From assembly GCA_965652415.1 (NCBI GenBank), contig CBFGVH010000002.1, positions 17,325 through 81,324 on the forward strand: DNA of 64,000 nucleotides. The letters are read 5' to 3'. This DNA is from an uncultured Gammaproteobacteria bacterium (GTDB taxonomy: Bacteria > Pseudomonadota > Gammaproteobacteria > Arenicellales > CAJQKF01). Below the pieces are notes generated by a model that saw nothing but the letters and a program-made list of their open reading frames with translations, had not been told where the DNA came from and did no database searches. Each line of letters opens with the position of its first letter. Positions within the stretch are counted from its first letter, which is position 1. The translations under genes were made by a program, and so were the position numbers. Shown in pieces: positions 1 through 64,000 of the stretch.

Positions 1-326
1 CCGCAGTCGGCGTGGCGGCCCGGCAGGGTGACGTCGACGCCCTCGGCCTCGAGACGTCGCTCGATATTGGCGGTCGCGAGACGCTCGCCGCGCTCGCGGA
101 TCTTCTCCGCCAGTTGTTGCTTGAGCGCATTGACTTCCCGGCCGAACTCGCGCCGCTCGCCAGGGTCCAGGGAGGCGATGAGCTTGAGTTGCTCCGTCAC
201 CAGCCCCCTCTTGCCGAGGTAGAGCACGCGCAGTCGCTCCAGGGCGTCGCCATCGATTGCGCCCTCGACGGCCTCGACCGATTCGCGCGCGAGCGAATGC
301 AGGTTATCCAGCAGGGATTTGCTCAA
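1..326 (-). CDS. pheS: phenylalanine--tRNA ligase alpha subunit, N-terminal part (gene runs off the left edge)
   Basis: Hand translation of the minus strand from TTG (324-326) gives MSKSLLDNLHSLARESVEAV...LRVLYLGKRGLVTEQLKLIASLDPGERREFGREVNALKQQL...GVDVTLPGR, typical of the PheS N-terminal arm. AGGTGA Shine-Dalgarno lies 7 nt upstream. Conserved thrS-infC-rpmI-rplT-pheS order. Absent from the ORF track because it is truncated and starts with TTG. Confidence 0.85.
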   Translation of the reverse strand, partial: MSKSLLDNLHSLARESVEAVEGAIDGDALERLRVLYLGKRGLVTEQLKLIASLDPGERREFGREVNALKQQLAEKIRERGERLATANIERRLEAEGVDVTLPGRHADC

Positions 327-468
327 GGGGACTTCACCTGTAACGTGTCGGGTAACGGGACGCGGCGGACGCGGCCACCCGAGCGGTTCAGGCAGCATCC
401 CCGCTGCCTGAGTGGCCTTTGGCTGTTCCGGCGAAAGCCGACCGCGGCGGGCGGCCTCCGGGACGGGC

Positions 469-828
469 TCAGGCGGCGAGTGCCTCTTTCGCCTGGGTGG
501 CGAGTGCGCCGAATGCTTCTCGGTCGTGGACTGCGAGATCGGCCAGGACCTTGCGGTCGACTTCGATGTTGGCCTTTCGCAGCCCGCTCATAAATCGGCT
601 GTAGGAAAGGTCGAACTCGCGGGCGGCGGCGTTGATGCGCACGATCCACAGGGCGCGGAACTGGCGCTTGCGCTGGCGCCGGTCGCGGTACGCGTACTGG
701 CCTGCCTTGGCCACGGCCTGGGCGGCGACGCGGTAGACGTTCTTGCGCGCGCCGCGATAACCCTTGGCGCGCTCCATCACCTTCTTGTGACGGGCGTGGG
801 CGGTAACGCCCCGTTTTACTCTGGGCAT
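469..828 (-). CDS. rplT: 50S ribosomal protein L20
   Basis: 119-aa [20 protein letters not shown]...[25 protein letters not shown] matches the L20 signature. Sits between rpmI and pheS. Confidence 0.97.
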
Positions 829-847
829 TTATGACCTCTTTGCACTA

Positions 848-1045
848 TCAGGCGTAAGGTAGCATCTGCTTGACGGATGCGTGATCCGCCTCGTCCACGA
901 GCAGGCCGTGGCGCAGATGGCGTTTTCTCTTGGTCGACTTCTTTGTCAGGATATGGTTCAGGTATCCCTGTGAACGCTTGAATCGACCGCTGGCCGTCTT
1001 CTTGAACCGCTTGGCGGCACCGCGGTTGGTCTTCAATTTGGGCAT
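848..1045 (-). CDS. rpmI: 50S ribosomal protein L35
   Basis: 65-aa [48 protein letters not shown] is canonical L35. Confidence 0.97.
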
Positions 1046-1095
1046 GTCGGCTGCAATCTCCGGAAATCGTCTTCAAATGTCGAAACTGTCAGGAT

Positions 1096-1638
1096 TCACT
1101 GTCCCGCGGACCGGCGCTGCTCACGGCGAATCGGGTTGAGCACCATCACCATCTGGCGCCCCTCCATCTTCGGGTGCTGTTCCACCGTCGCGTACTCCTC
1201 GAGGTCGCGCTCGACCCGCTTGAGCATCTGCATCCCCAGTTCCTGGTGCGCCATCTCGCGACCGCGAAAGCGGAGCGTGACCTTGGCCTTGTTGCCTTCC
1301 TGGAGGAACTTGGCGAGCCGCTTGAGCTTGACGTCGTAGTCGCCGACGTCCGTACCGGGCCTGAACTTGACTTCCTTGACGACGATCTGTTTCTGCTTCT
1401 TGCGCGCCTCCTGCTTCTTCTTGCTGGCGTTGTACAGAAACTTTCCGTAATCCATGATCCGGCATACCGGCGGATCGGCGTTCGGGGATATTTCGACCAG
1501 GTCGAGTCCATCGTCGGCGGCGCGCTCGAGGGCCTCGACGGTGGGCAGGATGCCTACCTGCTCTCCATCGGAGCCGATCAGGCGAACCCGCGCAGCGGTG
1601 ATCTGGTCGTTGACCCGTTGTTGCTTGTCTTGCGCTAT
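1096..1638 (-). CDS. infC: translation initiation factor IF-3, inferred non-AUG (ATA) start
   Basis: The track ORF 1096-1455 starts inside the protein at ...[11 protein letters not shown]. Hand translation upstream continues in frame as [61 protein letters not shown]. There is no in-frame ATG/GTG/TTG. ATA at 1636-1638 lies 8 nt after a GAGGA SD and gives 180 aa, the E. coli IF3 length. Confidence 0.88.
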
Positions 1639-1672
1639 TGCTGTATTCCTCGTTGAATAAAATACGGCCGTG

Positions 1673-3568
1673 TTACGCGGCGGAAAGGATATCGACCGCG
1701 AATGTCTCGACGGACATCGCGCCCAGGTCCTTCCCTTCCCGCGTCCTCACGGCGACGGTGCGATCTGCCACCTCCCGGTCTCCGACGACCAGCAGGTAGG
1801 GAACTCTGTGCAATGTATGTTCCCGGATTTTATAGCCGATTTTCTCGTTCCTCAAGTCCAAAAACACCCTGACATTCTGTTTTTCAAGGATTTTTTGCAC
1901 TTCCCGGACCCAGTCGGCCTGGTGGTCGGTGATGGACATGACCACCGCCTGCCACGGCGCGAGCCACACGGGCAGGCGTCCCTCGGTCTCCTCGATCAGG
2001 ATCCCGATGAATCGCTCGATGGACCCGAGGATGGCCCGGTGGATCATCACCGGCACCTGGCGTTCGCCGTGCTCGTCGACGAACTTCGCGCCGAGGCGCC
2101 CGGGCATGAAGAAGTCGAGCTGGATGGTGCCGCACTGCCACGAGCGGCCGATGCTGTCGCGCAGGACGAACTCGATCTTGGGGCCGTAGAAGGCCCCCTC
2201 GCCGGGCTGCAGCCGGTAGTCGATACCCTTGGCGGCGAGGACCTCGGCGAGATCGTTCTCCGCCTTTTCCCACAGGGCGTCTTCGCCGACCCGGTTCTCG
2301 GGCCGGGTCGACAGCGCCACCTCGACTTCGGTGAAGCCGAAATCGCCGTAGACCCGGTAGGTCAGGTCGATCAGGGTGGCCACTTCCTCGGCGATCTGCG
2401 CCTCGCTGCAGAACACGTGGGCGTCGTCCTGGGTGAAGCGGCGCACCCGGAACAGGCCGTGCAGGGTACCGGAAGGCTCGTTGCGGTGAACCACGCCGAA
2501 CTCGCTGATACGGATCGGCAGGTCACGGTAGCTCTTCAGGCCCTGGTTGAAGATCTGGATGTGCCCGGGGCAGTTCATCGGCTTGATGGCGTACTCCCGG
2601 TTCTCCACCGAGGTGGTGAAGATGTTGTCCTGGAACTTGTCCCAGTGCCCGGAGCGCTCCCACAGCGAACGGTCAAGGATCTGCGGGGTGTGCACCTCCT
2701 GGTAGCCGTACTGGAGCGTGATCCGGTGCATGTAGTCGCGCACGACGCTGAACAGCGTCCAGCCGTCGCGGTGCCAGAACGCCATGCCCGGCGCCTCTTC
2801 CTGGAAGTGGAACAGGTCCAGTTCCTTGCCGATGCGCCGGTGGTCGCGCTTCTCCGCCTCCTCGAGGCGGGTCAGGTAGGCTTTCAGCGCCTTGTTGTCG
2901 GGCCAGGCAGTACCGTAGATCCGTTGCAGCATCTCGTTGCGCGAATCGCCGCGCCAGTACGCTCCCGCCAGCTTGGTCAGCTTGAAGGCGCCGAGCTTTC
3001 CGGTGCTCGGCACGTGCGGGCCCCGGCACAGGTCGACGAAGTCGTCCTGGCGGTACAGGGAGATTGCCTCGCCTGCCGGAATCGAGGCGATGATCTCGGC
3101 CTTGTATTCCTCACCCATGTCCCGGAAGTAGCGCACCGCCTCGTCGCGCGGCATCTCTTCGCGGCCGACCGGGTAGTCGGCGGCGGCGAGTTCGGCCATT
3201 CGCGCCTCGATTCTCTCGAGGTCCGCCTCGTGAAAGCCCTTCGGGTAGGCGAAGTCGTAGTAAAACCCGTCCTCGATCACCGGGCCGATGGTGACCTGGG
3301 CATCCGGAAAGAGCTGCTTGACCGCGTGGGCCAGCAGGTGCGCGGTCGAGTGGCGGATGACCTCGAGTCCCTCCGGATCCTGGGCCCTGAATATCTTCAG
3401 ATCGGCGTCGTCCTCGATCACGAACGACAGGTCGACCATGCGCCCGTTCACGGACGCGGCGACCGCGGCCCGGGCGAGTCCCGGGCCGATGTCTTCGACG
3501 ACGCGTGTTACCGGCACGGGCGCGTCGTACTTGCGCTTCGAGCCGTCCGGCAGTGTGATTTCGGGCAT
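1673..3568 (-). CDS. thrS: threonine--tRNA ligase
   Basis: [20 protein letters not shown]... TGS, editing and class II core motifs ([22 protein letters not shown]). The ATG at 3566-3568 is chosen because the first 35 codons of the track ORF overlap tRNA-Val. Confidence 0.95.
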
Positions 3569-3612
3569 GGGAGAAAAAACAATCCCCGGCCGAACCGGGG
3601 AATACGGGTATC

Positions 3613-3687
3613 TGGTAGGCGCGAGTGGGATCGAACCACCGACCACTACCATGTCAAGGTAGTGCTCTACCACTGAGCTACGCGCCT
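3613..3687 (-). tRNA. tRNA-Val (anticodon GAC)
   Basis: Hand-folded cloverleaf from the reverse complement: AGGCGCG TA GCTC AGTGGTA GAGC A CTACC TTGACAT GGTAG TGGTC GGTGG TTCGATC CCACT CGCGCCT A CCA. Perfect 7-bp acceptor stem, encoded CCA. Confidence 0.9.
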
Positions 3688-3822
3688 GTCGCGCTCGCGG
3701 CCGGGGCGAACGCCTCGCGCGCGGCCGGCAAGGGCGCGGAAATTACCATGAAACATGCCGCCCGATCAACGGAAAATCCCCGGCGGCAGGGACGATCGGC
3801 GCGCTCCGGGTCCCGGCGGCGT

Positions 3823-5844
3823 TCAGACCGGCGCGTAGAAGGTCCGGCGCAGCTCGAGGATCTCGTCGCGCACCTTCGCGGCCTGCTCGAACTCGAGGTC
3901 GCGCGCGTAGGCGTGCATCCGTCGCTCGAGCTCGCCGATGCGGCGCGCGGCCTCCTCGGGACCGACCACCTCGGGTGGGGCCACCGGGCGGTCGCCGCGC
4001 CCGCCCTTGCGGGCCCGCGCCCTGCCCCGGGCGGTGCTGCCGGTGGCGTGGAGGCCGTCGATCATCTCGCGCACCCGTTTCTCGACCCCGCGCGGGGTGA
4101 TGCCGTGGGTCTCGTTGAAGTGCTCCTGCTTTTCGCGCCGTCGCGAAGTCTCGCCCAAGGCCTGGCGCATCGAATCGGTTTCCTCGTCGGCGTAGAGGAT
4201 GGCGCGCCCGTGCAGGTTGCGAGCCGCCCGGCCGATGGTCTGGATCAGCGAGCGCGTCGAGCGCAGGAAGCCTTCCTTGTCGGCGTCGAGCACGGCGACC
4301 AGGGCGACTTCCGGAATGTCGAGCCCCTCGCGCAGCAGGTTGATTCCGACCAGCACGTCGAAGGCGCCGAGCCTCAGGTCGCGGATGATCTCCACGCGTT
4401 CCACCGTGTCGATGTCCGAGTGCAGGTAGCGCACCCGAATGCCGTTGTCGTTGAGGAAGTCGGACAGGTCCTCGGCCATGCGCTTGGTCAACGTGGTGAC
4501 AAGCACCCGCTCGCCCCGCTCCACCGAGGCGCGAATCTCGGACATGAGGTCGTCCACCTGGGTGGCCGCCGGCCGTACCAGCACCACGGGGTCCACCAGC
4601 GCGGTGGGCCGCACGATCTGCTCGACCGGCGTGCCCGAGCGATTGAGTTCGTACGGTCCCGGCGTGGCGGAGATGAACATCGTCTGCGGCATCATCGACT
4701 CGAACTCGTCCATGCGAAGCGGCCGGTTGTCCAGCGCCGACGGCAGTCGGAAGCCGTACTCGACCAGGTTCTCCTTGCGCGATCGGTCGCCCCTGTACAT
4801 GGCGCCGATCTGCGGCACGGTGACGTGGCTCTCGTCGATGAACAGCAGCGCGTCCTTGGGCAGGTATTCCATGAGCGTCGGCGGCGGCTCGCCGGCGGCC
4901 CGGCCGGACAGGTAACGGGAGTAGTTCTCGATGCCGCTGCAGTAGCCGACCTCCTGCATCATCTCCAGGTCGTACAGGGTGCGCTGCTCGAGGCGCTGGG
5001 CCTCGACCAGCTTGCCGGCCTCCTTGAGTTCGGCGAGGCGCTCGCGCAGTTCCTCGCGGATCGCCTTGGCCGCCTCGACGATGGTGTCCCGGTGGGTGAC
5101 GTAGTGGCTCTTGGGATAGATGGTCCAGCGGGTGATGCGGTCGTCGTGCTCGCCGGTCAAGGGGTCGATCTGGCTCAGTTTCTCGATCTCGTCGCCGAAC
5201 AGTTCGATGCGCAAGGCGAAGCGTTCGGACTCGGCGGGAAAGACGTCGATGACGTCGCCGCGCACCCGGAACGTGCCGCGCTCTAGGACCATGTCGTTGC
5301 GGGTGTACTGCAGTTCCGCCAACCGCCGCAGCAGCTCGCGCTGGTCCAGCTCGCCGCCCTCGCGCAGGTGCAGGACCATGCGATGGTAGGAATCCGGGTC
5401 GCCGAGACCGTAGATTGCCGACACGGTGGCGACGATGACCACGTCGCGCCGCTCAAGCAGCGCCTTGGTCGCCGACAGGCGCATCTGGTCGATGTGGTCG
5501 TTGATCGACGCGTCCTTCTCGATGTACGTGTCCGTCGACGGCACGTACGCCTCGGGCTGGTAGTAGTCGTAGTACGAGACAAAGTACTCCACGGCGTTGC
5601 GCGGAAAGAAGTCGCGGAATTCGGCGTAAAGTTGGGCCGCCAGGGTCTTGTTGGGCGCCATCACCAGGGCCGGCCGCTGCTGGCGGGCGATGACGTGCGC
5701 CATGGTGAAGGTCTTGCCGGAGCCGGTCACGCCGAGCAGGGTCTGGAATGCCTCGCCGTCGTCGAGTCCCGCGCACAGGGAGTCGATGGCGGCTGGCTGA
5801 TCGCCTGCCGGGTCGAAGTCGCTGACGAGTTCGAAATCACGCAT
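3823..5844 (-). CDS. uvrB: excinuclease ABC subunit B
   Basis: 673 aa. Features: [20 protein letters not shown], Walker [11 protein letters not shown], helicase motifs, and a C-terminal UVR domain ([16 protein letters not shown]). Confidence 0.97.
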
Positions 5845-5971
5845 GATTGCGGTGTGCAGAAAACACTGCTAAAAAGATTCAATTCTACGCCGTCGGGCGG
5901 CACCCGGCACGCGCCGGCACCGTTGCCCGCACGAAAGGATCCACGGACGGACGACAATCGGGACCCCAAGG

Positions 5972-6529
5972 ATGGAAGGCCGATCTCCTTGCTCTTCGCC
6001 GCCGGGCCGCGTTCGCGGCTTCTCGCTCCTCGAACTGCTCGTGGTCCTCGTGATCGCCGCCGTGGTGGCGGCCCTGGCGACGCCCGCGCTGAACTCGCTG
6101 CGGCGCCAGTTCGACCTCGCGGGCGCGGCCGACACGCTGCTCGAACACCTGAACCGCGCGCGCTCCCACGCAGTGACGAGCGGACGGAGAGTGACGGTGT
6201 GTCCCCTCGACGCAGGCGGTTGTGGTGGCGCAGGACACTGGAGTCAAGGCTGGATGGCGTTCGAGGACCATGATACCGACGGCGCCCGCGATACCGCCGA
6301 ACCGGTGCTGGTGCGCTACCGCAACGACCCGGATCGGGTCGCCGTGGCCTTTCGCAAGACCGGCGCCCACCTTTACTACCGCCCAACCGGTTACGGATGG
6401 CCTGCCGGCACGTTCCGTTTCTGCGCCGCCCGCGGCGGTGGTGCCGGGCACGCCGTCATCGTCGCATTGAACGGACGCCCGCGGCGAGCCGGGGATGGCG
6501 ATCCGCCGGTCGACTGTGTGCTGCCCTGA
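5972..6529 (+). CDS. fimT: GspH/FimT-family type IV minor pilin
   Basis: Prepilin motif G|FSLLELLVVLVIAAVVAALATPAL, then a FimT/GspH-like body (LRRQFDLAGAADTLLEHLNRARSHAVTSGRRVTVCP). The 16-aa leader is rather long, so the start is somewhat uncertain. Confidence 0.7.
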   Translation: MEGRSPCSSPPGRVRGFSLLELLVVLVIAAVVAALATPALNSLRRQFDLAGAADTLLEHLNRARSHAVTSGRRVTVCPLDAGGCGGAGHWSQGWMAFEDHDTDGARDTAEPVLVRYRNDPDRVAVAFRKTGAHLYYRPTGYGWPAGTFRFCAARGGGAGHAVIVALNGRPRRAGDGDPPVDCVLP

Positions 6530-6612
6530 GCGCCGCGAACGGGCGCACGCACGGTCGCCATCGCCCCTTGACCCTCCCCGGCCTTGAAAGTAGGATTCGC
6601 GTCTCCCGATTT

Positions 6613-6688
<76 letters not shown>

Positions 6689-6712
6689 ACTTCAAGGCAA
6701 CGGATCGCCCCC

Positions 6713-6739
6713 GCACGGCCGCCTCGCAGGCGGCCGTGC
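6713..6739 (+). terminator. perfect 11-bp stem hairpin just downstream of tRNA-Asn (no U tract)
   Basis: GCACGGCCGCC-TCGCA-GGCGGCCGTGC read directly. It is followed by CGCGTTGG rather than a T run, so terminator function is only inferred. Confidence 0.4.
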
Positions 6740-6954
6740 CGCGTTGGCGACCCGATTTCACCGACGCTGCACCATCCCGATACGCCCCCGCGACAGCACC
6801 GGTCGGTCGCTGGCAGGTATTCCGTCCGACGCCGCGGTTCGCGTGCGTGGCCCCGATCTCGCTGGTCAATATTTACCTTTCAACGGTCAGGGGAACCGGG
6901 TCATATTACACGCGACCGATTTCCAGCCTGTTGTGTTGATTTCCTGTTCGCACG

Positions 6955-7686
6955 ATGCAGAATACGACGAATGGGGGCATGAATATCCAACTATACGATC
7001 AAATCCACGCGTCCCGCCTGCTCGCCCTGGACTCCGACACGTCCGTGGCGAGGTTGGCCGAATCGGCGCAACTCGAACAGCGGGAGTTCGAAAGCGAGCT
7101 CGGCGAGCGGTGGGACATTCCCGCCGGCCTTTCCGCGACGCTCGCCAACAAGGCGGCGGCCGGCCGGATTCTCGGCCTCATTGCCGGCACAGAAGAAATA
7201 CTCGCACCCGTGCGAGCCCGCCACCGGCAGTTTCGCAAGCGGCTCGAGGCCGCGGAAACAGTCGCGGACGGCGCCGATCTCGAGCGTCTGGCGTCGATCT
7301 ACGACGTGCACCGGGACAAGTCCGTACCCGAACTGGTCAACCTGGCAACGCGGAACCTCGATGTCGCCAGGGCTACCCTGCTCTACCTGGGCGGCTGTGA
7401 CCGCTACGCAGTCACCGAGGTGGAAAAGGCCACGCTGCGATCCTGCATCGCCCGCCACGTGCTCGGCGAGGACTACGAAGACTATCGCCGCAACCGCGAG
7501 TTGTTCGACGTCATGGGTTCCTTCGTCAACGACCTCATCGACAAGTACATCGAACTCGAACGGCGCGTCGATACCCGCCGGCGAGAGCATGCCGAGGTGG
7601 TGGACATCGATCCACGATGGCGGCAGATGTACGAGCGCATCCTGGCGGACGCCCGGGTCAGGCCGGGTTCGGCGGCACTCGGCTGA
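6955..7686 (+). CDS. hypothetical protein (243 aa, no recognisable family)
   Basis: The long ORF has third-position G/C bias in this frame. An alternative ATG lies at 6979. I recognise no motif. Confidence 0.5.
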   Translation: MQNTTNGGMNIQLYDQIHASRLLALDSDTSVARLAESAQLEQREFESELGERWDIPAGLSATLANKAAAGRILGLIAGTEEILAPVRARHRQFRKRLEAAETVADGADLERLASIYDVHRDKSVPELVNLATRNLDVARATLLYLGGCDRYAVTEVEKATLRSCIARHVLGEDYEDYRRNRELFDVMGSFVNDLIDKYIELERRVDTRRREHAEVVDIDPRWRQMYERILADARVRPGSAALG

Positions 7687-7936
7687 CGACCTCCGCGGGC
7701 TTCCCTCCCCGGCGGTACCACATGGCGTGAACCGTCTCTCGCGTGCGGCGGTTCGTCACTTCGAGGCTGAATACCCGGTCCTCTCCCGACGGGCTGACTT
7801 CGAGCACCGCCCTTGATTGCCAAAGACACGTCACGGTGTTGTCCACCGGGGTCACGTGCAGGCACCTGCCATCGACAAGGACGAGGTCGTCGCCATCCAG
7901 CCTGACCCTGCTCAGTTCGATCGACTCGGCGTTCAT
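7658..7936 (-). CDS. hypothetical small protein (92 aa)
   Basis: The internal ATG at 7934-7936 is preceded by a strong SD (AAGGAGG, 6-nt spacer). Product starts MNAESIELSRVRLDGDDLVLVDGRCLHVTPVDN.... Its 3' end overlaps the 3' end of 6955-7686 by 29 nt (convergent). Confidence 0.45.
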   Translation of the reverse strand: MNAESIELSRVRLDGDDLVLVDGRCLHVTPVDNTVTCLWQSRAVLEVSPSGEDRVFSLEVTNRRTRETVHAMWYRRGGKPAEVVSRVPPNPA

Positions 7937-8125
7937 GACTTGCCTCCTTTGCCTGACGGTTCGACTCGCGTCGCTGTCGGCGCGGTAATCGCCGGTAGCG
8001 GCGCGCGGACGGGCACGACAGGCCGCCGCGCGCAGGGTCATGCTGTACGAACCGGCGGAATCTTTCCGTGATTCACTTCACATTACGGCGGTTTGCGCGG
8101 GCGCAAGGTCTACCCGCGTCGGGGG

Positions 8126-8884
8126 TCAATCGGACCGAGGTGTACCGGCGGCCTCTATTCGGGCGGGGTGGACGACGATGCTGCGGCCCTCGAGGTGAAT
8201 CATGCCGCGATCCTCGAGCGTGTGCAGCACCTGGCCCGCCATCTCGCGCGAGCAGTTGACGATGCGGCCGAGTTCCTCGCGGGTGATCCGGATCATCTTG
8301 CCTTCCGGGTGGGTGATTGCGTCGCCGGCCCCGGCGAGCTCCATCAGTGTGCGGGCGATTCGTCCGGTGACGTCCAGGAAAGCCAGGTCGCTCAGCTTCT
8401 CGCTGGTCTTGCGCAGGCGCACCGCGAGCTGACGGGTGAGTTCCATGAGCAGGTCCGGGTCCTCGTGAATCAGGGCCCGGAACTGCGGAAACCCCACGAC
8501 GGCGAGTTCACAGTTGGTTCGCGCGATCACCGTGGCGCTGCGGCGGAGTCGTTCCTCGAACATGCCCATCTCGCCGAAGAACTCGCCCGGGTTGAGGTAG
8601 TGGAAAACCAGCCGCTGTCCGAGTTCGTTATAGACCTCCGCAGTCACCGAACCCCGCATGACATAGTACACTTCCTCGGACACCGTTCCCTGCTGAACGA
8701 TGATCTCCTTCGCCCGGTATTGCCGAAACACGGACGCAGCCAGCATTTTTCGAATCGGCGCAGGCGCCTCGGCGGGTTGTACGCGATAATTCAACCTTGT
8801 CTCTCTCTGTCGTTGTTGGTGTCGGCGCGATCCGTTGTGCCCCGGTTCGTCCTCGCATCGCGGCCATTCGAGTGACGGGTTCAA
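8126..8884 (-). CDS. crp: Crp/Vfr-like cAMP receptor transcription factor (start uncertain)
   Basis: Aligns by eye to E. coli CRP over its length: FGEMGMFEERLRRSATVIA (cAMP Glu/Arg/Ser), RLRKTSEKLSDLAFLDVTGRIARTL, and HTH ITREELGRIVNCSREMAGQVLHTLEDRGMI. The N-terminal 48 aa of the ORF look non-homologous. An alternative TTG lies near 8794. Confidence 0.8.
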   Translation of the reverse strand: MNPSLEWPRCEDEPGHNGSRRHQQRQRETRLNYRVQPAEAPAPIRKMLAASVFRQYRAKEIIVQQGTVSEEVYYVMRGSVTAEVYNELGQRLVFHYLNPGEFFGEMGMFEERLRRSATVIARTNCELAVVGFPQFRALIHEDPDLLMELTRQLAVRLRKTSEKLSDLAFLDVTGRIARTLMELAGAGDAITHPEGKMIRITREELGRIVNCSREMAGQVLHTLEDRGMIHLEGRSIVVHPARIEAAGTPRSD

Positions 8885-9188
8885 TGATTGTTTGACCGTC
8901 CCGGAATGTCAATCAGACCCGTTTCGACATGCGGCTCGAGTCTCGATGAGAGCCGCGCCGGAACCTTTCCCGGACGCCGGCGGTTCAAGCCTTCGCGTTG
9001 ATCGCGCCGAGTATTGAAGCCGGGATTTTGAACGCGGTATTCTTCATACCGGCTGCCGAGCCGGTTCGCAAGCGAGAACGATTAACGTTCGAAGCCCGGG
9101 TTGCGCCATTGCCTCCCGATATTACCCCGGTGTCGAGTCGCAACATAAGGATGGATCGGGCATACGGACGGTTCGAGGGCTCGGAGCC

Positions 9189-12100
9189 TTGTCGCTGGCC
9201 GCGCCACGGTCAGGATACCGGAATACACAGCCCGGAACACCATCGGACCGGCCTGCACAGAAGCGCGTCACGAGTCGGGCAGAACAACGATCAACGAGGA
9301 GGCAGGGCATCGCCACTAACAGACAATGCCGCGCGTGCGGCACGGGCAACGCCTCGACGGCCAGGTTCTGTCACGCCTGCGGCGAGCAGCTTGACATCAA
9401 TCAATGCCCGAGCTGCGGGGCGAGCAATCCCCACGGTGCGAATTTCTGCGTCAACTGCGGGCGCAAGCTCATCGTGTCGAGCGTGGAATCGATTGCCGCC
9501 CCGACGTTCGGCGAGGCTGAGCGCGGGGCGTTGCTCGGCTTCGGTGAGCGCCGCCACCTGACCATCATGTTCTGTGACATGGTCGGCTCGACACACCTGT
9601 CGAGCGTGCTCGATCCGGAAGAACTGCAGAGCCTGATCAGCGCATTTCACGACCACTGCTCGCGCATCGTCGACCGCTACGGCGGCCGGGTATACCAGTA
9701 TCTCGGCGACGGCGCCCTGGTGTACTTCGGCTACCCGGTGGCCCACGAGAACGATGCCGAACGCACCGTGCTGGCCGCGCTGGAGATCCTCGAGTCCATC
9801 GACCAGGTCGGCACCGACGCCGGGCGCGCTGCCGCGGGACCGATCGAGGCTCGCATAGGCATCGCCACCGGGCTGACCGTTGTCGGCCAGCGCGGCGGCC
9901 AGGCCGGGTTCCTGTCCGGGGTCACGCCCAACCTGGCCAGCCGGCTGCAGGCCCTGGCAGACCCGAACACGGCGTGCGTCTCCGACGCCACCCGGCGGAT
10001 CGTTCCGGAGTTGTTCGAATTTCGCGATCTCGGGGAGCACCGGCTCAAGGGCCTCGGCGAACCGGTCCGGGTGTGGCAGGTGGTCGGTCCGCGCGAGTTC
10101 GAGACCCGTTTCGACGCGCTGAGCAGCGCGTCGCTGACGCCGATGGTCGACCGCAGCGACGAACTCGAGGAGATGCGACTGTACTGGGAGCGCGCCCGCA
10201 CCGGAGACGGCCAGGTCGTGGTTCTGAGCGGCGAGCCGGGCATCGGCAAGTCGCGCCTGGCGCGGGAGTTCCGCCGCCAGATCGAAGTCTCGCCGCACAT
10301 GTGGCTGCGCTACCAGTGCATCCCTCATCACGTCAACACCGCGTACCACCCGCTGATCCAGCAGCTCAGGATCTCGGCGCGGATATCGCCCGTCGACAGC
10401 CCGCGCCTGCAGTTCGCCAAGCTTCAGCGACTGTTCTCGGCGATCGGCGTCGACTCCGCCGATTTCCTGCCGCTGTACGCCAACATTCTTTCCATTCCGG
10501 ACCGCGACACCTATTCCGCCCCCGCCGCCAGTCCCGAGCAGGAGCAGCGCAAGGTGTTCGACAGCTTCATCCGGGTGATCAAGTCCCTTGCCCAGCGCTC
10601 GCCGCTCGTGGTCCTGTTCGAGGACGTCCACTGGATCGATCCGACGACGCTTCGCCTGCTCAACCGCCTCGTGGCCGAATGCCGCAATCTGCCGCTGTTG
10701 CTCCTGATCACGGCCCGGCCCGAGTTCGATCCTCCGTGGATCGGCAGCCCCCACGTGCGCAGCATCCAGATCGGCCGGCTTTCCGGCAACCATGCACGGG
10801 ACCTGATCGTGCGGCTGCGCGGCGGCTCGCTGATGCCCGACGGCGTGCTGGCGAACATCGTCGAGACCACCGACGGCGTGCCGCTGTTTCTCGAGGAAAT
10901 CGGCCACATGCTGATCGGGTCCTCGCGGCCGGCCGCCGGCGGGGCCGTCGTGAACGGCAACGGCTTCGCGGTGCCGATCCCGGAAACCTTGCAGGACTCC
11001 CTGGTGGCGCGGCTCGACCGACTCGGGGACCGCGCCAAGTCCCTGCTCCAGGTCGCCAGCGTCGTCGGCCGGGAATTTCCGCGAAGGCTTCTCGTCGGGG
11101 TGTCGCCGTACGATGCGGAAACCACCGACTCGACGATGAAACGCCTGGTCAATTCCGGTCTCGTACAGTCCGAGGGCCGCGACGACAATGTCCATTACCT
11201 GTTCAAGCACTCGCTGATCCAGGAAGCCGCCTACCAGAGCATCCTCAAGACCGCCCGGCCGACGCTGCATCGGCGCATCTGCGAAACCATCGAGGGCGAT
11301 CCCGCACTGGCGCAGAGCATGAGTCTCGAGTTCCTGGCCTACCACAGCCTCGAAGCCGGGATGCGCCGCAGGGGCATCGACTACCTGCGCCGCGCCGGCC
11401 AGAGCGCCAGCGAGCGCTCCGCCAGCCAGGAGGCGGTGCACCACCTGAACCGGGCCCTGGAGTTGCTCGCGCTCGAACCCGAGGGTTCCGAGCGCGATCG
11501 CGACGAGCTGCAGATCCTGGTCGTCCTCGGTCCCGTGCTGATGGCGACGGAGGGCAGCGGCTCGGCCAGGACCACCGATATCTATCGGCGGGCGATGGAG
11601 CTGTGTGCGACGCTTCCGGAATCGCCGGAGCATTTCGCCGCCTCCTGGGGCTGGTGGCGCATCCACATGAACATGAATTTCACCGAGGGCCGCAAGTGGG
11701 CCGATCGACTGGTGGATCTGGCCGGCCGCCTCGACGACCCCGGGTTGCTGCTGCAGGCGCATCACTGCCAGTGGGCGACGCTGTTCAACATCGGCGAGCA
11801 AGTGGAATGCCTGCAGCATGTCGATCTCGGCCTGCCCCTTTATGATCCCGCGTTCCACCACCGTCACGCCTCGCTTTACGGCGGCCACGACCCGCAGGTG
11901 TGCGGTCTGGGGGAGAGCGCCCTGTCCTGCTGGCTGCTGGGCCGTCCCGAGCAGGCGGCTCGCTGCATCGCCGATGCCCTTGCCGCGGCCGAGCGCCTCG
12001 GTCACATCGGCAGCACCGCGCATGCCATGGACATCACCCTGATGCTCGACCGCTACCGCGATGACCCGGCCGCGGTACTGGAACGGTCGACGTCGATGAT

Positions 12101-12659
12101 CCGCTTCGCCTACCAGCAGTCGCTGCCCGACTATCGCGCCAAGGGCGAATTCTTCACCGGCTGGGCCCACGGCAAGCTGGTCGACGCGCGCGAGGGTATC
12201 GGCAAGATGAAGCTCGGCATGGACACCCTGCTGGCCATCGGGACGCGCGAGGACTTCCCGGTCTACTTCGACATGCTCGCCGAGATCTACGGCATCCTCG
12301 GCGAGCCGCGCCAGGGGCTCGAGGCCATCGGGCAGGCGTTCGAGGAGGCCGATCGCAGCGGTCTGCACTACTGGGACGCGGAACTGCACCGACGACGCGG
12401 CGAGCTGACCCGCATGCTTGCCGACGCCGATCCCGCCGAGTTCGAAGAGTGTTTCCACCGCGCCCTGGAAGTCGCACGCGCCCAGCAGACGCTGGCGCTG
12501 GAACTGCGCGCCGCGCGCAGCCTGGCGAGGGTCCACTTCGACCGCGGCGCCAGGAAAGAGGCGCTGACTCTGCTGGAGCCGGTCTACGCCAGGTTTTCCG
12601 AAGGCCTGGCGACGAACGAGCTGGTGAGCGCCGCGTCCCTGCTCAGGTCCCTGTCGTGA
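9189..12659 (+). CDS. double zinc-ribbon / class III adenylate-guanylate cyclase / STAND (AAA_16) ATPase / TPR protein
   Basis: - Zinc ribbons: CRAC-x10-CHAC and CPSC-x10-CVNC.
- Cyclase core: RRHLTIMFCDMVGST, YLGDGALVYFGYP, ARIGIATG, GVTPNLASRLQ.
- Walker A GEPGIGKS at 10230-10253.
- Long helical/TPR C-terminus.
- No in-frame ATG precedes the zinc ribbon. The track start is TTG 9189. A strong GAGGAGG (9296-9302) lies 6 nt before an in-frame ATC at 9309. Confidence 0.85.
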   Translation: MSLAAPRSGYRNTQPGTPSDRPAQKRVTSRAEQRSTRRQGIATNRQCRACGTGNASTARFCHACGEQLDINQCPSCGASNPHGANFCVNCGRKLIVSSVESIAAPTFGEAERGALLGFGERRHLTIMFCDMVGSTHLSSVLDPEELQSLISAFHDHCSRIVDRYGGRVYQYLGDGALVYFGYPVAHENDAERTVLAALEILESIDQVGTDAGRAAAGPIEARIGIATGLTVVGQRGGQAGFLSGVTPNLASRLQALADPNTACVSDATRRIVPELFEFRDLGEHRLKGLGEPVRVWQVVGPREFETRFDALSSASLTPMVDRSDELEEMRLYWERARTGDGQVVVLSGEPGIGKSRLAREFRRQIEVSPHMWLRYQCIPHHVNTAYHPLIQQLRISARISPVDSPRLQFAKLQRLFSAIGVDSADFLPLYANILSIPDRDTYSAPAASPEQEQRKVFDSFIRVIKSLAQRSPLVVLFEDVHWIDPTTLRLLNRLVAECRNLPLLLLITARPEFDPPWIGSPHVRSIQIGRLSGNHARDLIVRLRGGSLMPDGVLANIVETTDGVPLFLEEIGHMLIGSSRPAAGGAVVNGNGFAVPIPETLQDSLVARLDRLGDRAKSLLQVASVVGREFPRRLLVGVSPYDAETTDSTMKRLVNSGLVQSEGRDDNVHYLFKHSLIQEAAYQSILKTARPTLHRRICETIEGDPALAQSMSLEFLAYHSLEAGMRRRGIDYLRRAGQSASERSASQEAVHHLNRALELLALEPEGSERDRDELQILVVLGPVLMATEGSGSARTTDIYRRAMELCATLPESPEHFAASWGWWRIHMNMNFTEGRKWADRLVDLAGRLDDPGLLLQAHHCQWATLFNIGEQVECLQHVDLGLPLYDPAFHHRHASLYGGHDPQVCGLGESALSCWLLGRPEQAARCIADALAAAERLGHIGSTAHAMDITLMLDRYRDDPAAVLERSTSMIRFAYQQSLPDYRAKGEFFTGWAHGKLVDAREGIGKMKLGMDTLLAIGTREDFPVYFDMLAEIYGILGEPRQGLEAIGQAFEEADRSGLHYWDAELHRRRGELTRMLADADPAEFEECFHRALEVARAQQTLALELRAARSLARVHFDRGARKEALTLLEPVYARFSEGLATNELVSAASLLRSLS

Positions 12660-13900
12660 CCGTCGCCGGGACATTACCCGGCGATGCGCGCAAGCGCTAC
12701 TTTCGGGGCACCCATCGCACCGTGGAGCCGTCGCGAACGTTGTCCGTGGTCGCCCCCTTCCTCGGGGAGATGGGGATCACCCGTGTCGCAAACGTCACCG
12801 GCCTGGACCGGATCGGCATTCCCGTGTACACCGTGTGCCGGCCCAATTCCCGCTCGATTTCCGTGTGCCAGGGCAAGGGACTGGACGCCGACGCGGCCAG
12901 GGTGTCGGGCGTGATGGAGGCGGTGGAAACCTGGCACGCCGAGAACATCGCCCTGCCCGTCAGGCTGGGCAGCCGCGACGAGCTCCAGCGCGAACTGCCG
13001 CTGGTCGACGTCGATCGGCTACCGAAGTCGGTCGAAGAGCTCTACCGGCCGGATCGCCCCCTGCCGTGGGTCCAGGGCCAACGCTGGCCGGACGGCGCGC
13101 CGCTGTACGTGCCATTGGAGATCGTCAGCGCCGACTACACCCTGCCGCGCCTTCCCGGCAGCGGCTGCTTCGCCGCCAGCACCAACGGCCTGGCCTCGGG
13201 CAACACCCTCGCCGAGGCGGTGGCCCATGGGCTCTACGAGGTGATCGAGCGCGACGCCTCGACACTCTGGAGCCTGTCACGACCGCGCGCCAGGCATGAG
13301 CGCGGCGTGGACCCGGCCACCATCGACGACGACGATTGCCGCGCACTGCTGGCTCGTTTCGAACAGGCGGGGCTCGAAGTGCGGACCTGGGACGTGACCT
13401 CGGATGTCGGTATCGCGGTTTTCCTCTGTCTCGTGTTCTCGCGCGAGGCCGACGCATCGGATCCCGAGTTCGGCTGCGGCGCCCATCCCGCGAGGGAGAT
13501 CGCCCTGGCGCGGGCCCTCACCGAGGCCGCCCAGGCGCGCACCACGTTCATCGCCGGCTCCCGCGACGACTTCGACCCGGCGCTCTACGGCCGCGAGGCC
13601 CGCACCCGCCGGCGCGCATACTGCCTTGGCGAGGCGGCCCGTCACCGGCCGCTGCGTGCGTTCGCCGACACCCCCACCCGCAACGCCGACTCGATCGAGT
13701 CGGATCTCAACCACGCCCGCGAACGCCTGGCTCGCGCCGGGATGGACACAATCGTGGTCGTCGACCTGACCCGGGAGCCCCCGGGGATTCCGGTGGTCAG
13801 GGTGATCGTGCCGGGACTGGAAGGTCCGCGCGACCATGACGGCGCCGACTACGTGCCAGGCGAACGTGCCCGGGCGGCCGTCGCGGATCTGCCGTTGTGA
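12656..13900 (+). CDS. YcaO-domain protein (TfuA-associated type)
   Basis: Motifs: KRYFRGTHRTV, ITRVANVTGLDRIGIPVY, SGVMEAVETWHAE (S-x3-E-x2-E), GLYEVIERDA, GCGAHPAREIALARALTEAAQARTTFIAGSRDD. GTG 12656-12658 overlaps the cyclase stop TGA 12657-12659. The track ORF from 12449 overlaps the cyclase and is not used. Confidence 0.88.
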   Translation: MTVAGTLPGDARKRYFRGTHRTVEPSRTLSVVAPFLGEMGITRVANVTGLDRIGIPVYTVCRPNSRSISVCQGKGLDADAARVSGVMEAVETWHAENIALPVRLGSRDELQRELPLVDVDRLPKSVEELYRPDRPLPWVQGQRWPDGAPLYVPLEIVSADYTLPRLPGSGCFAASTNGLASGNTLAEAVAHGLYEVIERDASTLWSLSRPRARHERGVDPATIDDDDCRALLARFEQAGLEVRTWDVTSDVGIAVFLCLVFSREADASDPEFGCGAHPAREIALARALTEAAQARTTFIAGSRDDFDPALYGREARTRRRAYCLGEAARHRPLRAFADTPTRNADSIESDLNHARERLARAGMDTIVVVDLTREPPGIPVVRVIVPGLEGPRDHDGADYVPGERARAAVADLPL

Positions 13901-15252
13901 ATGTCGCGATCTTCGCCGGGCCGACCATCGACGTCGCCGCCGTGACCGCGGCAATCGACGCCGTGGTACTGCCGCCGGTCCGCCAGGGCGACGTCTACCG
14001 CCTGGTCGAGGCGCACGCGCCGCGCATGATCGGCATCGTCGACGGCTACTTCCACCAGGTTCCCTCGGTATGGCACAAGGAGATCCTGTGGGCCCTGTCC
14101 CGCGGCGTCGCCGTGTTCGGCAGCGCCAGCATGGGCGCGCTGCGCGCCGCCGAGCTCGCGTCCTTCGGCATGGTCGGCGTCGGGGTCGTCTACGAGGCAT
14201 ACCGGGACGGCCGCTTCGCACCCTACAACGACGCTTTCGAGCACGACGACGAGGTGGCGGTGATGCACGGCCCGGCGGAACTCGGCTACCCCGCCGTGTC
14301 CGAGGCCCTGGTCAACATTCGAACCACTCTCGACCGGGCCGAACGCGAGTCGGTGATCGACCCCGGTCAACGCGACGCGCTCAAGGACCTCGCCAGGTCC
14401 ATGTACTATGCCGACCGCACGTGGGAGTCGCTGCTGCAGGCGGCGCAGACCTTCGGGCTCGCATGTCCGTACGACCGTCTGAGCTCCTGGCTCGCCGGCG
14501 GGCGCGTGAATCGCAAGAGGCTCGACGCCGAGGCCATGATCGCGGCGATGAAATCCGCCACGGAGTCGATGCCGCAGAAGCCGCGGTTCCATTTCGAGCA
14601 CACCGGCCAGTGGCAGCGGATGATCGAAGGCATCCATGCCCGAACCGAAGCGGCGAATCCCGCGCTCGTGGAACTCGCCCTTCGCGGCGACGACTATATC
14701 GTCTGCCGCCGCCGCGCGGTGCGGCGGCTGCTGGCGCTGGATTCACCGGGGCGCGACGATGATGCCCTCGCCGATATTCGCGCGGTCCTCGAGTTGGCGC
14801 ATCCGGAACGTTCGGCACGACAGCTGAACGACATCCACCGCGATCCTGACCGCGTCGATGACCTGCTCGGCCGGGAGTTGGCCGCCCGTACACTCGAGTC
14901 CTGGGTTCGCGGCATCCCGGCGGATGTCATCGAGCGGCACATGGCAGCCGAGCTTCGCGACGACGGCCGGCTCGAGGAACTTCAGCGGCGGGCGGCGCAA
15001 AAGCGCGAGGTGCTCGATACCCTCGGCAACCCCCTTGCCGCCGCGGCGCTGAGGGGCCCCGAGGACCTCCAGCTGCTGGACTGGTACTTCGGGCGTCGCC
15101 TTGGCGCGGAGCTGCCCGACGATCTCGGCGAACATGCCCGGACACACGGGTTCACCGACGCCGAGGCATTGATCCAGGCCGTGTTCGACGAGTATCTTTT
15201 CACATCGAAACAGGACGACACCGGCGCGAGGACGGCTGGCGATGCTGTTTAA
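13897..15252 (+). CDS. TfuA-like protein with a roughly 200-aa C-terminal extension
   Basis: The N-terminal half carries the TfuA core (VLPPVRQGDVYRL, MIGIVDGYFHQVPSVWHKEILWALSRGVAVFGSASMGALRAAELASFGMVGVG). GTG 13897-13899 overlaps the YcaO stop 13898-13900. Residues from about 240 to 451 match no family I recognise. Confidence 0.85.
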   Translation: MNVAIFAGPTIDVAAVTAAIDAVVLPPVRQGDVYRLVEAHAPRMIGIVDGYFHQVPSVWHKEILWALSRGVAVFGSASMGALRAAELASFGMVGVGVVYEAYRDGRFAPYNDAFEHDDEVAVMHGPAELGYPAVSEALVNIRTTLDRAERESVIDPGQRDALKDLARSMYYADRTWESLLQAAQTFGLACPYDRLSSWLAGGRVNRKRLDAEAMIAAMKSATESMPQKPRFHFEHTGQWQRMIEGIHARTEAANPALVELALRGDDYIVCRRRAVRRLLALDSPGRDDDALADIRAVLELAHPERSARQLNDIHRDPDRVDDLLGRELAARTLESWVRGIPADVIERHMAAELRDDGRLEELQRRAAQKREVLDTLGNPLAAAALRGPEDLQLLDWYFGRRLGAELPDDLGEHARTHGFTDAEALIQAVFDEYLFTSKQDDTGARTAGDAV

Positions 15253-16450
15253 CGGCCTGGCTTTCGAGGAGACCGGAACTCGTTTCCGGCTCTATCCCCA
15301 GTCCCCGGTGCTCGACGAGTTCGCCGAGCCGGAAACGGTTTGGGTGTCCACGGCGCCCTGGGAGATCGAGCCGGGTCCGGCAGACGCGCGCATGTACGTG
15401 GTCGATGCCGTCGGCAAGGACGAGCCCTACGCCTTTCCCGCCCTGCCGCCGTGGCAAGGTCGGCGCCATCCCGAAGTGACCGCGGGTCCCGACGGTCACT
15501 TCGATCACCTGGCGGCCGACAGCCGCGAGTTCCGAGCCGCCCACATGTACGGCGTCATGCGCATGGTGCTGGACATCTGGGAAGGCTACTTCCAGCGCCG
15601 GATCGGGTGGCACTTCCAGGACGTGCTGCCGCGGCTCGAGCTGATTCCGTGGCTGCGGTGGAACAACGCCCAGGCCGGGTTCGGGTTCATCGAGACCGGG
15701 TATCGACTCGGGCCGGGCGGCGAGCGGGTGCCGCTCAGCCTCAACTTCGACGTGCTCGCCCACGAACTCGGTCACAGCATCCTCTACTCGGAACTGGGCC
15801 TGCCGGCCGATGGCGAGGCGAGCGCCGAGTACGTGGCTTATCACGAGTCCGCCAGCGACCTCGTCGCCATCATCTCCGTGCTGCATTTCGATTCCATCGT
15901 CGACCTGCTGCTCGAGCGCACTCGCGGCAACCTGTACGTGCGAAACGTCCTCAATCGCATCGGAGAGACCTCGCCCACCGAGCAGCTGCGACTCGCCAGC
16001 AACCGGCTGCGCATGCGCGACGTTCCTGATCGCGCGTCGCCGCTGGCGGCACTGTCCCAGCGCCAGCGCCACTTGCTCGGCGAACCGGTCACGGGCGCGG
16101 TGTTCGACATTCTCGTGGAAGTTTTCCAGCAGATGCTGGTCGATGAGGGGCTGATCAGCGAACACCTCGACGCCATCTCCCGCCGCGACGCCTGCAGCCA
16201 CCGCCTGGGGCCCAGTCAGGCAGGGTTCGACCGCGCCTGGGCCCGCGCACCCGCGGCGTTTAAGCGCGTTCTCGGCGAGGCGCGGGATTACATGGGGCAG
16301 GTGCTTGCCCTGTCGTGGGAGGAACTGGGTTTCGACCTGACCTTCGTCGACGTCGGCCGCGCCCTGCTGCGGGCCGACCTCGAGCTGTCGGGCGGCCGGT
16401 TTCATCCGGAGATACTCCAGTCCCTGGTGTGGCGCGAGATCGGAGAATGA
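15242..16450 (+). CDS. cytoplasmic zinc metalloprotease-like protein (HExxH...ExxxD, thermolysin/M4-like gluzincin motif)
   Basis: HELGH at 15761-15775, followed 23 residues later by HESASD (compare NEAxSD of M4). No signal peptide. The ATG overlaps the TfuA 3' end by 11 nt. GAGGA SD lies upstream. Confidence 0.65.
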   Translation: MLFNGLAFEETGTRFRLYPQSPVLDEFAEPETVWVSTAPWEIEPGPADARMYVVDAVGKDEPYAFPALPPWQGRRHPEVTAGPDGHFDHLAADSREFRAAHMYGVMRMVLDIWEGYFQRRIGWHFQDVLPRLELIPWLRWNNAQAGFGFIETGYRLGPGGERVPLSLNFDVLAHELGHSILYSELGLPADGEASAEYVAYHESASDLVAIISVLHFDSIVDLLLERTRGNLYVRNVLNRIGETSPTEQLRLASNRLRMRDVPDRASPLAALSQRQRHLLGEPVTGAVFDILVEVFQQMLVDEGLISEHLDAISRRDACSHRLGPSQAGFDRAWARAPAAFKRVLGEARDYMGQVLALSWEELGFDLTFVDVGRALLRADLELSGGRFHPEILQSLVWREIGE

Positions 16451-16546
16451 CGACCCCGCGCGCATCTGGACAACGCGTGCGGGCTGAACTAACCTGTCGA
16501 CCACGCGACGAATGACCGCGGCGCCCCACGCCGCAGAGGTGGAAGA

Positions 16547-17251
16547 ATGGCACTCGATCCGACCAACGACCTGTTCGAGGATCTCTACGAACCCACCAAG
16601 ATCTACCTGTTCGGGAAGCGATTCCAGAGCCTGTCGTTCAATATCGGTGACCTCGCGCTGACGCCGTACGCTCCATCGGACAAGGTGCCGAAAGAGCGTG
16701 ATGTTCCCATGCCGCCCCCACGGTGGGAACGAAGCCTGCGACGGCTCAGGGTGGACCAGGATGACGACAAGTGTCCGGACGCCGCGCAGCTGGCCCGTAT
16801 CTACAGCTTCTCGTTCGAGGGGCATTACTACAAGCTGCCGAAGCCGGTGATATACCTCGTCTGGGGCGAAGGCGAAGTACCGGAAGACGTTCCGACCGAA
16901 ACCGGTATTGCTCCTCCCCGCCGCGGAGTAGTCCCCGTTCGTGGCGCCGGAGATCCAACCTTCTTCACCGTGAATACCGGCATCGAGGGCAAGGCGTTCC
17001 GCTTCGCCTCCGACATCCGCGTCTGGAAGATGGACTGCCAGGACATGTCGGTGGCCATCGATCTCGAGGTCGGCGACATGAAGGACATCCTGCTGGCCCG
17101 CGTGATCGAGGAGCAGGAAGGCATGCGCGCCGCGGCTTCGTCGCGGGCGGCCGCTTCGTCGCGGGCCGCGGCGGCATCGCGGGCCGCAGCCGCATCGCGC
17201 GCAGCGGCGAGCTTCCGCGCCGCCATGATCGGCCCGCACCACGAGGACTGA
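16547..17251 (+). CDS. hypothetical protein with a C-terminal tandem hexapeptide repeat RAAA(A/S)S x5-6
   Basis: SD AGAGGTGGAAGA precedes the ATG. Strong third-position G/C bias in this frame. The C-terminus reads MRAAASS RAAASS RAAAAS RAAAAS RAAASF RAAMIGPHHED. I do not recognise the N-terminal 190 aa. Confidence 0.6.
   Translation: MALDPTNDLFEDLYEPTKIYLFGKRFQSLSFNIGDLALTPYAPSDKVPKERDVPMPPPRWERSLRRLRVDQDDDKCPDAAQLARIYSFSFEGHYYKLPKPVIYLVWGEGEVPEDVPTETGIAPPRRGVVPVRGAGDPTFFTVNTGIEGKAFRFASDIRVWKMDCQDMSVAIDLEVGDMKDILLARVIEEQEGMRAAASSRAAASSRAAAASRAAAASRAAASFRAAMIGPHHED
17126..17233 (+). repeat. 18-bp tandem repeat, five good units plus one degenerate, in frame within the 16547-17251 CDS
   Basis: Units read directly: CGCGCCGCGGCTTCGTCG / CGGGCGGCCGCTTCGTCG / CGGGCCGCGGCGGCATCG / CGGGCCGCAGCCGCATCG / CGCGCAGCGGCGAGCTTC / CGCGCCGCCATGATCGGC. 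Confidence 0.85.
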
Positions 17252-17439
17252 TCCCTTCCCCGGCGGCCGGCCCGCCAAGCGCATGCCGGCCGTGCCTTGT
17301 TCATGATCCCGGCTCGACCCGGGCGACAGGCGTTCGCTTGAGGCATTCTCCGCGCCGATTGCTTACAATCGACACACGTGTTCCGGCGCTCCGGCGCCGG
17401 AGCATCGTCGACGTGTTACGCCTTTAAGGAGAACGCCAG

Positions 17440-18258
17440 ATGCCCAATGCCCGCCGGCTCGTCGTCGCGCTGTCCGTCTCGCTGGTGATCGCGCTCGGCG
17501 CCGCGCCGGCCGCTGCTGCCGTGTCCATGCAGGTGTCGGACGGCATCGCGTCAATGCTCGACGGCGACGGACGACCGTTCGCCGGTGTTCGGGTCGACGT
17601 CATTTCCGCCGACGGCACCTTCGCCCGCCAGGGCACGACGGACGGCTCCGGTGGTATCTGCCTGCTGGCCGAGGGCGCCGCCGCACCGTCCGGACGGACC
17701 GACTGTATTATGCTTCCCAATGGCGAGTACCGGGTGTTCGTGGGCGAGGAGCAGCCAATCCGGATCTCGGTTGGCGCCGGAGCGGTCCGACCCTCCGGCC
17801 AGCAGGCGGAACCCGCGAGCGAGGAGAAGCCGCGCTCGCGAACCGCGTTGTGGGCCGGCGCCGCGGTGCTCGCGGTCGCCGGGCTGGCCGGCGGTGGTGG
17901 CGGCGGCGGATCCTCGGACGATGAACCGGACGAACCGGTAGACGTGGTCCGCGTCTCGGTGACGCCGCAGATGCTGACCGGAAGTTTCGAGCTCGGCACC
18001 AGCCCCTGTCCCACCACCATCGGCGACCTGTCCGTAGAGAACACCGGCGACGTCGCCGCACGGGTGACGGTGGTTCCCATCGAGGGCATCTCCACCACCG
18101 GCCAGGGGCAGTCGGTCGAGCCGGGAGACTCGGCCACGGTGACGGTTCTTTACAACTGCCTCGTGGTCGCGGCCATCGCCGGCACCATCGAGGTCGGACT
18201 GACCGACGACGGGCAGTCGGACAGCGACACCATCGAGATCCTCGTCGACTTCCAGTAG
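17440..18258 (+). CDS. secreted/membrane-anchored hypothetical protein with a carboxypeptidase-regulatory-like N-terminal domain
   Basis: - Signal peptide: MPNARRLVVALSVSLVIALGAAPAAAA.
- GVRVDVISADGTFARQGTTDGSGGICL...LPNGEYRVFV resembles a CarboxypepD_reg fold.
- Internal hydrophobic segment ALWAGAAVLAVAGLAGGGGGGGSSDDEPDEP.
- AAGGAGA SD upstream. Confidence 0.55.
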   Translation: MPNARRLVVALSVSLVIALGAAPAAAAVSMQVSDGIASMLDGDGRPFAGVRVDVISADGTFARQGTTDGSGGICLLAEGAAAPSGRTDCIMLPNGEYRVFVGEEQPIRISVGAGAVRPSGQQAEPASEEKPRSRTALWAGAAVLAVAGLAGGGGGGGSSDDEPDEPVDVVRVSVTPQMLTGSFELGTSPCPTTIGDLSVENTGDVAARVTVVPIEGISTTGQGQSVEPGDSATVTVLYNCLVVAAIAGTIEVGLTDDGQSDSDTIEILVDFQ

Positions 18259-18283
18259 GTTTCGCCAGCCATGCGGAGCCGAA

Positions 18284-19489
18284 TCATTCGTCGCGAATCG
18301 CCTCGGCCGGCGACACCCGCGCGGCTAGTCGCGCCGGCCACCACGAGAACAACGCCCCAAGCAGCAGCGCCACCAGTGTCGGTGCCAGCACGCTGATCCA
18401 GCCCGGCTGCGGCGTCAATGGCAATCGCGGCCCGGCGAGGGCGGTCAGCACGTGAGCGGCGACGGTTCCGACAACGCCCGCGGCCAGTGTCACCACCGCC
18501 GCCTCGACCACGAACAGTGCTGATACCTGGCTCCTGCGCGCGCCCAGCGAAAGCCTGAGCCCGATTTCCGGTATCCGCTCGCGAACGTTCAGCACCATCA
18601 GGCTCATCAGCGTGGTGCCGCCCAGCACCAGGCACAGCAGCGCCACGGTGCCGACCCCCAGCACCACCGCGCGGCGCAGCGACTCGAGGTCGGCTACCAG
18701 CCGGCGCGCGGTCACCCAGCTCAATTCGCCGGCATTGACGCCCGGTTGCGCCAACAGGCGGCCGAGACGCCGCGCGAGGCTCTCGGCATCGCCTCCACCT
18801 GCGACGAGGATTTGTTCCACGCGACGGCCGCGGGCGCCGGGCAGGCCTCGGGCCGCCGCCGCCGACGACCACGGGACCAGCACGAAACGCTCGCCGAGGG
18901 TGCGCCCCCGGACGCCGTCGCCGGCATTGGCGGCCGGCGCGTCCACCACGCCCACGATGGTGAACGGGACGTCGTCCAGCATCGCGATGCTCCCCGTTCG
19001 CCAGTCGAAATCGCGGGCCAGCGCACGACTCGCCAGCGCCACGCGGCCCTGCTCGCGAACGTCGCGCGCATCGAGGTTGCGGCCATCGATAATGGTCCAG
19101 CCGCGCATGGGGACCAGCTCCGCGTCGGTGGCGATCACGGTCAGCGGGTTGTCCCGCCCGAGCATCTCCGAGCGGTAGTGAGTGAGCGTAGCGACATCGA
19201 CCCCCTGGAAATTGCGGCGAACGAGATCGGCATGCTGGATGCCCAGGCCGTCTGCCGATCCATCGAGCGCGTCTTCGCGCCCGATGGACACGACATCGGC
19301 GCCGAACTCGGCGGTGACGGCGTCGATCCGCTGTTGCAGGGCGGTCACCACGAGAACCAGGATCGCAAATGCCATGACGCCGACTGCGACCGCGAACGCG
19401 GCCAGGGCATGGCGCCCGCCGTGCCCTCTGAAGCCTTCGGCGAGGTCGCTTGCGAGCCGCGCGCCGCGCATCGGCAGCGGGGTCAACAT
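18284..19489 (-). CDS. ABC transporter permease, FtsX/MacB type
   Basis: 401 aa. N-terminal TM helix, a large periplasmic domain, then three C-terminal TM helices (MacB/FtsX topology). Overlaps the upstream ATPase gene by 7 nt. Confidence 0.85.
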   Translation of the reverse strand: MLTPLPMRGARLASDLAEGFRGHGGRHALAAFAVAVGVMAFAILVLVVTALQQRIDAVTAEFGADVVSIGREDALDGSADGLGIQHADLVRRNFQGVDVATLTHYRSEMLGRDNPLTVIATDAELVPMRGWTIIDGRNLDARDVREQGRVALASRALARDFDWRTGSIAMLDDVPFTIVGVVDAPAANAGDGVRGRTLGERFVLVPWSSAAAARGLPGARGRRVEQILVAGGGDAESLARRLGRLLAQPGVNAGELSWVTARRLVADLESLRRAVVLGVGTVALLCLVLGGTTLMSLMVLNVRERIPEIGLRLSLGARRSQVSALFVVEAAVVTLAAGVVGTVAAHVLTALAGPRLPLTPQPGWISVLAPTLVALLLGALFSWWPARLAARVSPAEAIRDE

Positions 19490-20154
19490 GGTCGCGCATC
19501 CGCGCCGGTGAAGGCGCCGTCGACAAGTTTCATGTGGCGCGAGCCGTGGCGCAGCAAGTCGAGGTTGTGAGTCGCCATGAGGATGGTCATGCCGTCCTGG
19601 TGGAGGCGGCCGAAGACCTCCATCACCCGGCGCGCCGCCTCGCGGTCGAGGTTTCCGGTCGGTTCGTCGGCCACCAGCAGCCTCGGACTCGCGGCGATGG
19701 CGCGGGCGATCGCCACGCGCTGCATCTCACCGCCCGAAAGCACCCGCGCCGGGCGATCCGACAATGCGTCGATACCGACCCTGGCGAGCGCTTCGCGCGC
19801 CAGGCGTTCGGCGTCGCCGCGGGCACGGTCGGTGTAACGAAACCTGAACATGACATTCTCCAGCACGCTGCGCCGCGGCAGCAGCGCGTAGCGCTGGAAC
19901 ACGATGCCCACGGCGCGCGCACGCGCCAGGCTCAACGCGCGTTCGCTCGAGCGGGAGAGGTCCTCGCCCATGAACGCCAGGGCGCCGGCCGTGGGCGCGT
20001 CGAGCAGCGCCGACAGGTGCAGCAGCGTGCTCTTGCCCGAGCCGGACGGCCCGGTCACCATGACGAATTCACCCGCGTCGATGACGAGATCGACGCCCCG
20101 CAGCGCCTCGACCCGGGCGTGCCCCGATCCGAATGCCTTGCGTACGCCGTCCAT
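19483..20154 (-). CDS. ABC transporter ATP-binding protein (MacB/LolD-like)
   Basis: 223 aa from ATG 20152-20154. Motifs: Walker A GPSGSGKST, signature LSGGEMQR, Walker B LLVADEPT. An in-frame TTG at 20173-20175 would overlap the adaptor stop (TTGA). The rest of the 620-aa track ORF is out-of-frame read-through over the adaptor gene. Confidence 0.9.
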   Translation of the reverse strand: MDGVRKAFGSGHARVEALRGVDLVIDAGEFVMVTGPSGSGKSTLLHLSALLDAPTAGALAFMGEDLSRSSERALSLARARAVGIVFQRYALLPRRSVLENVMFRFRYTDRARGDAERLAREALARVGIDALSDRPARVLSGGEMQRVAIARAIAASPRLLVADEPTGNLDREAARRVMEVFGRLHQDGMTILMATHNLDLLRHGSRHMKLVDGAFTGADARPC

Positions 20155-20171
20155 GGCGAGCACCGGGGCGG

Positions 20172-21404
20172 TCAATCCACGACCACCCGGTCGCCGGGCG
20201 CGAGGCCCGCGACCACCTCGTAGTGGGTGAGGTTGGCTCGGCCGACTGAAACCTCGCGCCACTCGGGCGTGCCGTCGACGAGAACGCGGGCTCGCGGTTC
20301 GCCGCCGCCGAAGCGCACGGCGCGGCGCGGCACCAGCACGGCGTCTTCGGCGAAATACGATTGCACCTGTACCACCACCGACATGCCGGGCCGGATTCGC
20401 GGGTCGTTCGTCTCGATGCGCACCACGACGTGGAAGAACTTCTGCCGGTCGGGCTTGCCGGGGACCGACTGCGCCACGGCACCGACCGTTTCCACGTGTC
20501 CGTCGAAGCGCAGGTCCGGATAGGCCAGCGGCTGAACCAGCGCGGGAGCGCCGTGCGCCACTGTGTTGAGTTCCGCCTCGGGTACGTCGAGCACGGCCAC
20601 CAGGTCGGACATGTCGGGCAGGATCATGAACGGCTGGTTCGGGTACAGCGTGTCGCCGACGCGAACCCGCCTGAACTCGTTGCCGATGCCGAGCGGCTTG
20701 TAGACGACGACGCCGCCGGCTGGAGCGCGGATCACCGAGCTGGCGAGCTGCTCGCGGGCCACGGCGAGCGACTGCTCCGCCGAGGCCACGGTCGTTCGCG
20801 CCTTGGCCAATGCCGCCGGGTGCAGGTAGTCCCGGGTCAGCCTGTATTCGAGCTCGGCCTTGTCCACCTCGGCATCGAGGCTCGCCACCTTGCGCCGCTG
20901 CTGCTCGACCTCCTGGGCCGACAGCATGCGGTCGCGCATCAGGGCCTCGGAGTCGTCGAGGTAGGCGCGCTCGGCGTCGCGCTTGCGGCGGGACTCGTCG
21001 AGAGCCAGTTCGAGTTCCTTGAGTTCCAGCGGCAGGCGGGCGTGCTCGAGACTCTCGAGTTCGCTGCGGGCGATGGCCAGTTCCTGCTCCAGCTTCATGA
21101 TGCGGGCCCGGATCTCGCTGGCGTCGAACCGGGCGAGGACGTCGCCGGGGGCGACGGTGGCGCCCTCCTCCACCAGTTCGACCAGCGTGGCCGGGCCCTG
21201 GAAGCGCGAGGCCACGCTGACCATGTGACGCGACTCGATCACGCCGTCGTGGGCGCTGAGCACGGACAGCTCGCCGCGGGTGACCATCGTGGTGGAGACA
21301 TCGGCGGGCAGGTCGCGTGTCGTGGTGGTGTCCCTGAACGACCACGCCAGGGTGGCAGCGCCGGCGGCGAGTACGAGCACTGCGAGCCAGCGCACGGCGC
21401 TCAT
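20172..21404 (-). CDS. HlyD/MacA-family periplasmic adaptor subunit
   Basis: 410 aa. N-terminal anchor MSAVRWLAVLVLAAGAATLA, a long coiled-coil hairpin, then beta-barrel and MP domains. ATGA overlap with the upstream TolC-family gene. Confidence 0.85.
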   Translation of the reverse strand: MSAVRWLAVLVLAAGAATLAWSFRDTTTTRDLPADVSTTMVTRGELSVLSAHDGVIESRHMVSVASRFQGPATLVELVEEGATVAPGDVLARFDASEIRARIMKLEQELAIARSELESLEHARLPLELKELELALDESRRKRDAERAYLDDSEALMRDRMLSAQEVEQQRRKVASLDAEVDKAELEYRLTRDYLHPAALAKARTTVASAEQSLAVAREQLASSVIRAPAGGVVVYKPLGIGNEFRRVRVGDTLYPNQPFMILPDMSDLVAVLDVPEAELNTVAHGAPALVQPLAYPDLRFDGHVETVGAVAQSVPGKPDRQKFFHVVVRIETNDPRIRPGMSVVVQVQSYFAEDAVLVPRRAVRFGGGEPRARVLVDGTPEWREVSVGRANLTHYEVVAGLAPGDRVVVD

Positions 21405-22810
21405 TGGAGCGCCTCCGGGGCGAGCATCGCCGGGTACTCGATCAGCACGCCGATGGTGTGCAGGAACCTCCAGGCCGCCAGCGTCGCATCGGTCTCGCCC
21501 GCCAGCAGGCGGCTCTCGGCATCCAGGTACGCCTCCTCGGCGTCGGTCACGGAGAAGTTGTCGGTGCGACCGCTCTCGAACAGGCGGCGCGCAAGTTCCA
21601 GCCGCGCCGAGGCGTGATCGAGATTCGACTCGAAGGTGGCCAGATCCGCGCGCGCGCGCCGGTAGGCGAGCATGGACTGGCGCACCTCGCGCGAGATCCC
21701 GAGTTGCACCACCCGGATCCGCTGCTCGGCCGACACCTCCTCCAGCCTCGCCTGCTCGAGGTCGATGCGCGCCGCCCGGTCGTTGAGATCGGTTTCGCCC
21801 CGCACCCCCACGAACCAGCGGCTGCGGTCGCCGCCGAAGAACGTCAGCGGCTTGTCGGCGCGCTCGTAGCGGCCGGTCAGGGTGACGTCCGGCAGGAGCA
21901 GGTTCTCCGCGATGCGGGCCCCGCGCACGGCGTCGTCGCGATCCTGCAGGGCCTGGGCATAGTCGAGACGATTATCCAGCGCGCGCTCGACCGCCTCGTG
22001 GGAGGTCGGCAGGTCGATGGAAAAGATCCCCGTCGGTTCCAGTGCCAGAACGATGTCCGGGTCCAGCCCCAGCAGTTCGGCCAGCGCCTGCCGCTCGGAT
22101 TCGAGCCGTTCCGTATTGGCCGCAAGGCGCGAGCGCGCCAGTCCCTGCTGCAGCTCGACGCGCAGCGAATCGATGCGCGTCGAGCGCCCCAGAGCCTCCT
22201 TGGCGCGGGTGCTGCGCAGCAGCTCCTCGGCGCGATCGAGCGACTCGCGGTCGGCGGCCACCTGGCGCTCGAAGCGCAGTATGCTCTCGTAGGATTCGAT
22301 GACGTCGAGAACCAGGTCGGAGCGGCGCGCGAAGTACAGTCGTTCGCTGCGGCGCAGCGCGCTAGTCGCGCGCACCACCGGCTCTTCGTTGACCAGGCGG
22401 CCGAAGCGCCGGAACAGCGGCTGGTTGAACTCGATGGCAAGCCGCGCGCGGCGGCCGAGGGAACGGTCGAAATCGTCGCTGGTCACGGTCGCGGACAGGC
22501 GCGCGCCGGTGCCGAAGCGCTTCGACGTCTCGAGCCCGTAGCGAGACGTGGTTTCGTCGTCGAGGGTCCCGATTTCCAGCACGGGCCGCACCTCGATATC
22601 GAAGCTGGACTCGGCCCGTTCCACTGCCAGGCTCGCGCCCTTGACGTCGAGAATATCCAGTACCAGCGAACGGTTCTGCCAGACGGCCAGCTCGATGGCA
22701 CGGTCGAGATCGAGACGGTAGGGTTGCGCCGCGGCAACCGATTGCCCCGCCGCGAGACACGAGATCGCCAGGGCGGCGATCGAGCGGGACAGCACGTTTG
22801 TTGGGCGCAT
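21401..22810 (-). CDS. TolC-family outer membrane efflux protein
   Basis: Start chosen at ATG 22808-22810, giving signal peptide MRPTNVLSRSIAALAISCLAAGQSVAAAQ. Two repeated TolC-type coiled-coil/beta halves. Confidence 0.85.
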   Translation of the reverse strand: MRPTNVLSRSIAALAISCLAAGQSVAAAQPYRLDLDRAIELAVWQNRSLVLDILDVKGASLAVERAESSFDIEVRPVLEIGTLDDETTSRYGLETSKRFGTGARLSATVTSDDFDRSLGRRARLAIEFNQPLFRRFGRLVNEEPVVRATSALRRSERLYFARRSDLVLDVIESYESILRFERQVAADRESLDRAEELLRSTRAKEALGRSTRIDSLRVELQQGLARSRLAANTERLESERQALAELLGLDPDIVLALEPTGIFSIDLPTSHEAVERALDNRLDYAQALQDRDDAVRGARIAENLLLPDVTLTGRYERADKPLTFFGGDRSRWFVGVRGETDLNDRAARIDLEQARLEEVSAEQRIRVVQLGISREVRQSMLAYRRARADLATFESNLDHASARLELARRLFESGRTDNFSVTDAEEAYLDAESRLLAGETDATLAAWRFLHTIGVLIEYPAMLAPEALQ

Positions 22811-23089
22811 CGACGAACCGGAACACGATGGAGTAATGATTCGGCGCGGCGGCGCCGGCGATGTCAGGACCGATCGGGTCGCGCTGTCCATGTCGCGCCA
22901 CATCGGCCGCTTCAATCATACCGGGCGAGGCAGGCACGGGAAAGGATGCGCCGATGCTTGCGGCAGCGTCGCAAAAAACACTCTGCCGGGCTTTACCTTC
23001 TTGATTATCCGATGATTTCTGATAACCTTGGGCGGCATAACAAAACCTGCTCATCGTACTTCTGAACGCCCACCGGGAGGAATCGCGCA

Positions 23090-23677
23090 ATGACCCACAA
23101 AGGATGCCTGAAAACCGCCCTGGCACTGACCGCGGCGCTGGGCGCGTCGAGTGCGGCGGCAGATGATTTCACGTGGTTCGGGCAGCGAGCCGACGGCAAC
23201 TGGCTGGCCGGCGCGAAGGTCGAATCGGTGAGTCACGGGCGGGGCGGCTACGACGACGCCTCGGGCCTCGGCCTTCTGTTCGGATACGAGTTCTCGCGTC
23301 CGATCGGCCTCGACGGAACTTCCAGCGTCGAACTCGAATTCACCGACACGCTCGAGGAAGGCGACGTCGGCAGCGACAGCATCTTCGGCACCGGAGGTGA
23401 ATGGGACAGCGAGAACCTGGCGCTGTTCTTCACCTACCGTACCCCCGGCAACGTCTACTTCAAGGGCAAGATCGGCGCGCTTCGTTCGGAGGTCACCACC
23501 CGCCTCGACGGTGTGCCGGGCGTCACCGAGCAGGACACCAGTTTCGCCTACGGCGCGGGGCTGGGGCTGAAACTGGGACAGACCGGGAACTTCAACCTGG
23601 AACTGGAATTCGTCGGCACCAGCGGCGACAACGACCTCTCGATCATCTCCCTCGGCGGCCTGTACAAGTTTCGCTGA
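23090..23677 (+). CDS. small outer-membrane beta-barrel protein
   Basis: Signal peptide MTHKGCLKTALALTAALGASSAAA, alternating amphipathic beta strands, and an aromatic C-terminus (GGLYKFR). Confidence 0.7.
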   Translation: MTHKGCLKTALALTAALGASSAAADDFTWFGQRADGNWLAGAKVESVSHGRGGYDDASGLGLLFGYEFSRPIGLDGTSSVELEFTDTLEEGDVGSDSIFGTGGEWDSENLALFFTYRTPGNVYFKGKIGALRSEVTTRLDGVPGVTEQDTSFAYGAGLGLKLGQTGNFNLELEFVGTSGDNDLSIISLGGLYKFR

Positions 23678-23686
23678 CGCGCCGCG

Positions 23687-24985
23687 TCACGCCAGCAGCG
23701 GCGCCACCACTATACGGATCAGCTCGCCGGCGCGCCTCAGTGCCATCTCGGCATCAAGGGGCGTCGCCGCCCGGCTGAACACGAACCCCGGGTAGGCGCC
23801 TCCTTCGGGCCACGCGGTGATCACCTGCCCGCTCCCTACATCGATTTCCACGTCCTCGATGCCCGGCACCCGGCGCGCCTCGCCGATGCCCTCCACGCGC
23901 CGCACCACTCCCGAGGCCGGTACCGGCACCATCAGCACGCCTGCCCCGCCGCGCAGCGGGGCAATGGCCGGTTTCTCACCGACTGCGTGCGCGATGACGA
24001 TCTCTTCCAGCGTGAGTCCGGTGGCGAAAGTCAGCAGCCGCGCGCACTTGCCGCCGATGGTTCGCGCGGCAACCTCGAGCGGCCAGACGCCGTGGGCGTT
24101 CACGCGGCACTCCGCGTGTACCGGCCCCTCGACCAGGCCGAGCGCGCTGCACGCGGCCTGGACGTCTTCGCCGATACGCTCGACGATGGCGGGAGCCAGG
24201 CGCGACGGCGTCGTGTAATACGTCTCCTCGAAGTAAGGACCGGTGAGCGGTTCGGGCTTGTCGAACACCGCCAGCACCTCGAGTATCCCGCCGGTCAGCA
24301 AACCCTCGACGGCAACCTCGAAACCTGGAATGTAGCGCTCGACGAGGACGCGAAAATCCGGTTCGGCGAATTCCCTTGCAAGCAGCCGTTCGATGCGATC
24401 GAGTGCGCGGATCAACGCCGCCTCGTCGTCGACCCGGATCACGCCGCGGCTGGCGGACATCGACAGAGGCTTGACGACCAGTGGAAACGGCGGCAGCGCC
24501 AAGATCGCCGTCGGTCGATCGCGAAGATCGACACAGGCGAAGTCGGGCGACGCGACGCCTGCTTCGGCGAGTCGACCGCGGGCGCGGAGCTTGTCGTTGG
24601 TCAGCGCGGCCGCCGCCGGGTCGTTACCGTTCAGGCCGAGTCGCCGGGCGATTCGTGCCCCGAGTTCAGCCGTGGCGTCGTCGGTCACGCAAACGCCGTC
24701 GAAAGGAAAGTCGCGATGCCTCTCCCCTGCAATCTCGAGGGCGGCATCCACATCGCCCGCGTCGTGGACCGCGCCGGCGACGTGCGCCGGCAGATCGAGC
24801 GCGGAACGCGCGCACAGGAGAAAGGGTTCGACGCCGGCCGTCCGTGCCGCCTCGATGTAGGGCGCGGTGCGGTAACTGGCGTGCGGCGCCACCACGAGGA
24901 GGCGCCTGGCGGCTCGCCCCCCGGCACGCGCGACGGCCCCTTGCGTCAGCCGCAGCCCCCGCGCCCGGCGCCGCAGCCGCCGCAC
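23687..24985 (-). CDS. ATP-grasp domain protein (ligase; substrate unknown; start uncertain)
   Basis: Motifs: LVVKPLSMSASRGVIRVDD, ERYIPGFEVAVEGLL, GPVHAECRV...PLEVAARTIGG. The only in-frame start upstream of the first beta strand is GTG 24983-24985, which overlaps the erpA-like gene by 40 nt. Confidence 0.75.
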   Translation of the reverse strand: MRRLRRRARGLRLTQGAVARAGGRAARRLLVVAPHASYRTAPYIEAARTAGVEPFLLCARSALDLPAHVAGAVHDAGDVDAALEIAGERHRDFPFDGVCVTDDATAELGARIARRLGLNGNDPAAAALTNDKLRARGRLAEAGVASPDFACVDLRDRPTAILALPPFPLVVKPLSMSASRGVIRVDDEAALIRALDRIERLLAREFAEPDFRVLVERYIPGFEVAVEGLLTGGILEVLAVFDKPEPLTGPYFEETYYTTPSRLAPAIVERIGEDVQAACSALGLVEGPVHAECRVNAHGVWPLEVAARTIGGKCARLLTFATGLTLEEIVIAHAVGEKPAIAPLRGGAGVLMVPVPASGVVRRVEGIGEARRVPGIEDVEIDVGSGQVITAWPEGGAYPGFVFSRAATPLDAEMALRRAGELIRIVVAPLLA

Positions 24986-25341
24986 GCACCGCTGCCGCCG
25001 ACGGCCTGGAACACGTTGTTGAACACGAAGGATGCGTTGACGCCGTCCTCGACGAAGTCGATCTCGGCGCCCTTGAGGTAGCCCAGCGCGACCGGATCGA
25101 CGACCACGCGGAAGCCGTTGCCGTCGTCGAGCACGCTGTCGGTACCGTACTCCTCCTCGGCGAAGGTCATGCCGTAGTTCATGCCGGAGCAGCCGCCGCC
25201 GGAGACGAAGATGCGAATCGCGCGAATGTCGTCGTCGGCATCGGCGATGAGCCCGGCCAGCTTGCCGCGGGCGGACGCGGTGATGGCGAGGTCGTTCTCC
25301 GAGATGCCGAGGGCGTTTTCGATGGCTCCGATGTCTGTCAT
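24946..25341 (-). CDS. erpA: HesB/IscA/ErpA-family iron-sulfur cluster insertion protein with an atypical Gly/Cys-rich tail
   Basis: IRIFVSGGGCSGMNYGMTFAEE...VVVDPVALGYLKGAEIDFVEDGVNASFVFNN matches ErpA/IscA. The C-terminus is VFQAVGGSGACGGCGAGRGGCG rather than NPNAxxxCGCGxSF. An alternative ATG lies at 25371. Confidence 0.8.
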   Translation of the reverse strand: MTDIGAIENALGISENDLAITASARGKLAGLIADADDDIRAIRIFVSGGGCSGMNYGMTFAEEEYGTDSVLDDGNGFRVVVDPVALGYLKGAEIDFVEDGVNASFVFNNVFQAVGGSGACGGCGAGRGGCG

Positions 25342-25443
25342 GTCGATCAACCTCGAGTTACGTATAATCATGTCTTTTACAGCAAATCCCGCAACGCATC
25401 AATGTTCCACCAGGGATGTAATCCCTTTCCCGGAGTCCGGTAA

Positions 25444-25722
25444 ATGGCGCGCCTTGTGAAGTGCTCCGTGCTCGGCCGCGAGGCACCGGCGCTCGACAGC
25501 GCCCCCTATCCCGGCGAACTCGGGGAGCGAATCCTCGCCAGCGTTTCGGCGGAAGGCTGGCAGCTCTGGCTCGAGCGTCTCGTCCTGATCATCAACGAGA
25601 ACCAGCTCAGCACCGCGGACCCCCGGCACCTCGAGTTCATCGAAGAGCAGATGAAGGGCTTCTTGTTCGGCGAAGGCGAGGGCGGCGACCTTCCCGCCGG
25701 CTTTCGCCCGCGCAAGAAGTAG
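25444..25722 (+). CDS. yggX: Fe(2+)-trafficking / oxidative-damage protection protein YggX
   Basis: MARLVKCSVLGREAPALDSAPYPGELGERILASVSAEGWQLWLERLVLIINENQL aligns with E. coli YggX. Confidence 0.9.
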   Translation: MARLVKCSVLGREAPALDSAPYPGELGERILASVSAEGWQLWLERLVLIINENQLSTADPRHLEFIEEQMKGFLFGEGEGGDLPAGFRPRKK

Positions 25723-25734
25723 CCGGCAGGCGCT

Positions 25735-26475
25735 TCAGCCGTCGTCGACGGCCGCCTGGGGGCCGTACATCTGCATGAACACCGAGCGGCTCTTCAGGTG
25801 GCGGCCCTCCATGAGTCCGGCGAGCAGCGTGCGGATCAGAATCTTGGCCTCGCGACGGGCCGCGGTGCCGGGCCGCGCACCCGAGTGCAGCGCAAGCAGG
25901 GTCTCGCCCCTGACCGGCGTGCCGGCGAACCCGGCCGCGCCGTCCTCCACCGGTCCTCTTCCGATGATATAGAGGTAGCCGCGCCTTGCTTCAATGGGTT
26001 GTTGCCCGATCACCTCGCGCTCGAGCACCAGGCCATAGCCGACGTCCGCCAGCAGCGCCGCCTCGAACCGCCTCAGAGCCCATTCCGGGTCGTCCTCGGC
26101 AAGCTCGGCGAGCAGCGACTCGTAAGCCGAGAACAGGGCCTCGTGCGGATCGCCGCGGTGCAGGAACTTCAGCAGCAGTTCGTTGGCGTACCACGCGCAC
26201 ATGAGCGGAGCACCGGCAAGGCGCGGGACGGCCCCGACAAGTTCTGCGCGCACCAGGGTGACCAGCTCCCGGCGCCCGCTCCAGTCCAGCGCCAGGGGGA
26301 AGAACGCCTGCACGATGCCGCGATGCGGCGACTTCAGTCGCCGCGCGCCCTTGGCCATGAGCGGCACTCGGCCATGGTCGCGGCAGAACGCGTCGAGCAC
26401 GAGGCTGCTCTCGGAGAACGGGTGGCGGGCGAGGATGTAGGCCGGTTGTCTCTGGACCTTGCGCGACGTCGCCAT
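25735..26475 (-). CDS. recO: DNA repair protein RecO
   Basis: QPAYILARHPFSESSLVLDAFCRDHGRVPLMAKGARR is the RecO N-terminal OB fold. Lies downstream of era. Confidence 0.9.
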   Translation of the reverse strand: MATSRKVQRQPAYILARHPFSESSLVLDAFCRDHGRVPLMAKGARRLKSPHRGIVQAFFPLALDWSGRRELVTLVRAELVGAVPRLAGAPLMCAWYANELLLKFLHRGDPHEALFSAYESLLAELAEDDPEWALRRFEAALLADVGYGLVLEREVIGQQPIEARRGYLYIIGRGPVEDGAAGFAGTPVRGETLLALHSGARPGTAARREAKILIRTLLAGLMEGRHLKSRSVFMQMYGPQAAVDDG

Positions 26476-26511
26476 CGCCTCACCGTCCTCGTCTCTCGAA
26501 GCGGGCCGCCG

Positions 26512-27423
26512 TTACCACTCGTCGAAGCCCAGGCTCCTGAGAACAACGGCGTCGTCGGTCCAGCCCTTGCGCACCTTGACCCACAGGCCGAGGTAGACCT
26601 TGCAGTCGAACAGGCGTTCGAGTTCGATGCGCGCGCTCTGCCCCATCTTTTTCAGGCCGCTTCCGTCGCGGCCGATGACGATGGCCTTCTGTCCGGGCTT
26701 CTCCACCCAGATGACGGCCTCGATGTGCAGCAGATCCTTGGCGTCGCGCTCGAAACGGGTGATCTCCACGGCGCTGACGTAGGGAACCTCCTGCCCGAGC
26801 CGCCGGAATATCTTTTCGCGGATCAGCTCGGCGGCCTGGAATCTCTGGCCGCGATCGGTGAGCTGATCGGCGGGGAATCCGTGCGGACCGGCCGGCAGGT
26901 GTGCCACCAGGACCTCGAGCATGTGGTCCATGTTGTAGCCGCTGGACACAGAGATGGGAACGATATCGGCGAACTGCCGCGATTCGGTGATTCGGGCGAT
27001 CAGGGGGAGCACATTCTCCTGGCGATCGAGCAGGTCGCACTTGTTGATGGCGAGCACGATAGGAACGCCGATTGCCGCCGCGCGCTGGTAGACGAGATCG
27101 TCGTCGGGCCGCCAGCCGGTGGCGCTGATCATCATGAGGATGACGTCGACGCCCTCAAGGCTGGCGATCGCCGTGCGATTGATCAGCCGGTTCATTTCCT
27201 TGCCGCCGCCTCCGTGGATTCCCGGGGTGTCGACGAAGATGACCTGGGCGCGGCCCGTGGTGCGAATGCCGAGTATCCGGTTGCGAGTGGTCTGCGGCCG
27301 GCGCGAGGTGATGCTGACCTTGCGCCCGACGAAGCGGTTGAGCAGGGAGGACTTGCCGACATTCGGGCGCCCGGCGATGGCGACGAACCCGCAAACCGTC
27401 GCTGACGTGGCGCTACTCGTCAC
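26512..27423 (-). CDS. era: GTPase Era
   Basis: G1 GRPNVGKSS, G3 DTPG, G4 NKCD, and a KH domain at the C-terminus. rnc-era-recO order. Confidence 0.95.
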   Translation of the reverse strand: MTSSATSATVCGFVAIAGRPNVGKSSLLNRFVGRKVSITSRRPQTTRNRILGIRTTGRAQVIFVDTPGIHGGGGKEMNRLINRTAIASLEGVDVILMMISATGWRPDDDLVYQRAAAIGVPIVLAINKCDLLDRQENVLPLIARITESRQFADIVPISVSSGYNMDHMLEVLVAHLPAGPHGFPADQLTDRGQRFQAAELIREKIFRRLGQEVPYVSAVEITRFERDAKDLLHIEAVIWVEKPGQKAIVIGRDGSGLKKMGQSARIELERLFDCKVYLGLWVKVRKGWTDDAVVLRSLGFDEW

Positions 27424-27429
27424 GGCCGG

Positions 27430-28119
27430 CTACGTGCGGACGTCCGCGGTTCCATAGAGTGCTTCCAGGGCCCTGGCCGCGGCGGCCTGCTCCGCCCTGC
27501 GCTTGCTGGTGCCGGTTCCCTCGAATGCGTCTCCGGCACCCGGTACCCGGCATTGGACGACGAAGCGCTGGTCATGCCCGGCACCCTCGACGCTCTCGAC
27601 CACGTACTCGGGTAACTCGAGTCCCTGCCCCTGCAGCCGTTCCTGCAGCATCGTCTTGGGGTCCTTGCGCGCCTTGGTCGGGTCGGCCGACTCGAGCCGG
27701 GAGCCGAAACGGCTGTGCACGAAGCGCCGCGCGGCGTCCAGGCCGGCATCCACGTAGATCGCGCCGATGACGGCCTCGAGCGCGTCGGCGAGGATGGAAT
27801 CGCGGTCGAACCCCCCGGACTTGAGCTCGCCGCTGCCGAGCGTCAGGTGCTCGCCGAGGCCGAGGTCACGCGCCACCCCGGCCAGGGTCGGCTCCTTGAC
27901 GACGCCGGCGCGCGTGCGTGTGAGCTGGCCCTCGCCCGCATCGGGAAAGCGCTGGTAGAGCGATTCGGAGACCACCAGTTGCAGCACGCTGTCGCCAAGG
28001 AACTCGAGCCGCTCGTTGTTGCGGGCCCCGGCACTGCGATGAGTCAGGGCGCGATCGAGGAGTTCGGCGTCGGCGAACTCGTGGCCGAGCGTGCGGCCGA
28101 GCCGCTCACGATCTGTCAT
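27430..28119 (-). CDS. rnc: ribonuclease III
   Basis: Signature NERLEFLGDSVL, plus a C-terminal dsRBD (GTGTSKRRAEQAAAARAL). Confidence 0.95.
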   Translation of the reverse strand: MTDRERLGRTLGHEFADAELLDRALTHRSAGARNNERLEFLGDSVLQLVVSESLYQRFPDAGEGQLTRTRAGVVKEPTLAGVARDLGLGEHLTLGSGELKSGGFDRDSILADALEAVIGAIYVDAGLDAARRFVHSRFGSRLESADPTKARKDPKTMLQERLQGQGLELPEYVVESVEGAGHDQRFVVQCRVPGAGDAFEGTGTSKRRAEQAAAARALEALYGTADVRT

Positions 28120-28139
28120 GTCGCATCGCGGCAGGGGTA

Positions 28140-28523
28140 TCAGCGCCGATACTCGGCGAACACCACGTTGTTGAACTGGATCAGCGCGCTCAGGTTGTAG
28201 GCCAGCGGCACCACTACCTCGTAGCTGACCCGTACGTCGATGCCCTTGTCCTTGCGCTCGAGCCTGAGAGCCTGGTTCATGTCGACCACTTCGTCGACGT
28301 AGTCGATGAGCAGGATGCGGTTCAACCGGCGGATGATCTCGCGTCGCGACATGTCGGCCACGTTGTTCTCGTCCACCAGCAGTTCCATGCCCTTGTAGAT
28401 GCGCAGGTTGTCGTAGTAGGGCGGGAACAGCTTCATGAACAGCAGCGCGAAGAACATCAGCACGCCGGCCGTGAACAGTACGCCCCAGATGGTGATGCCG
28501 TGCTGCCTGTTTCGGATTTTCAT
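28140..28523 (-). CDS. DUF4845-like small membrane protein
   Basis: 127 aa with one N-terminal TM helix (GITIWGVLFTAGVLMFFALLFM). Occupies the conserved slot between lepB and rnc. Confidence 0.65.
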   Translation of the reverse strand: MKIRNRQHGITIWGVLFTAGVLMFFALLFMKLFPPYYDNLRIYKGMELLVDENNVADMSRREIIRRLNRILLIDYVDEVVDMNQALRLERKDKGIDVRVSYEVVVPLAYNLSALIQFNNVVFAEYRR

Positions 28524-28574
28524 GGCCTTCTCCCCATTGCCCGCACGACGCCGCGACGCGGGCGCCGCACCCGC

Positions 28575-29399
28575 CTACGGTATGCCGTTGCCGATACGGC
28601 CCCAGTTTACACCGCCGCCGTTGACGGAGTCCCAGCTGAACCAGATGAAAAACGCCCGGCCGACGATGTTCTCCTCGGGCACGAACCCCCAGAAACGGCT
28701 GTCGTTGCTGTGATCGCGGTTGTCGCCCATGACGAAGTACTGTCCTTCCGGCACCCGGATCTCCATGCCCCGCGAACGCCTGCCCGGGTCGTTGATGATG
28801 GAGTGGGTCGAATCGCCGATGGTCTCGGCGAAAAGGCCTGTCTCGGTGCGGCCGCCCCCTTCCCTGGGCAGCATGTAGGCACCTTCGCTTGCGATCTCCA
28901 CCGCCTCGCCGTTGATCCAGATCTGCTTGTCCTCGTAGCGGATCACGTCCCCGGGCACCCCGATCACGCGCTTGATGAAGTTCACGTCCTCGTCGTGCGG
29001 GTAGCGGAACACCATGACCTCGCCGCGCTCGGGTTCGGAGACGTCGATGAGCTTGGTGTTGATCACCGGCAGGCGCACGCCGTAGTGAAACTTGTTCACC
29101 AGGATGAAGTCGCCGATGTGCAGGGTCGGGTACATCGAACCCGAAGGAATGCGAAACGGCTCGACCACGAACGAGCGCAGTACGAACACCAGCAGGATGA
29201 CCGGGAAAAAGGCCCGGGCATACTCGATGACCAGCGGCATCGGCGCCTCGGCACGTCCCTTGCCGCCTTGGCCGGCGATCGACGCGCCGCCTTCGACCAT
29301 TACCTCGGCGCGCCGGCGCTTGGCCAGCACCAGCTGGTCCACGAGGACGATGGCCCCGGTGACCACGAGGGCGATCAGCAGAATAAGCGAGAAATCCAC
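28575..29399 (-). CDS. lepB: signal peptidase I
   Basis: Motifs: PFRIPSGSMYPTL, GDFILVNK, FIKRVIGVPGD, FVMGDNRDHSNDSRFWGFV. No ATG is available. GTG 29397-29399 lies just after the lepA stop. The 929-aa track ORF is otherwise out-of-frame read-through over lepA. Confidence 0.9.
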   Translation of the reverse strand: MDFSLILLIALVVTGAIVLVDQLVLAKRRRAEVMVEGGASIAGQGGKGRAEAPMPLVIEYARAFFPVILLVFVLRSFVVEPFRIPSGSMYPTLHIGDFILVNKFHYGVRLPVINTKLIDVSEPERGEVMVFRYPHDEDVNFIKRVIGVPGDVIRYEDKQIWINGEAVEIASEGAYMLPREGGGRTETGLFAETIGDSTHSIINDPGRRSRGMEIRVPEGQYFVMGDNRDHSNDSRFWGFVPEENIVGRAFFIWFSWDSVNGGGVNWGRIGNGIP

Positions 29400-29404
29400 C
29401 AGCT

Positions 29405-31210
29405 TCAGTCCCCTACTTTGAGTACCGACAGAAACGCCTCCTGGGGAATCTCCACCGAGCCCACCTGCTTCATGCGTTTCTTGCCTTCCTTCTGTTTCTC
29501 GAGAAGCTTTCGCTTGCGCGTGATGTCGCCGCCGTAGCACTTGGCGGTGACGTTCTTGCGCAGCGCCTTGACCGTCTCCCTGGCGATGATCCTGCCGCCG
29601 ATGGCGGCCTGGATGGCCACGTCGAACATCTGCCGCGGGATGATCTTCTTCATGCGTGAACAAAGATCGCGCGCCCGCCGGGCACTGTGCTCGCGGTGGA
29701 CCAGCACCGCCAGCGGATCGACTCGGTCGCCGTTGATCAGGATGTCGAGCTTGCACATGTCGGCCGCCTGGTAGCGTGCAAACTCGTAGTCCATCGAGGC
29801 ATAGCCGCGACTGACGGATTTTAACCTGTCGTGGAAGTCCAGCACCACTTCGTTCAGGGGCAGGTCGTATTCGATCATCACCTGGCGGCCGAGGTAGCGC
29901 ATGTTGCGCTGGATGCCCCGCTTCTCCTCGCACAGGGTGATCACCGCGCCGACGTGCTCCTGGGGTGTGAGCACCTGGGCGTGGATGTACGGCTCGCGGA
30001 TCTCGGCGATCCGCGCCGGTTCCGGCAGCCTCGCCGGATTGTCGATCTCGATCACCGAGCCGTCGGTGAGCTCGACCTCGTAGACCACGGTGGGCGCGGT
30101 GGTGATGAGCTCGAGCTCGTATTCGCGCTCCAGCCGCTCCTGGACTATCTCCATGTGGAGCATGCCGAGGAAGCCGCAGCGAAAACCGAACCCCAGGGCG
30201 TCGGAAACCTCGGGCTGGTACTCCAGTGAGGCGTCGTTCAGGCTCAACTTGTCGAGGGCGTCGCGAAGCGCCTCGAAGTCGGCGTTGTTGACCGGGTACA
30301 GGCCGGCGAACACCTGGGGCTTCACCTTCTTGAACCCGGTCAGCGGCACCTCGGCCGGGTTTTTCGCGGTGGTCACCGTGTCGCCCACGCGGGCGGCCTT
30401 GATGTCCTTGATGCCCGCGATCAGGTATCCGACCTCGCCCGCCTCCAGCGTGCCGCTGCGGGTCTGCTTGGGGGTGAAGCGTCCGAGCTGTTCGACCTGG
30501 TACTCGCGGCCGGTGGACATCATGCGGATCCGGGTGCGCTCGTCGATGCGCCCGTCGAACACCCGAACCAGCGACACCGTGCCCTGGTAGTTGTCGAACC
30601 AGGAGTCGATGATCAGCGCCTTCAGCGGCGCGTCCCGGCGCCCGCCCGGGGTCGGAAGGTGGCGGACGATGCCCTCGAGGACGTCCTCGATTCCGACGCC
30701 GGTCTTGGCGCTGATGTAGATCGCCGAAGCCGTGTCGATGCCGATCACGTCCTCGATCTCGCCCTTGACGCGCTCCGGGTCCGCCGCCGGCAGGTCGATC
30801 TTGTTGAGCACCGGGATCACTTCCAGGCCGAGGTCGACCGCCGTGTAGCAGTTCGCCACGGTCTGCGCCTCCACGCCCTGGGAGGCGTCCACCACCAGCA
30901 GCGCGCCCTCGCAGGCCTTCAACGAGCGCGACACCTCGTAGGAGAAGTCCACGTGACCGGGCGTGTCGATGAAGTTGAGCAGGTAGGTCTCCCCGTCGCC
31001 CGCCGTGTAGCGCAGCGACACGCTCTGCGCCTTGATGGTGATGCCGCGCTCGCGCTCGAGGTCCATGGAGTCGAGCACCTGCTCGCTCATCTCCCGGTTC
31101 TCCAGGCCGCCGCAGGCCTGGATCAGGCGATCGGAGAGAGTGGACTTGCCGTGATCGATATGGGCGATGATGGCAAAATTCCGAATCCGGCTTTGCTCGA
31201 ATGTGCTCAT
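29405..31210 (-). CDS. lepA: elongation factor 4 (LepA)
   Basis: [36 protein letters not shown], and the LepA C-terminal domain. ATG 31208-31210 is chosen; the track start at 31222 is TTG. Confidence 0.95.
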
Positions 31211-31626
31211 TCGATAAATCAATCAGATACAGGGGAAACTTCGAGCCCGATTCTAGTCCGGGCGAGCGGGGGCGGATGAACTTCCGGGAGAGAACGCAAC
31301 CGGCGTATTGTATTGAAATTCGGTTCTTCCCGCCAGCACAACCCGTACCCGGGGTGTCGGGCACCGGTTGGCGCGGCCCGATCCACTTGCCTTGACGCGC
31401 ATCAGGTACAGGTACGGCGGGCAGGGTATCATCATCGCCTCGCCCAGGGCTGTTCCCCGCGCCGTTCCGGCCGTGACCGGGCGGAGCGCGCGCCCTTTGG
31501 CCGAGCAGGATTTTCGTCGTATTAACATCCGTTTAACGATATACGAACGGTCCCGGATTTCGGGTAATATCCGCTCGCCGTCCGTTCCCGTCCCATACCC
31601 ATAAAGCGGTTTGCAGAATCTCACCG

Positions 31627-32415
31627 ATGTCAGCCCCCGCGCAAAGCGCCGCGCGAACGCCGCCGTCCCGCTTCAAGGTCGCGTTCCACAGCCTGGGTTC
31701 GCCTGAGCGCTTCTATCGTCTCAGCCGGGTGCTGGCACCGTGGCTCGGCGCGGCGAGCGCACTGCTGTTCGCCGCCGGCCTGTACGGGGGCCTGGTGCTG
31801 GCGCCGCCGGACTACCAGCAGGGCGACAGCTACCGGATCATCTACATCCACGTGCCCTCGGCGTGGATGTCCATGTTCTGCTACGTGGTGCTGGCCGTGT
31901 GCGGCGCCATGACCCTCATCTGGCGGCTCAAGCTCGCCGACGTCGTGGCGCGCGCCACCGCGCCGCTTGGGGCGAGCTTCACGGCGATCGCCCTGGCCAC
32001 CGGATCGATCTGGGGCAAACCCATGTGGGGAACGTGGTGGGTGTGGGACGCGCGCCTGACCTCGGAGCTGATCCTGCTGTTTCTCTATCTTGGCTTCATC
32101 GCGCTGCAGGCGGCGATCGAGGACCGCCGCAACGCCGCGCGCGCCGGCGCGGTCCTGGCCCTGGTCGGCGTGATCAACCTGCCGATCATCCACTACTCGG
32201 TGGAATGGTGGAACACCCTGCACCAGGGAGCCACGATCACCAAGTTCGACAAGCCGTCCATCGCCATGAGCATGCTGGTTCCGCTGCTCCTGATGTTCGC
32301 GGCGTTCAAGTGTTTCTACTTCAGCGTCATGCTTGTCCGGGCCCGCGGCGAACTGCTGCTGGCGGAGCACCGGGCGAACTGGGTACAGAATCATGTTCGG
32401 GGGGCGTCGCAATGA
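31627..32415 (+). CDS. ccmC: heme exporter protein CcmC
   Basis: Trp-rich motif WGKPMWGTWWVWDARLTSE. Six-TM pattern. Confidence 0.92.
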   Translation: MSAPAQSAARTPPSRFKVAFHSLGSPERFYRLSRVLAPWLGAASALLFAAGLYGGLVLAPPDYQQGDSYRIIYIHVPSAWMSMFCYVVLAVCGAMTLIWRLKLADVVARATAPLGASFTAIALATGSIWGKPMWGTWWVWDARLTSELILLFLYLGFIALQAAIEDRRNAARAGAVLALVGVINLPIIHYSVEWWNTLHQGATITKFDKPSIAMSMLVPLLLMFAAFKCFYFSVMLVRARGELLLAEHRANWVQNHVRGASQ

Positions 32416-32582
32416 CCGAGTTTCTCCACATGGGCGGATATGCCGCCTACGTCTGGTCGTCATATGCCGTGACGCTGGTGGTCCTGGTCGCCAACATCGT
32501 CGCCGCCAGGCAACGCGAACGCCGCGCGCTGCGCGAGATCGCCGCGCGCTCGCGGCGGCGGCCGGCCAGGAGTGAGTCATGA
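32412..32582 (+). CDS. ccmD: heme exporter protein CcmD
   Basis: 56-aa [47 protein letters not shown] overlap with ccmC. Hidden in the tail of an unrelated track ORF in the same frame. Confidence 0.75.
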
Positions 32583-33022
32583 GGGCGAAGCGAAAACAAC
32601 GGTTGATCCTGGTCGGCCTGCTACTGGGCGGTATCGGCGTGGCGGTCGGGTTCGCCCTGATGGCGCTCAACGAGAACATCAACCTGTTTTTCAGCCCGAC
32701 CCAGGTCGCCGCCGGCGAAGTGCCGGCCGGCAGCAAGTTCCGCGTCGGCGGCATGGTCGTCGAAGGCAGCGTGCGGCGCGAGAGCGGCAATATCGAGGTC
32801 GAGTTCGACCTGACCGACACGGCGAAGGTAGTCACCGTCGTCTACGCCGGGATCCTGCCCGACCTGTTCCGCGAGGGCCAGGGTATCGTCGCCCTCGGCA
32901 GCCTGCGTGACGACGGCGTGTTCACCGCCGAGGAAGTGCTGGCCAAGCACGACGAGACCTACATGCCGCCGGAGGTCGCTGACGCCATCAAGGCCGCGCA
33001 CAACACCCGGCCGACCCAATGA
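32579..33022 (+). CDS. ccmE: cytochrome c maturation heme chaperone CcmE
   Basis: N-terminal anchor, [14 protein letters not shown] fold, and heme-binding His in [13 protein letters not shown]. Confidence 0.92.
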
Positions 33023-34986
33023 TTCCCGAGATCGGCAACCTGGCCCTGGTGCTGGCCCTCGTGGTCGCGACGGTGCAGACCGTGCTTCCGCTGACCGGCG
33101 CCGCCACGGGCAACGCGCGCCTGGTGGCCACGGCAGTGCCGGCCGCGCGCACCCAGTTCCTGTTGGTTGCAGTGTCGTATGCCTGCCTGACGTACGCGTT
33201 CATCGTGTCCGATTTTTCGGTCGCCTACGTCGCGAGCAATTCCAACAGCCTGCTGCCGCTCATCTACCGGATCTCCGGCGTGTGGGGTGCGCACGAAGGC
33301 TCGCTGCTGCTGTGGGTGCTGATACTCGCCGGCTGGACGTTCGCGGTGAGCGTGTTCTCGCAAAATGTGCCGACGGTGATGACCGCCCGGGTGCTCGGGG
33401 TGATGGGATTGATCAGCATCGGCTTCCTGTCTTTCATCCTGTTCACCTCCAACCCGTTCGACCGGCTGGTTCCCGCGGCCGCCGAGGGACGCGATCTCAA
33501 CCCGCTCCTGCAGGACATCGGGCTGGCCATCCACCCGCCGATGCTCTACATGGGCTACGTCGGCTTTTCCGTGGCCTTCGCCTTCGCCATCGCCGCCCTG
33601 CTCGGCGGCCGGCTCGATGCAGCGTGGACCCGCTGGATGAGACCGTGGACCAACGTCGCCTGGCTGTTTCTCACCGTCGGCATCGCGCTCGGAAGCTGGT
33701 GGGCCTACTACGAGCTGGGCTGGGGCGGATGGTGGTTCTGGGACCCGGTCGAGAACGCGTCGTTCATGCCGTGGCTGGTGGGCACGGCGCTCATCCACTC
33801 GCTGGCGGCCACCGAGAAGCGCAACGTGTTCAAGGCCTGGACGGTGCTGCTTGCGGTCTTTGCCTTCAGCCTGTCGCTGCTCGGCACCTTCCTGGTGCGT
33901 TCCGGCGTGCTGACCTCGGTGCACGCCTTCGCCTCCGATCCCGCCCGCGGGCTGTACATCCTCGTGTTCCTGGTGATCGTGGTGGGCGGCTCGCTGGTTC
34001 TCTACGCATGGCGCGCACCGACCCTGAAGAGTACCGGGCAGTACGCGCCGGTGTCCCGCGAAAGCGCGATCCTGATCAACAACATCCTGCTCGTCATCGC
34101 CACCGTGTCGGTACTGCTCGGCACGCTGTTTCCGCTGTTCATGGACGCGCTCGGACTCGGCAAGTACTCGGTCGGACCGCCGTATTTCAACAAGGTCTTC
34201 ATCCCGATCATGGCGCCGCTGGCGGCATTGGCGGTCGTCGGGGCGTTGCTGCGGTTCAAGCGCGACCGCATCCGCCGTCTCGGCACGGCGCCTCTCATCG
34301 TCCTGGCAATCAGCATCGTGGCCGGCTTCGCCTTTCCCCTGACCGCCCCCGGTCCGTGGTCGGCCGGCGCCGCCATCGGCATGATGCTCGCCTTCTGGGT
34401 CGTCCTCGCCAGCCTCCTGCCCCTTGTCGAGCGCATGGGCCGCCGATGGCGACCCGCGATGCTGGCGAACGCGCCCGTCGGGTTCTACGGCATGGTCGTC
34501 GCCCATGCCGGAGTCGGGCTGTTCATCGCCGGCGTGACCATGGTCAGCGCCTACGAGGTGGAGAAGGATATCTCCATGGCGCCCGGCGAGAGCTTTTCAG
34601 TGGCCGGCAACGTTTTCACCTTCCAGGGCGTCGAGAGTCGGCCCGGGCCGAACTACACGGCCCAGCGGGGGCGCGTCGAGGTCGCCACCGATGCCGGCCG
34701 CACGCTGATACTCAAGCCGGAGAAGCGGGCCTACGGCCCGGGCTCCCAGCCCATGACCGAGGCGGCGATCGATCCCGGCCTGACGCGCGACCTGTACGTG
34801 TCCCTCGGTGAACCGCTCGGCGACGACACCTGGGCCGTGCGGATCTACTACAAGCCCTACATCCGGCTGATCTGGCTCGGCTGCCTGTTCATGGCATTCG
34901 GCGGGCTGCTCGGCGCCGCCGACAAGCGCTACCGCAGCGAACGCCTCGCGCTCACCGAGAACCTCGGCGTGGAGGCTCGGCGATGA
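33019..34986 (+). CDS. ccmF: cytochrome c-type biogenesis protein CcmF
   Basis: 655 aa, polytopic. [29 protein letters not shown] motif. Confidence 0.95.
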
Positions 34987-35513
34987 TTCGCTACCTCGTG
35001 CCGCTCGGGGTGTTCGTCCTGATCGCCGTGTTCCTCGCGGTCGGACTGAACCTCAATCCGCGCGAGGTGCCTTCCCCGTTCATCGGCAAGGCGGCGCCGG
35101 CCATCGACCTGCCGCGGCTCGACCCGGCCGGTTCGCGGATCACCAGCGCCGATCTCGACGGCAAGGTCTGGGTGCTCAACGTGTGGGCCTCGTGGTGCGT
35201 GGCCTGTCGCGCCGAGCATCCGCTGTTCAACCGGTTCGCGGCGGCTTCCGACACCACCCTCGTGGGTCTGAACTACAAGGACAAGGAGATCGAGGCGCGC
35301 CGCTGGCTGGCGGACCTCGGCAATCCCTACACGGTCATCGCGGTCGACATCGAGGGCGATACCGGCATCGAGTGGGGCGTGTACGGGGTTCCTGAAACGT
35401 TCGTCATCGACAAGGCCGGTGTCGTGCGCTACAAGCACATCGGACCAATCGACGAGGCCGCGTTGCAGGACGAGATCGTGCCTCTCATCGCCCGCCTCGA
35501 ACAGGAGTCCTGA
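34983..35513 (+). CDS. ccmG: thiol:disulfide interchange protein DsbE/CcmG
   Basis: Thioredoxin motif WASWCVACRAEHP, and GVYGVPETFVID. Confidence 0.9.
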   Translation: MIRYLVPLGVFVLIAVFLAVGLNLNPREVPSPFIGKAAPAIDLPRLDPAGSRITSADLDGKVWVLNVWASWCVACRAEHPLFNRFAAASDTTLVGLNYKDKEIEARRWLADLGNPYTVIAVDIEGDTGIEWGVYGVPETFVIDKAGVVRYKHIGPIDEAALQDEIVPLIARLEQES

Positions 35514-35965
35514 TGCGGCGCTGGCTTGTCCTGCTTCTGCTCCTGCCCGCGCTGGCGTTCGGCGCCATCGAGAGCCGCGAGTTCAACGACCCGGCCCGCG
35601 AGGCGCGCTATTTCGATCTCATCAACAAGCTGCGCTGCCTGGTGTGCCAGAACCAGAACCTCGCCGACAGCAACGCCGACCTGGCTCGCGACCTTCGCGA
35701 CAAGACCTACGAGATGATCCTCGCCGGCAACTCCGACGAGGAGATCACCGACTTCATGGTCGAGCGCTACGGTGAGTTCGTCCTCTACGAGCCGCCGCTC
35801 AACGTGCATACGCTCCTGCTCTGGCTCGCCCCCGCCCTGCTGGCCCTGATCGGCGCGGTGGTCTTTTTCACACTGGTCCGTCCTCGCCGCCGCGTCGACC
35901 CCGGCGTTTCCGACGCCGATCTCGCCCGTGCGCGGGAACTTCTCGGACCCCGAGACGAATCCTGA
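35513..35965 (+). CDS. ccmH: cytochrome c-type biogenesis protein CcmH
   Basis: LRCLVCQNQNLADSNADLARDLR (CxxC motif). Signal peptide plus a C-terminal TM helix. Confidence 0.88.
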   Translation: MRRWLVLLLLLPALAFGAIESREFNDPAREARYFDLINKLRCLVCQNQNLADSNADLARDLRDKTYEMILAGNSDEEITDFMVERYGEFVLYEPPLNVHTLLLWLAPALLALIGAVVFFTLVRPRRRVDPGVSDADLARARELLGPRDES

Positions 35966-35966
35966 A

Positions 35967-37265
35967 ATGATCGTGTTCTGGCTCGTGGCCGCCGCCCTGT
36001 CGGCACTGGTGCTGCTGTTCATCGTTCCACCGCTCATCGCCACGCCCGCCTCGCGCGCGGTCGACCAGCAGACGCAGAACGTGGCCATTGCCCGTCAACG
36101 CCTCGCCGAGCTTGACAAGGCTCGCGAGGACGGCGCCCTCGACGAGGAGGACTACCAGGAAGGGCGGCGCGAACTCGAACAGGCGCTGGCCCTCGATATC
36201 GCCCAGCTCGACAGTGCGCGCAACGCCGGCGCCGCGGTGCGCGAACGTTCATCGGCCGCGGCGCTAGTGCTGCCCGTGGTGCTGGCGTTCGCGATTCCCG
36301 CGACCGCCGGGACGATCTACCTTCTCGTGGGCCAGCCCGCTGCCGTCGGCGGCGTTCCCGTTCAGGGCGGCCAGGCGGGCGCGGGGGCACCCGGGCAGCC
36401 GTCCATCGAGGAGATGATCGACCAGCTCAAGGAACGCCTGGTCCAGAACCCCGACGATGCGCGCGGCTGGAGCATTCTCGCCCGCACCAGCATGCGACTC
36501 GAGCGCTACGACGATGCGGTGCTCGCCTACGACAGGCTCAACGCACTCACGCCCGGCGACGCCGATGTCCTGGTACAGTACGCCGACGCCCTCGCCATGC
36601 AGTCCGGAGGCCGGCTGGAAGGACGCGCGACCGAACTCCTGCGCGAGGCATTGGACCTTCAACCCGATCATCCGCAGGCCCTGTGGCTGGCGGGCATGGC
36701 GGCCGAGGCGCGGGGCGAGTACGCGGCGGCCCTGGCACACTGGACGCGGCTGCTGCCGCAGCTCGCCGAGGAGCCGGAGACGCGCTCACGGCTGGAAAGC
36801 ATGATCGACGACCTCGAACGCCGCGCAGAGGCGCAGGGCATCGCACTCGAGGCGCCGCCGGTCGCTCCGGCGCTCACGGCGTCGGCAACCGACGCGCGCC
36901 AGGATGAGCCCCCGAGCGATGCCAACCTGACCGTCAAGGTCTCGCTCGCGCCGGAACTTGCCGCAAGCACCGCGCCCGACGACACCGTGTTCGTCTTCGC
37001 GCGCGCCGAGGAAGGTCCGCCGATGCCGGTGGCCGCGGCAAGACGCCGCGTCGGAGACCTTCCGTTCGAGGTCGTCCTCGACGACTCGCGGGCGATGGTC
37101 CCGGATATCAAGCTGTCGTCTTTCGACCGCGTCGACGTGATCGCGCGGGTTTCCCGCAGCGGTCAGCCGGTTGCGGCAAGCGGGGACCTCGAGGGTTTGG
37201 TGGAAAGCGTGTCCACGGGCGCCGGCGCCGAGCTCGAGCTCGTCATCAACCGTCGCGTTCCGTGA
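35967..37265 (+). CDS. ccmI: c-type cytochrome biogenesis protein CcmI (TPR)
   Basis: ATG 35967 lies just after the ccmH stop. MIVFWLVAAALSALVLLFIVPPL anchor, a second TM helix, and TPR repeats (RGWSILARTSMRLERYDDAVLAYDRL). Confidence 0.8.
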   Translation: MIVFWLVAAALSALVLLFIVPPLIATPASRAVDQQTQNVAIARQRLAELDKAREDGALDEEDYQEGRRELEQALALDIAQLDSARNAGAAVRERSSAAALVLPVVLAFAIPATAGTIYLLVGQPAAVGGVPVQGGQAGAGAPGQPSIEEMIDQLKERLVQNPDDARGWSILARTSMRLERYDDAVLAYDRLNALTPGDADVLVQYADALAMQSGGRLEGRATELLREALDLQPDHPQALWLAGMAAEARGEYAAALAHWTRLLPQLAEEPETRSRLESMIDDLERRAEAQGIALEAPPVAPALTASATDARQDEPPSDANLTVKVSLAPELAASTAPDDTVFVFARAEEGPPMPVAAARRRVGDLPFEVVLDDSRAMVPDIKLSSFDRVDVIARVSRSGQPVAASGDLEGLVESVSTGAGAELELVINRRVP

Positions 37266-37270
37266 AGCCC

Positions 37271-37297
37271 GTTCACCCGCCCCATGGCGGTGTGAAC
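37271..37297. terminator. hairpin between the convergent ccmI and Crp/Fnr-family genes
   Basis: GTTCACCCGCC-CCAT-GGCGGTGTGAAC (11-bp stem with one bulge). No flanking T or A run, so function is inferred only. Confidence 0.3.
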
Positions 37298-37312
37298 AGA
37301 CCCTGACGCGGA

Positions 37313-38014
37313 TCAGCAGGCGCTGATCATCGCCTTCAGCGAGTTGCCGTCGTCGACGGTCAGCGAGCCGTTCTGGCCGACGTGCACCCAGCCCTTGCTG
37401 CGGAAGTACGAAAGCTCCCGCGACAGCGTCTCCGGGGTGATGCCGAGCAGGCTGGCGATGTCGCGTCGCGTCGGATACGCGGCCCGGAAACCCGTCTCGT
37501 CGCGTCGGCTTGCGTCCGACACCAGGTAGGCGGCGACCTTCTCGCGGGCACCGCAGTGGTTGAAACGCGCACACCAGATGGCATAGTTGCGAAATCTCGC
37601 GCCCCAGGCGGACAAGGTCCGCACCGCGAATTGTGCGTTGTTGCCGAGAACCCGCAGGAATTGCGCGCCGGCGATCTCGACGACGTCGCAGGAAGACAGG
37701 GATATCGCCGACTCGGTTCGCGGTGCTCCGGTGACGACGTCGTAGATCCCGAACGGTTCAAGCACATCCACCAGGTGCAGCACCGACGGCCGCGGCCCCT
37801 TGTTGGCGGCACAGATCTTGACCCCGCCATCCAGCAGCACGTATATCGAGCGAGCTTCGTCTCCCTCACGGAACAGCGGCCTTGAACGCGAGAACCTGCG
37901 CCGGCACGAAGCCTTGAGAAGCGCGTCGAGTTCCTGGTCGCCGAGGACGGCGAACGCGGCGTTATCTTTCAACCGACCCCGCGTTTCGTCGGTTTCCGGC
38001 GACTTTGCCAACAT
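37313..38014 (-). CDS. Crp/Fnr-family transcriptional regulator without an FNR-type Cys cluster
   Basis: cNMP-binding-fold region (RPLFREGDEARSIYVLLDGGVKI). HTH RRDIASLLGITPETLSRELSYFRSKG carries the FNR-class E--SR recognition motif. Start chosen at ATG 38012-38014; the track start 38092 is GTG and would bury the FNR box in coding sequence. Confidence 0.75.
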   Translation of the reverse strand: MLAKSPETDETRGRLKDNAAFAVLGDQELDALLKASCRRRFSRSRPLFREGDEARSIYVLLDGGVKICAANKGPRPSVLHLVDVLEPFGIYDVVTGAPRTESAISLSSCDVVEIAGAQFLRVLGNNAQFAVRTLSAWGARFRNYAIWCARFNHCGAREKVAAYLVSDASRRDETGFRAAYPTRRDIASLLGITPETLSRELSYFRSKGWVHVGQNGSLTVDDGNSLKAMISAC

Positions 38015-38071
38015 TGACCCGGCCTGTTGCAGTAGATGCCGGGATACTAAGCCGTGCCGGCGCGGATGTAC

Positions 38072-38085
38072 TTGACGCACATCAA
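38072..38085. promoter_or_regulatory. FNR/Anr-type box TTGAC-GCAC-ATCAA
   Basis: 9 of 10 matches to TTGAT-N4-ATCAA, read directly. Centred 64 bp upstream of the chosen ATG of the Crp/Fnr-family gene. Confidence 0.45.
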
Positions 38086-38130
38086 CCAGCACGCATCCGG
38101 CCGCGCCGTGACGGCGGGCCCGCCCGTGAC

Positions 38131-39342
38131 TCAGGTCGCCCGGTAGACGGTGGCCACGGCGCGCTCGAGCCGCTCGAGACCCTGCTCGATGTCGTCCATG
38201 GGAATGATCAGCGACGGCGCAAGGCGCACGACGTCGGGACCGGCGACCAGCACGAACAGCTCCTCCGCCAGCGCCGCATTGAGCACCTCCCGCGCCCGTC
38301 CCTTCCAGGCGTCGTCGAGCACCCAGCCCACGAGCAGGCCGCGGCCGCGCACCTCGGTGAACATCGGGTACTTCGCGTTGATCGCGTCAAGACCCGCCTC
38401 GATGGCGGCGCGACGCGGGGCCACGCCGGCGAGCACCTCGGGCGTGTTGATGATGTCGAGCACGGCCGACGCCACGGCGCACGCCAGCGGGTTGCCGCCG
38501 TAGGTGCTGCCGTGGGTGCCGACCGTCAGGCTGGCGGCGATATCGGCCCGGGTGAGCATGGCGCCGATCGGAAAGCCGCAGCCGAGCGCCTTGGCGGTCG
38601 TGAGAATGTCCGGCACCACGCCGAAGCCTTCGTAGGCGTACAGGGTTCCCGTTCGCCCCATGCCGCACTGCACCTCGTCGAACACCAACAGCGCGTCGTT
38701 GGCGTCGCACAGCTCGCGCGCAACGCGCAGAAACTCCTCCGTGCAGCTGCGCACACCGCCCTCGCCCTGCACCGGCTCGACGACCACCGCGCAGGTCTTC
38801 GGCGAGATCGCGGCACGAAGCGCCTCGACGTCATTCAGCGGCAGGTGGGTGATGCCGGCCGGCAGCGGTCCGAACCCCTCAGTGTACTTGGGTTGGCCGC
38901 CGACGGTGACGGTGAACAGGGTGCGCCCGTGAAAGGACTCGTGGAACGAGATGATCTCGTGCTTGTCCGCCCCGAAGCGGTCATAGGCGTGGCGGCGCGC
39001 CAGCTTGAATGCCGCCTCGTTGGCCTCGCCGCCGGAATTGGCGAAGAACACCCGCTCCGCGAATGTAGCCTCGCACAGCCGGCGCGCCAGCTCGAGCGCG
39101 GGTTCGTTGGTGAACACGTTACTCAGGTGCCAGAGAGACTTCGCCTGGCGCTCGAGGGCTCCGACCACCTGCGGATGGGCGTGTCCCAGTGCCGTCACCG
39201 CGATGCCGCCGGCGAAGTCGACGTAGCAGCGCCCGTCCTGGTCCCACACGCGCGAGCCTTCGCCGCGCACCGGGATGACCTTGGCCGGCGCGTAGTTGGG
39301 CGTCATGAACTGGTCGAACATCTCGCGGCTGACCGTGGACAT
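38131..39342 (-). CDS. argD: acetylornithine/succinylornithine aminotransferase (class III PLP)
   Basis: [80 protein letters not shown] (PLP Lys). ATG at 39340-39342 with a GAGGAG SD. Confidence 0.88.
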
Positions 39343-39557
39343 CGGTTCGGTGCTCCTCGTCGAATGGAAATGGTGAAATTCGAGTATAACCGCCGCCCCG
39401 CGGCCAGTCATTGGCGAGGGCATTGGAATGCCGGGTCGAGCGGCCCCGCTTGGACTCGTCAACGGTATCGCCTATTCTTTGCCAACTGGTCGGTCCGCTC
39501 GCCCCGCAAGCGGCCGGCCGCCCGGTTTCGTCAGTGCAAGCAGACAGGAGAATGCCC

Positions 39558-40061
39558 ATGAACATCCGGATTGCAGCCGCCGCCGTCGCCGCGATGCTGG
39601 CGGCGGGCGCACCCGCGCGCGCCGAGGATCCCGTGGCGCTGCCGATCATGCGCCTGCACATGAACATGGCCCTGACCGCGGCCGAGACGGCCCTGCAGGA
39701 GTGCCGGGCCCAGGGTCTCAACGTCGCGGTCACCGTCGTCGACCGCGGAGGACATCCCCAGGTCACCCTGCGCGATACGCTGGCGATGCCGATCACCGTT
39801 CCCGTCAGCCAGCAGAAGGCCTTCGCCGCCCTCAACTTCAATTCGCCCACGTCACAGCTCGAAGGTCGCTTCACCTCGCCGTTCTCGCCCGGCAAGCTCG
39901 AGGGACTCATCCTGTCCGCGGGCGGACTGCCGATTGCGGCGGCCAGCACCATCCTCGGCGGCATCGGCGTCAGCGGCGCGCCGTCCGGCGAGGTCGACGA
40001 GGCCTGCGCGCAGGCGGGTCTCGATGCCATCCAGACCGATCTCGAGATGGGGCTCATGTAA
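39558..40061 (+). CDS. GlcG/HbpS-like heme-binding protein (DUF336), secreted
   Basis: Signal peptide MNIRIAAAAVAAMLAAGAPARA. Motifs VAVTVVDRGGHP and GGLPI...GGIGVSGAPSGEVDEACA. Confidence 0.75.
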   Translation: MNIRIAAAAVAAMLAAGAPARAEDPVALPIMRLHMNMALTAAETALQECRAQGLNVAVTVVDRGGHPQVTLRDTLAMPITVPVSQQKAFAALNFNSPTSQLEGRFTSPFSPGKLEGLILSAGGLPIAAASTILGGIGVSGAPSGEVDEACAQAGLDAIQTDLEMGLM

Positions 40062-40161
40062 CATCTTGCGCCGGTTACCGGCGACGCGTTGACGCGCGTC
40101 GGCCGGGGCCGGCACAATTCGGGCCAACACGGACAGGACGTCCGGGCACCATCCCGATACC

Positions 40162-40779
40162 ATGGAAGGCAGCAATCCGAAACATCTCCACAGTGCCGGC
40201 CGACGACGTCCGTTGACGTTCGCCCTCCGATGTGCCTGCGCACAGGTACCTCCTGGAAAGACGGAGCGCGGTTTCGGTTTGCTCGAATCCATGATCGCCC
40301 TGCTGGTCGTGTCGCTGGGCGCTCTCGCTTGCGCCCACCTGTACTTCTGGGGCCAGCGATTCGGGCAGGACTCCGCCGCCGGTTCGCAGGCTTCGGCCAT
40401 CGCCGCGGAGATCATCGAGCGCATCCGGGTGAGCGGCGTTCCCTCCTCCTCGACTGCCGCCGATTCTTTCGCCGGCGCTCCAGCCTCCGACGCGGCCTGC
40501 GATCCGCACGCGGTGAATCCGCGCAACGATCGCAATTGCTTCTTCGCGAGCATCGCCGAACGGCTGCCCGTCGGCGTCGGCGCCATTGACGCCGACAGCG
40601 CGGGCGGCTACCGCGTCACCATCGCCTGGCAGGACCGGGCCTCGACCGCGGACCCTGGTGACTGCGACGGTCCTTACCGGCTCTGGTACGACGGCACTCG
40701 TCCGGACCTTTTCCCGGCCGGGGATCCTCCCGCCGAGCCGCTGTGCCTGCGCCGCCGACAATGGGTGATTGTCCAGTGA
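40162..40779 (+). CDS. pilV: type IV pilus minor pilin PilV (start codon unresolved)
   Basis: Prepilin motif ERG|FGLLESMIALLVVSLGAL. No ATG/GTG/TTG lies within 20 codons upstream of the G|F site. In-frame candidates are TTG 40213 and ATG 40162. Confidence 0.65.
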   Translation: MEGSNPKHLHSAGRRRPLTFALRCACAQVPPGKTERGFGLLESMIALLVVSLGALACAHLYFWGQRFGQDSAAGSQASAIAAEIIERIRVSGVPSSSTAADSFAGAPASDAACDPHAVNPRNDRNCFFASIAERLPVGVGAIDADSAGGYRVTIAWQDRASTADPGDCDGPYRLWYDGTRPDLFPAGDPPAEPLCLRRRQWVIVQ

Positions 40780-41765
40780 CCACCCGCAGTCGGTGTGCCG
40801 GCTACACGTTGGTGGAACTGGCGGTCGGCGCCGCTATCGGAATACTCGTTACGGCCGCGGCCATCGCGATCCTGCTCGGCGGCGTTTCCGCCTATGAGAC
40901 CCAGGCCAACCATGCCCGGAGCCACGAGAACGCCCGCTTCGTCGTCGAACGGCTCGCCCGCGACCTGCGCATGGCGGGCTACTTCGGCTGCCTTGGATCC
41001 GGCGGCACCGTGGTCAACGGCTTGAACCACGCCGGCGGATCGCTTCACGACACCGGCAACCCGCTCGAAGGATTCGACGGCGACGATCAATCCCGTACAT
41101 GGCATCCGTCCGGTGCTCTGCTCGACGTCAATCACGCGTTGCCGGGGACGGACGCGGTCACGCTGCGTTTCGTCGATCCCGACCGTTCCGTGCCCATACT
41201 TCCCGGCGGTGCCGGAATCAGTATCGACCCCGGGTCTGCAGACTTCGAGGCGGGAGAGATCGTCGTCGCAGCCGACTGCGACCATGCCGAGGTGTTCCAG
41301 GCGACGTCGATCTCCGCGGACGGCGGAATCTCCCGCGACCCGGGCACCGGTCATCTCCCGGGAAACAGATCGGCCGCCTCGGCCAGCGCATCGGGCACCG
41401 GCCACGGGCCCGGCGCCGAGCTCGCTCCGCTGGTCGCGGTGCGCTACTTCGTCGGCGAACGCCGAGACGGTGATCGCGCGTCGAGAGCGCTTTATCGCCG
41501 CTACCTGTCGCGCTCCGGACGCGCCACGACCGAGGCCGTGGCCGACGGCGTCGACGATCTTCAGCTTCTCTATGGCGAGGACGCCGACGGCGACGGCAGG
41601 GCCGACCGCTACGTGGCAGCCGACGACGTCGGGGCATGGACCAGGGTCCGCGCCGTCGCGGCGGAAGTCGTCGTTCGATCCGCAGGCACGGGCGATGCCA
41701 GCGACGAATCGCCGCGCGGTCGCCACCGCTATTCCGCCACCGTGCTGCTGAGAAATCCACGATGA
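40776..41765 (+). CDS. pilW: type IV pilus minor pilin PilW
   Basis: GTG 40776 overlaps the pilV stop (GTGA). Motif AG|YTLVELAVGAAIGILV, then NARFVVERLARDLRMAGY typical of PilW. Confidence 0.75.
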   Translation: MTTRSRCAGYTLVELAVGAAIGILVTAAAIAILLGGVSAYETQANHARSHENARFVVERLARDLRMAGYFGCLGSGGTVVNGLNHAGGSLHDTGNPLEGFDGDDQSRTWHPSGALLDVNHALPGTDAVTLRFVDPDRSVPILPGGAGISIDPGSADFEAGEIVVAADCDHAEVFQATSISADGGISRDPGTGHLPGNRSAASASASGTGHGPGAELAPLVAVRYFVGERRDGDRASRALYRRYLSRSGRATTEAVADGVDDLQLLYGEDADGDGRADRYVAADDVGAWTRVRAVAAEVVVRSAGTGDASDESPRGRHRYSATVLLRNPR

Positions 41766-42277
41766 ATCGTCAGCTGGAGCGACTTCACACCGCACGGTTC
41801 CATCGCACATCCGGGTTCGCCCTTCTCTCGTGCATGATCTTTCTCGCCCTGGCGATGCTGGTGGGCGTGCGCGCCATGCAGTCCGCATCGCTCGATGAAC
41901 GCATGGCCGGCAACGCCCTTCACCGCGGCCAGGCCTTCGAAGCGGCCGAGTCCGCGCTGGTGCTCGCGGCACGGGAGTCGTTGACGGTGACCGGGCCGGA
42001 CGCCCCCGCGAATGTCACGGGGTACACGGTCGCGGACGCTCGGATCTGTCGCGATGACGAGGGGCGGTCCTGCCGGGCCGACACGCAAGCGGCGACGACA
42101 CGGGTCACGACGACGTCGCGCTACCGTGCCGCGAGTGCGAATCCGCCGCCCGGGTACAGCCTGGACGGTCCGTTCATCAGCCGCCACTTCACCATCACCG
42201 CCGATGCCCGTCACGGCCCCTCCCGCGTGCGGCTCGAGCGCGGCTACCGGCGGCTCGGTCCGAGTCCGGGCCCATGA
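41762..42277 (+). CDS. pilX: PilX-like minor pilin
   Basis: ATGA overlap with pilW. SGFALLSCMIFLALAMLVGVRAMQSASLDERMAGNALHRGQAFEAAESAL resembles the PilX N-terminal domain. Confidence 0.65.
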   Translation: MNRQLERLHTARFHRTSGFALLSCMIFLALAMLVGVRAMQSASLDERMAGNALHRGQAFEAAESALVLAARESLTVTGPDAPANVTGYTVADARICRDDEGRSCRADTQAATTRVTTTSRYRAASANPPPGYSLDGPFISRHFTITADARHGPSRVRLERGYRRLGPSPGP

Positions 42278-42696
42278 GCCGCCACCCGAACCGCGGCCGG
42301 GGCTACACGCTCATCGAGTTGATGGTCACCCTGGTCGTGCTGGGCGTTCTCGCTGCGATCGCGGTGCCGGTATACAGCGCCTACGTCGCGAGCGCCCGCC
42401 GCACCGATGCAAGGACCGCCCTCACCGAGGCGACGGTGCGCCTCGAAAAATACTTCACCGACCACCTCGAGTACCCGGCCGATCCACGCGACGCCGGCAT
42501 CGCCGACCGCAGCGACGAGGGCTGGTACAGGTTGGCGGTGGAGGCGGACGGAGCGGGATATCGCGTTGTCGCCACGGCCGATCGAGGCGGCAGACAGTGG
42601 ACCGACTCCCGGTGCCGCCGCTTCGTCATCGAGTCCGACGGCGAACGGGGGGCCTTTGACTCCGGCGGCAACGAGACTACCAAAGAGTGCTGGTAG
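42274..42696 (+). CDS. pilE: type IV pilin PilE-like
   Basis: ATGA overlap with pilX. Motif RG|YTLIELMVTLVVLGVLAAIAVPVYSAYVASARRTDARTAL. Confidence 0.8.
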   Translation: MSRHPNRGRGYTLIELMVTLVVLGVLAAIAVPVYSAYVASARRTDARTALTEATVRLEKYFTDHLEYPADPRDAGIADRSDEGWYRLAVEADGAGYRVVATADRGGRQWTDSRCRRFVIESDGERGAFDSGGNETTKECW

Positions 42697-42810
42697 GAGC
42701 CGGAGTATGGTCAACTCGCGTTGACACGGATACGGCCGCCACCTAGATTAGGGTTCGTCACTCAAGCTCCAGACCGTCCGCTCCGCCCGTTCGTTCAACC
42801 GACCGCACCG

Positions 42811-44265
42811 ATGTGGAAGCCTGCTGAACGCATCCGCTGGCAATCCTCGCCAGGGCTCATACCGCCGCCCGCCGACATTGCCCGCTCGCGGCTGTTCGCG
42901 CCCCTCGAGCGCGGTCGCCTGCGCCTTCGCAACCGCACGTGGGTTCCGGCGATGGTACCTTGGAGGGCCACCGAGGAGGGTTACGTCACCGCCGAGAATC
43001 TCGACTGGTACGGGCGCTTCGCACGCGGGCGTCCCGCGGTCATCGTTATCGAGGCGACCGGTATTCGCGACGTTCCCTCCGGACCCCTGCTCAGGATCGG
43101 GCACGACCGGTTCGTTCCGGGCCTGACCCGGCTGGTCGACAGGATCCGCGAGGAAAGCGACGGACACACCCGGGTGTTCATCCAGCTCATCGATTTCCTG
43201 GCGATTCGCCGCAGGCCCGAACGCGGCAAGTTCCTGTCCCGCTACCTCGAGATGACTCCACGCCTGCGCGAGGCAGTCGGCTTGGCCGATGCGGACGATG
43301 AGGCCGTTCGCACCCGGCTTGCCGAACTCGATGACGACGCCCTGTCGGCGATTCTCGACCCGCGCGATTTCGAGTCGCTCACCCGCGGCTATCGCGAACG
43401 TGTCACGGACCTCGACCTTCCCCACGTGCGCGATCTGCCGGCCGTGTTACCGGAGCTGTTCGCCGCCGCCGCGCGGCGTGCCGAGCAAGCGGGCATGGAC
43501 GGCGTCGAACTCCATTATGCCCATGCCTACACCATGGCCTCGTTCCTGTCGGCCACCAACACCCGCGACGACGGCTACGGCGGCAGCCGCGACAACCGTG
43601 TGCGCCTGCCGCTCGAGGTGTTCCGCGCGGTGCGGGACGCGGTGGCGGACGACCTCGTCGTAGGGGCGCGGTTTTTGGCCGAGGAATGCATCGAGGGAGG
43701 CTCGCCTCTGCCGGACGTGTGCTTCTTCGCCGTCGAGTTCGCCCGCGCCGGCATGGATTTCCTGTCACTGTCGCGCGGCGGCAAGTTCGACGACGCCAAG
43801 CAGCCGCGCGTCGGGGACGCGGCCTACCCCTACACCGGCCCGAGCGGCTACGAGTGCATGCCCCAGTACCTCTCCGACTCGAGCGGCCCCTTCGGCCGCA
43901 ACTTCGCGGCCACCCGCGCCATTCGCGAAGCGGTCAGGTCGGCGGGGTTCGACACCCCCGTCGTCGGCGCCGGAGGCATTCACAACTTCGAGACCGCCGA
44001 GCGCGTGCTCGCCGACGGCATCGCCGACATCGTGGCATCGGCGCGCCAGGCCCTGGCCGATCCCGACTGGTACCTGAAGCTCGAAACCGGGCACGGCGAC
44101 GAGATCCGCACCTGCCAGTACACCAACTATTGCGAGGGCCTCGACCAGAAGCACAAGCAGGTGACCTGCCAGCTCTGGGACCGCCTCGATCTCGACGAGC
44201 CGGGCATCGCGAAGAGCCGCGACGGCAAGCGGCGACTGGTACCGCCGGCATGGAAGCCGGACTGA
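42811..44265 (+). CDS. Old-Yellow-Enzyme-family NADH:flavin oxidoreductase-like protein
   Basis: Motifs: LRNRTWVPAM, AGMDGVELHYAHAYTMASFLSATNTRDDGYGGSRDNRVRLPLEV, GGIHNFETAERVLADGIADIVASARQALADPDW. C-terminal C-x5-C-x11-C. ATG 42811 chosen; the track start is TTG 42721. Confidence 0.8.
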   Translation: MWKPAERIRWQSSPGLIPPPADIARSRLFAPLERGRLRLRNRTWVPAMVPWRATEEGYVTAENLDWYGRFARGRPAVIVIEATGIRDVPSGPLLRIGHDRFVPGLTRLVDRIREESDGHTRVFIQLIDFLAIRRRPERGKFLSRYLEMTPRLREAVGLADADDEAVRTRLAELDDDALSAILDPRDFESLTRGYRERVTDLDLPHVRDLPAVLPELFAAAARRAEQAGMDGVELHYAHAYTMASFLSATNTRDDGYGGSRDNRVRLPLEVFRAVRDAVADDLVVGARFLAEECIEGGSPLPDVCFFAVEFARAGMDFLSLSRGGKFDDAKQPRVGDAAYPYTGPSGYECMPQYLSDSSGPFGRNFAATRAIREAVRSAGFDTPVVGAGGIHNFETAERVLADGIADIVASARQALADPDWYLKLETGHGDEIRTCQYTNYCEGLDQKHKQVTCQLWDRLDLDEPGIAKSRDGKRRLVPPAWKPD

Positions 44266-45881
44266 AAGCCGCCGGCGAGGCGCGCTCGGCGCAGGTCGAC
44301 CGCTTCGTCCACGAGCGCCTGCCGCCGAGCGGGGAGTGGCCGCGGCTGTTGCTCCCGGACGAATTCGCGAGCAGCGTTCCGCTCAACTGCGTCGACCGCC
44401 TTGTCGACGAGCACGTTCGCGCGGGCCGGGCCGAGCGCCCGGCGTTGATCTCGTCGCACGGTACGATCACCTACGGCGAACTGCACCACATGATCGGCCG
44501 CATGGCGCACGTGCTCGTCGACGACTTCGGCATCGTGCCCGGCAACCGGGTGCTGCTGCGCGCACCGAATTCACCGACCCTGGCTGCGCTGTGGCTCGCG
44601 GTGCTGCGCACCGGCGCGGTGGCGGTAACCACGATGTCCCTGCTCAGGGCCGCCGAACTCGGCACCATCATCGACATGGCGCGGCCGGCCCTCGCCGTTT
44701 GCGACGCCGACCTCGCCGGGGAACTGGAGGCAGCGCTGGCCGCGAGCGGCTCCGAGTGCGCGCTCGTCACCTTCTCTGCGTCGGGCGGTGAACTCGCCGA
44801 GCGCATGCGCCGGCACGTTCCGACCTTTCCGCCCTGCCCCACAGCCAGCGACGACGTCGCGCTGATCGGCTTCACCTCCGGCACCACCGGCCGCCCCAAG
44901 GCCACGATCCACTTCCATCGCGACGTGATCGCCATCTGCGAGACCACGGCGCGCCACGTCATCCGGCCGGCGCACGACGACATATTCATCGGCACATCGC
45001 CGCTCGCTTTCACGTTCGGCCTCGGCGGGCTGGTTATCTTCCCCCTGTGGGCAGGCGCCGCGTCCGTGCTCGAGCCGCGCTACGGCGCCGAGTCCCTGGT
45101 CGAGGCCATCGGGCGGCACCGGGCGAGCGTGTGCTTCACCGTGCCCACCTTCTACCAGCGCATGGTTGCCGCCGTTTCCCCGCGCAGCGCAGCTTCTCTG
45201 CGCCTCGCGGTGTCGTCCGGCGAAGCGCTGCCGGTCCCGGTGCGCGAGGCCTGGCGCGAGGTCAGCGGCGTCGGACTGAGCGAACTGCTCGGCTCCACCG
45301 AGATGCTCCATGCCTTCGTCGGCGCCGTCGCCGACGAGGCGAAATGCGGGTACATCGGCCGCGCCATACCCGGCTACCGGGTGGCGGTACTGGATCCGGA
45401 CGGCAGGGCGCTGCCGGCTGGCGAGACCGGCGCCCTGGCAGTCGTCGGCCCCACCGGGTGCCGCTACCTCGACGACCCGAGGCAGCGCGACTACGTCCGC
45501 TTCGGCTGGAACGTGACCGGGGATGCCTGCGCCATCGACGAGGAGGGCTACGTCGCCTATCACTGCCGATTCGACGACATGATCATCTCGGCCGGCTACA
45601 ACATCTCGGCCGCCGAGGTGGAGAACGTCGTCCTCGAGCACCCGGACGTGGCCGAGTGCGCGGTGATCGGCACGCCCGACCCGGAACGCGGCGAGGTGGT
45701 GACGGCGTACGTCGTTCCCCGGTATCGCACGAACGAAGAGGACGTGTTCGCCGACGGGATTCGTCTTCACGTTCGAGAGCGCCTGGCGCCGTACAAGTAT
45801 CCGCGCAAGGTGTTCGTCGTAAGCAAGCTTCCGCGCAACGAATCCGGAAAGCTGCAGAGGTTCCGGCTGCGAAGCGCCTGA
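44250..45881 (+). CDS. AMP-dependent aryl/acyl-CoA ligase (benzoate/aminobenzoate-CoA ligase-like)
   Basis: Adenylation motifs FTSGTTGRPKA, GYIGRAIPGY, GDAC..DEEGY, and PRNESGKLQR. ATG 44250 overlaps the upstream gene by 16 nt. Confidence 0.85.
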   Translation: MEAGLKAAGEARSAQVDRFVHERLPPSGEWPRLLLPDEFASSVPLNCVDRLVDEHVRAGRAERPALISSHGTITYGELHHMIGRMAHVLVDDFGIVPGNRVLLRAPNSPTLAALWLAVLRTGAVAVTTMSLLRAAELGTIIDMARPALAVCDADLAGELEAALAASGSECALVTFSASGGELAERMRRHVPTFPPCPTASDDVALIGFTSGTTGRPKATIHFHRDVIAICETTARHVIRPAHDDIFIGTSPLAFTFGLGGLVIFPLWAGAASVLEPRYGAESLVEAIGRHRASVCFTVPTFYQRMVAAVSPRSAASLRLAVSSGEALPVPVREAWREVSGVGLSELLGSTEMLHAFVGAVADEAKCGYIGRAIPGYRVAVLDPDGRALPAGETGALAVVGPTGCRYLDDPRQRDYVRFGWNVTGDACAIDEEGYVAYHCRFDDMIISAGYNISAAEVENVVLEHPDVAECAVIGTPDPERGEVVTAYVVPRYRTNEEDVFADGIRLHVRERLAPYKYPRKVFVVSKLPRNESGKLQRFRLRSA

Positions 45882-45991
45882 TCGGTCCCCCGGCAGGCAC
45901 AGGCTTGAAGCGTGTAGAATCGGGTATCGTGACGACCGATTCCCGGCCGGTTCGCCCGGCCGGCAGACCCGAGTGACCGCTGGAGAACCCC

Positions 45992-46627
45992 ATGAACCGC
46001 AACCGGATCTCGTGCCGCACCATCGCCCTTCTCGCCGCCCTCAGCGCCTTTTCCGCCGCCCCGGCGGTGCAGGCCCTGGGCCCGCTCGACGCCGAGGCCG
46101 GTGTGCTGTGGTGGAGCCACGACGTCGACACCGCCGATCTCGGCAGCAGTGATGCCGACGGCACCGGCGCCTATGCCGAACTCTGGTGGGCCGAGGGCTG
46201 GGGTCTTGCCGCTGACTACTACAAGTCCGACCCTGACCGGCGCGGTTTCGGCGACACGACCGATTTCTCGGTGGACGTGAAGCGGCGGGTGCTGTCGCCG
46301 ACGGAGAACAACTTCATCGCTTTGGGCGTCGGCTGGCAGGACGCCGAGCTGGTCGGCGGCCACACCACCGAGGGCGTGCGCCTCACCGCCGACGCGCGCG
46401 TCGGCCTCGGGATCCTGCACGCCTACGGCCGGGCGGTGTGGATGCCCGACCTCGGTGACGCCGGGCCGCGCGACGACATCAGCGGTCACGAGTACCAGGT
46501 CGGCGTGTCGTTCACGCCGTTTCCGTTCCTCAACCTGCGCGCCGGCTACCGGATCCGGGAGCTCGATTACGACGGCGGATCCGAGGAAGCCGACGGCTAT
46601 CTCCTTGCCGGCGCCATCCACTTCTGA
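45992..46627 (+). CDS. outer-membrane beta-barrel protein (hypothetical)
   Basis: Signal peptide MNRNRISCRTIALLAALSAFSAAPAVQA, alternating strands, and a C-terminal LLAGAIHF. Confidence 0.6.
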   Translation: MNRNRISCRTIALLAALSAFSAAPAVQALGPLDAEAGVLWWSHDVDTADLGSSDADGTGAYAELWWAEGWGLAADYYKSDPDRRGFGDTTDFSVDVKRRVLSPTENNFIALGVGWQDAELVGGHTTEGVRLTADARVGLGILHAYGRAVWMPDLGDAGPRDDISGHEYQVGVSFTPFPFLNLRAGYRIRELDYDGGSEEADGYLLAGAIHF

Positions 46628-46645
46628 CGCCGGCGGCGCGCGCCG

Positions 46646-47263
46646 CTACTCGACGCCGGAGAGCGCCGCCGCCTCGACCATGCCCACGTAGGCGGTCTTG
46701 CTTTCGGCGGTGCGAAACACGTGCACCGTACCGGGCGCGTGTTCGACGCTGGTCTTGAGCAGGCGGTTGACGTTGACCCCGTGGGAGACCAGCAGCACGT
46801 TGGCCTCATCGGGAGCACCGGTAGTCACCAGGGCCCGAAGGCGCGCGACCTCGTCGGCGTCGGAGGTCTCGGCGCCGACCGGGTTCAGGTCGGGGTTCAC
46901 CGCGACATCCCCGAAGCCGAGCAGTTCTGCCGTTTGCCGGGCGACGCAGCGCTCGCTCGACTCGACGCGAGCCACCGGTATGCCGAGGCGGCGAAACTCC
47001 TCGCCGATCCGCTTCGCCAGTGCGCGTCCCTCCTCGCCCAGCTCGTCACTGTCGCACTCGGTTCGTTCCGGCTCGCCGGCCGCCGCGTGCTGCAGCACCA
47101 CGACGTGTCCCCCCTGGCGCAGGTCGCCGGCCGCGGTGCTCGGCGTCCACTTTCGCACACCCGCCGTTTCCTGGGCGGCAAGCGGCATGCTCGCCAGGGC
47201 CAGCGTCAGGACGAGGGAGATCAGCGTGATGCGACTGCTGCGGCAGGGATGTTCACGGGTCAT
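46646..47263 (-). CDS. secreted histidine-phosphatase-superfamily protein (atypical QH instead of RH)
   Basis: Signal peptide. VVVLQHAAAG in place of the RHG/RHA motif. LLVSHGVNV is the distal His motif. Confidence 0.5.
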   Translation of the reverse strand: MTREHPCRSSRITLISLVLTLALASMPLAAQETAGVRKWTPSTAAGDLRQGGHVVVLQHAAAGEPERTECDSDELGEEGRALAKRIGEEFRRLGIPVARVESSERCVARQTAELLGFGDVAVNPDLNPVGAETSDADEVARLRALVTTGAPDEANVLLVSHGVNVNRLLKTSVEHAPGTVHVFRTAESKTAYVGMVEAAALSGVE

Positions 47264-47374
47264 CGGACAGCTCCGGGAGTCGGGTGTTTGGCGGTACTCG
47301 GCGCCGGCAGGCGCCGCCTGTCGGACATTCTACCAACTCGCCTCGCCGTGTCGTCGGGACCGTCGAGCGGTTCC

Positions 47375-47391
47375 TTGACGTTTTTTTGACG
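47375..47391 (+). repeat. TTGACG direct repeat x2 at 11-bp spacing (candidate SARP/OmpR-type box)
   Basis: TTGACG-TTTTT-TTGACG read directly, about 100 bp upstream of the TPR gene ATG at 47492. Confidence 0.4.
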
Positions 47392-47491
47392 ACATCGGCG
47401 ACGGTTGGCGGACGGCGGCCCCGTACGCTCTCCCCCGTCGCGCCGCAGTGCGCGGCCCCGATGAATCCGGAACTTCTATGGAGAGTTGACC

Positions 47492-48838
47492 ATGACCACC
47501 AACCCGACCACCCGCACCGACGCCCGCGGCGTGCCCGTCTCGGCCTGCCAGCCGCGCTCGCTGGAGGCGTACGAGAAGGCGCTGCACCAGTTCCAGAGCT
47601 ACTTCGGCGACCCGACCGAGACCCTCTCCGCCGCCGTCGAAGAAGACCCCGGCTTCGTGCTCGGCCACGTCTTCAACGCCAGCGCCATGCTGATGATGAG
47701 CGAGCGCCAGTATCTGCCCGCGGTTCGCGAGAGTATCGAGAAAGCCGAGGCCCTGGCAGACAAGGCGAACGACCGCGAGCGCATGCTGACCGCCGCCGCG
47801 CGGCACTTCATGGAAGGCCGCTGGGACAAGGCAGGGGCGGCGTGGGACCGCGTGCTTGCCGCCTGGCCGCGCGACGCGCTGGCCGTCCAGTGCGGACACT
47901 TGACTGACTTCTACCTCGGCGACGCCGTCAACCTGCGCGACCGCATCGGCCGCGTCATCGGTCACTTCGACCGCGACATGCCCGGTTATTCCTACATCCT
48001 CGGCATGCAGGCCTTCGGCTTCGAGGAATGCAACCAGTTCGACCGCGCCGAGGCCGCGGCACGCGCGGCGCTGGATATCGAGCGTCGGGACGGCTGGACC
48101 GTGCACGCCCTCACCCACGTGATGGAGATGCAGAACCGGGTCGACGAGGGCAAGGCCCTGCTCTCCTCGCGGGTCGCGGACTGGGCGCCGGACAACGGCT
48201 TCGCCTTCCACAACTGGTGGCACCTCGCCCTGTTCCACATCGAGCAGGAGGACTTCGCCGGGGCGCTCGACCTGTTCGACCGGCAGATCATGCCGGCAGA
48301 CTCCGACGTGTCCCTGCAGCTTGTCGATGCCACCGCCCTGTTGTGGCGCCTCTACCTGCACGGCGTGAACGTGAGCGAGCGCTTCGGACGGGTGGCCGAG
48401 ATGTGGGCCCGAAAGACCCCGGTCGAAAACGGCTACTACGCCTTCAACGATCTGCACGCGGTTATCGCCTTCGCCGCGTCGGGCCGCACCGACGCGGCGC
48501 GCGAGGTGCTGGCCGAGGTCAGGGCGGCGGCGTCGGGCAACCCCGAGTTGACGCGCATGATGGCCAGGGACATCGGCATCCCGACCTGCACCGCCGCCAT
48601 CGCCTTCGCCGAGGGTCGTTACGCGGAAGCCGTGGCGCAGCTGATGCCTGTTCGCAGCATCGCCAACCGCTTCGGCGGCAGCAACGCCCAGCGCGACATT
48701 CTCACCCAGACCCTGCTGGAGGCGGCGATCCGCGCCGGCGAGCGCGGGGTCGCGAGCAACGTTCTGAACGAGCGCTCGGTACACCGTCCCATGAGTCCCA
48801 TGACCCGGCGCTACCGCGGCAAGTTGTACCAGTACTGA
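47492..48838 (+). CDS. TTC38-like tetratricopeptide repeat protein
   Basis: GGAGA SD 8 nt before ATG 47492. Motifs: FVLGHVFNASAMLMMS, GWTVHALTHVMEMQNRVDEG, FAFHNWWHLALFHIEQ. Confidence 0.7.
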   Translation: MTTNPTTRTDARGVPVSACQPRSLEAYEKALHQFQSYFGDPTETLSAAVEEDPGFVLGHVFNASAMLMMSERQYLPAVRESIEKAEALADKANDRERMLTAAARHFMEGRWDKAGAAWDRVLAAWPRDALAVQCGHLTDFYLGDAVNLRDRIGRVIGHFDRDMPGYSYILGMQAFGFEECNQFDRAEAAARAALDIERRDGWTVHALTHVMEMQNRVDEGKALLSSRVADWAPDNGFAFHNWWHLALFHIEQEDFAGALDLFDRQIMPADSDVSLQLVDATALLWRLYLHGVNVSERFGRVAEMWARKTPVENGYYAFNDLHAVIAFAASGRTDAAREVLAEVRAAASGNPELTRMMARDIGIPTCTAAIAFAEGRYAEAVAQLMPVRSIANRFGGSNAQRDILTQTLLEAAIRAGERGVASNVLNERSVHRPMSPMTRRYRGKLYQY

Positions 48839-48878
48839 TCCGCGCAAGGGGAGCCTGCGGGCTCCCCTTCGCTCTCGT

Positions 48879-51800
48879 TCAGGGAGCGAATCGCCGGCGC
48901 AACTCCTCGTGGTCGGGCACGTCGAGTCCTTCGTGGGCGGCCCGAAGGGCCTCGAGCTCGCACCGGAGCTGCCCGTCGCGGGGTGACTGGGCGAGCGTGA
49001 CCATCAGTTCGCCGCGGCGTCGGTGGTACGCCGCCATTGGAATGTCCCGGCCTTCGAGGTATGTCCCCAGGGCCTCCACGTAGCGCTGCGCGGCGTCGGG
49101 GTCGCCGTCGAGGAGCATGCGGTCGATGGCGTACTGGTAGAAGTGCACGTGGTTGTGGGACACACACTCGATCTCCCGGAAAATGGTCTCACCTTCCTGG
49201 AGCAGCGCGCGCGCGCCGGCGGTATCCGGTGCGAAACGGGCGGCGACCGCCAGCAGCCACGGCCCCGCGTACGCGGGACGAAGTTCCACCATGCGGCGCG
49301 CCGCCTCCAGCGCCTGGCGGAAGCCGCTCTCCGCGTCGCCCAGAACGCAGCTGAAATGCCCGATGGCGCAAAGCGCCTCGTTCTCGAATCGCACCGAGCC
49401 CACCGAGCGGCTGATCTGCAGCGCCTGCCCGGCGTAATCCAGCGCCCGTCGCGCATCGCCAAGCTGGTAGACGATTTGCGCGAGGATGCCGGCAATGATC
49501 GCCTCGTGCCGACGATGCCCGGCCGCTCGCGCCAGCTCGTGTGCACGGCGGGTGCCGTCAAGTGCGTCGTGGACCCGGCACAGGTAGTTGTTGCAGCAGG
49601 CCAGCATCGCCAGGTTGATGGCGGCATGCTGCTTGCGGTCGTGCTCGGCGGCAAGCTTGTAGCTCGATTCGAACAGCTCTGCGGCCTGGGTCATCTGGCC
49701 CTGTTGGTAACAGGCGTCGGCCATGGTGCTTGTCGCCTCGATCTCGAGGTCGACGCTGCCGGCGGCGCGCGCCCGGTGCATGGCGTTCTCGCCGTGGTGA
49801 ACGCAGCGATCGACGAAGCCGCGCGCAAACGCGATGCGGCTGCGCACGATGTCGACCCGGGCCTGGATTTCGGCGTCGAGGCCGTCCGCGGCGCGTTCGA
49901 GGGCGTCGAGCCGTTCGAGGGCGTCGTCGTACCGGTCGAGCACGATCAGGGCATCGGCGAGCCCGACCACCGCCGCCGGCGAGTGCGCCAGTTCCAGCGT
50001 CCGCTCGTAGGCTTGCACCGCCTTTGCCGTGGCGCCCGTCGTCTGCAGTACCCGCGCCTTCATGTGCAGGAACTTCGCCGACTGCGGGTTCTGCGCCAGG
50101 GCCCGGTCGGCCAGCGCCAGGACGCGATCGTACTCGTGAAACGAAAACAACCGCTCGCAGACCTTGAGACAGGCGGCCTCGGAGTCATCCAGGCCGGCCT
50201 CCGTGGCATGCCACGCGTACTGGACGTCGTCGACCTGCCGAAAGTATTCCGCCGCCAGCCGGTGGAGCTCGCGGCGCTCGTCGGTCAGCATCTGGTCGAT
50301 GATGCCGCGGTGCACGAGATCGTGGAGGAAGCGGCCTTCGTCAGCCGAGATGATGACCATCGCCCGCGCCATCAGACCATCCAATTCATGTTCCACGGGA
50401 CCGACCATGGCGGCCAGGGCTTGCACGCTGAAACGCGGACCGAGCACCGCCACCGCGCGCACCACGCGCCGCTCCGGCACCGGCATCGCGTCGAGCCGGG
50501 AGGCGACGATGCTCTGGATGCTGTCCGGCAGGGAGCGATCGCCGTGATCGGTGGCAAGCAGCAGTTGCTCCAGGAACAGCGGGTTGCCGCCGCTTCGCGC
50601 GACGCAGTCGTCGAGACGGGGATGGTCCGAGCCGGCGAGGCGCTCGGCCAGCTGGCGGCAGGCCTCCTTCGCCAGCGGCTGCAGGTCGATGGTGGTCATC
50701 GGCGCGCCGCCCATGGCGCCGCGCCAGGCCGCGCTGAGGGCCTCGCCCTCGAGCCGGCTGGTCATGATCAGCACCAGGCGAAGGCGGGTAGTCAGTCCCG
50801 CGAGCGAGGCCAGCAACGCCAGCAGGTGGCCGCCGGCGAGGTGAATGTTCTCCACCAGGAGCACCAGCGGTCGTTCGCGACAGGCGTGCTCGACCATCGC
50901 CTCCACGAGGCGCCGGTCGTAGGCGGCCAGTTCTTCGACATCGACGGCTTCGAAGAACTGCCGCCGGGCGACCTCGTCGTTCGTGATCAGCAACCCGGCG
51001 TATCGGAGCAGTTCCGGCTCTGCGTCGAGCGCTGCCGCAAGCCCGTCGAGCGGTTCGTACGATGGGGCCGCGGCCGTCGCGGAGCCGGGGTCCTCGACGA
51101 TGGCCCGGGCGAGGAACTCCACCAGGCTCTCATCGGCCCCGGCGCCGTCGTCGACCCGGTATAGCAGGCAGGTGTCGCCGCCGGCCTTCGCGGCATCGAG
51201 GGCCTTGTGTGCCAACCGCGTCTTGCCGATGCCGGCGTCGCCGCGCAGCATGAACACGTGGCCGTGGCCCCCTTCCCGGCACAGTTCGAGCATCATGGCT
51301 AGCTGTGTCAACTCGATCCGGCGGCCGACGAACCCGGGCAGGGGGCGCACCGGACGGTTGAAATCGACCGAGTCGAGCCGCCACACCGGTACCTGGCCGG
51401 GCAGCGGCAGGCCCACGGGGCCGCTGACGGCGACATGATCGATACAGCTCAGGCGCACCGGGTCGGAAATCAGCACGCAGCGTTCCTCGCCCAGCGACGA
51501 CATGAGCTCGACCTGCCGAAGCACGGCGCCGCTCAGCCTTTCGATGCTATCCACACCATCGGTTGAATCGCCGAAATACACCACGGCGCGCCCGGACGCC
51601 ACCGCCAGCGCGGCACTCTCGGCGGCTGCCAGTTCTCGCGCCGCACGCAACGCCCGCAGGCTGTCGTTGGAACTGCTTCGCGGGCAGCCGAACACCAGCA
51701 CCACCCCGTGGCTGCCGCGTACCGGGTCGGCGAGGGAGTAGCGGCGGGCGGTTTCCGTGGCCAGGCGCGTCAACCGGTCGAGTTCGCGGTCCTCGGCAAG

Positions 51801-52661
51801 CGGATCGGGCGTCGCGCCGGGACCGGGCGCGAGCGCCAGCAGCGTAACCTGCCTGAGTTCGGTGCGGCGCGCGCTACCCGAGTGCTCCGCGGCCCCATTA
51901 CCGGCGGTGCCGGTTGGCAGGGGCACCGCGCGCGAGCGCTCGCTCATCAATCCTGCCTTGAGAAGCTCGGTCTCGCGCGAAGGAGCCACTTGAAGTTCGC
52001 GCTCGAGTATCGCGCGGCACTGGCGATATTGCTGCAGTGCGTCCGGAATGCGGCCCAGCGCCGCGTAACATCGCATCAACGTGCGATGCAGGTCCTCACG
52101 CAGCGGCTCGAGCGCCACCAGCCGGATGCCGAGACGGACCGCATCGGCGAATCGTTTTTCCGCGATCGCCGATTCCACGGCCCGTTCGAAGCACTCCGAG
52201 GCAACACGGCGATAGTGCTCGCGCCGTTCGAACAGCCAGTCGTCGAACGGCGGCGAGTTGACGCTCAGCCCCTCCAGGAACTCGCCGCGCCAGGTGTCCA
52301 GCAGCCAGCGCTCGCGATCCCCGCTGCCGTGCGCCCGGTGTTCGAGCTCGAGGGCATCGACACGGATCACGCCGGGGCGCAATTCGACGGCATCGTGGCC
52401 GGCAACGAGCGCCGCGGCGATCTCGGGGCACGCCTTGCGCAGTGCCGACAGGATCTGGCGCAGGCTGTGCCGCGCCTGGTTGTCGCTCGAGTCGCCCCAC
52501 AACAGTGCCGCGAGACGGTCGCGGGAGTGCCCCTGGCCCGGTTGCACGCCGAGGTAGGCGATCAGGGCGCGCGCCTTCTTCACGGCAATCGTGACCGGTT
52601 CCCCGTTGGCACGGGTCAGTTCGAAGCCGCCGAACAGGAGCAGCGACAGTTTCTCCTTCAT
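48879..52661 (-). CDS. SARP-type winged-helix + BTAD / degenerate cyclase-homology / STAND ATPase / TPR regulator
   Basis: - N-terminus LSLLLFGGFELTRANGEPV...KARALIAYLG...HSRDRLAALLW (OmpR-type DNA-binding domain).
- BTAD: LEPLREDLHRTLMRCYAALGRIPDALQQYRQCRAILERELQVAPSRET.
- Cyclase-like block at residues 266-430.
- Walker A GDAGIGKT.
- Long TPR tail. Confidence 0.8.
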   Translation of the reverse strand: MKEKLSLLLFGGFELTRANGEPVTIAVKKARALIAYLGVQPGQGHSRDRLAALLWGDSSDNQARHSLRQILSALRKACPEIAAALVAGHDAVELRPGVIRVDALELEHRAHGSGDRERWLLDTWRGEFLEGLSVNSPPFDDWLFERREHYRRVASECFERAVESAIAEKRFADAVRLGIRLVALEPLREDLHRTLMRCYAALGRIPDALQQYRQCRAILERELQVAPSRETELLKAGLMSERSRAVPLPTGTAGNGAAEHSGSARRTELRQVTLLALAPGPGATPDPLAEDRELDRLTRLATETARRYSLADPVRGSHGVVLVFGCPRSSSNDSLRALRAARELAAAESAALAVASGRAVVYFGDSTDGVDSIERLSGAVLRQVELMSSLGEERCVLISDPVRLSCIDHVAVSGPVGLPLPGQVPVWRLDSVDFNRPVRPLPGFVGRRIELTQLAMMLELCREGGHGHVFMLRGDAGIGKTRLAHKALDAAKAGGDTCLLYRVDDGAGADESLVEFLARAIVEDPGSATAAAPSYEPLDGLAAALDAEPELLRYAGLLITNDEVARRQFFEAVDVEELAAYDRRLVEAMVEHACRERPLVLLVENIHLAGGHLLALLASLAGLTTRLRLVLIMTSRLEGEALSAAWRGAMGGAPMTTIDLQPLAKEACRQLAERLAGSDHPRLDDCVARSGGNPLFLEQLLLATDHGDRSLPDSIQSIVASRLDAMPVPERRVVRAVAVLGPRFSVQALAAMVGPVEHELDGLMARAMVIISADEGRFLHDLVHRGIIDQMLTDERRELHRLAAEYFRQVDDVQYAWHATEAGLDDSEAACLKVCERLFSFHEYDRVLALADRALAQNPQSAKFLHMKARVLQTTGATAKAVQAYERTLELAHSPAAVVGLADALIVLDRYDDALERLDALERAADGLDAEIQARVDIVRSRIAFARGFVDRCVHHGENAMHRARAAGSVDLEIEATSTMADACYQQGQMTQAAELFESSYKLAAEHDRKQHAAINLAMLACCNNYLCRVHDALDGTRRAHELARAAGHRRHEAIIAGILAQIVYQLGDARRALDYAGQALQISRSVGSVRFENEALCAIGHFSCVLGDAESGFRQALEAARRMVELRPAYAGPWLLAVAARFAPDTAGARALLQEGETIFREIECVSHNHVHFYQYAIDRMLLDGDPDAAQRYVEALGTYLEGRDIPMAAYHRRRGELMVTLAQSPRDGQLRCELEALRAAHEGLDVPDHEELRRRFAP

Positions 52662-52676
52662 CGATCCATGGGTGAG

Positions 52677-52701
52677 TTGACGATATTTTGACGTTTTGAC
52701 G
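52677..52701 (+). repeat. TTGACG direct repeat x3 (spacings 11 and 8 bp)
   Basis: TTGACG-ATATT-TTGACG-TT-TTGACG read directly, 16-40 bp from the ATG of the SARP-STAND gene in the divergent region shared with the MATE gene. Confidence 0.4.
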
Positions 52702-53026
52702 GATGGCCGGCAGACGGCCGGCGGCTAAGGTTCGCGCCGTCTGCATCAAGAACTCAAGGACCCTGACGCCTCATGAACAGCCCAAGCATTCCACAGCACC
52801 CGTGGATTGGAAAGAGATTCCTGACTTCACGAAGGCGCACCGTCGCTTCGCCGACACGGTCGCGGATGACGCCGTCGGGACTCGCGCGGGACCGGCGTCG
52901 TGCGCTGGTGCTCGTTGCGGCTGCGGAGCGTCGGCGGCTGAGTTGCCTTCTCGGCATGACGCCCATGCAGATTACCTTCGGTGTGCTGACTCCGGCGCTT
53001 GGCGCCGATGCCGAGCGGGGCCGGCC

Positions 53027-54424
53027 GTGAACACCGCCGACAGCTTGCGCGGCGAAGCGGCCGCACTGGTCCGGATCGGCGGTCCGCTGACGCTCACGGC
53101 GCTCGCCAACATGGGCGTTTCCATCACGGACGTCATCATGATCGGCTGGCTCGGACCCATGCTGCTCGGTGCGGGCGCCGCGATCAGCGACTTGTACTCG
53201 ATATTCTACTATCTCGCTGCCGGCATCGCGTCCGCCGGGGCGGCGATCCTGTCGTCGGCCATCGGCGCGTCGAACCATGAGCGGCTGCGCGGCATGTTCG
53301 CCGAGGTGCTGATCGCCACCCTGGCTGCGGGAGCCGTGCTGGTTCCGCTGGTCTGGCACGGCGCCGTCGTGCTCGCCTGGCTTGGCATCGAGGCCGAGGT
53401 GCTGCCCGACGCCGCCGGCTACGCGCACTGGCTCGCGGCCGCGATGCTGCCCATGCTGGTGGTGCGCGCGTGCATCGCCTGGTTCAGCGCCGTCGGTCGC
53501 ACCACTGTCGTTTTCGCCTTCACCCTGAGCGCGATTCCTCTCAATGTCGTGGCCAACGGGGTGCTGATGTTCGGCTGGTTCGGCGGGCCGGTGCTGGGCA
53601 TGCCGGGCGCGGGGGCGGCATCATTGCTGGTCGCACTGTACCTGGCCGGCGGGCTGTCGCTGGCGGTTTGTCGCTCGAAAGTGTTCCGGCGCGCACCTCC
53701 CGGCAGGCCGCGAGCCCGGGGGATTGTCGAGTGCTGGTCCATCGGCGTGCCGGTCGGCGTCTCGTCCCTGGCCGAACTCGGCGTGTACCTGTTCTCGACC
53801 GTCATCGTGGTCGCCTTCGGCGCCGCCGCGGTCGCGGCCCACGCCGTGGTGCTCAGGCTGTCGGGCGTGCTTTACGCGTTCGCGCTCGGGCTGTCCCAGG
53901 CGGTGACGGTCCGAGTCGCCCGTGGGGCCGGCACGGGCAGCGCCGAACAGGTCGCGCGCTCGGTCGGCGCCGCACTCGCGCTCGCGTGCGTGATCGCCCT
54001 CGTCGAGTGGGTCGCGCTGTGGATATTCGCCGACCGGATCGCCGCGCTGTTCATTCCGGCCGGTTCACACGCCGCCTCGACGGCTGCTCTTGCTGCCCTT
54101 CTGATCGGGATCCTGGCCCCGGTCGAGGCCATCGGCGCCATCGGCACCACGGCGATCGGGGCCTTGCGCGGCGTGGGCGATACCCGCGTGCCCATGGCCT
54201 GGTCGCTGGCGGCGCTGTGGGGCGTGGGGTTCTGCGTCGCCATGTATCTCGCCTTCGAGCGGGAGATGGGCGTTGCCGGCTATTGGATCGGACTGTTGGC
54301 CGGCACCGTCGTCCTGTCGGCGGCGTGCCTGGTCCGTATGTGGCGCCGGCTCGTGCCCCGCCGCGGACACGATCGGACCCGCCGAGGCGCCGGGTCACGG
54401 GAATCGCTGGCGACACGGTGGTAG
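53027..54424 (+). CDS. MATE-family efflux transporter
   Basis: 12-TM pattern with a MATE N-terminus (LRGEAAALVRIGGPLTLTALANMGVSITDVIMIGWLG). GTG 53027 chosen as the start. Confidence 0.85.
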   Translation: MNTADSLRGEAAALVRIGGPLTLTALANMGVSITDVIMIGWLGPMLLGAGAAISDLYSIFYYLAAGIASAGAAILSSAIGASNHERLRGMFAEVLIATLAAGAVLVPLVWHGAVVLAWLGIEAEVLPDAAGYAHWLAAAMLPMLVVRACIAWFSAVGRTTVVFAFTLSAIPLNVVANGVLMFGWFGGPVLGMPGAGAASLLVALYLAGGLSLAVCRSKVFRRAPPGRPRARGIVECWSIGVPVGVSSLAELGVYLFSTVIVVAFGAAAVAAHAVVLRLSGVLYAFALGLSQAVTVRVARGAGTGSAEQVARSVGAALALACVIALVEWVALWIFADRIAALFIPAGSHAASTAALAALLIGILAPVEAIGAIGTTAIGALRGVGDTRVPMAWSLAALWGVGFCVAMYLAFEREMGVAGYWIGLLAGTVVLSAACLVRMWRRLVPRRGHDRTRRGAGSRESLATRW

Positions 54425-54448
54425 ACTCGCGGGCGCCGTCAAGGCCCC

Positions 54449-54470
54449 AAATGTGAACCAGTTCACATTT
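54449..54470. promoter_or_regulatory. perfect CRP-type palindrome AAATGTGAAC-CA-GTTCACATTT
   Basis: Matches the E. coli CRP consensus AAATGTGATCTAGATCACATTT at every conserved position (TGTGA-N6-TCACA plus AAA/TTT flanks). Two exact 10-bp arms. Confidence 0.6.
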
Positions 54471-54615
54471 GCGGAGATCATTCTGCCGACCAGTTCACAG
54501 AAACCTGTGCCGCAATTGATGAATATAGGCTGAACGAACTTTACGATACTTTCAGGGTCGACAGTCCGCAAGGTTCCCTTCAGGATCAGGGTCCTCCACA
54601 GTCCTGATTCCTCTT

Positions 54616-54643
54616 CGCCGCCCGCCCGGGCGGCGTTCTTTTT
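54616..54643 (+). terminator. Rho-independent terminator
   Basis: CGCCGCC-CGCCCG-GGCGGCG followed by TTCTTTTT. Orientation-specific: there is a T run on the plus strand only. Confidence 0.6.
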
Positions 54644-54689
54644 GGGGAACCGGAAAACGCCCGGTGCCGGCGAACCGGCCTTGACCCGG

Positions 54690-54703
54690 TTGACTCTTGT
54701 CAA
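54690..54703. promoter_or_regulatory. FNR-like palindrome TTGAC-TCTT-GTCAA upstream of ubiT
   Basis: Exact inverted repeat keeping the TTGA/TCAA core of TTGAT-N4-ATCAA. Centred 42 bp before the ubiT ATG. A third TTGAC half-site lies at 54681-54685. Confidence 0.4.
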
Positions 54704-54738
54704 GGAATGCCAGCGCCGCGGCCCCCTACTCTCCTGCC

Positions 54739-55263
54739 ATGTCCGCCCGCGCGTCCACTTCCGGATTCCCCGCCGCGCCGCCCCCGTTTGCGCGCCTGCT
54801 GCCGGCGCCCATCGCGCTCCTGCAACCGGTACTGCGGCGAATGATCACAGGCGTGGCAGCGAGGCGGCCGGAGCTGTTCGAAAGGCTCGGCAGACACGCC
54901 GGCAGCACGTTCCTCGTCGATCCGCTGAACCTGCCGTTCGCGGTGCTGCTGAATCCGGACCCGGCGCGTCCCCGCATGCGAGCCGTTCGCCGACGCAACA
55001 TCGATTCCGTCCGCCGGGACGCCCGCATCGCCGGCAGCTTCCTGACCCTGCTGGCGATGATCGACGGCAAGGCGGACGGCGATGCCCTGTTCTTCTCCCG
55101 GGAACTCGTGATCGAGGGCGACACCGAGGCCGTGGTCAGCCTTCGCAACGCCCTCGACGACAGCGATCGAAGCGTGGCCGACGATGCCGCCGCCCTGTTC
55201 GGGGCGCCGGGGCGCATCGTCCTCGAGGCGCTGCGAGGCATCCGGGATCGTCGTGGTCGCTGA
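54739..55263 (+). CDS. ubiT: SCP2-domain ubiquinone biosynthesis accessory factor UbiT
   Basis: ALFFSRELVIEGDTEAVVSLRNALD matches E. coli YhbT/UbiT (LFFQRRLVIEGDTELG). ATG 54739 gives 174 aa, the E. coli length. Followed by ubiU and ubiV. Confidence 0.8.
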   Translation: MSARASTSGFPAAPPPFARLLPAPIALLQPVLRRMITGVAARRPELFERLGRHAGSTFLVDPLNLPFAVLLNPDPARPRMRAVRRRNIDSVRRDARIAGSFLTLLAMIDGKADGDALFFSRELVIEGDTEAVVSLRNALDDSDRSVADDAAALFGAPGRIVLEALRGIRDRRGR

Positions 55264-56266
55264 GACGCCGGCGCGTCCCGAACTGGTGTGCCCCGCAGGC
55301 ACCCCGGCAGGCCTTCGCACCGCCGTGGACGCCGGCGCCGACGCCGTGTACTGCGGCTTTCGAAACGCTACCAACGCCCGCAATTTCCCGGGCCTGAACT
55401 TTACCGTGGCGGAGCTGGCCGAGGGCGTCGCCTACGCGCATGCCCGTGGCGCCCGCGTGCTCCTGGCAGTGAACACGTTCCCGCCGGCCGGCCGCACCGC
55501 GACGTGGAAGCAGGCCGTCGACGACGCAGTAGCGACCGGCGTGGATGCCATCATCGTGGCGGACATGGGCGTCGCCGACTACGCCCGCAGTCACCATCGG
55601 GACCTTCGCCTGCACCTGTCGGTGCAGGCTGGTGCGCCGTCCGTGGAGGCCATCCGCTTCTACTCGGAAGAATTCGGGATCCGCCGGGTGGTGCTCCCGC
55701 GCATTCTCACGGTACCGGAGATCCGCGCCCTGAAGGAGGCCATCGACTGCGAGATCGAGTGCTTCGTGTTCGGGAACCACGGGCTCATGGCAGAAGGCCG
55801 CTGTAGCCTGACCAACTATGCGACGGGCCTGTCGACCAACATGGACGGGGTCTGCTCTCCGGCCAGCCACGTCCACTACGCCGAAGACGCGAGCGGCAAC
55901 CTCGGCACGCGGCTCGGACGATTCACCATCGACTGCTTCGCCCGCGGCGCGAGCCCCGGCTACCCGACCATATGCAAGGGCCGCTACCTCGCGTCTCACC
56001 GCGACGCGTCCTACTACGCCTTTGAAGAGCCCGTCAGTCTCAACCTCGCCACCCTGCTCCCGGACCTGGTCGCGGCGGGCGTGAACGCGTTCAAGATCGA
56101 GGGACGCCAGCGCTCGAGGGCCTATGTGCGGACGGTGGTGTCCGCGTGGCGCCGCGCTGTCGACGACGTCATGGCCGGGGGGACGGCGCGGCTGGATGAA
56201 TTGCTCGCGCTGACCGAGGGTCACAAGCAGACCGAAGGCGCGTACGGCGGCAAGCGATGGCGATGA
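55253..56266 (+). CDS. ubiU: U32-family O2-independent ubiquinone hydroxylase subunit UbiU
   Basis: ELVCPAGTPAGLRTAVDAGADAVYCGFRNATNARNFPGLNFT aligns with E. coli YhbU (MELLCPAGNLPALKAAIENGADAVYIG). Conserved Cys residues (EGRCSL, GVCSP, TICKGRY). GTG 55253 is inferred as the start. Confidence 0.85.
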   Translation: MVAETPARPELVCPAGTPAGLRTAVDAGADAVYCGFRNATNARNFPGLNFTVAELAEGVAYAHARGARVLLAVNTFPPAGRTATWKQAVDDAVATGVDAIIVADMGVADYARSHHRDLRLHLSVQAGAPSVEAIRFYSEEFGIRRVVLPRILTVPEIRALKEAIDCEIECFVFGNHGLMAEGRCSLTNYATGLSTNMDGVCSPASHVHYAEDASGNLGTRLGRFTIDCFARGASPGYPTICKGRYLASHRDASYYAFEEPVSLNLATLLPDLVAAGVNAFKIEGRQRSRAYVRTVVSAWRRAVDDVMAGGTARLDELLALTEGHKQTEGAYGGKRWR

Positions 56267-57189
56267 AGGTGCGGCGGCCCGCCCTGACCATGGGGCCGAT
56301 CCTGTTTCACTGGGATGCCGACGCCCGGCGCGATTTCTGGTTTCGCATTGCCGACGAGGCGCCCGTCGACACGGTGTACCTCGGCGAGGTGGTCTGCGCG
56401 AAGCGCTCGCCGTTCATCGAGCCGTACTACGACGAGATCGCCGGGCGCCTCGAGCGGGCCGGCAAGCAGGTGGTATTCTCGACTCTCGCCGAGATCATGA
56501 CCCGCCAGGAGCGAGCGACGACGCGCTCACTCGTCTCCGGAGGGCGAGCTGACATCGAGGCCAACGACGCCGCCGCGCTGTATCACCTGCGCGGCCGGCC
56601 CCACCGGGTCGGAGCGTTCGTCAATGTCTACAACGAGGATTCGCTGTCCTGCCTCACCGCCCGCGGAGCGACTCATTTCGCACTGCCGGTCGAGCTGCCC
56701 GCGGCTGCCCTGGCCGTTCTCGGCAGCGCCGCCGCAGATCTCGGCGTCGGCCTCGAGGTGCAGGTGTACGGGCGTGCGCCGCTGGCGCTGTCGGCACGCT
56801 GCTACCACGCCCGCGCCCACGGCCGGGTCAAGGACAACTGCCAGTTCGTCTGCGGCAACGATCCCGACGGCATGGAACTCGCCACCCTCGACGGCGAGCC
56901 GTTCCTGGTGATCAACGGCATCCAGACCCTGTCGCGTGCCTGCATCAACCTCGTCCATGAACTGTCCGCCCTTGCCGCCGCCGGCATCGGCGCATTCAGG
57001 CTGTCCCCGCACAGTCACGACATGGTCGCCGTGGCGCGGGTGTTTCGCGACGTCATCGAAGGCGAGCTGTCCGCCGACGAGGCCGACGCGCTGCTCGAGG
57101 CAAAGGGGTTCGACGCCCCCTTTGCCAACGGCTTCTATCACGGCCTGGAAGGCTGGCAATTCAGTCACCGCGCCCGCACCCTGGATTGA
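56257..57189 (+). CDS. ubiV: U32-family ubiquinone hydroxylase subunit UbiV
   Basis: LTMGPILFHWDADARRDFWFRIADEAPVDTVYLGEVVCAKRSPF aligns with E. coli YhbV. Overlaps ubiU by 10 nt. Confidence 0.85.
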   Translation: MAMKVRRPALTMGPILFHWDADARRDFWFRIADEAPVDTVYLGEVVCAKRSPFIEPYYDEIAGRLERAGKQVVFSTLAEIMTRQERATTRSLVSGGRADIEANDAAALYHLRGRPHRVGAFVNVYNEDSLSCLTARGATHFALPVELPAAALAVLGSAAADLGVGLEVQVYGRAPLALSARCYHARAHGRVKDNCQFVCGNDPDGMELATLDGEPFLVINGIQTLSRACINLVHELSALAAAGIGAFRLSPHSHDMVAVARVFRDVIEGELSADEADALLEAKGFDAPFANGFYHGLEGWQFSHRARTLD

Positions 57190-57352
57190 CGCCTCGTTGT
57201 CGGCGGCGTTTCGGCCAATGGCATCGCGCAGCCCGGCTGCCCGGGCGATGGTTTATACTTTCCGCCGATCTCCCGCCCCGTGCAGGACGCGGTTCCCGAT
57301 CGGCCGCCTCACCAGCGGTCGCCACCCTGATTGCCAACCGGCGCCGAGGCTC

Positions 57353-58261
57353 ATGCGCAAGACCACGAGATTTCGCCGACTGATCGAAGCCCCCGACATT
57401 CTCGTGCTCCCCGGGGTGCAGGACGCGTTGAGCGCGAAGATCGCCGAGCGGGCGGGATTTCACGCGATCACCTGCGGCGGATACGCCGCCACCGCCGGCC
57501 TGCTTGGCCAGCCCGACACGTCCCAGCTCGGCATGACCGAGATGGCCGAGCACTATGCCCGCATCTCGGACGCCGTCGAAGTGCCCGTATTCGCCGACGG
57601 CGACACCGGTTTCGGCAACGCGACCAACGTGCAGCGCACGGTTCGCGCCTACGAGCGCGCGGGCGTGGCGGGAATGTTCATCGAGGACCAGCGCTTTCCC
57701 AAGCGCTGCGGACACATGGCGGGCAAGGCCGTCGTCTCGCTCGAGGAGATGCTCGGCAAGCTCGCCGCCGCGCTCGATGCCCGGGTCGACGCCGACCTCG
57801 TGATCATGGCGCGCACCGACGCCCTGGCGGTCAACGGCATCGACGACGCGCTCGAGCGGGCCCTCGCCTTCCGCGAGGCCGGGGCCGACCTGGTATTCGT
57901 CGAGGCGCCGACGGACGTCGAACAGATGCGCCGCATCTGCCGGACGATCGACGCCCCCTGCCTTGCCAACAACATCGAAGGCGGAAAAACCCCGCTGCTG
58001 TCCGCCGCCGAGCTCGAGGAGATCGGCTACGCCGCGGTCGCATTCCCGGTGGCATGCAGCTACACCATCGCCGCGGCGGTCCAACGGTTGATGGCCACGC
58101 TCGCCGCCGACGGCACCACCGACGCAGTTCGTGGCGACATGCTCGAGTTCGACGATTTCAACGCCCTGGTCGGCCTGCCGGAACTGCGTGAAAGAGAGCA
58201 GGGCTGGCTGGACCGCGCCCGGGCCGGCATGGAAAATAACGCCCGGACGGGATCCGGATGA
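57353..58261 (+). CDS. isocitrate lyase / PEP mutase family enzyme (methylisocitrate-lyase or oxaloacetate-decarboxylase-like)
   Basis: Motifs: ILVLPGVQDALSAKIAERAGF, PVFADGDTGFGNA, MFIEDQRFPKRCGHMAGK, IMARTDA. Starts at the internal ATG 57353 of the 441-aa track ORF. Confidence 0.8.
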   Translation: MRKTTRFRRLIEAPDILVLPGVQDALSAKIAERAGFHAITCGGYAATAGLLGQPDTSQLGMTEMAEHYARISDAVEVPVFADGDTGFGNATNVQRTVRAYERAGVAGMFIEDQRFPKRCGHMAGKAVVSLEEMLGKLAAALDARVDADLVIMARTDALAVNGIDDALERALAFREAGADLVFVEAPTDVEQMRRICRTIDAPCLANNIEGGKTPLLSAAELEEIGYAAVAFPVACSYTIAAAVQRLMATLAADGTTDAVRGDMLEFDDFNALVGLPELREREQGWLDRARAGMENNARTGSG

Positions 58262-58317
58262 TGCGCAGGGACCGGCGCGACTGACCACCATAATCACTTG
58301 CCCAAGAGGATCACAAA

Positions 58318-59307
58318 GTGAAGCGACTCGCCTCCCTCGTAACCGCCACCTTGCTCGCCGCCGGCATCGGCGCGGCCCACGCCGCCGACCCGGTCCAGTT
58401 CAGGATCAGCCACCAGTTGCCGCCGGCGCATCATATCGCCAAGCTGGTGGACCAGTTCGCGGCCGACGTCGAGGCGCGCACCGACAACGCCGTGGACGTA
58501 CAGGTTTTCGGCGCCAACCAGGCTTTTCCGCCCGACCAGAACCACCCCGCCGTGGCCCGCGGCCAGGTCGAGGGTGCGATCTCCGTGAACTTCCAGTGGG
58601 GCAACACCATCCCCGAGCTGAACGTGGTGACGATCCCCTATTACTTCACCGATCTCGCCCGCGTCGAGAATTTTCCGGGCTCGCCGGCTGCCGCCATACT
58701 CGAGGAGAAGCTGCTCGAGAAGGGCGTGCGCAACGTCGCCTGGTTCTTCACCACGCGCCAGTCGATCTTCACTTCCGGGCACAAGCCGCTCGTGAGCATC
58801 GAAGACTTCCAGGGAACCAAGATTCGCGGCCTTAACAAGCTGGTCGACGAGGCGCTGATCGCCGCCGGTGCCGCTCCCGCCGCCATGCCCGGCTCCGAGG
58901 TGTACCAGGCGCTTCAGACCGGGGTGATCGATGCCGGTCTCACCGACGTGTCCGCCGCATTCAGCCGCAAGTACTTCGAGGTCCAGAAGTACGGCACCGT
59001 GGCGCCGTTTTTCACCGTGTACTTCCACCTCTACGTCAACCCGGCGTGGTGGGACGGCCTGCCGGACGACATCCGCGGTGCCATCGCCGAGGCCGCGGCC
59101 AAGGCCGAGCAGGACTCCATCCCGCTGACCGAGCAGACCGCCGAGGAGTCGATCGGCGCCCTTCGCGAGGAAGGCATGCAGATCCACATCCAGACTCCCG
59201 AGGAGGTCGAGGCGTTCAGGGCGGTCATGCAGAAGCCCGTGCTCGACGCCTTCCTGGCCTCGTCCCCCGACGCCGCCAGGGTCATCGAGGCCGTCGACGC
59301 GCTGTAA
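58318..59307 (+). CDS. dctP: TRAP transporter substrate-binding protein (DctP family)
   Basis: Signal peptide MKRLASLVTATLLAAGIGAAHA. DctP-like body. Followed by the Q and M subunits. Confidence 0.88.
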   Translation: MKRLASLVTATLLAAGIGAAHAADPVQFRISHQLPPAHHIAKLVDQFAADVEARTDNAVDVQVFGANQAFPPDQNHPAVARGQVEGAISVNFQWGNTIPELNVVTIPYYFTDLARVENFPGSPAAAILEEKLLEKGVRNVAWFFTTRQSIFTSGHKPLVSIEDFQGTKIRGLNKLVDEALIAAGAAPAAMPGSEVYQALQTGVIDAGLTDVSAAFSRKYFEVQKYGTVAPFFTVYFHLYVNPAWWDGLPDDIRGAIAEAAAKAEQDSIPLTEQTAEESIGALREEGMQIHIQTPEEVEAFRAVMQKPVLDAFLASSPDAARVIEAVDAL

Positions 59308-59367
59308 AGCGCATGCCCCGATGCCGACGCCGGGGGCGTGCGCTCCCGGCGTTTGCATGAGCGCACC

Positions 59368-59928
59368 ATGAAATCCCTCGCCCTCGGGATCGACCGGCTG
59401 ATCGGCGCGATCTGCGGGCTGGCGCTCGCCGTGTCGGCGGCCTCCCTGCTGCTGTCGTTCGCCCTGGTCGTGTACTCGGTGGCGATGCGCTACTTTGTCA
59501 ATCAACCCATTCCCTGGGTGGACGAGCTGGTCGGCTACCTGCTGGTCGCCATCGTCATGACCGCGGCGGCCGATGCGCTGCGCCGCGGGGAACACATCGC
59601 GGTCGACCTTCTCACGGAGCGCCTCGGCCCGACGGGACGCCGGATCACGGCTTTTGCGGGCCTCGTCGCGGTTGCCGCGGCGGGCGTCGCGCTGACGGTC
59701 GGCGGCTGGGACACGGTGGCCTTCACCCGCATGCTCGGGATCCGCTCCACCGGCTACCTCGACCTGCCCATGCACCTGCCGCAGATGCTGATTCCGATTG
59801 GCGGGGGGTTGCTCGCCGTCGCCGCGCTCGGCGGGCTCGTTCGCATGGCCGTCGGGCTGCCGCCCGCCGAGGAAGAGGACCGGCCAGGCGCCCACGGCGC
59901 CCATCGCCGCGACACGACGTCGCCATGA
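59368..59928 (+). CDS. dctQ: TRAP transporter small permease (DctQ family)
   Basis: 4-TM pattern. RYFVNQPIPWVDELVGYLLV is typical of DctQ. ATG 59368 chosen. Confidence 0.8.
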   Translation: MKSLALGIDRLIGAICGLALAVSAASLLLSFALVVYSVAMRYFVNQPIPWVDELVGYLLVAIVMTAAADALRRGEHIAVDLLTERLGPTGRRITAFAGLVAVAAAGVALTVGGWDTVAFTRMLGIRSTGYLDLPMHLPQMLIPIGGGLLAVAALGGLVRMAVGLPPAEEEDRPGAHGAHRRDTTSP

Positions 59929-61211
59929 CCTTCTTCGTCATCCTCGCGGCGCTGGTGGTGGTCCTGCTCACCGGCCTGCCGGTGTTCGCCGCCATGGGAT
60001 TGTTCGCCGGGATACTGATGTATGCCTTCCAGGGCGACATCGGCGGGCTCGGCGACATCGTCTTCGGCAAGCTCAACATCTACCTGCTGGTCGCCATCCC
60101 CCTGTTCACCCTGATGGCGCACTTCATGATCCGCGGCAGGGTGGTGGACGACCTCTACAGCACCGCCAACACACTGCTTCGCCACCTGCCGGGCGGCCTG
60201 GGCATCGCCACCGTGTCGGCGTGCACGTTGTTCGCCGCCATTTCCGGCTCCAGCGTCGCCACCGCGCTGACCATCGGCGCGGTCGCCATCCCGCAGATGA
60301 TCCGCTACGGCTACCGGCCGTTCGAGGCCTACGGCGTGGTCGGCGGAGGCGGCACTCTCGGCATTCTCATCCCGCCTTCCGGTCCCATGGTGCTGTACGC
60401 GGTAATCGCCGATGCCTCCATCGGCCAGTTGTTCATCGCGGGCATCGTTCCGGGACTTCTGATCGCAGCGCTGTTCGCGCTGTTCTGCTTCACCTCGCAG
60501 TCGCTCCGCCCCGGCGCCGTTCAGCGGCCGCCGCGCGCGCCGCTCGCAGACATGGCGCGCGCGGTGCGGCGATCGTTCTGGGCCCTTTCCCTGCCGGCGT
60601 TCGTCCTGGGCGGCATGTACTTCGGCGTCTTCACCGCCACCGAGGCCGCCGGCGCCGGCGCCCTGGCGGCGATGCTCGTGGCAATGATCGTGTACCGCTC
60701 GCTCCCACTGCGCGAGGTGTGGCGCTCGGCCCTGGACGCTTCGCGAACGTCGGCGATGATCTTCATGATCCTCGCCGCGGCGGCGATCTTCAGCCACGTG
60801 CTGACCAAGCTGAGGATTCCGCAGGAGATGGTGGAACTGGTGACCCACCTCGGCTTCGGCCCGATCGAGTTCCTGCTCGCGGTGATGCTGGTGGTGTTCG
60901 TGCTCGGCATGTTCCTGGAGACGATCTCCATCATCCTGATCACCACGCCGGTGGTGCTGCCGGTTCTCTCCGCGCTGGACATCAGCCCGATCTGGTACGG
61001 CGTGCTGTTGATGATCAACCTGGAATTGGCGCTGATCACGCCGCCGGTGGGAATGAACCTGTTCACCATCAAGGGCATCACGCGCGCGCCCATCCAGCAG
61101 ATCATGCGCGGCGTGGTGCCTTACGCCCTGATGTTGCTCGGTGCATTGATCGTCCTGTTGCTGGCGCCCGGCATCGCGCTGTGGCTGCCGTCCACCATGA
61201 TGGGCCGCTGA
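59925..61211 (+). CDS. dctM: TRAP transporter large permease (DctM family)
   Basis: 428 aa, polytopic. ATGA overlap with dctQ. Confidence 0.92.
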   Translation: MTFFVILAALVVVLLTGLPVFAAMGLFAGILMYAFQGDIGGLGDIVFGKLNIYLLVAIPLFTLMAHFMIRGRVVDDLYSTANTLLRHLPGGLGIATVSACTLFAAISGSSVATALTIGAVAIPQMIRYGYRPFEAYGVVGGGGTLGILIPPSGPMVLYAVIADASIGQLFIAGIVPGLLIAALFALFCFTSQSLRPGAVQRPPRAPLADMARAVRRSFWALSLPAFVLGGMYFGVFTATEAAGAGALAAMLVAMIVYRSLPLREVWRSALDASRTSAMIFMILAAAAIFSHVLTKLRIPQEMVELVTHLGFGPIEFLLAVMLVVFVLGMFLETISIILITTPVVLPVLSALDISPIWYGVLLMINLELALITPPVGMNLFTIKGITRAPIQQIMRGVVPYALMLLGALIVLLLAPGIALWLPSTMMGR

Positions 61212-61228
61212 CCGCCGGCGCGCGGACT

Positions 61229-61981
61229 TCAGAGGATCTGACTCAGGAAGCGCTGCGTGCGCGGGTCCCGCGCTTCGGTGAAGAAGGTGGCTGGTGGACC
61301 GTGTTCGACGATCACGCCGTGGTCCGTGAAGTAGATGTGATCGGCCAGTTCGCGGGCGAACCCCATCTCGTGGGTCACGAGCATGCAGGTCATGCCCTCC
61401 TCGGCCAACTCGCGAATGGTGACCAGGACCTCCTTGACGGTCTCCGGGTCGAGCGCCGCGGTGACCTCGTCGAAAAGCATGACTTCCGGGTTCATGGCCA
61501 GCGAGCGCGCGATCGCGACCCGCTGCTGCTGCCCCCCCGACAACTCGCCGGGGTAACTGTCCTCCTTGTCGGCAAGACGCACCTTCGCCAGCAGACCGCG
61601 GGCGCGCTCCTCGACCTCGTCCTTCGGCTGGCGCAGCACGTGCACCGGCGCCATCATCACGTTCTCGAGCGCGGTGCGGTGGGGAAACAGGTTGTACTGC
61701 TGGAACACCATGCCGACCGTGCGTCGCAGTGCCAGCTTGTCCAGGTCGGGAGAGTTCACCTCGCGGCCCATTACGCGGATCGACCCGCTGTTGATGGGCA
61801 CGAGCGCGTTGATGCAGCGAAGCAGCGTCGACTTTCCGGAGCCGGACGGGCCGATGATGCACACCACCCGCCCCTTCATGACCTCCAGGCTCACGCCTTT
61901 GAGCACCTCGGTGGCGCCGAACGACTTGTGCACGTCGCGGATGGCGACGATGGGTTCGTCCGCGGCCCAGGATTCGCTCAT
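61229..61981 (-). CDS. amino acid ABC transporter ATP-binding protein
   Basis: 250 aa from ATG 61979-61981. Motifs: GPSGSGKST, LSGGQQQRVAIAR, MLFDEVTAALDPE, THEMGFA. Confidence 0.92.
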   Translation of the reverse strand: MSESWAADEPIVAIRDVHKSFGATEVLKGVSLEVMKGRVVCIIGPSGSGKSTLLRCINALVPINSGSIRVMGREVNSPDLDKLALRRTVGMVFQQYNLFPHRTALENVMMAPVHVLRQPKDEVEERARGLLAKVRLADKEDSYPGELSGGQQQRVAIARSLAMNPEVMLFDEVTAALDPETVKEVLVTIRELAEEGMTCMLVTHEMGFARELADHIYFTDHGVIVEHGPPATFFTEARDPRTQRFLSQIL

Positions 61982-62865
61982 GTGTTCACCGCGTAGCGAC
62001 GTTCCAGGTGCATGGTGATGCGGGCAATCGGGTAGCAGTAGATGAAGAACCAGCTCATGAGCCACAGGTACATCGGGATCAACAGATCGACCCGTCCCTC
62101 GGCGCTCAAGGCGGCGCGGGTGAGGTTCATGGCCTCCTGCACCCCGACGATCGACACCAGCGGCGTAGCCATGGTGAGGATGGCATACAGGTTCATCCAC
62201 GGCGGCAGAACCCGCTTGACGCACTGCGGCAGGATCACCATGCGCATGGTCTGCCAGCGCGTGAAGGCGAGCGACTCTGCCGACTCCCACTGGCCGCTCG
62301 GCATCGAGCGAACGGCTCCGCGCACGAATTCCGACACGTAGGCCATCACCGGCAGCGACAGGCCGATGACCGCCTTGATCCACGCGGGTAACGGAAACTG
62401 CACGCCGAACGCGGAGACCTGGTAAGGGATCAGGAAGATGCAGTAGAACAGCAGCACCAGCCACGGAGCGTTGCGGAAGAACTGGGTCACCACCCACGCC
62501 CCGCGTCGCACCGGCGTCAGCAGCGAGACCTGGAGCAGGCCGAGCATGACGCCCAGCGCGGTGCCGACAGCCATGGACAGCACGGAGATCAGCAGGTTGA
62601 ACAGGAAACCGTCGAACATCACCGGCGTCCACTTGGCCAGCAGCACGACGATCCCCGGTCGCGCGGAGTCGTCGAGCGCGGCGACGTCGTTGACGACGAC
62701 CACGAGCGTCAGCGCTGCAAGACTGCCTGTCGCCAGCCGGCCGGTCCAGCCGTGCACCGGAGCGGCCGGTTCGTGAAGCGCTGGAGGGCGCGTCGATCGC
62801 TCCGATACGGGCACCAGCACGGGCAGCACGTTCGACCCGCCGCCGGGCCATGCGCGGCGCGTCAT
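61978..62865 (-). CDS. amino acid ABC transporter permease (His/Glu/Gln/Arg/opine family)
   Basis: EAA-loop-like SGQWESAESLAFTRWQTMRMVILPQ. ATGA overlaps on both sides. Confidence 0.85.
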   Translation of the reverse strand: MTRRAWPGGGSNVLPVLVPVSERSTRPPALHEPAAPVHGWTGRLATGSLAALTLVVVVNDVAALDDSARPGIVVLLAKWTPVMFDGFLFNLLISVLSMAVGTALGVMLGLLQVSLLTPVRRGAWVVTQFFRNAPWLVLLFYCIFLIPYQVSAFGVQFPLPAWIKAVIGLSLPVMAYVSEFVRGAVRSMPSGQWESAESLAFTRWQTMRMVILPQCVKRVLPPWMNLYAILTMATPLVSIVGVQEAMNLTRAALSAEGRVDLLIPMYLWLMSWFFIYCYPIARITMHLERRYAVNT

Positions 62866-63617
62866 GTCGATGACTCCCCGAAACCCGGCACGTGCAGCAT
62901 TCGCTCCCAGCGGTGCAGGACCCACACCAGCACGGCCACGATGCCGACGTACGACAGCAGCACCACGTTCATCATGGTGCGCACGTTGAGCACGTCCGAC
63001 CAGATCTGCGCGCAGACGTAGAGCAGCTCGGGAACCGCGATGGCGTAGGCCAGCGTCGTCGTCTTGACAAGGTTGACGAGGTTGGTGCCGAGCGCCGGCA
63101 GCGAGATGCGCAGCGCGAGCGGAAGTACGACGTGGCGATATGCCTGCAGCCGGGTATAGCCGAGCGACTCGGCTGCCTCGACCGTGGTGCGTGATACCGC
63201 CTCGACGCCGGAGCGGAATATCTCCACGTTGAGCGCCCCGGCAAAGAAGGACAAGGCCATGACCGCCCAGCCGAAATTGCTCACCAGCGGCCGCGTCGCG
63301 CCGCCGTCGAGCACGACCGGCGGCAGCACCGAGCCGAGCGCGAAGAAGAAGAAGTAGAGCTGGATCAGCGGCGGCGTGTTGCGGAAGAACGCGATGTATC
63401 CGCCGACCAGCCATCGCGCCAGGCGCGAGCGCGCACCCTGCGCGGCCGCGCCGAGAACGCCGATGACGAGGGAGAAAACGATGCACAGGACCGACAGCTT
63501 GATCGTGACCCAGAGACCCTCGACGAAGCGGCCGCGGTCGTAGGCGTCGTAGCCGATGGTGAGATTGATGCCGTGTTCACGATGCAGCCAGGTGAACAGC
63601 GCTTCGAACTCTTCCAC
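62862..63617 (-). CDS. amino acid ABC transporter permease
   Basis: 251 aa. VEAAESLGYTRLQAYRHVVLPLALR EAA loop. Confidence 0.85.
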   Translation of the reverse strand: MEEFEALFTWLHREHGINLTIGYDAYDRGRFVEGLWVTIKLSVLCIVFSLVIGVLGAAAQGARSRLARWLVGGYIAFFRNTPPLIQLYFFFFALGSVLPPVVLDGGATRPLVSNFGWAVMALSFFAGALNVEIFRSGVEAVSRTTVEAAESLGYTRLQAYRHVVLPLALRISLPALGTNLVNLVKTTTLAYAIAVPELLYVCAQIWSDVLNVRTMMNVVLLSYVGIVAVLVWVLHRWERMLHVPGFGESST

Positions 63618-63710
63618 GATTACGCGCGAACCCGCCAGGACCCGGGCCGCGGTTTCGGCCCGGGTTGCCGGTCACTTCGCACGCCGCCGGCTGCCCGCAT
63701 GAAGGCAGGC

Positions 63711-64000
63711 TCAGCCGCCCTTCAGCTTCTCGTGCATCTCCATCAGGAACGGATTGTCCTTGATCTCCCACTTGCGGTTCAGCTCGATGAGCTTGCCGCT
63801 GGCGTGCCAGTCGGTGGCCGCGTCGCGCACGAAGTCGCCCCACGGGCCGTTGAGATCGTCCAGGGAAACGGCGACCGCCCATCTCTGAAGGTCCTCCGTT
63901 TCAAGCGGCATCTCGTAGTCGGCCCATTGCGGATCGCTGGCAAGCTGGGACTCGATCCAGGTGTTGTCGTACAGGAAGGCCACGCAGTTGCCGTTGGCGA
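63711..64000 (-). CDS. amino acid ABC transporter substrate-binding protein, C-terminal part (gene runs off the right edge)
   Basis: The reading frame stays open to the window edge. The C-terminus ...ASGKLIELNRKWEIKDNPFLMEMHEKLKGG is typical of AapJ-like periplasmic binding proteins. Lies upstream of its permeases. Confidence 0.7.
   Translation of the reverse strand, partial: ANGNCVAFLYDNTWIESQLASDPQWADYEMPLETEDLQRWAVAVSLDDLNGPWGDFVRDAATDWHASGKLIELNRKWEIKDNPFLMEMHEKLKGG

Follow-up and report, generated by a model that had tools for sequence, protein, structure and literature searches.

In the thiovarsolin pathway of Streptomyces varsoviensis (varA/varY/varT), the repeats of VarA give rise to thioamidated A-P-R peptides, YcaO and TfuA sufficing, and each repeat yields a short peptide that is thioamidated at the residue preceding Arg (PMC6511847). 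YcaO enzymes can also thioamidate folded proteins beside Arg, as in uL16 of E. coli, where Met82 is the modified residue (R81-M82; PMC13063428). In the McrA thioglycine system the substrate is likewise a protein and not a small peptide. The locus described here lies in a window of 64,000 nucleotides (the whole stretch of DNA that was analyzed) and joins YcaO and TfuA genes with three others into a five-gene module of which no description was found in the searchable literature, in agreement with the original prediction, which did not recognize in it any characterized cluster. It is probably a new, uncharacterized family of systems that modify peptides or proteins with thioamides. According to the main reading, held with somewhat better than even confidence, YcaO and TfuA would thioamidate the repeats of the g5 protein, g4 would release peptides from it, and g1 would signal via cNMP.

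The five genes stand in a row on the plus strand: the cyclase-STAND gene g1 (9189-12659), the YcaO gene g2 (12656-13900), the TfuA gene g3 (13897-15252), the metalloprotease candidate g4 (15242-16450), and the candidate substrate or precursor g5 (16547-17251). Direct reading of the sequence bore out this row and the junctions as they had been described before. The stop of g1 and the start of g2 overlap in GTGA (12656-12659), as do the stop of g2 and the start of g3 (13897-13900), while the ATG of g4 (15242) is 11 nt within the end of g3, the stop codon of which is at 15250-15252. The spacing between g4 and g5 is 96 nt, followed by 'cagaggtggaagaATG' at 16547. Start/stop overlaps are commonplace in operons. 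Judging from the overlaps alone, g1 and g2 of the window would be translationally coupled; in the other loci these two genes mostly lie side by side without overlap.

A genome scan found relatives of g4 in 129 species-level genomes, mainly of Alpha-, Beta- and Gammaproteobacteria, and the module was present also in a few other phyla. The STAND-type cyclase, YcaO, TfuA and g4 were all present in 64 of the 67 assessable loci, each from a different species, and besides these locus L060 has the module with a divergent cyclase. The gene order was the same as in the window (cyclase, YcaO, TfuA and g4 on one strand) in 56 loci, and the cyclase was convergent in eight. Under a strict criterion for the repeats, 64 of 86 loci had a g5-like gene 3' of g4; the remaining inspected loci with complete downstream sequence mostly had degenerate or frameshifted g5 copies, and in every checked locus with complete sequence a g5-like gene was found downstream of g4. 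The original prediction had left it to be seen whether YcaO-TfuA homologues co-occur with the cyclase, protease and repeat genes; relatives of this g4/YcaO/TfuA module almost always have the cyclase and protease with them, and a repeat-tailed protein in all cases in which the downstream sequence was inspected. Because the gene set is kept in this way despite flanks that vary or are unrelated between loci, the association goes beyond chance, and g1-g5 are confirmed as a genuine module conserved in more than 100 bacterial species. A chance, lineage-specific adjacency of unrelated genes is refuted by the retention of the set across phyla, the varying flanks and the rearranged cyclase of one clade. 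The only recurrent neighbor families were the five of the module and Crp. No conserved E1-like partner, dehydrogenase, transporter or exporter, immunity gene or ThiS was found among the neighbors across loci, nor any conserved short ORF near the module, which upholds the earlier observation that E1-like/Ocin-ThiF, dehydrogenase and short precursor genes are missing.

The g2 protein matched the YcaO family (Pfam PF02624, 289 bits) and its translation contains the motifs claimed for it, SGVMEAVE, EVIERDA and TEAAQAR..GSRDD. The best NCBIfam match was TIGR03266, the YcaO of McrA-Gly thioamidation (237.6 bits, cutoff 365), with the SagD-type model scoring below this (148 bits), and the nearest solved chain was MJ1094 (6pe3, E 4.9e-31). 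In g3, the TfuA domain (Pfam PF07812, 155 bits) covers residues 49-175 and is followed by a C-terminal extension of ~220 residues, for which no relative was found in the PDB. The best NCBIfam match of g3 was NF033432, the TfuA of McrA thioamidation (194 bits, cutoff 235). Among the loci TfuA occurs in long (~440 aa) and short (~240 aa) forms and always adjoins YcaO. Since the McrA-thioamidation models are the top NCBIfam matches, although below both equivalog cutoffs, MJ1094 is the nearest structure and TfuA is always adjacent, thioamide-type chemistry appears by similarity the best reading for g2 and g3, as was originally proposed.

With g4, no Pfam or NCBIfam model matched, and its homologues, at least 1166, are every one annotated as hypothetical. 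The protein has the motifs HELGH and HESASD, and 32 sequences share H174, E175, H178, E202 and D206 without exception. When its AF2 model (pLDDT 76.8, pTM 0.83) was compared with the PDB by Foldseek, the best matches were M36 fungalysins (E 4e-5), then thermolysin, aureolysin and LasB, at a probability of ~1.0. The TM-scores of these matches (0.35-0.5) count against the main reading, as does the lack of a significant sequence match to M4/M36. In its predicted fold, HExxH, and the downstream Glu and Asp in (N/H)ExxSD the protein resembles thermolysin (M4) and fungalysin (M36), but it differs from them in the longer spacer to the third ligand (23 residues), in having no signal peptide or propeptide, and in being cytoplasmic and placed in an operon with YcaO. 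The g4 protein is best called a candidate cytoplasmic zinc metalloprotease of the thermolysin fold (M36/M4-like). Of the gluzincin proposed earlier, the motif and predicted fold held, while a peptidase match in Pfam was absent.

The g5 protein belongs to no Pfam or NCBIfam family; its own family comprises 468 clusters at 50% identity (E<=1e-3). Its members have a conserved N-terminal domain, with G23, P100 and W160 invariant among 46 diverse sequences, and a tail of 3-13 tandem units. The AF2 model was poor (pLDDT 59.7) and gave no fold match. In the window the tail (17126-17233, plus strand) includes the six units RAAASS, RAAASS, RAAAAS, RAAAAS, RAAASF and RAAMIG, with Arg at residues 194, 200, 206, 212, 218 and 224, and then PHHED; TRF detected arrays of 18-nt period at 17121-17209 (82% match). 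The Ala/Ser repeat of the original prediction thus exists as a repeat tail, but its description had to be mended to an arginine-anchored hexapeptide in six units. The logo of 376 units from 59 loci reads R-[A/S/G]-x-[M/L/A]-x-[S/A/G], with R1 in 100%, [A/S/G]2 in 89%, [M/L/A]4 in 90% and [S/A/G]6 in 87% of the units. Met is commonest at position 4 (52%), position 6 is Ser in 53% and Ala or Gly in 34%, and nearly all of the proteins have a His close to the C-terminus. The units are homogenized inside one protein and divergent between lineages, R1 staying at 100%, and variants with 5- and 7-residue periods retain the A-R motif. A second cluster in locus L001 has YcaO, TfuA and a g4-like gene beside a 96-aa peptide that carries the same RGRMxx core three times and lacks the N-terminal domain. 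Against the main reading count the size of g5 (170-420 aa) and its folded-looking domain, atypical of a short precursor, and also the single, non-repeated tail of the P0130-P0136 subgroup. As the surroundings of the module hold no conserved short ORF, E1-like partner, dehydrogenase or transporter, g5 is the only conserved substrate candidate, a role already suggested for it.

Pfam divides g1 into a double zinc ribbon (DZR), a class III nucleotidyl cyclase (Guanylate_cyc, 63.8 bits), a STAND NTPase (AAA_16, 83.9 bits) and a TPR-like C-terminal region (weak TPR_12), and Walker A GEPGIGKS is found in the translation. The cyclase motifs FCDxVGST, YLGDG and TPNLAxRLQ are kept in 57 loci; the substrate-specifying residues are non-canonical, which counts against the main reading. 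In some loci a SAM domain replaces the zinc ribbon. The start of g1 is uncertain: TTG at 9189 is the sole canonical in-frame start codon, and GGAGG at ~9298-9302 precedes an ATC codon. The TOMM kinase/cyclase fusion model TIGR03903 gave 522 bits (cutoff 705.75) over model positions 265-1265 only. Both proteins have the cyclase-homology domain, AAA_16/STAND and a long C-terminal repeat region, and both occur beside a YcaO-type cluster. However, g1 has a zinc ribbon instead of the N-terminal kinase, and its YcaO partner is of the TfuA type and not a cyclodehydratase/docking fusion. The relationship suggested earlier is thus that of a relative and not a member. The TOMM kinase/cyclase protein is not known to have been characterized experimentally. 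Divergent from g1, a Crp-family regulator (8126-8884, minus strand) has cNMP_binding (73 bits) and HTH_Crp_2 (37 bits) domains. In 22 loci, the window among them, a Crp-like gene was located no more than ~3 kb from the module; of the 44 loci in which both flanks extended over 2 kb or more, 15 had one. Crp is a frequent accessory gene outside the core, and its absence near about two thirds of the loci counts against the main reading.

In the mechanism that we propose, g2 would activate backbone amides with ATP and g3 would deliver sulfide, so that thioamides are installed in the C-terminal tail of g5 as the dedicated substrate, probably one per unit and close to the invariant Arg. Recognition would fall to the conserved N-terminal domain of g5, acting as a 'leader'. 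The g4 protein would then cleave the tail, most likely ahead of the conserved hydrophobic position, so that a short thioamidated peptide is set free in several copies by the multi-core RiPP logic of thiovarsolins. As a ligand-gated switch, g1 may control or report on the pathway through cNMP, which the adjacent Crp-type regulator would read in about a third of the loci. The absence of a conserved exporter, immunity gene and ThiS is no less compatible with an intracellular role than with a secreted natural product.

It is also conceivable, if rather unlikely, that no RiPP is made and g5 stays intact as a thioamidated protein, for example with a tail that is rich in Met, His and thioamide and binds a metal or ligand; g4 would then be a protease for maturation or quality control, or a partner that does not act catalytically. 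The invariant residues of the N-terminal domain, the missing exporter and signal sequences (neither g4 nor g5 has an N-terminal one in translation), and the frequent Met and His of the tail would suit such a role, and YcaO enzymes do act on entire proteins, MCR and uL16 among them (PMC13063428). The homogenized units in varying copy number are, on the other hand, typical of multi-core precursors, the module never lacks its dedicated protease, the catalytic residues of which are intact, the second cluster of L001 has repeats but no N-terminal domain, and the units of the window (RAAAAS) are nearly Met-free.

A conflict or defence system akin to Avs, Pycsar or gasdermin systems, in which the STAND NTPase senses an invader, cNMP is the signal, and the protease turns g5 into a toxic effector, is quite improbable. 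The STAND architecture of g1 and the pairing of a protease with a C-terminally tailed protein are in its favor, and in PADLOC the cyclase and the Crp cNMP-binding domain match Pycsar PycC/effector models; these weak matches (43-58 bits or less) are confined to the domain level, YcaO, TfuA, g4 and g5 give none, g5 has no similarity to known effectors, and the surroundings in the window are housekeeping genes (ThrRS, UvrB, LepA, Ccm), no sign of a mobile element or defence island having been noticed there in passing. An even fainter chance is given to another YcaO chemistry on the g5 tail, such as an oxazoline at the Ser preceding each Arg or an amidine, with TfuA in another role. YcaO enzymes also form azolines and amidines, Ser is the main residue of position 6, and g2 does match the SagD-type model. 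But Ala and Gly at the same position leave no conserved cyclizable residue, the E1-like/Ocin-ThiF partner and dehydrogenase are absent, and TfuA always adjoins while the thioamide-type models score higher.

Among known systems, it is in that of McrA thioglycine that g2 and g3 have their best-scoring models and nearest solved structure. The host of the window differs in being bacterial and without MCR, and the module in having a dedicated, co-encoded substrate gene with a repetitive target. The thiovarsolin pathway resembles the module in YcaO, TfuA and an Arg-bearing tandem-repeat core, and in having no E1-like partner (PMC6511847). VarA is, however, a short peptide with a leader, whereas the g5 protein has a conserved domain. 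The var cluster is actinobacterial, the module proteobacterial; the former has no dedicated protease or cyclase-STAND, and it includes a heme-oxygenase-like enzyme, an ATP-grasp ligase, an amidinotransferase and an MFS exporter. The E. coli YcaO is a Pseudomonadota enzyme thioamidating a folded protein next to Arg (PMC13063428), but it needs no TfuA and its substrate gene is elsewhere, unlike the module with TfuA and the co-encoded g5. The residue after Arg is Met in uL16 and mostly A, S or G in the g5 repeats, of which some read S-R-M-A-M-A, comparable to R81-M82.

The five genes encoding the cyclase-STAND protein (g1), YcaO (g2), TfuA (g3), the HExxH metalloprotease candidate (g4) and the repeat-tailed protein (g5) almost certainly constitute one functional module; chance adjacency was excluded by the conservation of their arrangement across loci. 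With each species represented by one genome, 129 genomes were found to contain g4 relatives; 80 loci were extracted. When the arrangements were scored by tblastn with the window proteins, 56 loci shared the window's arrangement, with cyclase-STAND, YcaO, TfuA and g4 in this order on a single strand, and eight loci had these four genes with the cyclase convergent and downstream of g5, bearing out the ordered co-occurrence implied by the original prediction. The contig was too short for judgement in 14 loci, the g4 homologue stood on its own in two, and one had a divergent cyclase downstream instead. The two stand-alone genes (L057 of Rhodospirillales and L080 of Scalinduaceae) were located at approximately 10001-11164, and YcaO, TfuA and cyclase genes were all absent within 10 kb, while TfuA adjoined YcaO in all other assessable loci. 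The divergent cyclase (L060:12793-14574) is a shorter, different class III enzyme replacing the STAND type. In the loci L030, L031 and L052 core genes (cyclase, YcaO, TfuA, g4 or g5) were split across several frames, representing either decaying copies or indel errors of the MAG assemblies.

The carriers include the gammaproteobacterial Competibacteraceae (the closest, 67% identity), Arenicellales and Poriferihabitaceae, the betaproteobacterial Burkholderiales, and the alphaproteobacterial Rhodospirillales, Kiloniellales and Geminicoccaceae, with the cultured alphaproteobacteria Pelagibius litoralis DSM 21314 and Aestuariispira insulae CECT 8488; also a few other phyla carry g4 relatives. The flanking genes vary from locus to locus. 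Unbiased clustering of all neighbouring ORFs returned the five core families as conserved, with a Crp-type regulator as the sole addition. It revealed no conserved transporter, ThiS, dehydrogenase or E1-like gene across the loci, in agreement with the previously claimed absence of an E1-like partner and a dehydrogenase. Several other genes of the window were rejected as cluster members on the same grounds, not being conserved with the module. These were the MacB-type permease, ABC ATPase, HlyD-family adaptor and outer-membrane factor genes just downstream of it (18284-22915, minus strand), the gene directly after g5, whose 272-aa product has an N-terminus resembling a signal peptide and an internal run of Gly (17440-18258, plus strand; no homologues in 85 loci), an ATP-grasp L-amino-acid-ligase-like gene (ATP-grasp_4 and LAL_C2; 23687-25371, minus strand) and a GspH gene. 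The ligase gene adjoins an Fe-S biogenesis (HesB-like) gene, and neither was linked with the module in other loci. The window also encodes a second large STAND protein, an AfsR-like protein of 1260 aa with BTAD, AAA_16 and TPR domains (48879-52661, minus strand), next to a MatE transporter gene (52703-54424).

According to the ORF map and translations, the module occupies the plus strand with g1 at 9189-12659, g2 at 12656-13900, g3 at 13897-15252, g4 at 15242-16450 and g5 at 16547-17251. GC3 is high in all five, as expected of genuine genes (window GC 67%). The junctions described in the original prediction were all recovered from the sequence: the stop and start codons of g1/g2 and g2/g3 overlap as GTGA at 12656-12659 and 13897-13900, respectively, the ATG of g4 lies inside g3 with an overlap of 11 nt, and g5 is preceded by a 96-nt spacer ending in the Shine-Dalgarno sequence and start GAGGTGGAAGA-ATG. 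The only weak point of the gene layout is the start of g1, where TTG 9189 is the single canonical in-frame start and the start codon is ambiguous. A strong GGAGG is present within g1 at about 9298-9302, followed six bases on by an ATC directly ahead of the zinc-ribbon cysteines (window 9189-9330). Promoter and terminator scans gave no signal exceeding shuffle expectation.

Pfam matches expected for YcaO, TfuA, cyclase and AAA_16 were all obtained in g1-g3. The g2 product matched the YcaO superfamily model PF02624 over its full length (289.4 bits against a cutoff of 25.7, profile positions 1-325 of 325), and the YcaO motifs are visible in the translation. Its best match among the more specific models was TIGR03266, the equivalog for the YcaO of McrA-glycine thioamidation, yet the score of 237.6 bits was below the cutoff of 365; the SagD-type cyclodehydratase model scored lower still (148 bits). 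Judged by these scores, g2 has its nearest family in TIGR03266 without being an orthologue. Among solved structures, its closest relative is MJ1094, a YcaO from a methanogen. The g3 product matched TfuA (PF07812, 155.4 bits, cutoff 30) and stayed below the cutoff of NF033432, the equivalog for the TfuA-related McrA thioamidation protein (194.4 against 235.2 bits). It has a C-terminal extension of approximately 220 aa, for which no recognisable relative was found, including in the PDB. YcaO enzymes that are associated with TfuA catalyse the thioamidation of backbone amides at the expense of ATP. The sulfide is supplied by TfuA from ThiS-COSH (summarized in PMC13063428).

The g1 protein comprises a double zinc ribbon, a class III cyclase domain (Guanylate_cyc, 63.8 bits), an AAA_16 STAND NTPase domain (83.9 bits, residues 321-505) and a weak TPR region (TPR_12) in Pfam searches. 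The P-loop GEPGIGKS and the motif LVVLFEDVHW are found in the translation, and the combination of an AAA_16-type P-loop NTPase with a repeat sensor region, albeit one matched weakly by TPR_12, identifies g1 as a STAND NTPase. The cyclase motifs FCDMVGST, YLGDG and TPNLASRLQ, conserved across 57 loci, include the two metal-binding Asp and the transition-state Asn and Arg residues of class III cyclases. The canonical Lys/Asp pair specifying adenine is absent: the Lys position is occupied by Gln in the window and by Arg in the family consensus, and the Asp position is hydrophobic; the substrate-specifying residues are non-canonical. A Crp-type cNMP-binding regulator gene lies divergently from g1 (8126-8884, minus strand). 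Such a gene accompanies the module in 22 loci, never more than about 3 kb away; among the 44 loci with 2 kb or more of flank on each side, 15 have it.

No Pfam, NCBIfam or PADLOC model, and hence no M4 or M36 model, matched g4, which has at least 1166 homologues, every one annotated as 'hypothetical', and a search of the PDB sequences with the g4 profile gave nothing significant (E ≥ 0.45). Its motifs HELGH and HESASD mirror the M4 signature HExxH...NExxSD of gluzincins (M4/M36, clan MA), and H174, E175, H178, E202 and D206 were invariant among 32 sequences. The AlphaFold2 model (pLDDT 76.8, pTM 0.83) retrieved M36 fungalysins first in a Foldseek search of the PDB (7qp3, E 4e-5; 4k90, 5.7e-5), then thermolysin, aureolysin and LasB, with probabilities of about 1.0 and modest TM scores of 0.35-0.5, consistent with the thermolysin fold. 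The earlier label 'gluzincin' thus holds for the motif and the predicted fold, while the Pfam peptidase M4 match anticipated with it failed to appear. Neither a signal-like N-terminus nor a propeptide was visible, and g4 is therefore regarded as cytoplasmic and as a remote relative outside M4 or M36 proper, a candidate thermolysin-fold metalloprotease.

Also g5 (234 aa in the window, 96-420 aa in the family) had no match in Pfam, NCBIfam or PADLOC, so g4 and g5 represent two protein families without a Pfam or NCBIfam model. The initial search found only eight close homologues, and a word-indexed search with a 46-sequence profile only 16 matches, the repeat words having probably saturated the candidate list; an exhaustive profile search produced 468 clusters at 50% identity with E ≤ 1e-3, 305 of them with E ≤ 1e-10. 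A g5-related protein is encoded after g4 in every checked locus with complete downstream sequence. The N-terminal domain contains the conserved blocks LFGK, ARIY-FSYEG-YY-LP-P---FLV-G and D---W--D--D-S---D-E-G---ILL, and G23, P100 and W160 are invariant in the family alignment. The AlphaFold2 model was poor (pLDDT 59.7) and matched no fold, leaving a gasdermin-like g5 unsupported, and the g5 profile gave only low-complexity noise against the PDB.

The tail of g5 consists of tandem six-residue units, six of which were detected in the window at the DNA level by TRF (17126-17233, plus strand). Based on 376 units from 59 non-redundant loci, position 1 is always R (100%), position 2 is A/S/G (89%), position 4 is M (52%), L (24%) or A (14%), together 90%, and position 6 is S/A/G (87%), while positions 3 and 5 are variable. 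There are 3-13 copies per protein (median 6), near-identical within one protein and lineage-specific across proteins: RAAAAS in the window, and RSAAAS, RMAMAS, RAKMAS, RGDMTS, RADLTS, RAMMQS and RGAMAA in other loci. Near-identity within and divergence between proteins is the concerted-evolution pattern expected of multi-core precursors. Distant members have periods of five or seven residues and keep the A-R motif (SGARV, GMHAR, SGAHARI). Among them are tails with SGARV x7, GMHAR x6, GMNAR x6 and SGAHARI x5 in proteins with large extra N-terminal inserts, up to 420 aa (P0172, P0189, P0207, P0214, P0225; L060:11474-12127). The proteins P0130-P0136 and L074:11231-11704, of about 160 aa, keep the N-terminal domain with a single non-repeated tail ...ANMQLGHRSGKL... 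The claimed lack of a short precursor gene was upheld in 77 loci, where ORFs of 20-79 aa included only shadows common to close relatives and none conserved around the module.

In L001, a second, smaller cluster adjoins the first (L001:15239-18635, minus strand). It encodes a YcaO of 406 aa, a short TfuA of 257 aa, a g4-like protein of 376 aa (36-38% identity), and a 96-aa peptide in which acidic spacers lie between three KKMQMRGRMVASD repeats. The peptide shares the core R-G-R-M-x-[A/S] with the g5 tails and has no g5 N-terminal domain, which suggests that the Arg-anchored unit is the functional element. An MFS transporter gene and a Crp-like gene are close to this cluster.

By analogy with characterised systems, YcaO and TfuA would thioamidate each g5 unit beside the invariant Arg, with recognition through the N-terminal domain; thioamidation of the tail is considered fairly probable. 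Excision of unit-length peptides by g4 is proposed more tentatively. Thermolysin-type enzymes prefer a hydrophobic P1' residue, and the cleavage proposal fits the conserved position 4 for this reason. The STAND cyclase would provide ligand-gated cNMP signalling, read by Crp where present, a regulatory coupling that is possible if somewhat doubtful. That g5 stays whole and acts as a thioamidated protein, its tail rich in Met, His and thioamide, is a plausible alternative to peptide release, favoured by the lack of a conserved exporter and by the well conserved N-terminal domain. Azoline chemistry is unlikely, as the units contain no conserved Ser, Thr or Cys.

It is also conceivable, if unlikely, that the module is an intracellular signalling or effector device instead of a secreted natural-product pathway, in which a STAND sensor with a non-canonical cyclase, YcaO/TfuA and a cytoplasmic g4 would make thioamidated Arg-peptide copies or a thioamide/Met/His-rich tail from g5, the peptide perhaps being a ligand of the TPR region of g1. 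If true, Gram-negative bacteria would possess a regulatory circuit of a new peptide-cNMP type. A defence-type system would agree with matches to Pycsar models in PADLOC, but these were at the domain level alone (PycC at most 43 bits on g1; the cNMP domain of Crp matched PycTIR with 58 bits), neither a TIR nor a TM effector was found, and the context in the window is housekeeping.

The view that the locus does not correspond to a characterised cluster was sustained, as full-text literature searches found no description of this five-gene architecture. In the global TfuA mining of Malit et al. 2021 the A. insulae contig is present in a supplementary table only, the family is not discussed, the families featured are different ones, and the main text mentions neither cyclases nor repeats; the cyclase fusion is not a topic of Haft 2010. 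Under antiSMASH-type rules the locus would be labelled 'TfuA-related', so the kind of cluster is already known; what is new is the precursor family, the protease partner and the obligate linkage to a cyclase-STAND protein. Proteobacteria have abundant YcaO-TfuA clusters, none with a known product, and the characterised TfuA-dependent thioamide peptides are all from Actinobacteria (PMC8120280). In the module, a candidate substrate that is clear and conserved, with an obviously repeated core, is combined with a dedicated protease, and some carriers are in culture; the chemistry is therefore directly testable.

Compared with the TOMM system kinase/cyclase fusion TIGR03903, g1 scored 522 bits, below the cutoff of 705.75, and matched model positions 265-1265 alone; it lacks the kinase part and has the double zinc ribbon at its N-terminus instead. 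The module shows that the large cyclase-STAND proteins known near azoline-type YcaO clusters are tightly tied to thioamide-type clusters too, pointing to a general connection of YcaO peptide modification with cNMP/STAND signalling. In folded uL16, E. coli YcaO thioamidates Met82, beside Arg81, through recognition of tertiary structure (PMC13063428). The closest characterised analogue is thiovarsolin, for which the repeat precursor varA with varY and varT is enough for thioamidated A-P-R peptides; the thioamide is on the residue preceding Arg, every repeat is a core, and the cutting is done by housekeeping peptidases (PMC6511847). The module shares with such multi-core RiPPs the tandem-repeat precursor beside YcaO and TfuA (3-13 units in 59 loci), but in place of a short precursor with a leader it has g5 with its conserved domain, the exception being the 96-aa peptide of the second L001 cluster.

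Follow-up and report, generated by a model that had tools for sequence, protein, structure and literature searches.

What is a protein for that ends in six near-identical copies of one hexapeptide, and what ties it to the enzymes encoded beside it? This question is raised by the gene at 16547-17251 of the window, by which we mean the whole stretch of 64,000 nucleotides that was analysed, from an uncultured gammaproteobacterium. We approached it from what could be established: the anatomy of the protein, its family, its gene linkage, the predicted fold and active-site motif of the neighbouring peptidase, and selection on the unit peptide. The answer that we prefer, and to which we give about an even chance, is that the repeat protein is a multi-core substrate bearing a leader domain, which would be thioamidated, cut into short Arg peptides and coupled to cyclic-nucleotide (cNMP) signalling.

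The repeat protein gene and its operon

The open reading frame at 16547-17251 on the plus strand translates to 234 residues, at the coordinates that the first-pass annotation of this DNA had given. That annotation had taken a third-position G/C bias as support for the frame. The GC content at the three codon positions is 0.66/0.48/0.79, and homologues align in the same frame over the full length from Met1, both of which back it. A GAGG Shine-Dalgarno sequence precedes the ATG, and an independent metagenome contig (L015, Ga0079224_100026068) carries the gene with an identical protein. A 694-residue antisense ORF (15200-17284, minus strand) was rejected as an artefact of high GC content, because homologues back the plus-strand frames.

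Residues 1-193 (16547-17125, plus strand) form a conserved N-terminal domain, a candidate leader-like or docking part. The in-frame 18-bp tandem repeat that had been claimed at 17126-17233 lies exactly there: preceded by GM and followed by PHHED and the stop codon, six 18-nucleotide units on the plus strand encode RAAASS twice, RAAAAS twice, RAAASF and RAAMIG. Tandem Repeats Finder detected a period of 18 at 17125-17187 (82% matches, score 77) and a period of 36 at 17121-17209 (score 101). In the 36-residue tail, 24 of 30 comparisons at period 6 are self-matches, a value not reached in any of 100,000 shuffles of these residues. Units 1 and 2 are 3 nucleotides but 0 residues apart, and units 3 and 4 are 2 nucleotides and again 0 residues apart. 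Nucleotide differences that leave the residues unchanged indicate a diverged coding repeat rather than slippage or an assembly stutter, in agreement with the earlier reading. The terminal variant unit and the subfamily end motif, FRAAMIGPHHED, occupy 17213-17248 on the plus strand and correspond to the family pattern F-R-x-x-[MVIL]-[VIL]-G-[PA]-H-Q-[DEN]. A weak hairpin (17281-17295) lies 3' of the gene; scans for promoters and terminators gave counts not above chance, and the ORFs just downstream showed no significant Pfam family.

The gene is the last of an operon in the order STAND cyclase, YcaO, long TfuA, peptidase and repeat protein. Stop and start codons overlap between cyclase and YcaO, between YcaO and TfuA, and between TfuA and peptidase in the window, which suggests translational coupling of these first four genes. 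The YcaO and TfuA neighbours that had been claimed are real. The thioamide-type YcaO (12656-13900, plus strand) matched Pfam YcaO PF02624 at 7.7e-86 with 288.8 bits (cut-off 25.7). Its listed ORF starts at 12449; the likely start is the GTG at 12656, which overlaps the cyclase stop codon (GTGA), and its homologues have 401-434 residues. The long TfuA (13897-15252, plus strand) matched Pfam TfuA PF07812 at 6.5e-46 with 155.4 bits (cut-off 30) and consists of a TfuA domain at about residues 1-230 and an extension of about 220 residues that belongs to no known Pfam family. The extension is conserved in all related loci, yet it is the fastest-evolving part (29% identity); it occurs in 3 of 380 TfuA-bearing plasmids, all of them from Paracoccus. 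The best NCBIfam match of the YcaO was the McrA-glycine thioamidation YcaO (3.5e-70; 236.9 bits against a cut-off of 365), and TfuA matched the TfuA-related thioamidation protein (1.5e-57; 194.4 bits against 235.2). Both scores fall under the curated cut-offs of these McrA-glycine thioamidation equivalogs (TIGR03266 and NF033432), which sets the two proteins apart from the McrA orthologues, though these are their nearest models.

The metalloprotease that the first-pass annotation had seen at 15242-16450 (plus strand) stood up well. Its 402-residue product is a credible zinc metallopeptidase, apparently cytoplasmic, with a predicted thermolysin/M36-like fold. It carries HELGH at residues 174-178 and HESASD at 201-206, and H174, E175, H178, E202 and D206 are invariant among 45 homologues. 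A Foldseek search of the PDB with its AlphaFold2 model (pLDDT 83, pTM 0.87) returned thermolysin (4tnl, E 6.8e-5, TM-score 0.48/0.60), and the top matches also included M36 fungalysins (7qp3, TM-score 0.55) and aureolysin, all with probability 1.00. At the sequence level there was no match in Pfam (M4 and M36 included), NCBIfam or the PDB. This combination points to a separate, unnamed family with that fold, and none of its homologues (at least 1166) bears a name. It shares with thermolysin (M4) and fungalysin (M36) the HExxH motif, followed by ExxxD about 20-24 residues on, and TM-scores of 0.5-0.6. It differs from them in its low identity (about 14%), in having neither signal peptide nor propeptide, and in its place in a YcaO/TfuA operon.

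The first gene of the operon (9327-12659, plus strand) encodes a class III nucleotidyl cyclase of STAND type, with a double zinc ribbon, a cyclase domain, an AAA_16 NTPase and a TPR/helical sensor (Pfam Guanylate_cyc 2e-17, AAA_16 2.4e-23, DZR 1.5e-10 and a weak TPR_12). The ORF is listed from 9189, and the DZR match begins at residue 47 of that listed ORF; the ATG at 9327 is the likely start. Divergent from the operon is the gene of a CRP/FNR-type regulator (8126-8884, minus strand; Pfam cNMP_binding 1.6e-20, HTH_Crp_2 2.3e-9). The cyclase and this linked regulator are partners that the first-pass annotation had not mentioned. The DNA that separates this gene from the operon contains no E. 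coli-type site (TGTGA-N6-TCACA), of which the window as a whole holds 4 against 13 expected by chance.

The repeat protein family and its unit arrays

A profile search found the N-terminal domain in 468 protein clusters (clustered at 50% identity) at E<=1e-3 and in 305 at E<=1e-10, the family core being profile positions about 90-200. Nearly all of the 468 clusters end in tandem units, about 1-9 copies of 5-8 residues each. Within the domain, G109 and W160 are invariant and 14 more columns are at least 90% conserved, including A83, R84, I85, Y86, D163, D166, D172 and G176; AlphaFold2 predicts a confident beta-rich core. The domain has no match in Pfam, NCBIfam, the PDB or BFVD, and the long members of the family (290-420 residues) contain no significant additional Pfam family. 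Overall, the family has three parts, namely the N-terminal domain, the array of 1-9 units and a subfamily-specific end motif. The motif of the window protein recurs at the C-terminus of proteins whose repeat units are unrelated, and it goes with the STAND-type cyclase. Tail class follows cyclase class: STAND cyclases are accompanied by six-residue units and a ...GPHQ[DE] end, CHD-TPR cyclases by five- or seven-residue units and a ...RGxxGxSD end. The literature on YcaO/TfuA with repeats, protease, cyclase or CRP, and searches for literal unit sequences, yielded no published description of the family. One check proposed in the first-pass annotation was whether the copy number varies while the N-terminal domain is kept. 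It does: close relatives have 4, 5 or 6 SRMAMx units (P0007, P0001 and P0004), within the family-wide range given above.

The units themselves are hypervariable. The 93 consensus units from 169 proteins have only a small-Arg-small kernel in common; one basic residue per unit is kept in 77/93 unit types, with A, S or G before it in 78/93. Hypervariable units with a kept basic residue would fit one conserved recognition point for highly conserved enzymes (identity is 54% for the peptidase and 52% for YcaO). Within one array, on the other hand, the unit peptides are near-identical and the synonymous sites are scrambled, in the window as in 70 family arrays. Between adjacent units of these 70 arrays, pS was 0.61 and pN 0.072 (ratio 0.12), suggesting that selection maintains the peptide of each copy, as expected if each copy is a product. 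Counting against the multi-core reading are the few family members with a single unit only and the units without a basic residue (GGGAY in L071 and L081).

These data also bear on the alternative that the first-pass annotation had offered, an AlgP-like repeat or amphipathic helix. More broadly, the tail could be a structural or nucleic-acid-binding stretch of low complexity (an Ala-rich amphipathic helix, an AlgP-like repeat or a pentapeptide beta-helix) unrelated to the enzymes. An AlphaFold2 helix does span residues 178-207, which takes it into the first repeats, and Pfam Pentapeptide was matched (best 4.4e-8) by 7 of 136 family members, all of them with 5-residue units of SGARV/SGAKV type. 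Nevertheless, the model has pLDDT below 50 at residues 206-234, the window protein with its period of 6 matches no Pfam model, Pentapeptide included, and the linkage to the enzymes is tight and reciprocal. This alternative is also disfavoured in that units are 5, 6, 7 or 8 residues long, a range that no single periodic fold tolerates, that there is one Arg to every 5-8 residues, and that 28/93 unit types carry Asp or Glu, which offsets the Arg charge and leaves them neutral. We therefore consider such a tail very improbable.

A further possibility concerns what the product is used for. Thioamides bind copper in known natural products, and a chalkophore-like thioamide peptide or tail could chelate Cu(I) or other soft metals through thioamide sulfur, together with Met in many relatives. 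Arenicellales-type marine homologues do have MxM-rich SRMAMA units, and one locus lies near genes for a copper-type P-type ATPase and FixH/FixS. But the RAAASS/RAAAAS units of the window lack Met, His and Cys, most unit types have no metal-ligand side chains, and neither a metal transporter nor a metal regulator recurs as a conserved neighbour from locus to locus. The proposal guesses at a use and does not offer another mechanism of production; we find it improbable.

Conservation of the gene neighbourhood

Loci were sampled as the best 80 of 289 metagenome matches, a sample biased towards relatives of the window protein. Starting from the repeat protein, YcaO and a long TfuA were found upstream in the window and in all 28 distinct loci outside Rhizobium that had 3 kb or more of upstream sequence, and the end of TfuA was visible at the contig edge in 11 further truncated contigs. 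Paracoccus apart, wherever 1.6 kb or more of upstream sequence was available, the gene directly before that of the repeat protein encoded the peptidase. Starting from the peptidase gave the same picture: all three loci had YcaO, TfuA, peptidase and a downstream member of the repeat protein family, which was complete, repeat tail included, in two loci and carried a frameshift in the other (L102). A protein whose family is found nearly always beside YcaO/TfuA, a thermolysin-like protease and a cyclase is probably a template for numerous copies of one small modified peptide tied to a signalling circuit.

There are two exceptions to this arrangement. Six Rhizobium plasmid loci keep the cyclase, the peptidase, the repeat protein and a 110-residue protein with no significant Pfam family, and have no YcaO or TfuA within 10 kb. 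In two Paracoccus loci the repeat protein stands with YcaO and TfuA, and the peptidase is missing. Thioamidation is thus not obligatory for the family, and neither enzyme is indispensable to it. The second half of the check named above, conservation of the YcaO neighbourhood, accordingly came out positive in all assessable non-Rhizobium loci and negative in the Rhizobium branch. The same branch qualifies the claim that the tail is the YcaO/TfuA substrate, which the linkage and the conserved repeat tail otherwise favour.

One locus (L001) has a second, paralogous set of genes, which speaks for the multi-core reading, comprising YcaO, a short TfuA, a peptidase homologue and a 96-residue protein, with no adjacent cyclase of its own. 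The 96-residue protein lacks the N-terminal domain and carries three KKMQMR[GQ]RMV[AS]SD cores with acidic spacers between them, a layout that, judged from its sequence, is that of a classical small multi-core precursor. No homologues of it were found.

Most hosts are Proteobacteria, and they come from soil, rhizosphere, freshwater and marine habitats. The conserved proteins all lack a signal peptide, and there is no conserved exporter; both observations count against the multi-core reading. MacAB-TolC-like exporter genes lie beside the cluster in the window, but they were rejected as a conserved part, since the duplicate contig L015 is the one other place where they recur. An oligopeptide importer adjoins the cluster in one locus only (L102).

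The cyclase is the only partner constant in all assessable loci, Rhizobium and Paracoccus included: wherever the flanks extended far enough to cover its usual place, a class III cyclase of STAND or TPR type was there. By tblastn, 14 other loci have a homologue of the CRP-type regulator at a distance of 0.1-2.5 kb from the cluster, and CRP-type regulators were also called or annotated in L001, L100 and L103, which makes at least 17 loci besides the window. This constancy is an argument for an alternative in which the tail acts while still attached, as a multivalent ligand or regulator of the cyclase. The units or the end motif would bind the TPR/STAND sensor and join cyclase domains, thioamidation would tune this binding, the peptidase would end it, and a CRP-type regulator would read the cNMP. 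Dimerisation is a requirement of class III cyclases, and ligand binding makes STAND proteins oligomerise. The match between tail class and cyclase class, the adjoining regulator and the apparently cytoplasmic location of all conserved components agree with this proposal, but the class match may be mere shared descent. Moreover, the sensor region of the cyclase (42% identity) is not especially divergent despite the hypervariable units, so that it does not diversify along with them. Left unexplained are the near-constant, highly conserved peptidase and the L001 multi-core peptide without an adjacent cyclase. On balance we think an attached, regulatory tail unlikely, though worth keeping in mind.

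The STAND NTPase and the cyclase, which is weakly similar to Pycsar cyclases (PycC 6.9e-12), also bring to mind a conflict module of anti-phage or abortive-infection type. In such a module the STAND cyclase would sense an invader and make cNMP, a stored multi-copy precursor would be cut by the peptidase to free Arg peptides with toxic or inhibitory action, and unit diversity would reflect an arms race. The extreme diversity of units between lineages and the location of the Rhizobium and Paracoccus copies on plasmids or megaplasmids could be read in this way. By contrast, the repeat protein, peptidase, YcaO and TfuA match no PADLOC model, the neighbours of chromosomal loci are housekeeping genes (e.g. 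thymidylate synthase, gyrB, recG and spoT) rather than defence islands, and the partner that would read cNMP is a CRP-type transcription factor and not an effector. Any class III cyclase domain would give such similarity to PycC. A role in conflict thus seems to us improbable, about as much so as metal binding.

More generally, the locus could encode a self-contained intracellular peptide/cyclic-nucleotide circuit of an undescribed kind, a reading that we put forward only tentatively and hold to be unlikely. Lineage-specific peptide copies would be stored in a protein; either YcaO/TfuA and the metallopeptidase would write and release them, or the multivalent tail would act attached; and the TPR/STAND cyclase would read them, passing cNMP to the CRP-type regulator. 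The pair of cyclase and repeat protein would then be the core, with thioamidation and proteolysis as modulators dropped in Rhizobium and Paracoccus. The nearest parallels are RRNPP-type and STAND-cyclase regulators (e.g. mycobacterial cyclase-ATPase-TPR proteins), which likewise have a TPR/STAND sensor beside a short lineage-specific peptide gene and a second-messenger or transcription output encoded nearby. Unlike in RRNPP systems, the candidate receptor is a cyclase, not a transcription factor or phosphatase, and the peptide lacks a secretion signal.

Known systems and the multi-core reading

The first-pass annotation had compared the tail with the thiovarsolin precursor and with thioviridamide. 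VarA, the thiovarsolin precursor of Streptomyces varsoviensis, has up to five repeats, and the YcaO/TfuA pair of the pathway (VarY and VarT) thioamidates the Pro-Arg bond of each, that is, the bond before Arg (PMC6511847). The likeness is partial. An adjacent YcaO-TfuA pair, C-terminal imperfect repeats with one Arg each, a variable copy number (one to five in VarA relatives) and, in thiovarsolins, several small peptides per precursor are features on the side of similarity. The Ala/Gly-Pro-Arg (APR/GPR) core, on the other hand, is absent from the units: Pro rounds to 0.0 of the repeat-residue composition in 120 arrays, and the window units have none. Further differences are the conserved folded domain of about 190 residues in place of a short leader, the extra TfuA domain of about 220 residues, a dedicated thermolysin-like peptidase where the thiovarsolin cluster has no protease, the linked cyclase and CRP-type regulator, and hosts that are mostly Proteobacteria instead of Actinobacteria. 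The heme-oxygenase-like VarO, ATP-grasp and amidinotransferase enzymes have no counterpart here. The comparison with thioviridamide fails, because the tail has no Cys. For a thioamitide precursor there is no Cys to form AviCys, and the tail is a multi-unit array, not one core; azoline chemistry on Cys is excluded as well. Pfam found no lanthipeptide-type enzymes among the ORFs at 7.6-27.4 kb of the window.

Other comparisons are looser. Multi-copy precursors with a dedicated protease include the Kex2-processed ustiloxin/phomopsin precursors, yeast alpha-factor and cyanobactin PatE. In these, too, near-identical cores are bounded by a basic or conserved residue, and the units vary by species in sequence and number while the rest is conserved. 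Those systems are secretory or rely on subtilisin-type proteases, whereas the present one is apparently cytoplasmic with a thermolysin-like metalloenzyme, so that the resemblance is functional and not one of homology. As with McrA and uL16, the substrate here would be a protein and not a short peptide, in this case a folded one of more than 200 residues, and it is the McrA-glycine models against which the present YcaO and TfuA score best. Known thioamides in McrA (thioglycine) and in ribosomal protein uL16 are at a single site, not in a repeat array (PMC13063428), and the uL16-modifying YcaO, unlike the one here, has no TfuA partner. In tiarins, including trifolitoxin, an Arg-containing warhead inhibits ArgRS, and the dehydrogenases TfxB and TfxC define the family (bioRxiv 10.64898/2025.12.02.691738). 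Membership in that family was rejected because both enzymes are absent, and we keep it as a loose analogy.

In the multi-core reading, the N-terminal domain would dock the protein on the enzymes, possibly on the C-terminal extension of TfuA. [quoted passage not shown] YcaO, with sulfide from TfuA, would convert at least one backbone amide per unit to a thioamide, and the cytoplasmic zinc peptidase would then cut the tail so as to yield a single short (thio)peptide with Arg in several copies. It is the gene neighbourhood that points to both thioamidation and cleavage of the tail. Through the cyclase/CRP pair the module would be linked to cyclic-nucleotide signalling, the pair either turning the operon on or responding to its product; we infer the docking role and the direction of signalling. 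The suggestion that cleavage occurs at the Arg residues is a guess; the usual preference of thermolysin-type enzymes is for a hydrophobic residue at P1'.

Since neither the repeat protein nor the peptidase is recognised by any Pfam or NCBIfam model, standard annotation leaves both unnamed. If the multi-core reading is right, a large family has been overlooked, with 468 precursor clusters and more than 1100 peptidase clusters. Its members would be multi-core precursors of thioamide type that carry a folded leader domain and are served by a thermolysin-like maturation protease in the cytoplasm and by a TfuA with a probable substrate-docking domain. Some members occur in genetically tractable bacteria that amount to natural "knock-outs": Paracoccus denitrificans has YcaO/TfuA and no peptidase, and Rhizobium leguminosarum and R. 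ruizarguesonis have the peptidase and no YcaO/TfuA. No feature is more conserved than the association with a cyclase and a CRP-type regulator, which makes it conceivable that the modified peptides serve as second-messenger inputs rather than antibiotics.

The repeat gene and its operon

The repeat protein (234 aa) is encoded at 16547-17251 (+), and its translation reads as the first-pass annotation had described, with the C-terminus GM-RAAASS-RAAASS-RAAAAS-RAAAAS-RAAASF-RAAMIG-PHHED. The six 18-nt units of the tail lie at 17126-17233 (+). Tandem Repeats Finder scored the array 77 at period 18 and 101 at period 36, and the period-6 identity of the tail, 24/30 positions, was not reached in any of 100,000 shuffles of the residues. 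Between units 1 and 2 there are three nucleotide differences and between units 3 and 4 two, in neither case with a residue difference. The array is therefore old and coding rather than an artefact of slippage or assembly, in agreement with its earlier description as a diverged coding repeat. The third-position G/C bias claimed for this frame was also recovered (GC 0.66/0.48/0.79 by codon position). A GAGG ribosome-binding site precedes the ATG, and an independent metagenome contig (L015) carries a gene for an identical protein. A 694-aa ORF on the opposite strand was rejected as a high-GC artefact. The GC content of the window is ~67%, and the nearest named relatives of its proteins come from gammaproteobacterial and Nitrospiraceae MAGs.

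Four genes precede the repeat gene on the same strand: a class III nucleotidyl cyclase (likely 9327-12659), YcaO (12656-13900), a 451-aa TfuA with an extension of ~220 aa (13897-15252) and a 402-aa protein (15242-16450). The cyclase is of the STAND type, with zinc ribbons, a cyclase domain, AAA_16 and TPR in Pfam. A GTG overlapping its stop codon gives a 414-aa YcaO, which is the usual length. The YcaO and TfuA genes overlap by 4 nt, the TfuA and 402-aa genes by 11 nt, and 96 nt separate the latter from the repeat gene. YcaO and TfuA both matched Pfam (E 7.7e-86 and 6.5e-46), and their best matches were the models for McrA-glycine thioamidation, with scores under the cut-offs. Judged by sequence, the pair is predicted to be of the thioamide-forming type without being orthologous to the McrA-glycine enzymes; identity with the McrA or uL16 systems was rejected on these scores, the repeat array and the presence of TfuA. 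Divergent from the cyclase gene is a CRP/FNR-type regulator at 8126-8884 (-) (cNMP_binding 1.6e-20, HTH_Crp_2 2.3e-9), and the intergenic region common to both yielded no CRP site of the E. coli type.

The 402-aa protein has HELGH followed 24 residues on by HESASD, and 45 aligned homologues all keep H174, E175, H178, E202 and D206. Sequence-level searches of Pfam, NCBIfam and PDB gave no match. The best structural matches of its AlphaFold2 model (pLDDT 83, pTM 0.87) were thermolysin, M36 fungalysins and aureolysin (probability 1.00, TM-score 0.5-0.6, E down to 6.8e-5), and on this model the protein is a predicted thermolysin-like peptidase, with neither signal peptide nor propeptide. Its family comprises at least 1166 clusters at 90% identity, every named member of which is labelled "hypothetical protein".

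Several other features lie nearby. Directly 3' of the repeat gene (17424-18258) are overlapping candidate ORFs of 272 aa (+) and 237 aa (-), which matched no family and had homologues in other loci only on the duplicate contig L015. A convergent MacAB-TolC-like tripartite exporter (18284-22915, -; FtsX/MacB permease, ABC ATPase, HlyD-type adaptor, outer-membrane factor) recurred among the fetched repeat-protein loci only on that same contig; on Paracoccus aminophilus pAMI4, where no repeat protein was detected, MacB-type genes adjoin YcaO paired with a long TfuA. A few kb away from the cluster is an ATP-grasp gene of the L-amino-acid-ligase type (23687-24985, -; ATP-grasp_4 3e-27, LAL_C2 1.9e-15). 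Rfam matched two tRNA genes in the window, at 3616-3687 (-) and 6613-6685 (+), and nothing else.

The repeat-protein family and its units

A word-indexed search with the repeat protein returned only 8 homologues, all alike in architecture; a profile search of 1.84 billion representatives returned 468 clusters at E<=1e-3, of which 305 also passed E<=1e-10. The family shares a core of ~110 residues (ARIYSFSYEGxYYxLPxP ... DIRVWxYDKxDxxxRxDxExGxxExxLL). For the N-terminal domain AlphaFold2 gives a confident, beta-rich prediction, which had no match in PDB or BFVD; a helix connects it to the tail, which is modelled as disordered. In the long members, of 410-420 aa (P0061, P0079, P0127) and 295-312 aa (P0044, P0086), an additional 100-250 residues without a Pfam match form a domain that separates the first beta-strand from the conserved core.

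Clear tandem units end 120 of 157 family sequences, the remainder being mostly degenerate arrays, single units, fragments or frameshifts. Among 169 proteins there are 93 different consensus units, such as RGAAAS, RVSGA, RMAMAS, RGKMAS, RGDMSS, RGMNA and RVSGAHA, in ~1.5-9.4 copies. They are five (n=21), six (n=45), seven (n=21) or eight (n=5) residues long and consist mostly of A, G, R, S, V and M (Pro rounds to 0.0; Cys ~0.001). Exactly one basic residue occurs in 77/93, preceded by A/S/G in 78/93 and followed by G/A/S/V in 77/93. Exceptions to this small-Arg-small kernel are units without a basic residue: GGGAY, at least nine times, and GAGAF/GAAVS (contig ends of L071 and L081; P0108). A structural or nucleic-acid-binding tail, offered in the first-pass annotation as an alternative reading, is one of the weaker explanations, since the period varies between proteins and neutral units exist. 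A metal-binding role for the product is similarly weak, because the units in the window lack ligand side chains.

In 70 arrays taken from the fetched loci, comparison of adjacent units gave differences at 61% of synonymous sites but at only 7.2% of non-synonymous sites (ratio 0.12). Six copies of SGARV in L011 show 22 synonymous and 2 non-synonymous differences, and seven copies of AYSGGK in L087 show 17 and 0. Therefore, selection holds the copies alike as peptide while the DNA drifts. The peptide retained differs completely between lineages. Such conservation within arrays is expected if each copy is a product or a binding unit, and is unlike what a spacer or a low-complexity linker would be expected to show.

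Gene neighbourhoods across the family

We fetched 6 genome loci (Arenicellales, Poriferihabitaceae and marine gammaproteobacterial MAGs), 80 metagenome loci, plasmid loci and loci from exact protein look-up, and scored neighbours by tblastn (E<=1e-5). The metagenome loci were the best 80 of 289 hits by closeness to the window protein, so that distant branches are under-sampled, and most fetched contigs were short. YcaO and the long TfuA were present in 28/28 distinct non-Rhizobium loci with 3 kb or more of upstream sequence, in addition to the window, and the end of TfuA was visible at the edge of 11 further truncated contigs. The anticipated conservation of the YcaO neighbourhood thus held in all assessable non-Rhizobium loci; it did not extend to six inspected Rhizobium loci, with no YcaO/TfuA within 10 kb. 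Paracoccus apart, the peptidase gene directly precedes the repeat gene wherever a locus has enough sequence. In the reverse direction, all three loci seeded by peptidase homologues contained YcaO, TfuA, the peptidase and a downstream repeat-family member; this member is frameshifted in L102, and the other two loci have it intact, repeat tail included. The TfuA extension was covered in 3 of 380 plasmids with a TfuA match, all Paracoccus; the long TfuA is specific to this cluster type.

A cyclase was found in every locus with flanks reaching its usual position, either STAND (co-directional upstream or convergent downstream) or a ~600-aa CHD-TPR protein; L017 (462-10155) has both, with the STAND cyclase 5' of YcaO and the CHD-TPR cyclase 3' of the repeat gene. 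CRP-type regulators lie 0.1-2.5 kb away in 14 further loci and were also called or annotated in L001, L100 and L103. The class of tail tracks the class of cyclase, a match that may reflect shared descent. STAND cyclases accompany 6-residue units with the end motif F-R-x-x-[MVIL]-[VIL]-G-[PA]-H-Q-[DEN] (FRAAMIGPHHED in the window), ITRDPHRNR or IDRDR, and CHD-TPR cyclases accompany 5- or 7-residue units ending in ...RGxxGxSD.

Family members occur on 49 Rhizobium plasmids. The module in the six inspected loci consists of cyclase-TPR, peptidase, repeat protein (SRSGGAL units) and a 110-aa protein. Cyclase and peptidase matches were fragmented in two of the six; one of these records has no CDS there, consistent with decay, and the other is unannotated. 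The conserved 110-aa protein, directly 3' of the repeat gene (L013 9498-9830; L095-L099), matched no family and is absent from YcaO/TfuA-containing loci. In Paracoccus denitrificans and P. kondratievae the peptidase is missing; both have cyclase-TPR, YcaO and the long TfuA, and their repeat protein has just 2-3 units. The P. kondratievae locus also has a Crp/Fnr regulator. Given these exceptions, neither thioamidation nor the peptidase is universal, and the partner that stays constant is the cyclase.

In metagenome locus L102 (6519-14609) and in Rhizobium L013 (14690-18399) and L097 (11119-15842), the cluster is followed closely by 5-oxoprolinase genes (PxpA/B/C), and the Rhizobium loci also carry biotin-carboxylase genes there. 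This adjacency may reflect a functional link or descent of the loci from a common ancestor. The repeat gene of L102 is directly followed by genes for an Opp-type oligopeptide ABC importer.

The Arenicellales-type contig L001 holds a second set (15239-18635, -) of YcaO, a 257-aa TfuA without the extension and a 376-aa HExxH peptidase homologue. Beside it, a 96-aa protein without the N-terminal domain carries three KKMQMR[GQ]RMV[AS]SD cores with acidic spacers between them, the layout of a classical small multi-core precursor. The core is similar to the main-family units SRGRMAS and SRQRMVGAHQD, and a search found no homologues of this peptide. In this single case, absence of the extension goes with absence of the substrate N-terminal domain, which links the two. 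The link is supported by the rate of change, since the extension evolves fastest among the enzyme parts (29% identity), followed by the cyclase NTPase module (37%) and then the N-terminal domain of the repeat protein (39%); YcaO, the TfuA core and the peptidase retain 52-54%.

Proposed function and relation to known systems

The best-supported reading, to which we give an even chance, is that the repeat protein is a multi-core substrate, with all of the chemistry inferred. The N-terminal domain would act as a leader-like docking domain. YcaO/TfuA would thioamidate the units; if the thiovarsolins with their Pro-Arg thioamide are a guide (PMC6511847), the site may be the small residue that precedes Arg. 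The cytoplasmic thermolysin-like peptidase would then cut the units out, so that each protein yields one short peptide in several copies. The cyclase together with the CRP-type regulator could serve operon control or sense the tail or its peptides. The main rival, which we consider unlikely, is that the tail functions without being released, binding the cyclase sensor as a multivalent ligand: this would suit a cyclase that is universal across loci, but the sensor does not co-diversify with the units and the near-universal peptidase is left unexplained. A role of the module in defence is weaker, as it fails on PADLOC and the neighbourhoods are housekeeping.

Neither the repeat protein nor the peptidase is covered by a model in Pfam, NCBIfam or PADLOC, and no description of the family was found in the literature covered, which excluded most subscription journals, even with literal unit sequences. 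The thioamitides that the first-pass annotation had invoked do not apply, as the tail has no Cys and is an array of several units. The closest system to the multi-core substrate proposed here is the thiovarsolin pathway, which likewise has a repeat precursor with one Arg per repeat and YcaO/TfuA. However, the family fails the test for the thiovarsolin APR core and differs in its predicted folded leader domain, long TfuA, dedicated metallopeptidase, cyclase/CRP linkage and hosts. That the cyclase-centred circuit makes the system something categorically new seems to us a real, if unlikely, possibility. We rate the system as belonging with the YcaO/TfuA multi-core precursor systems, as a variant unlike those described.
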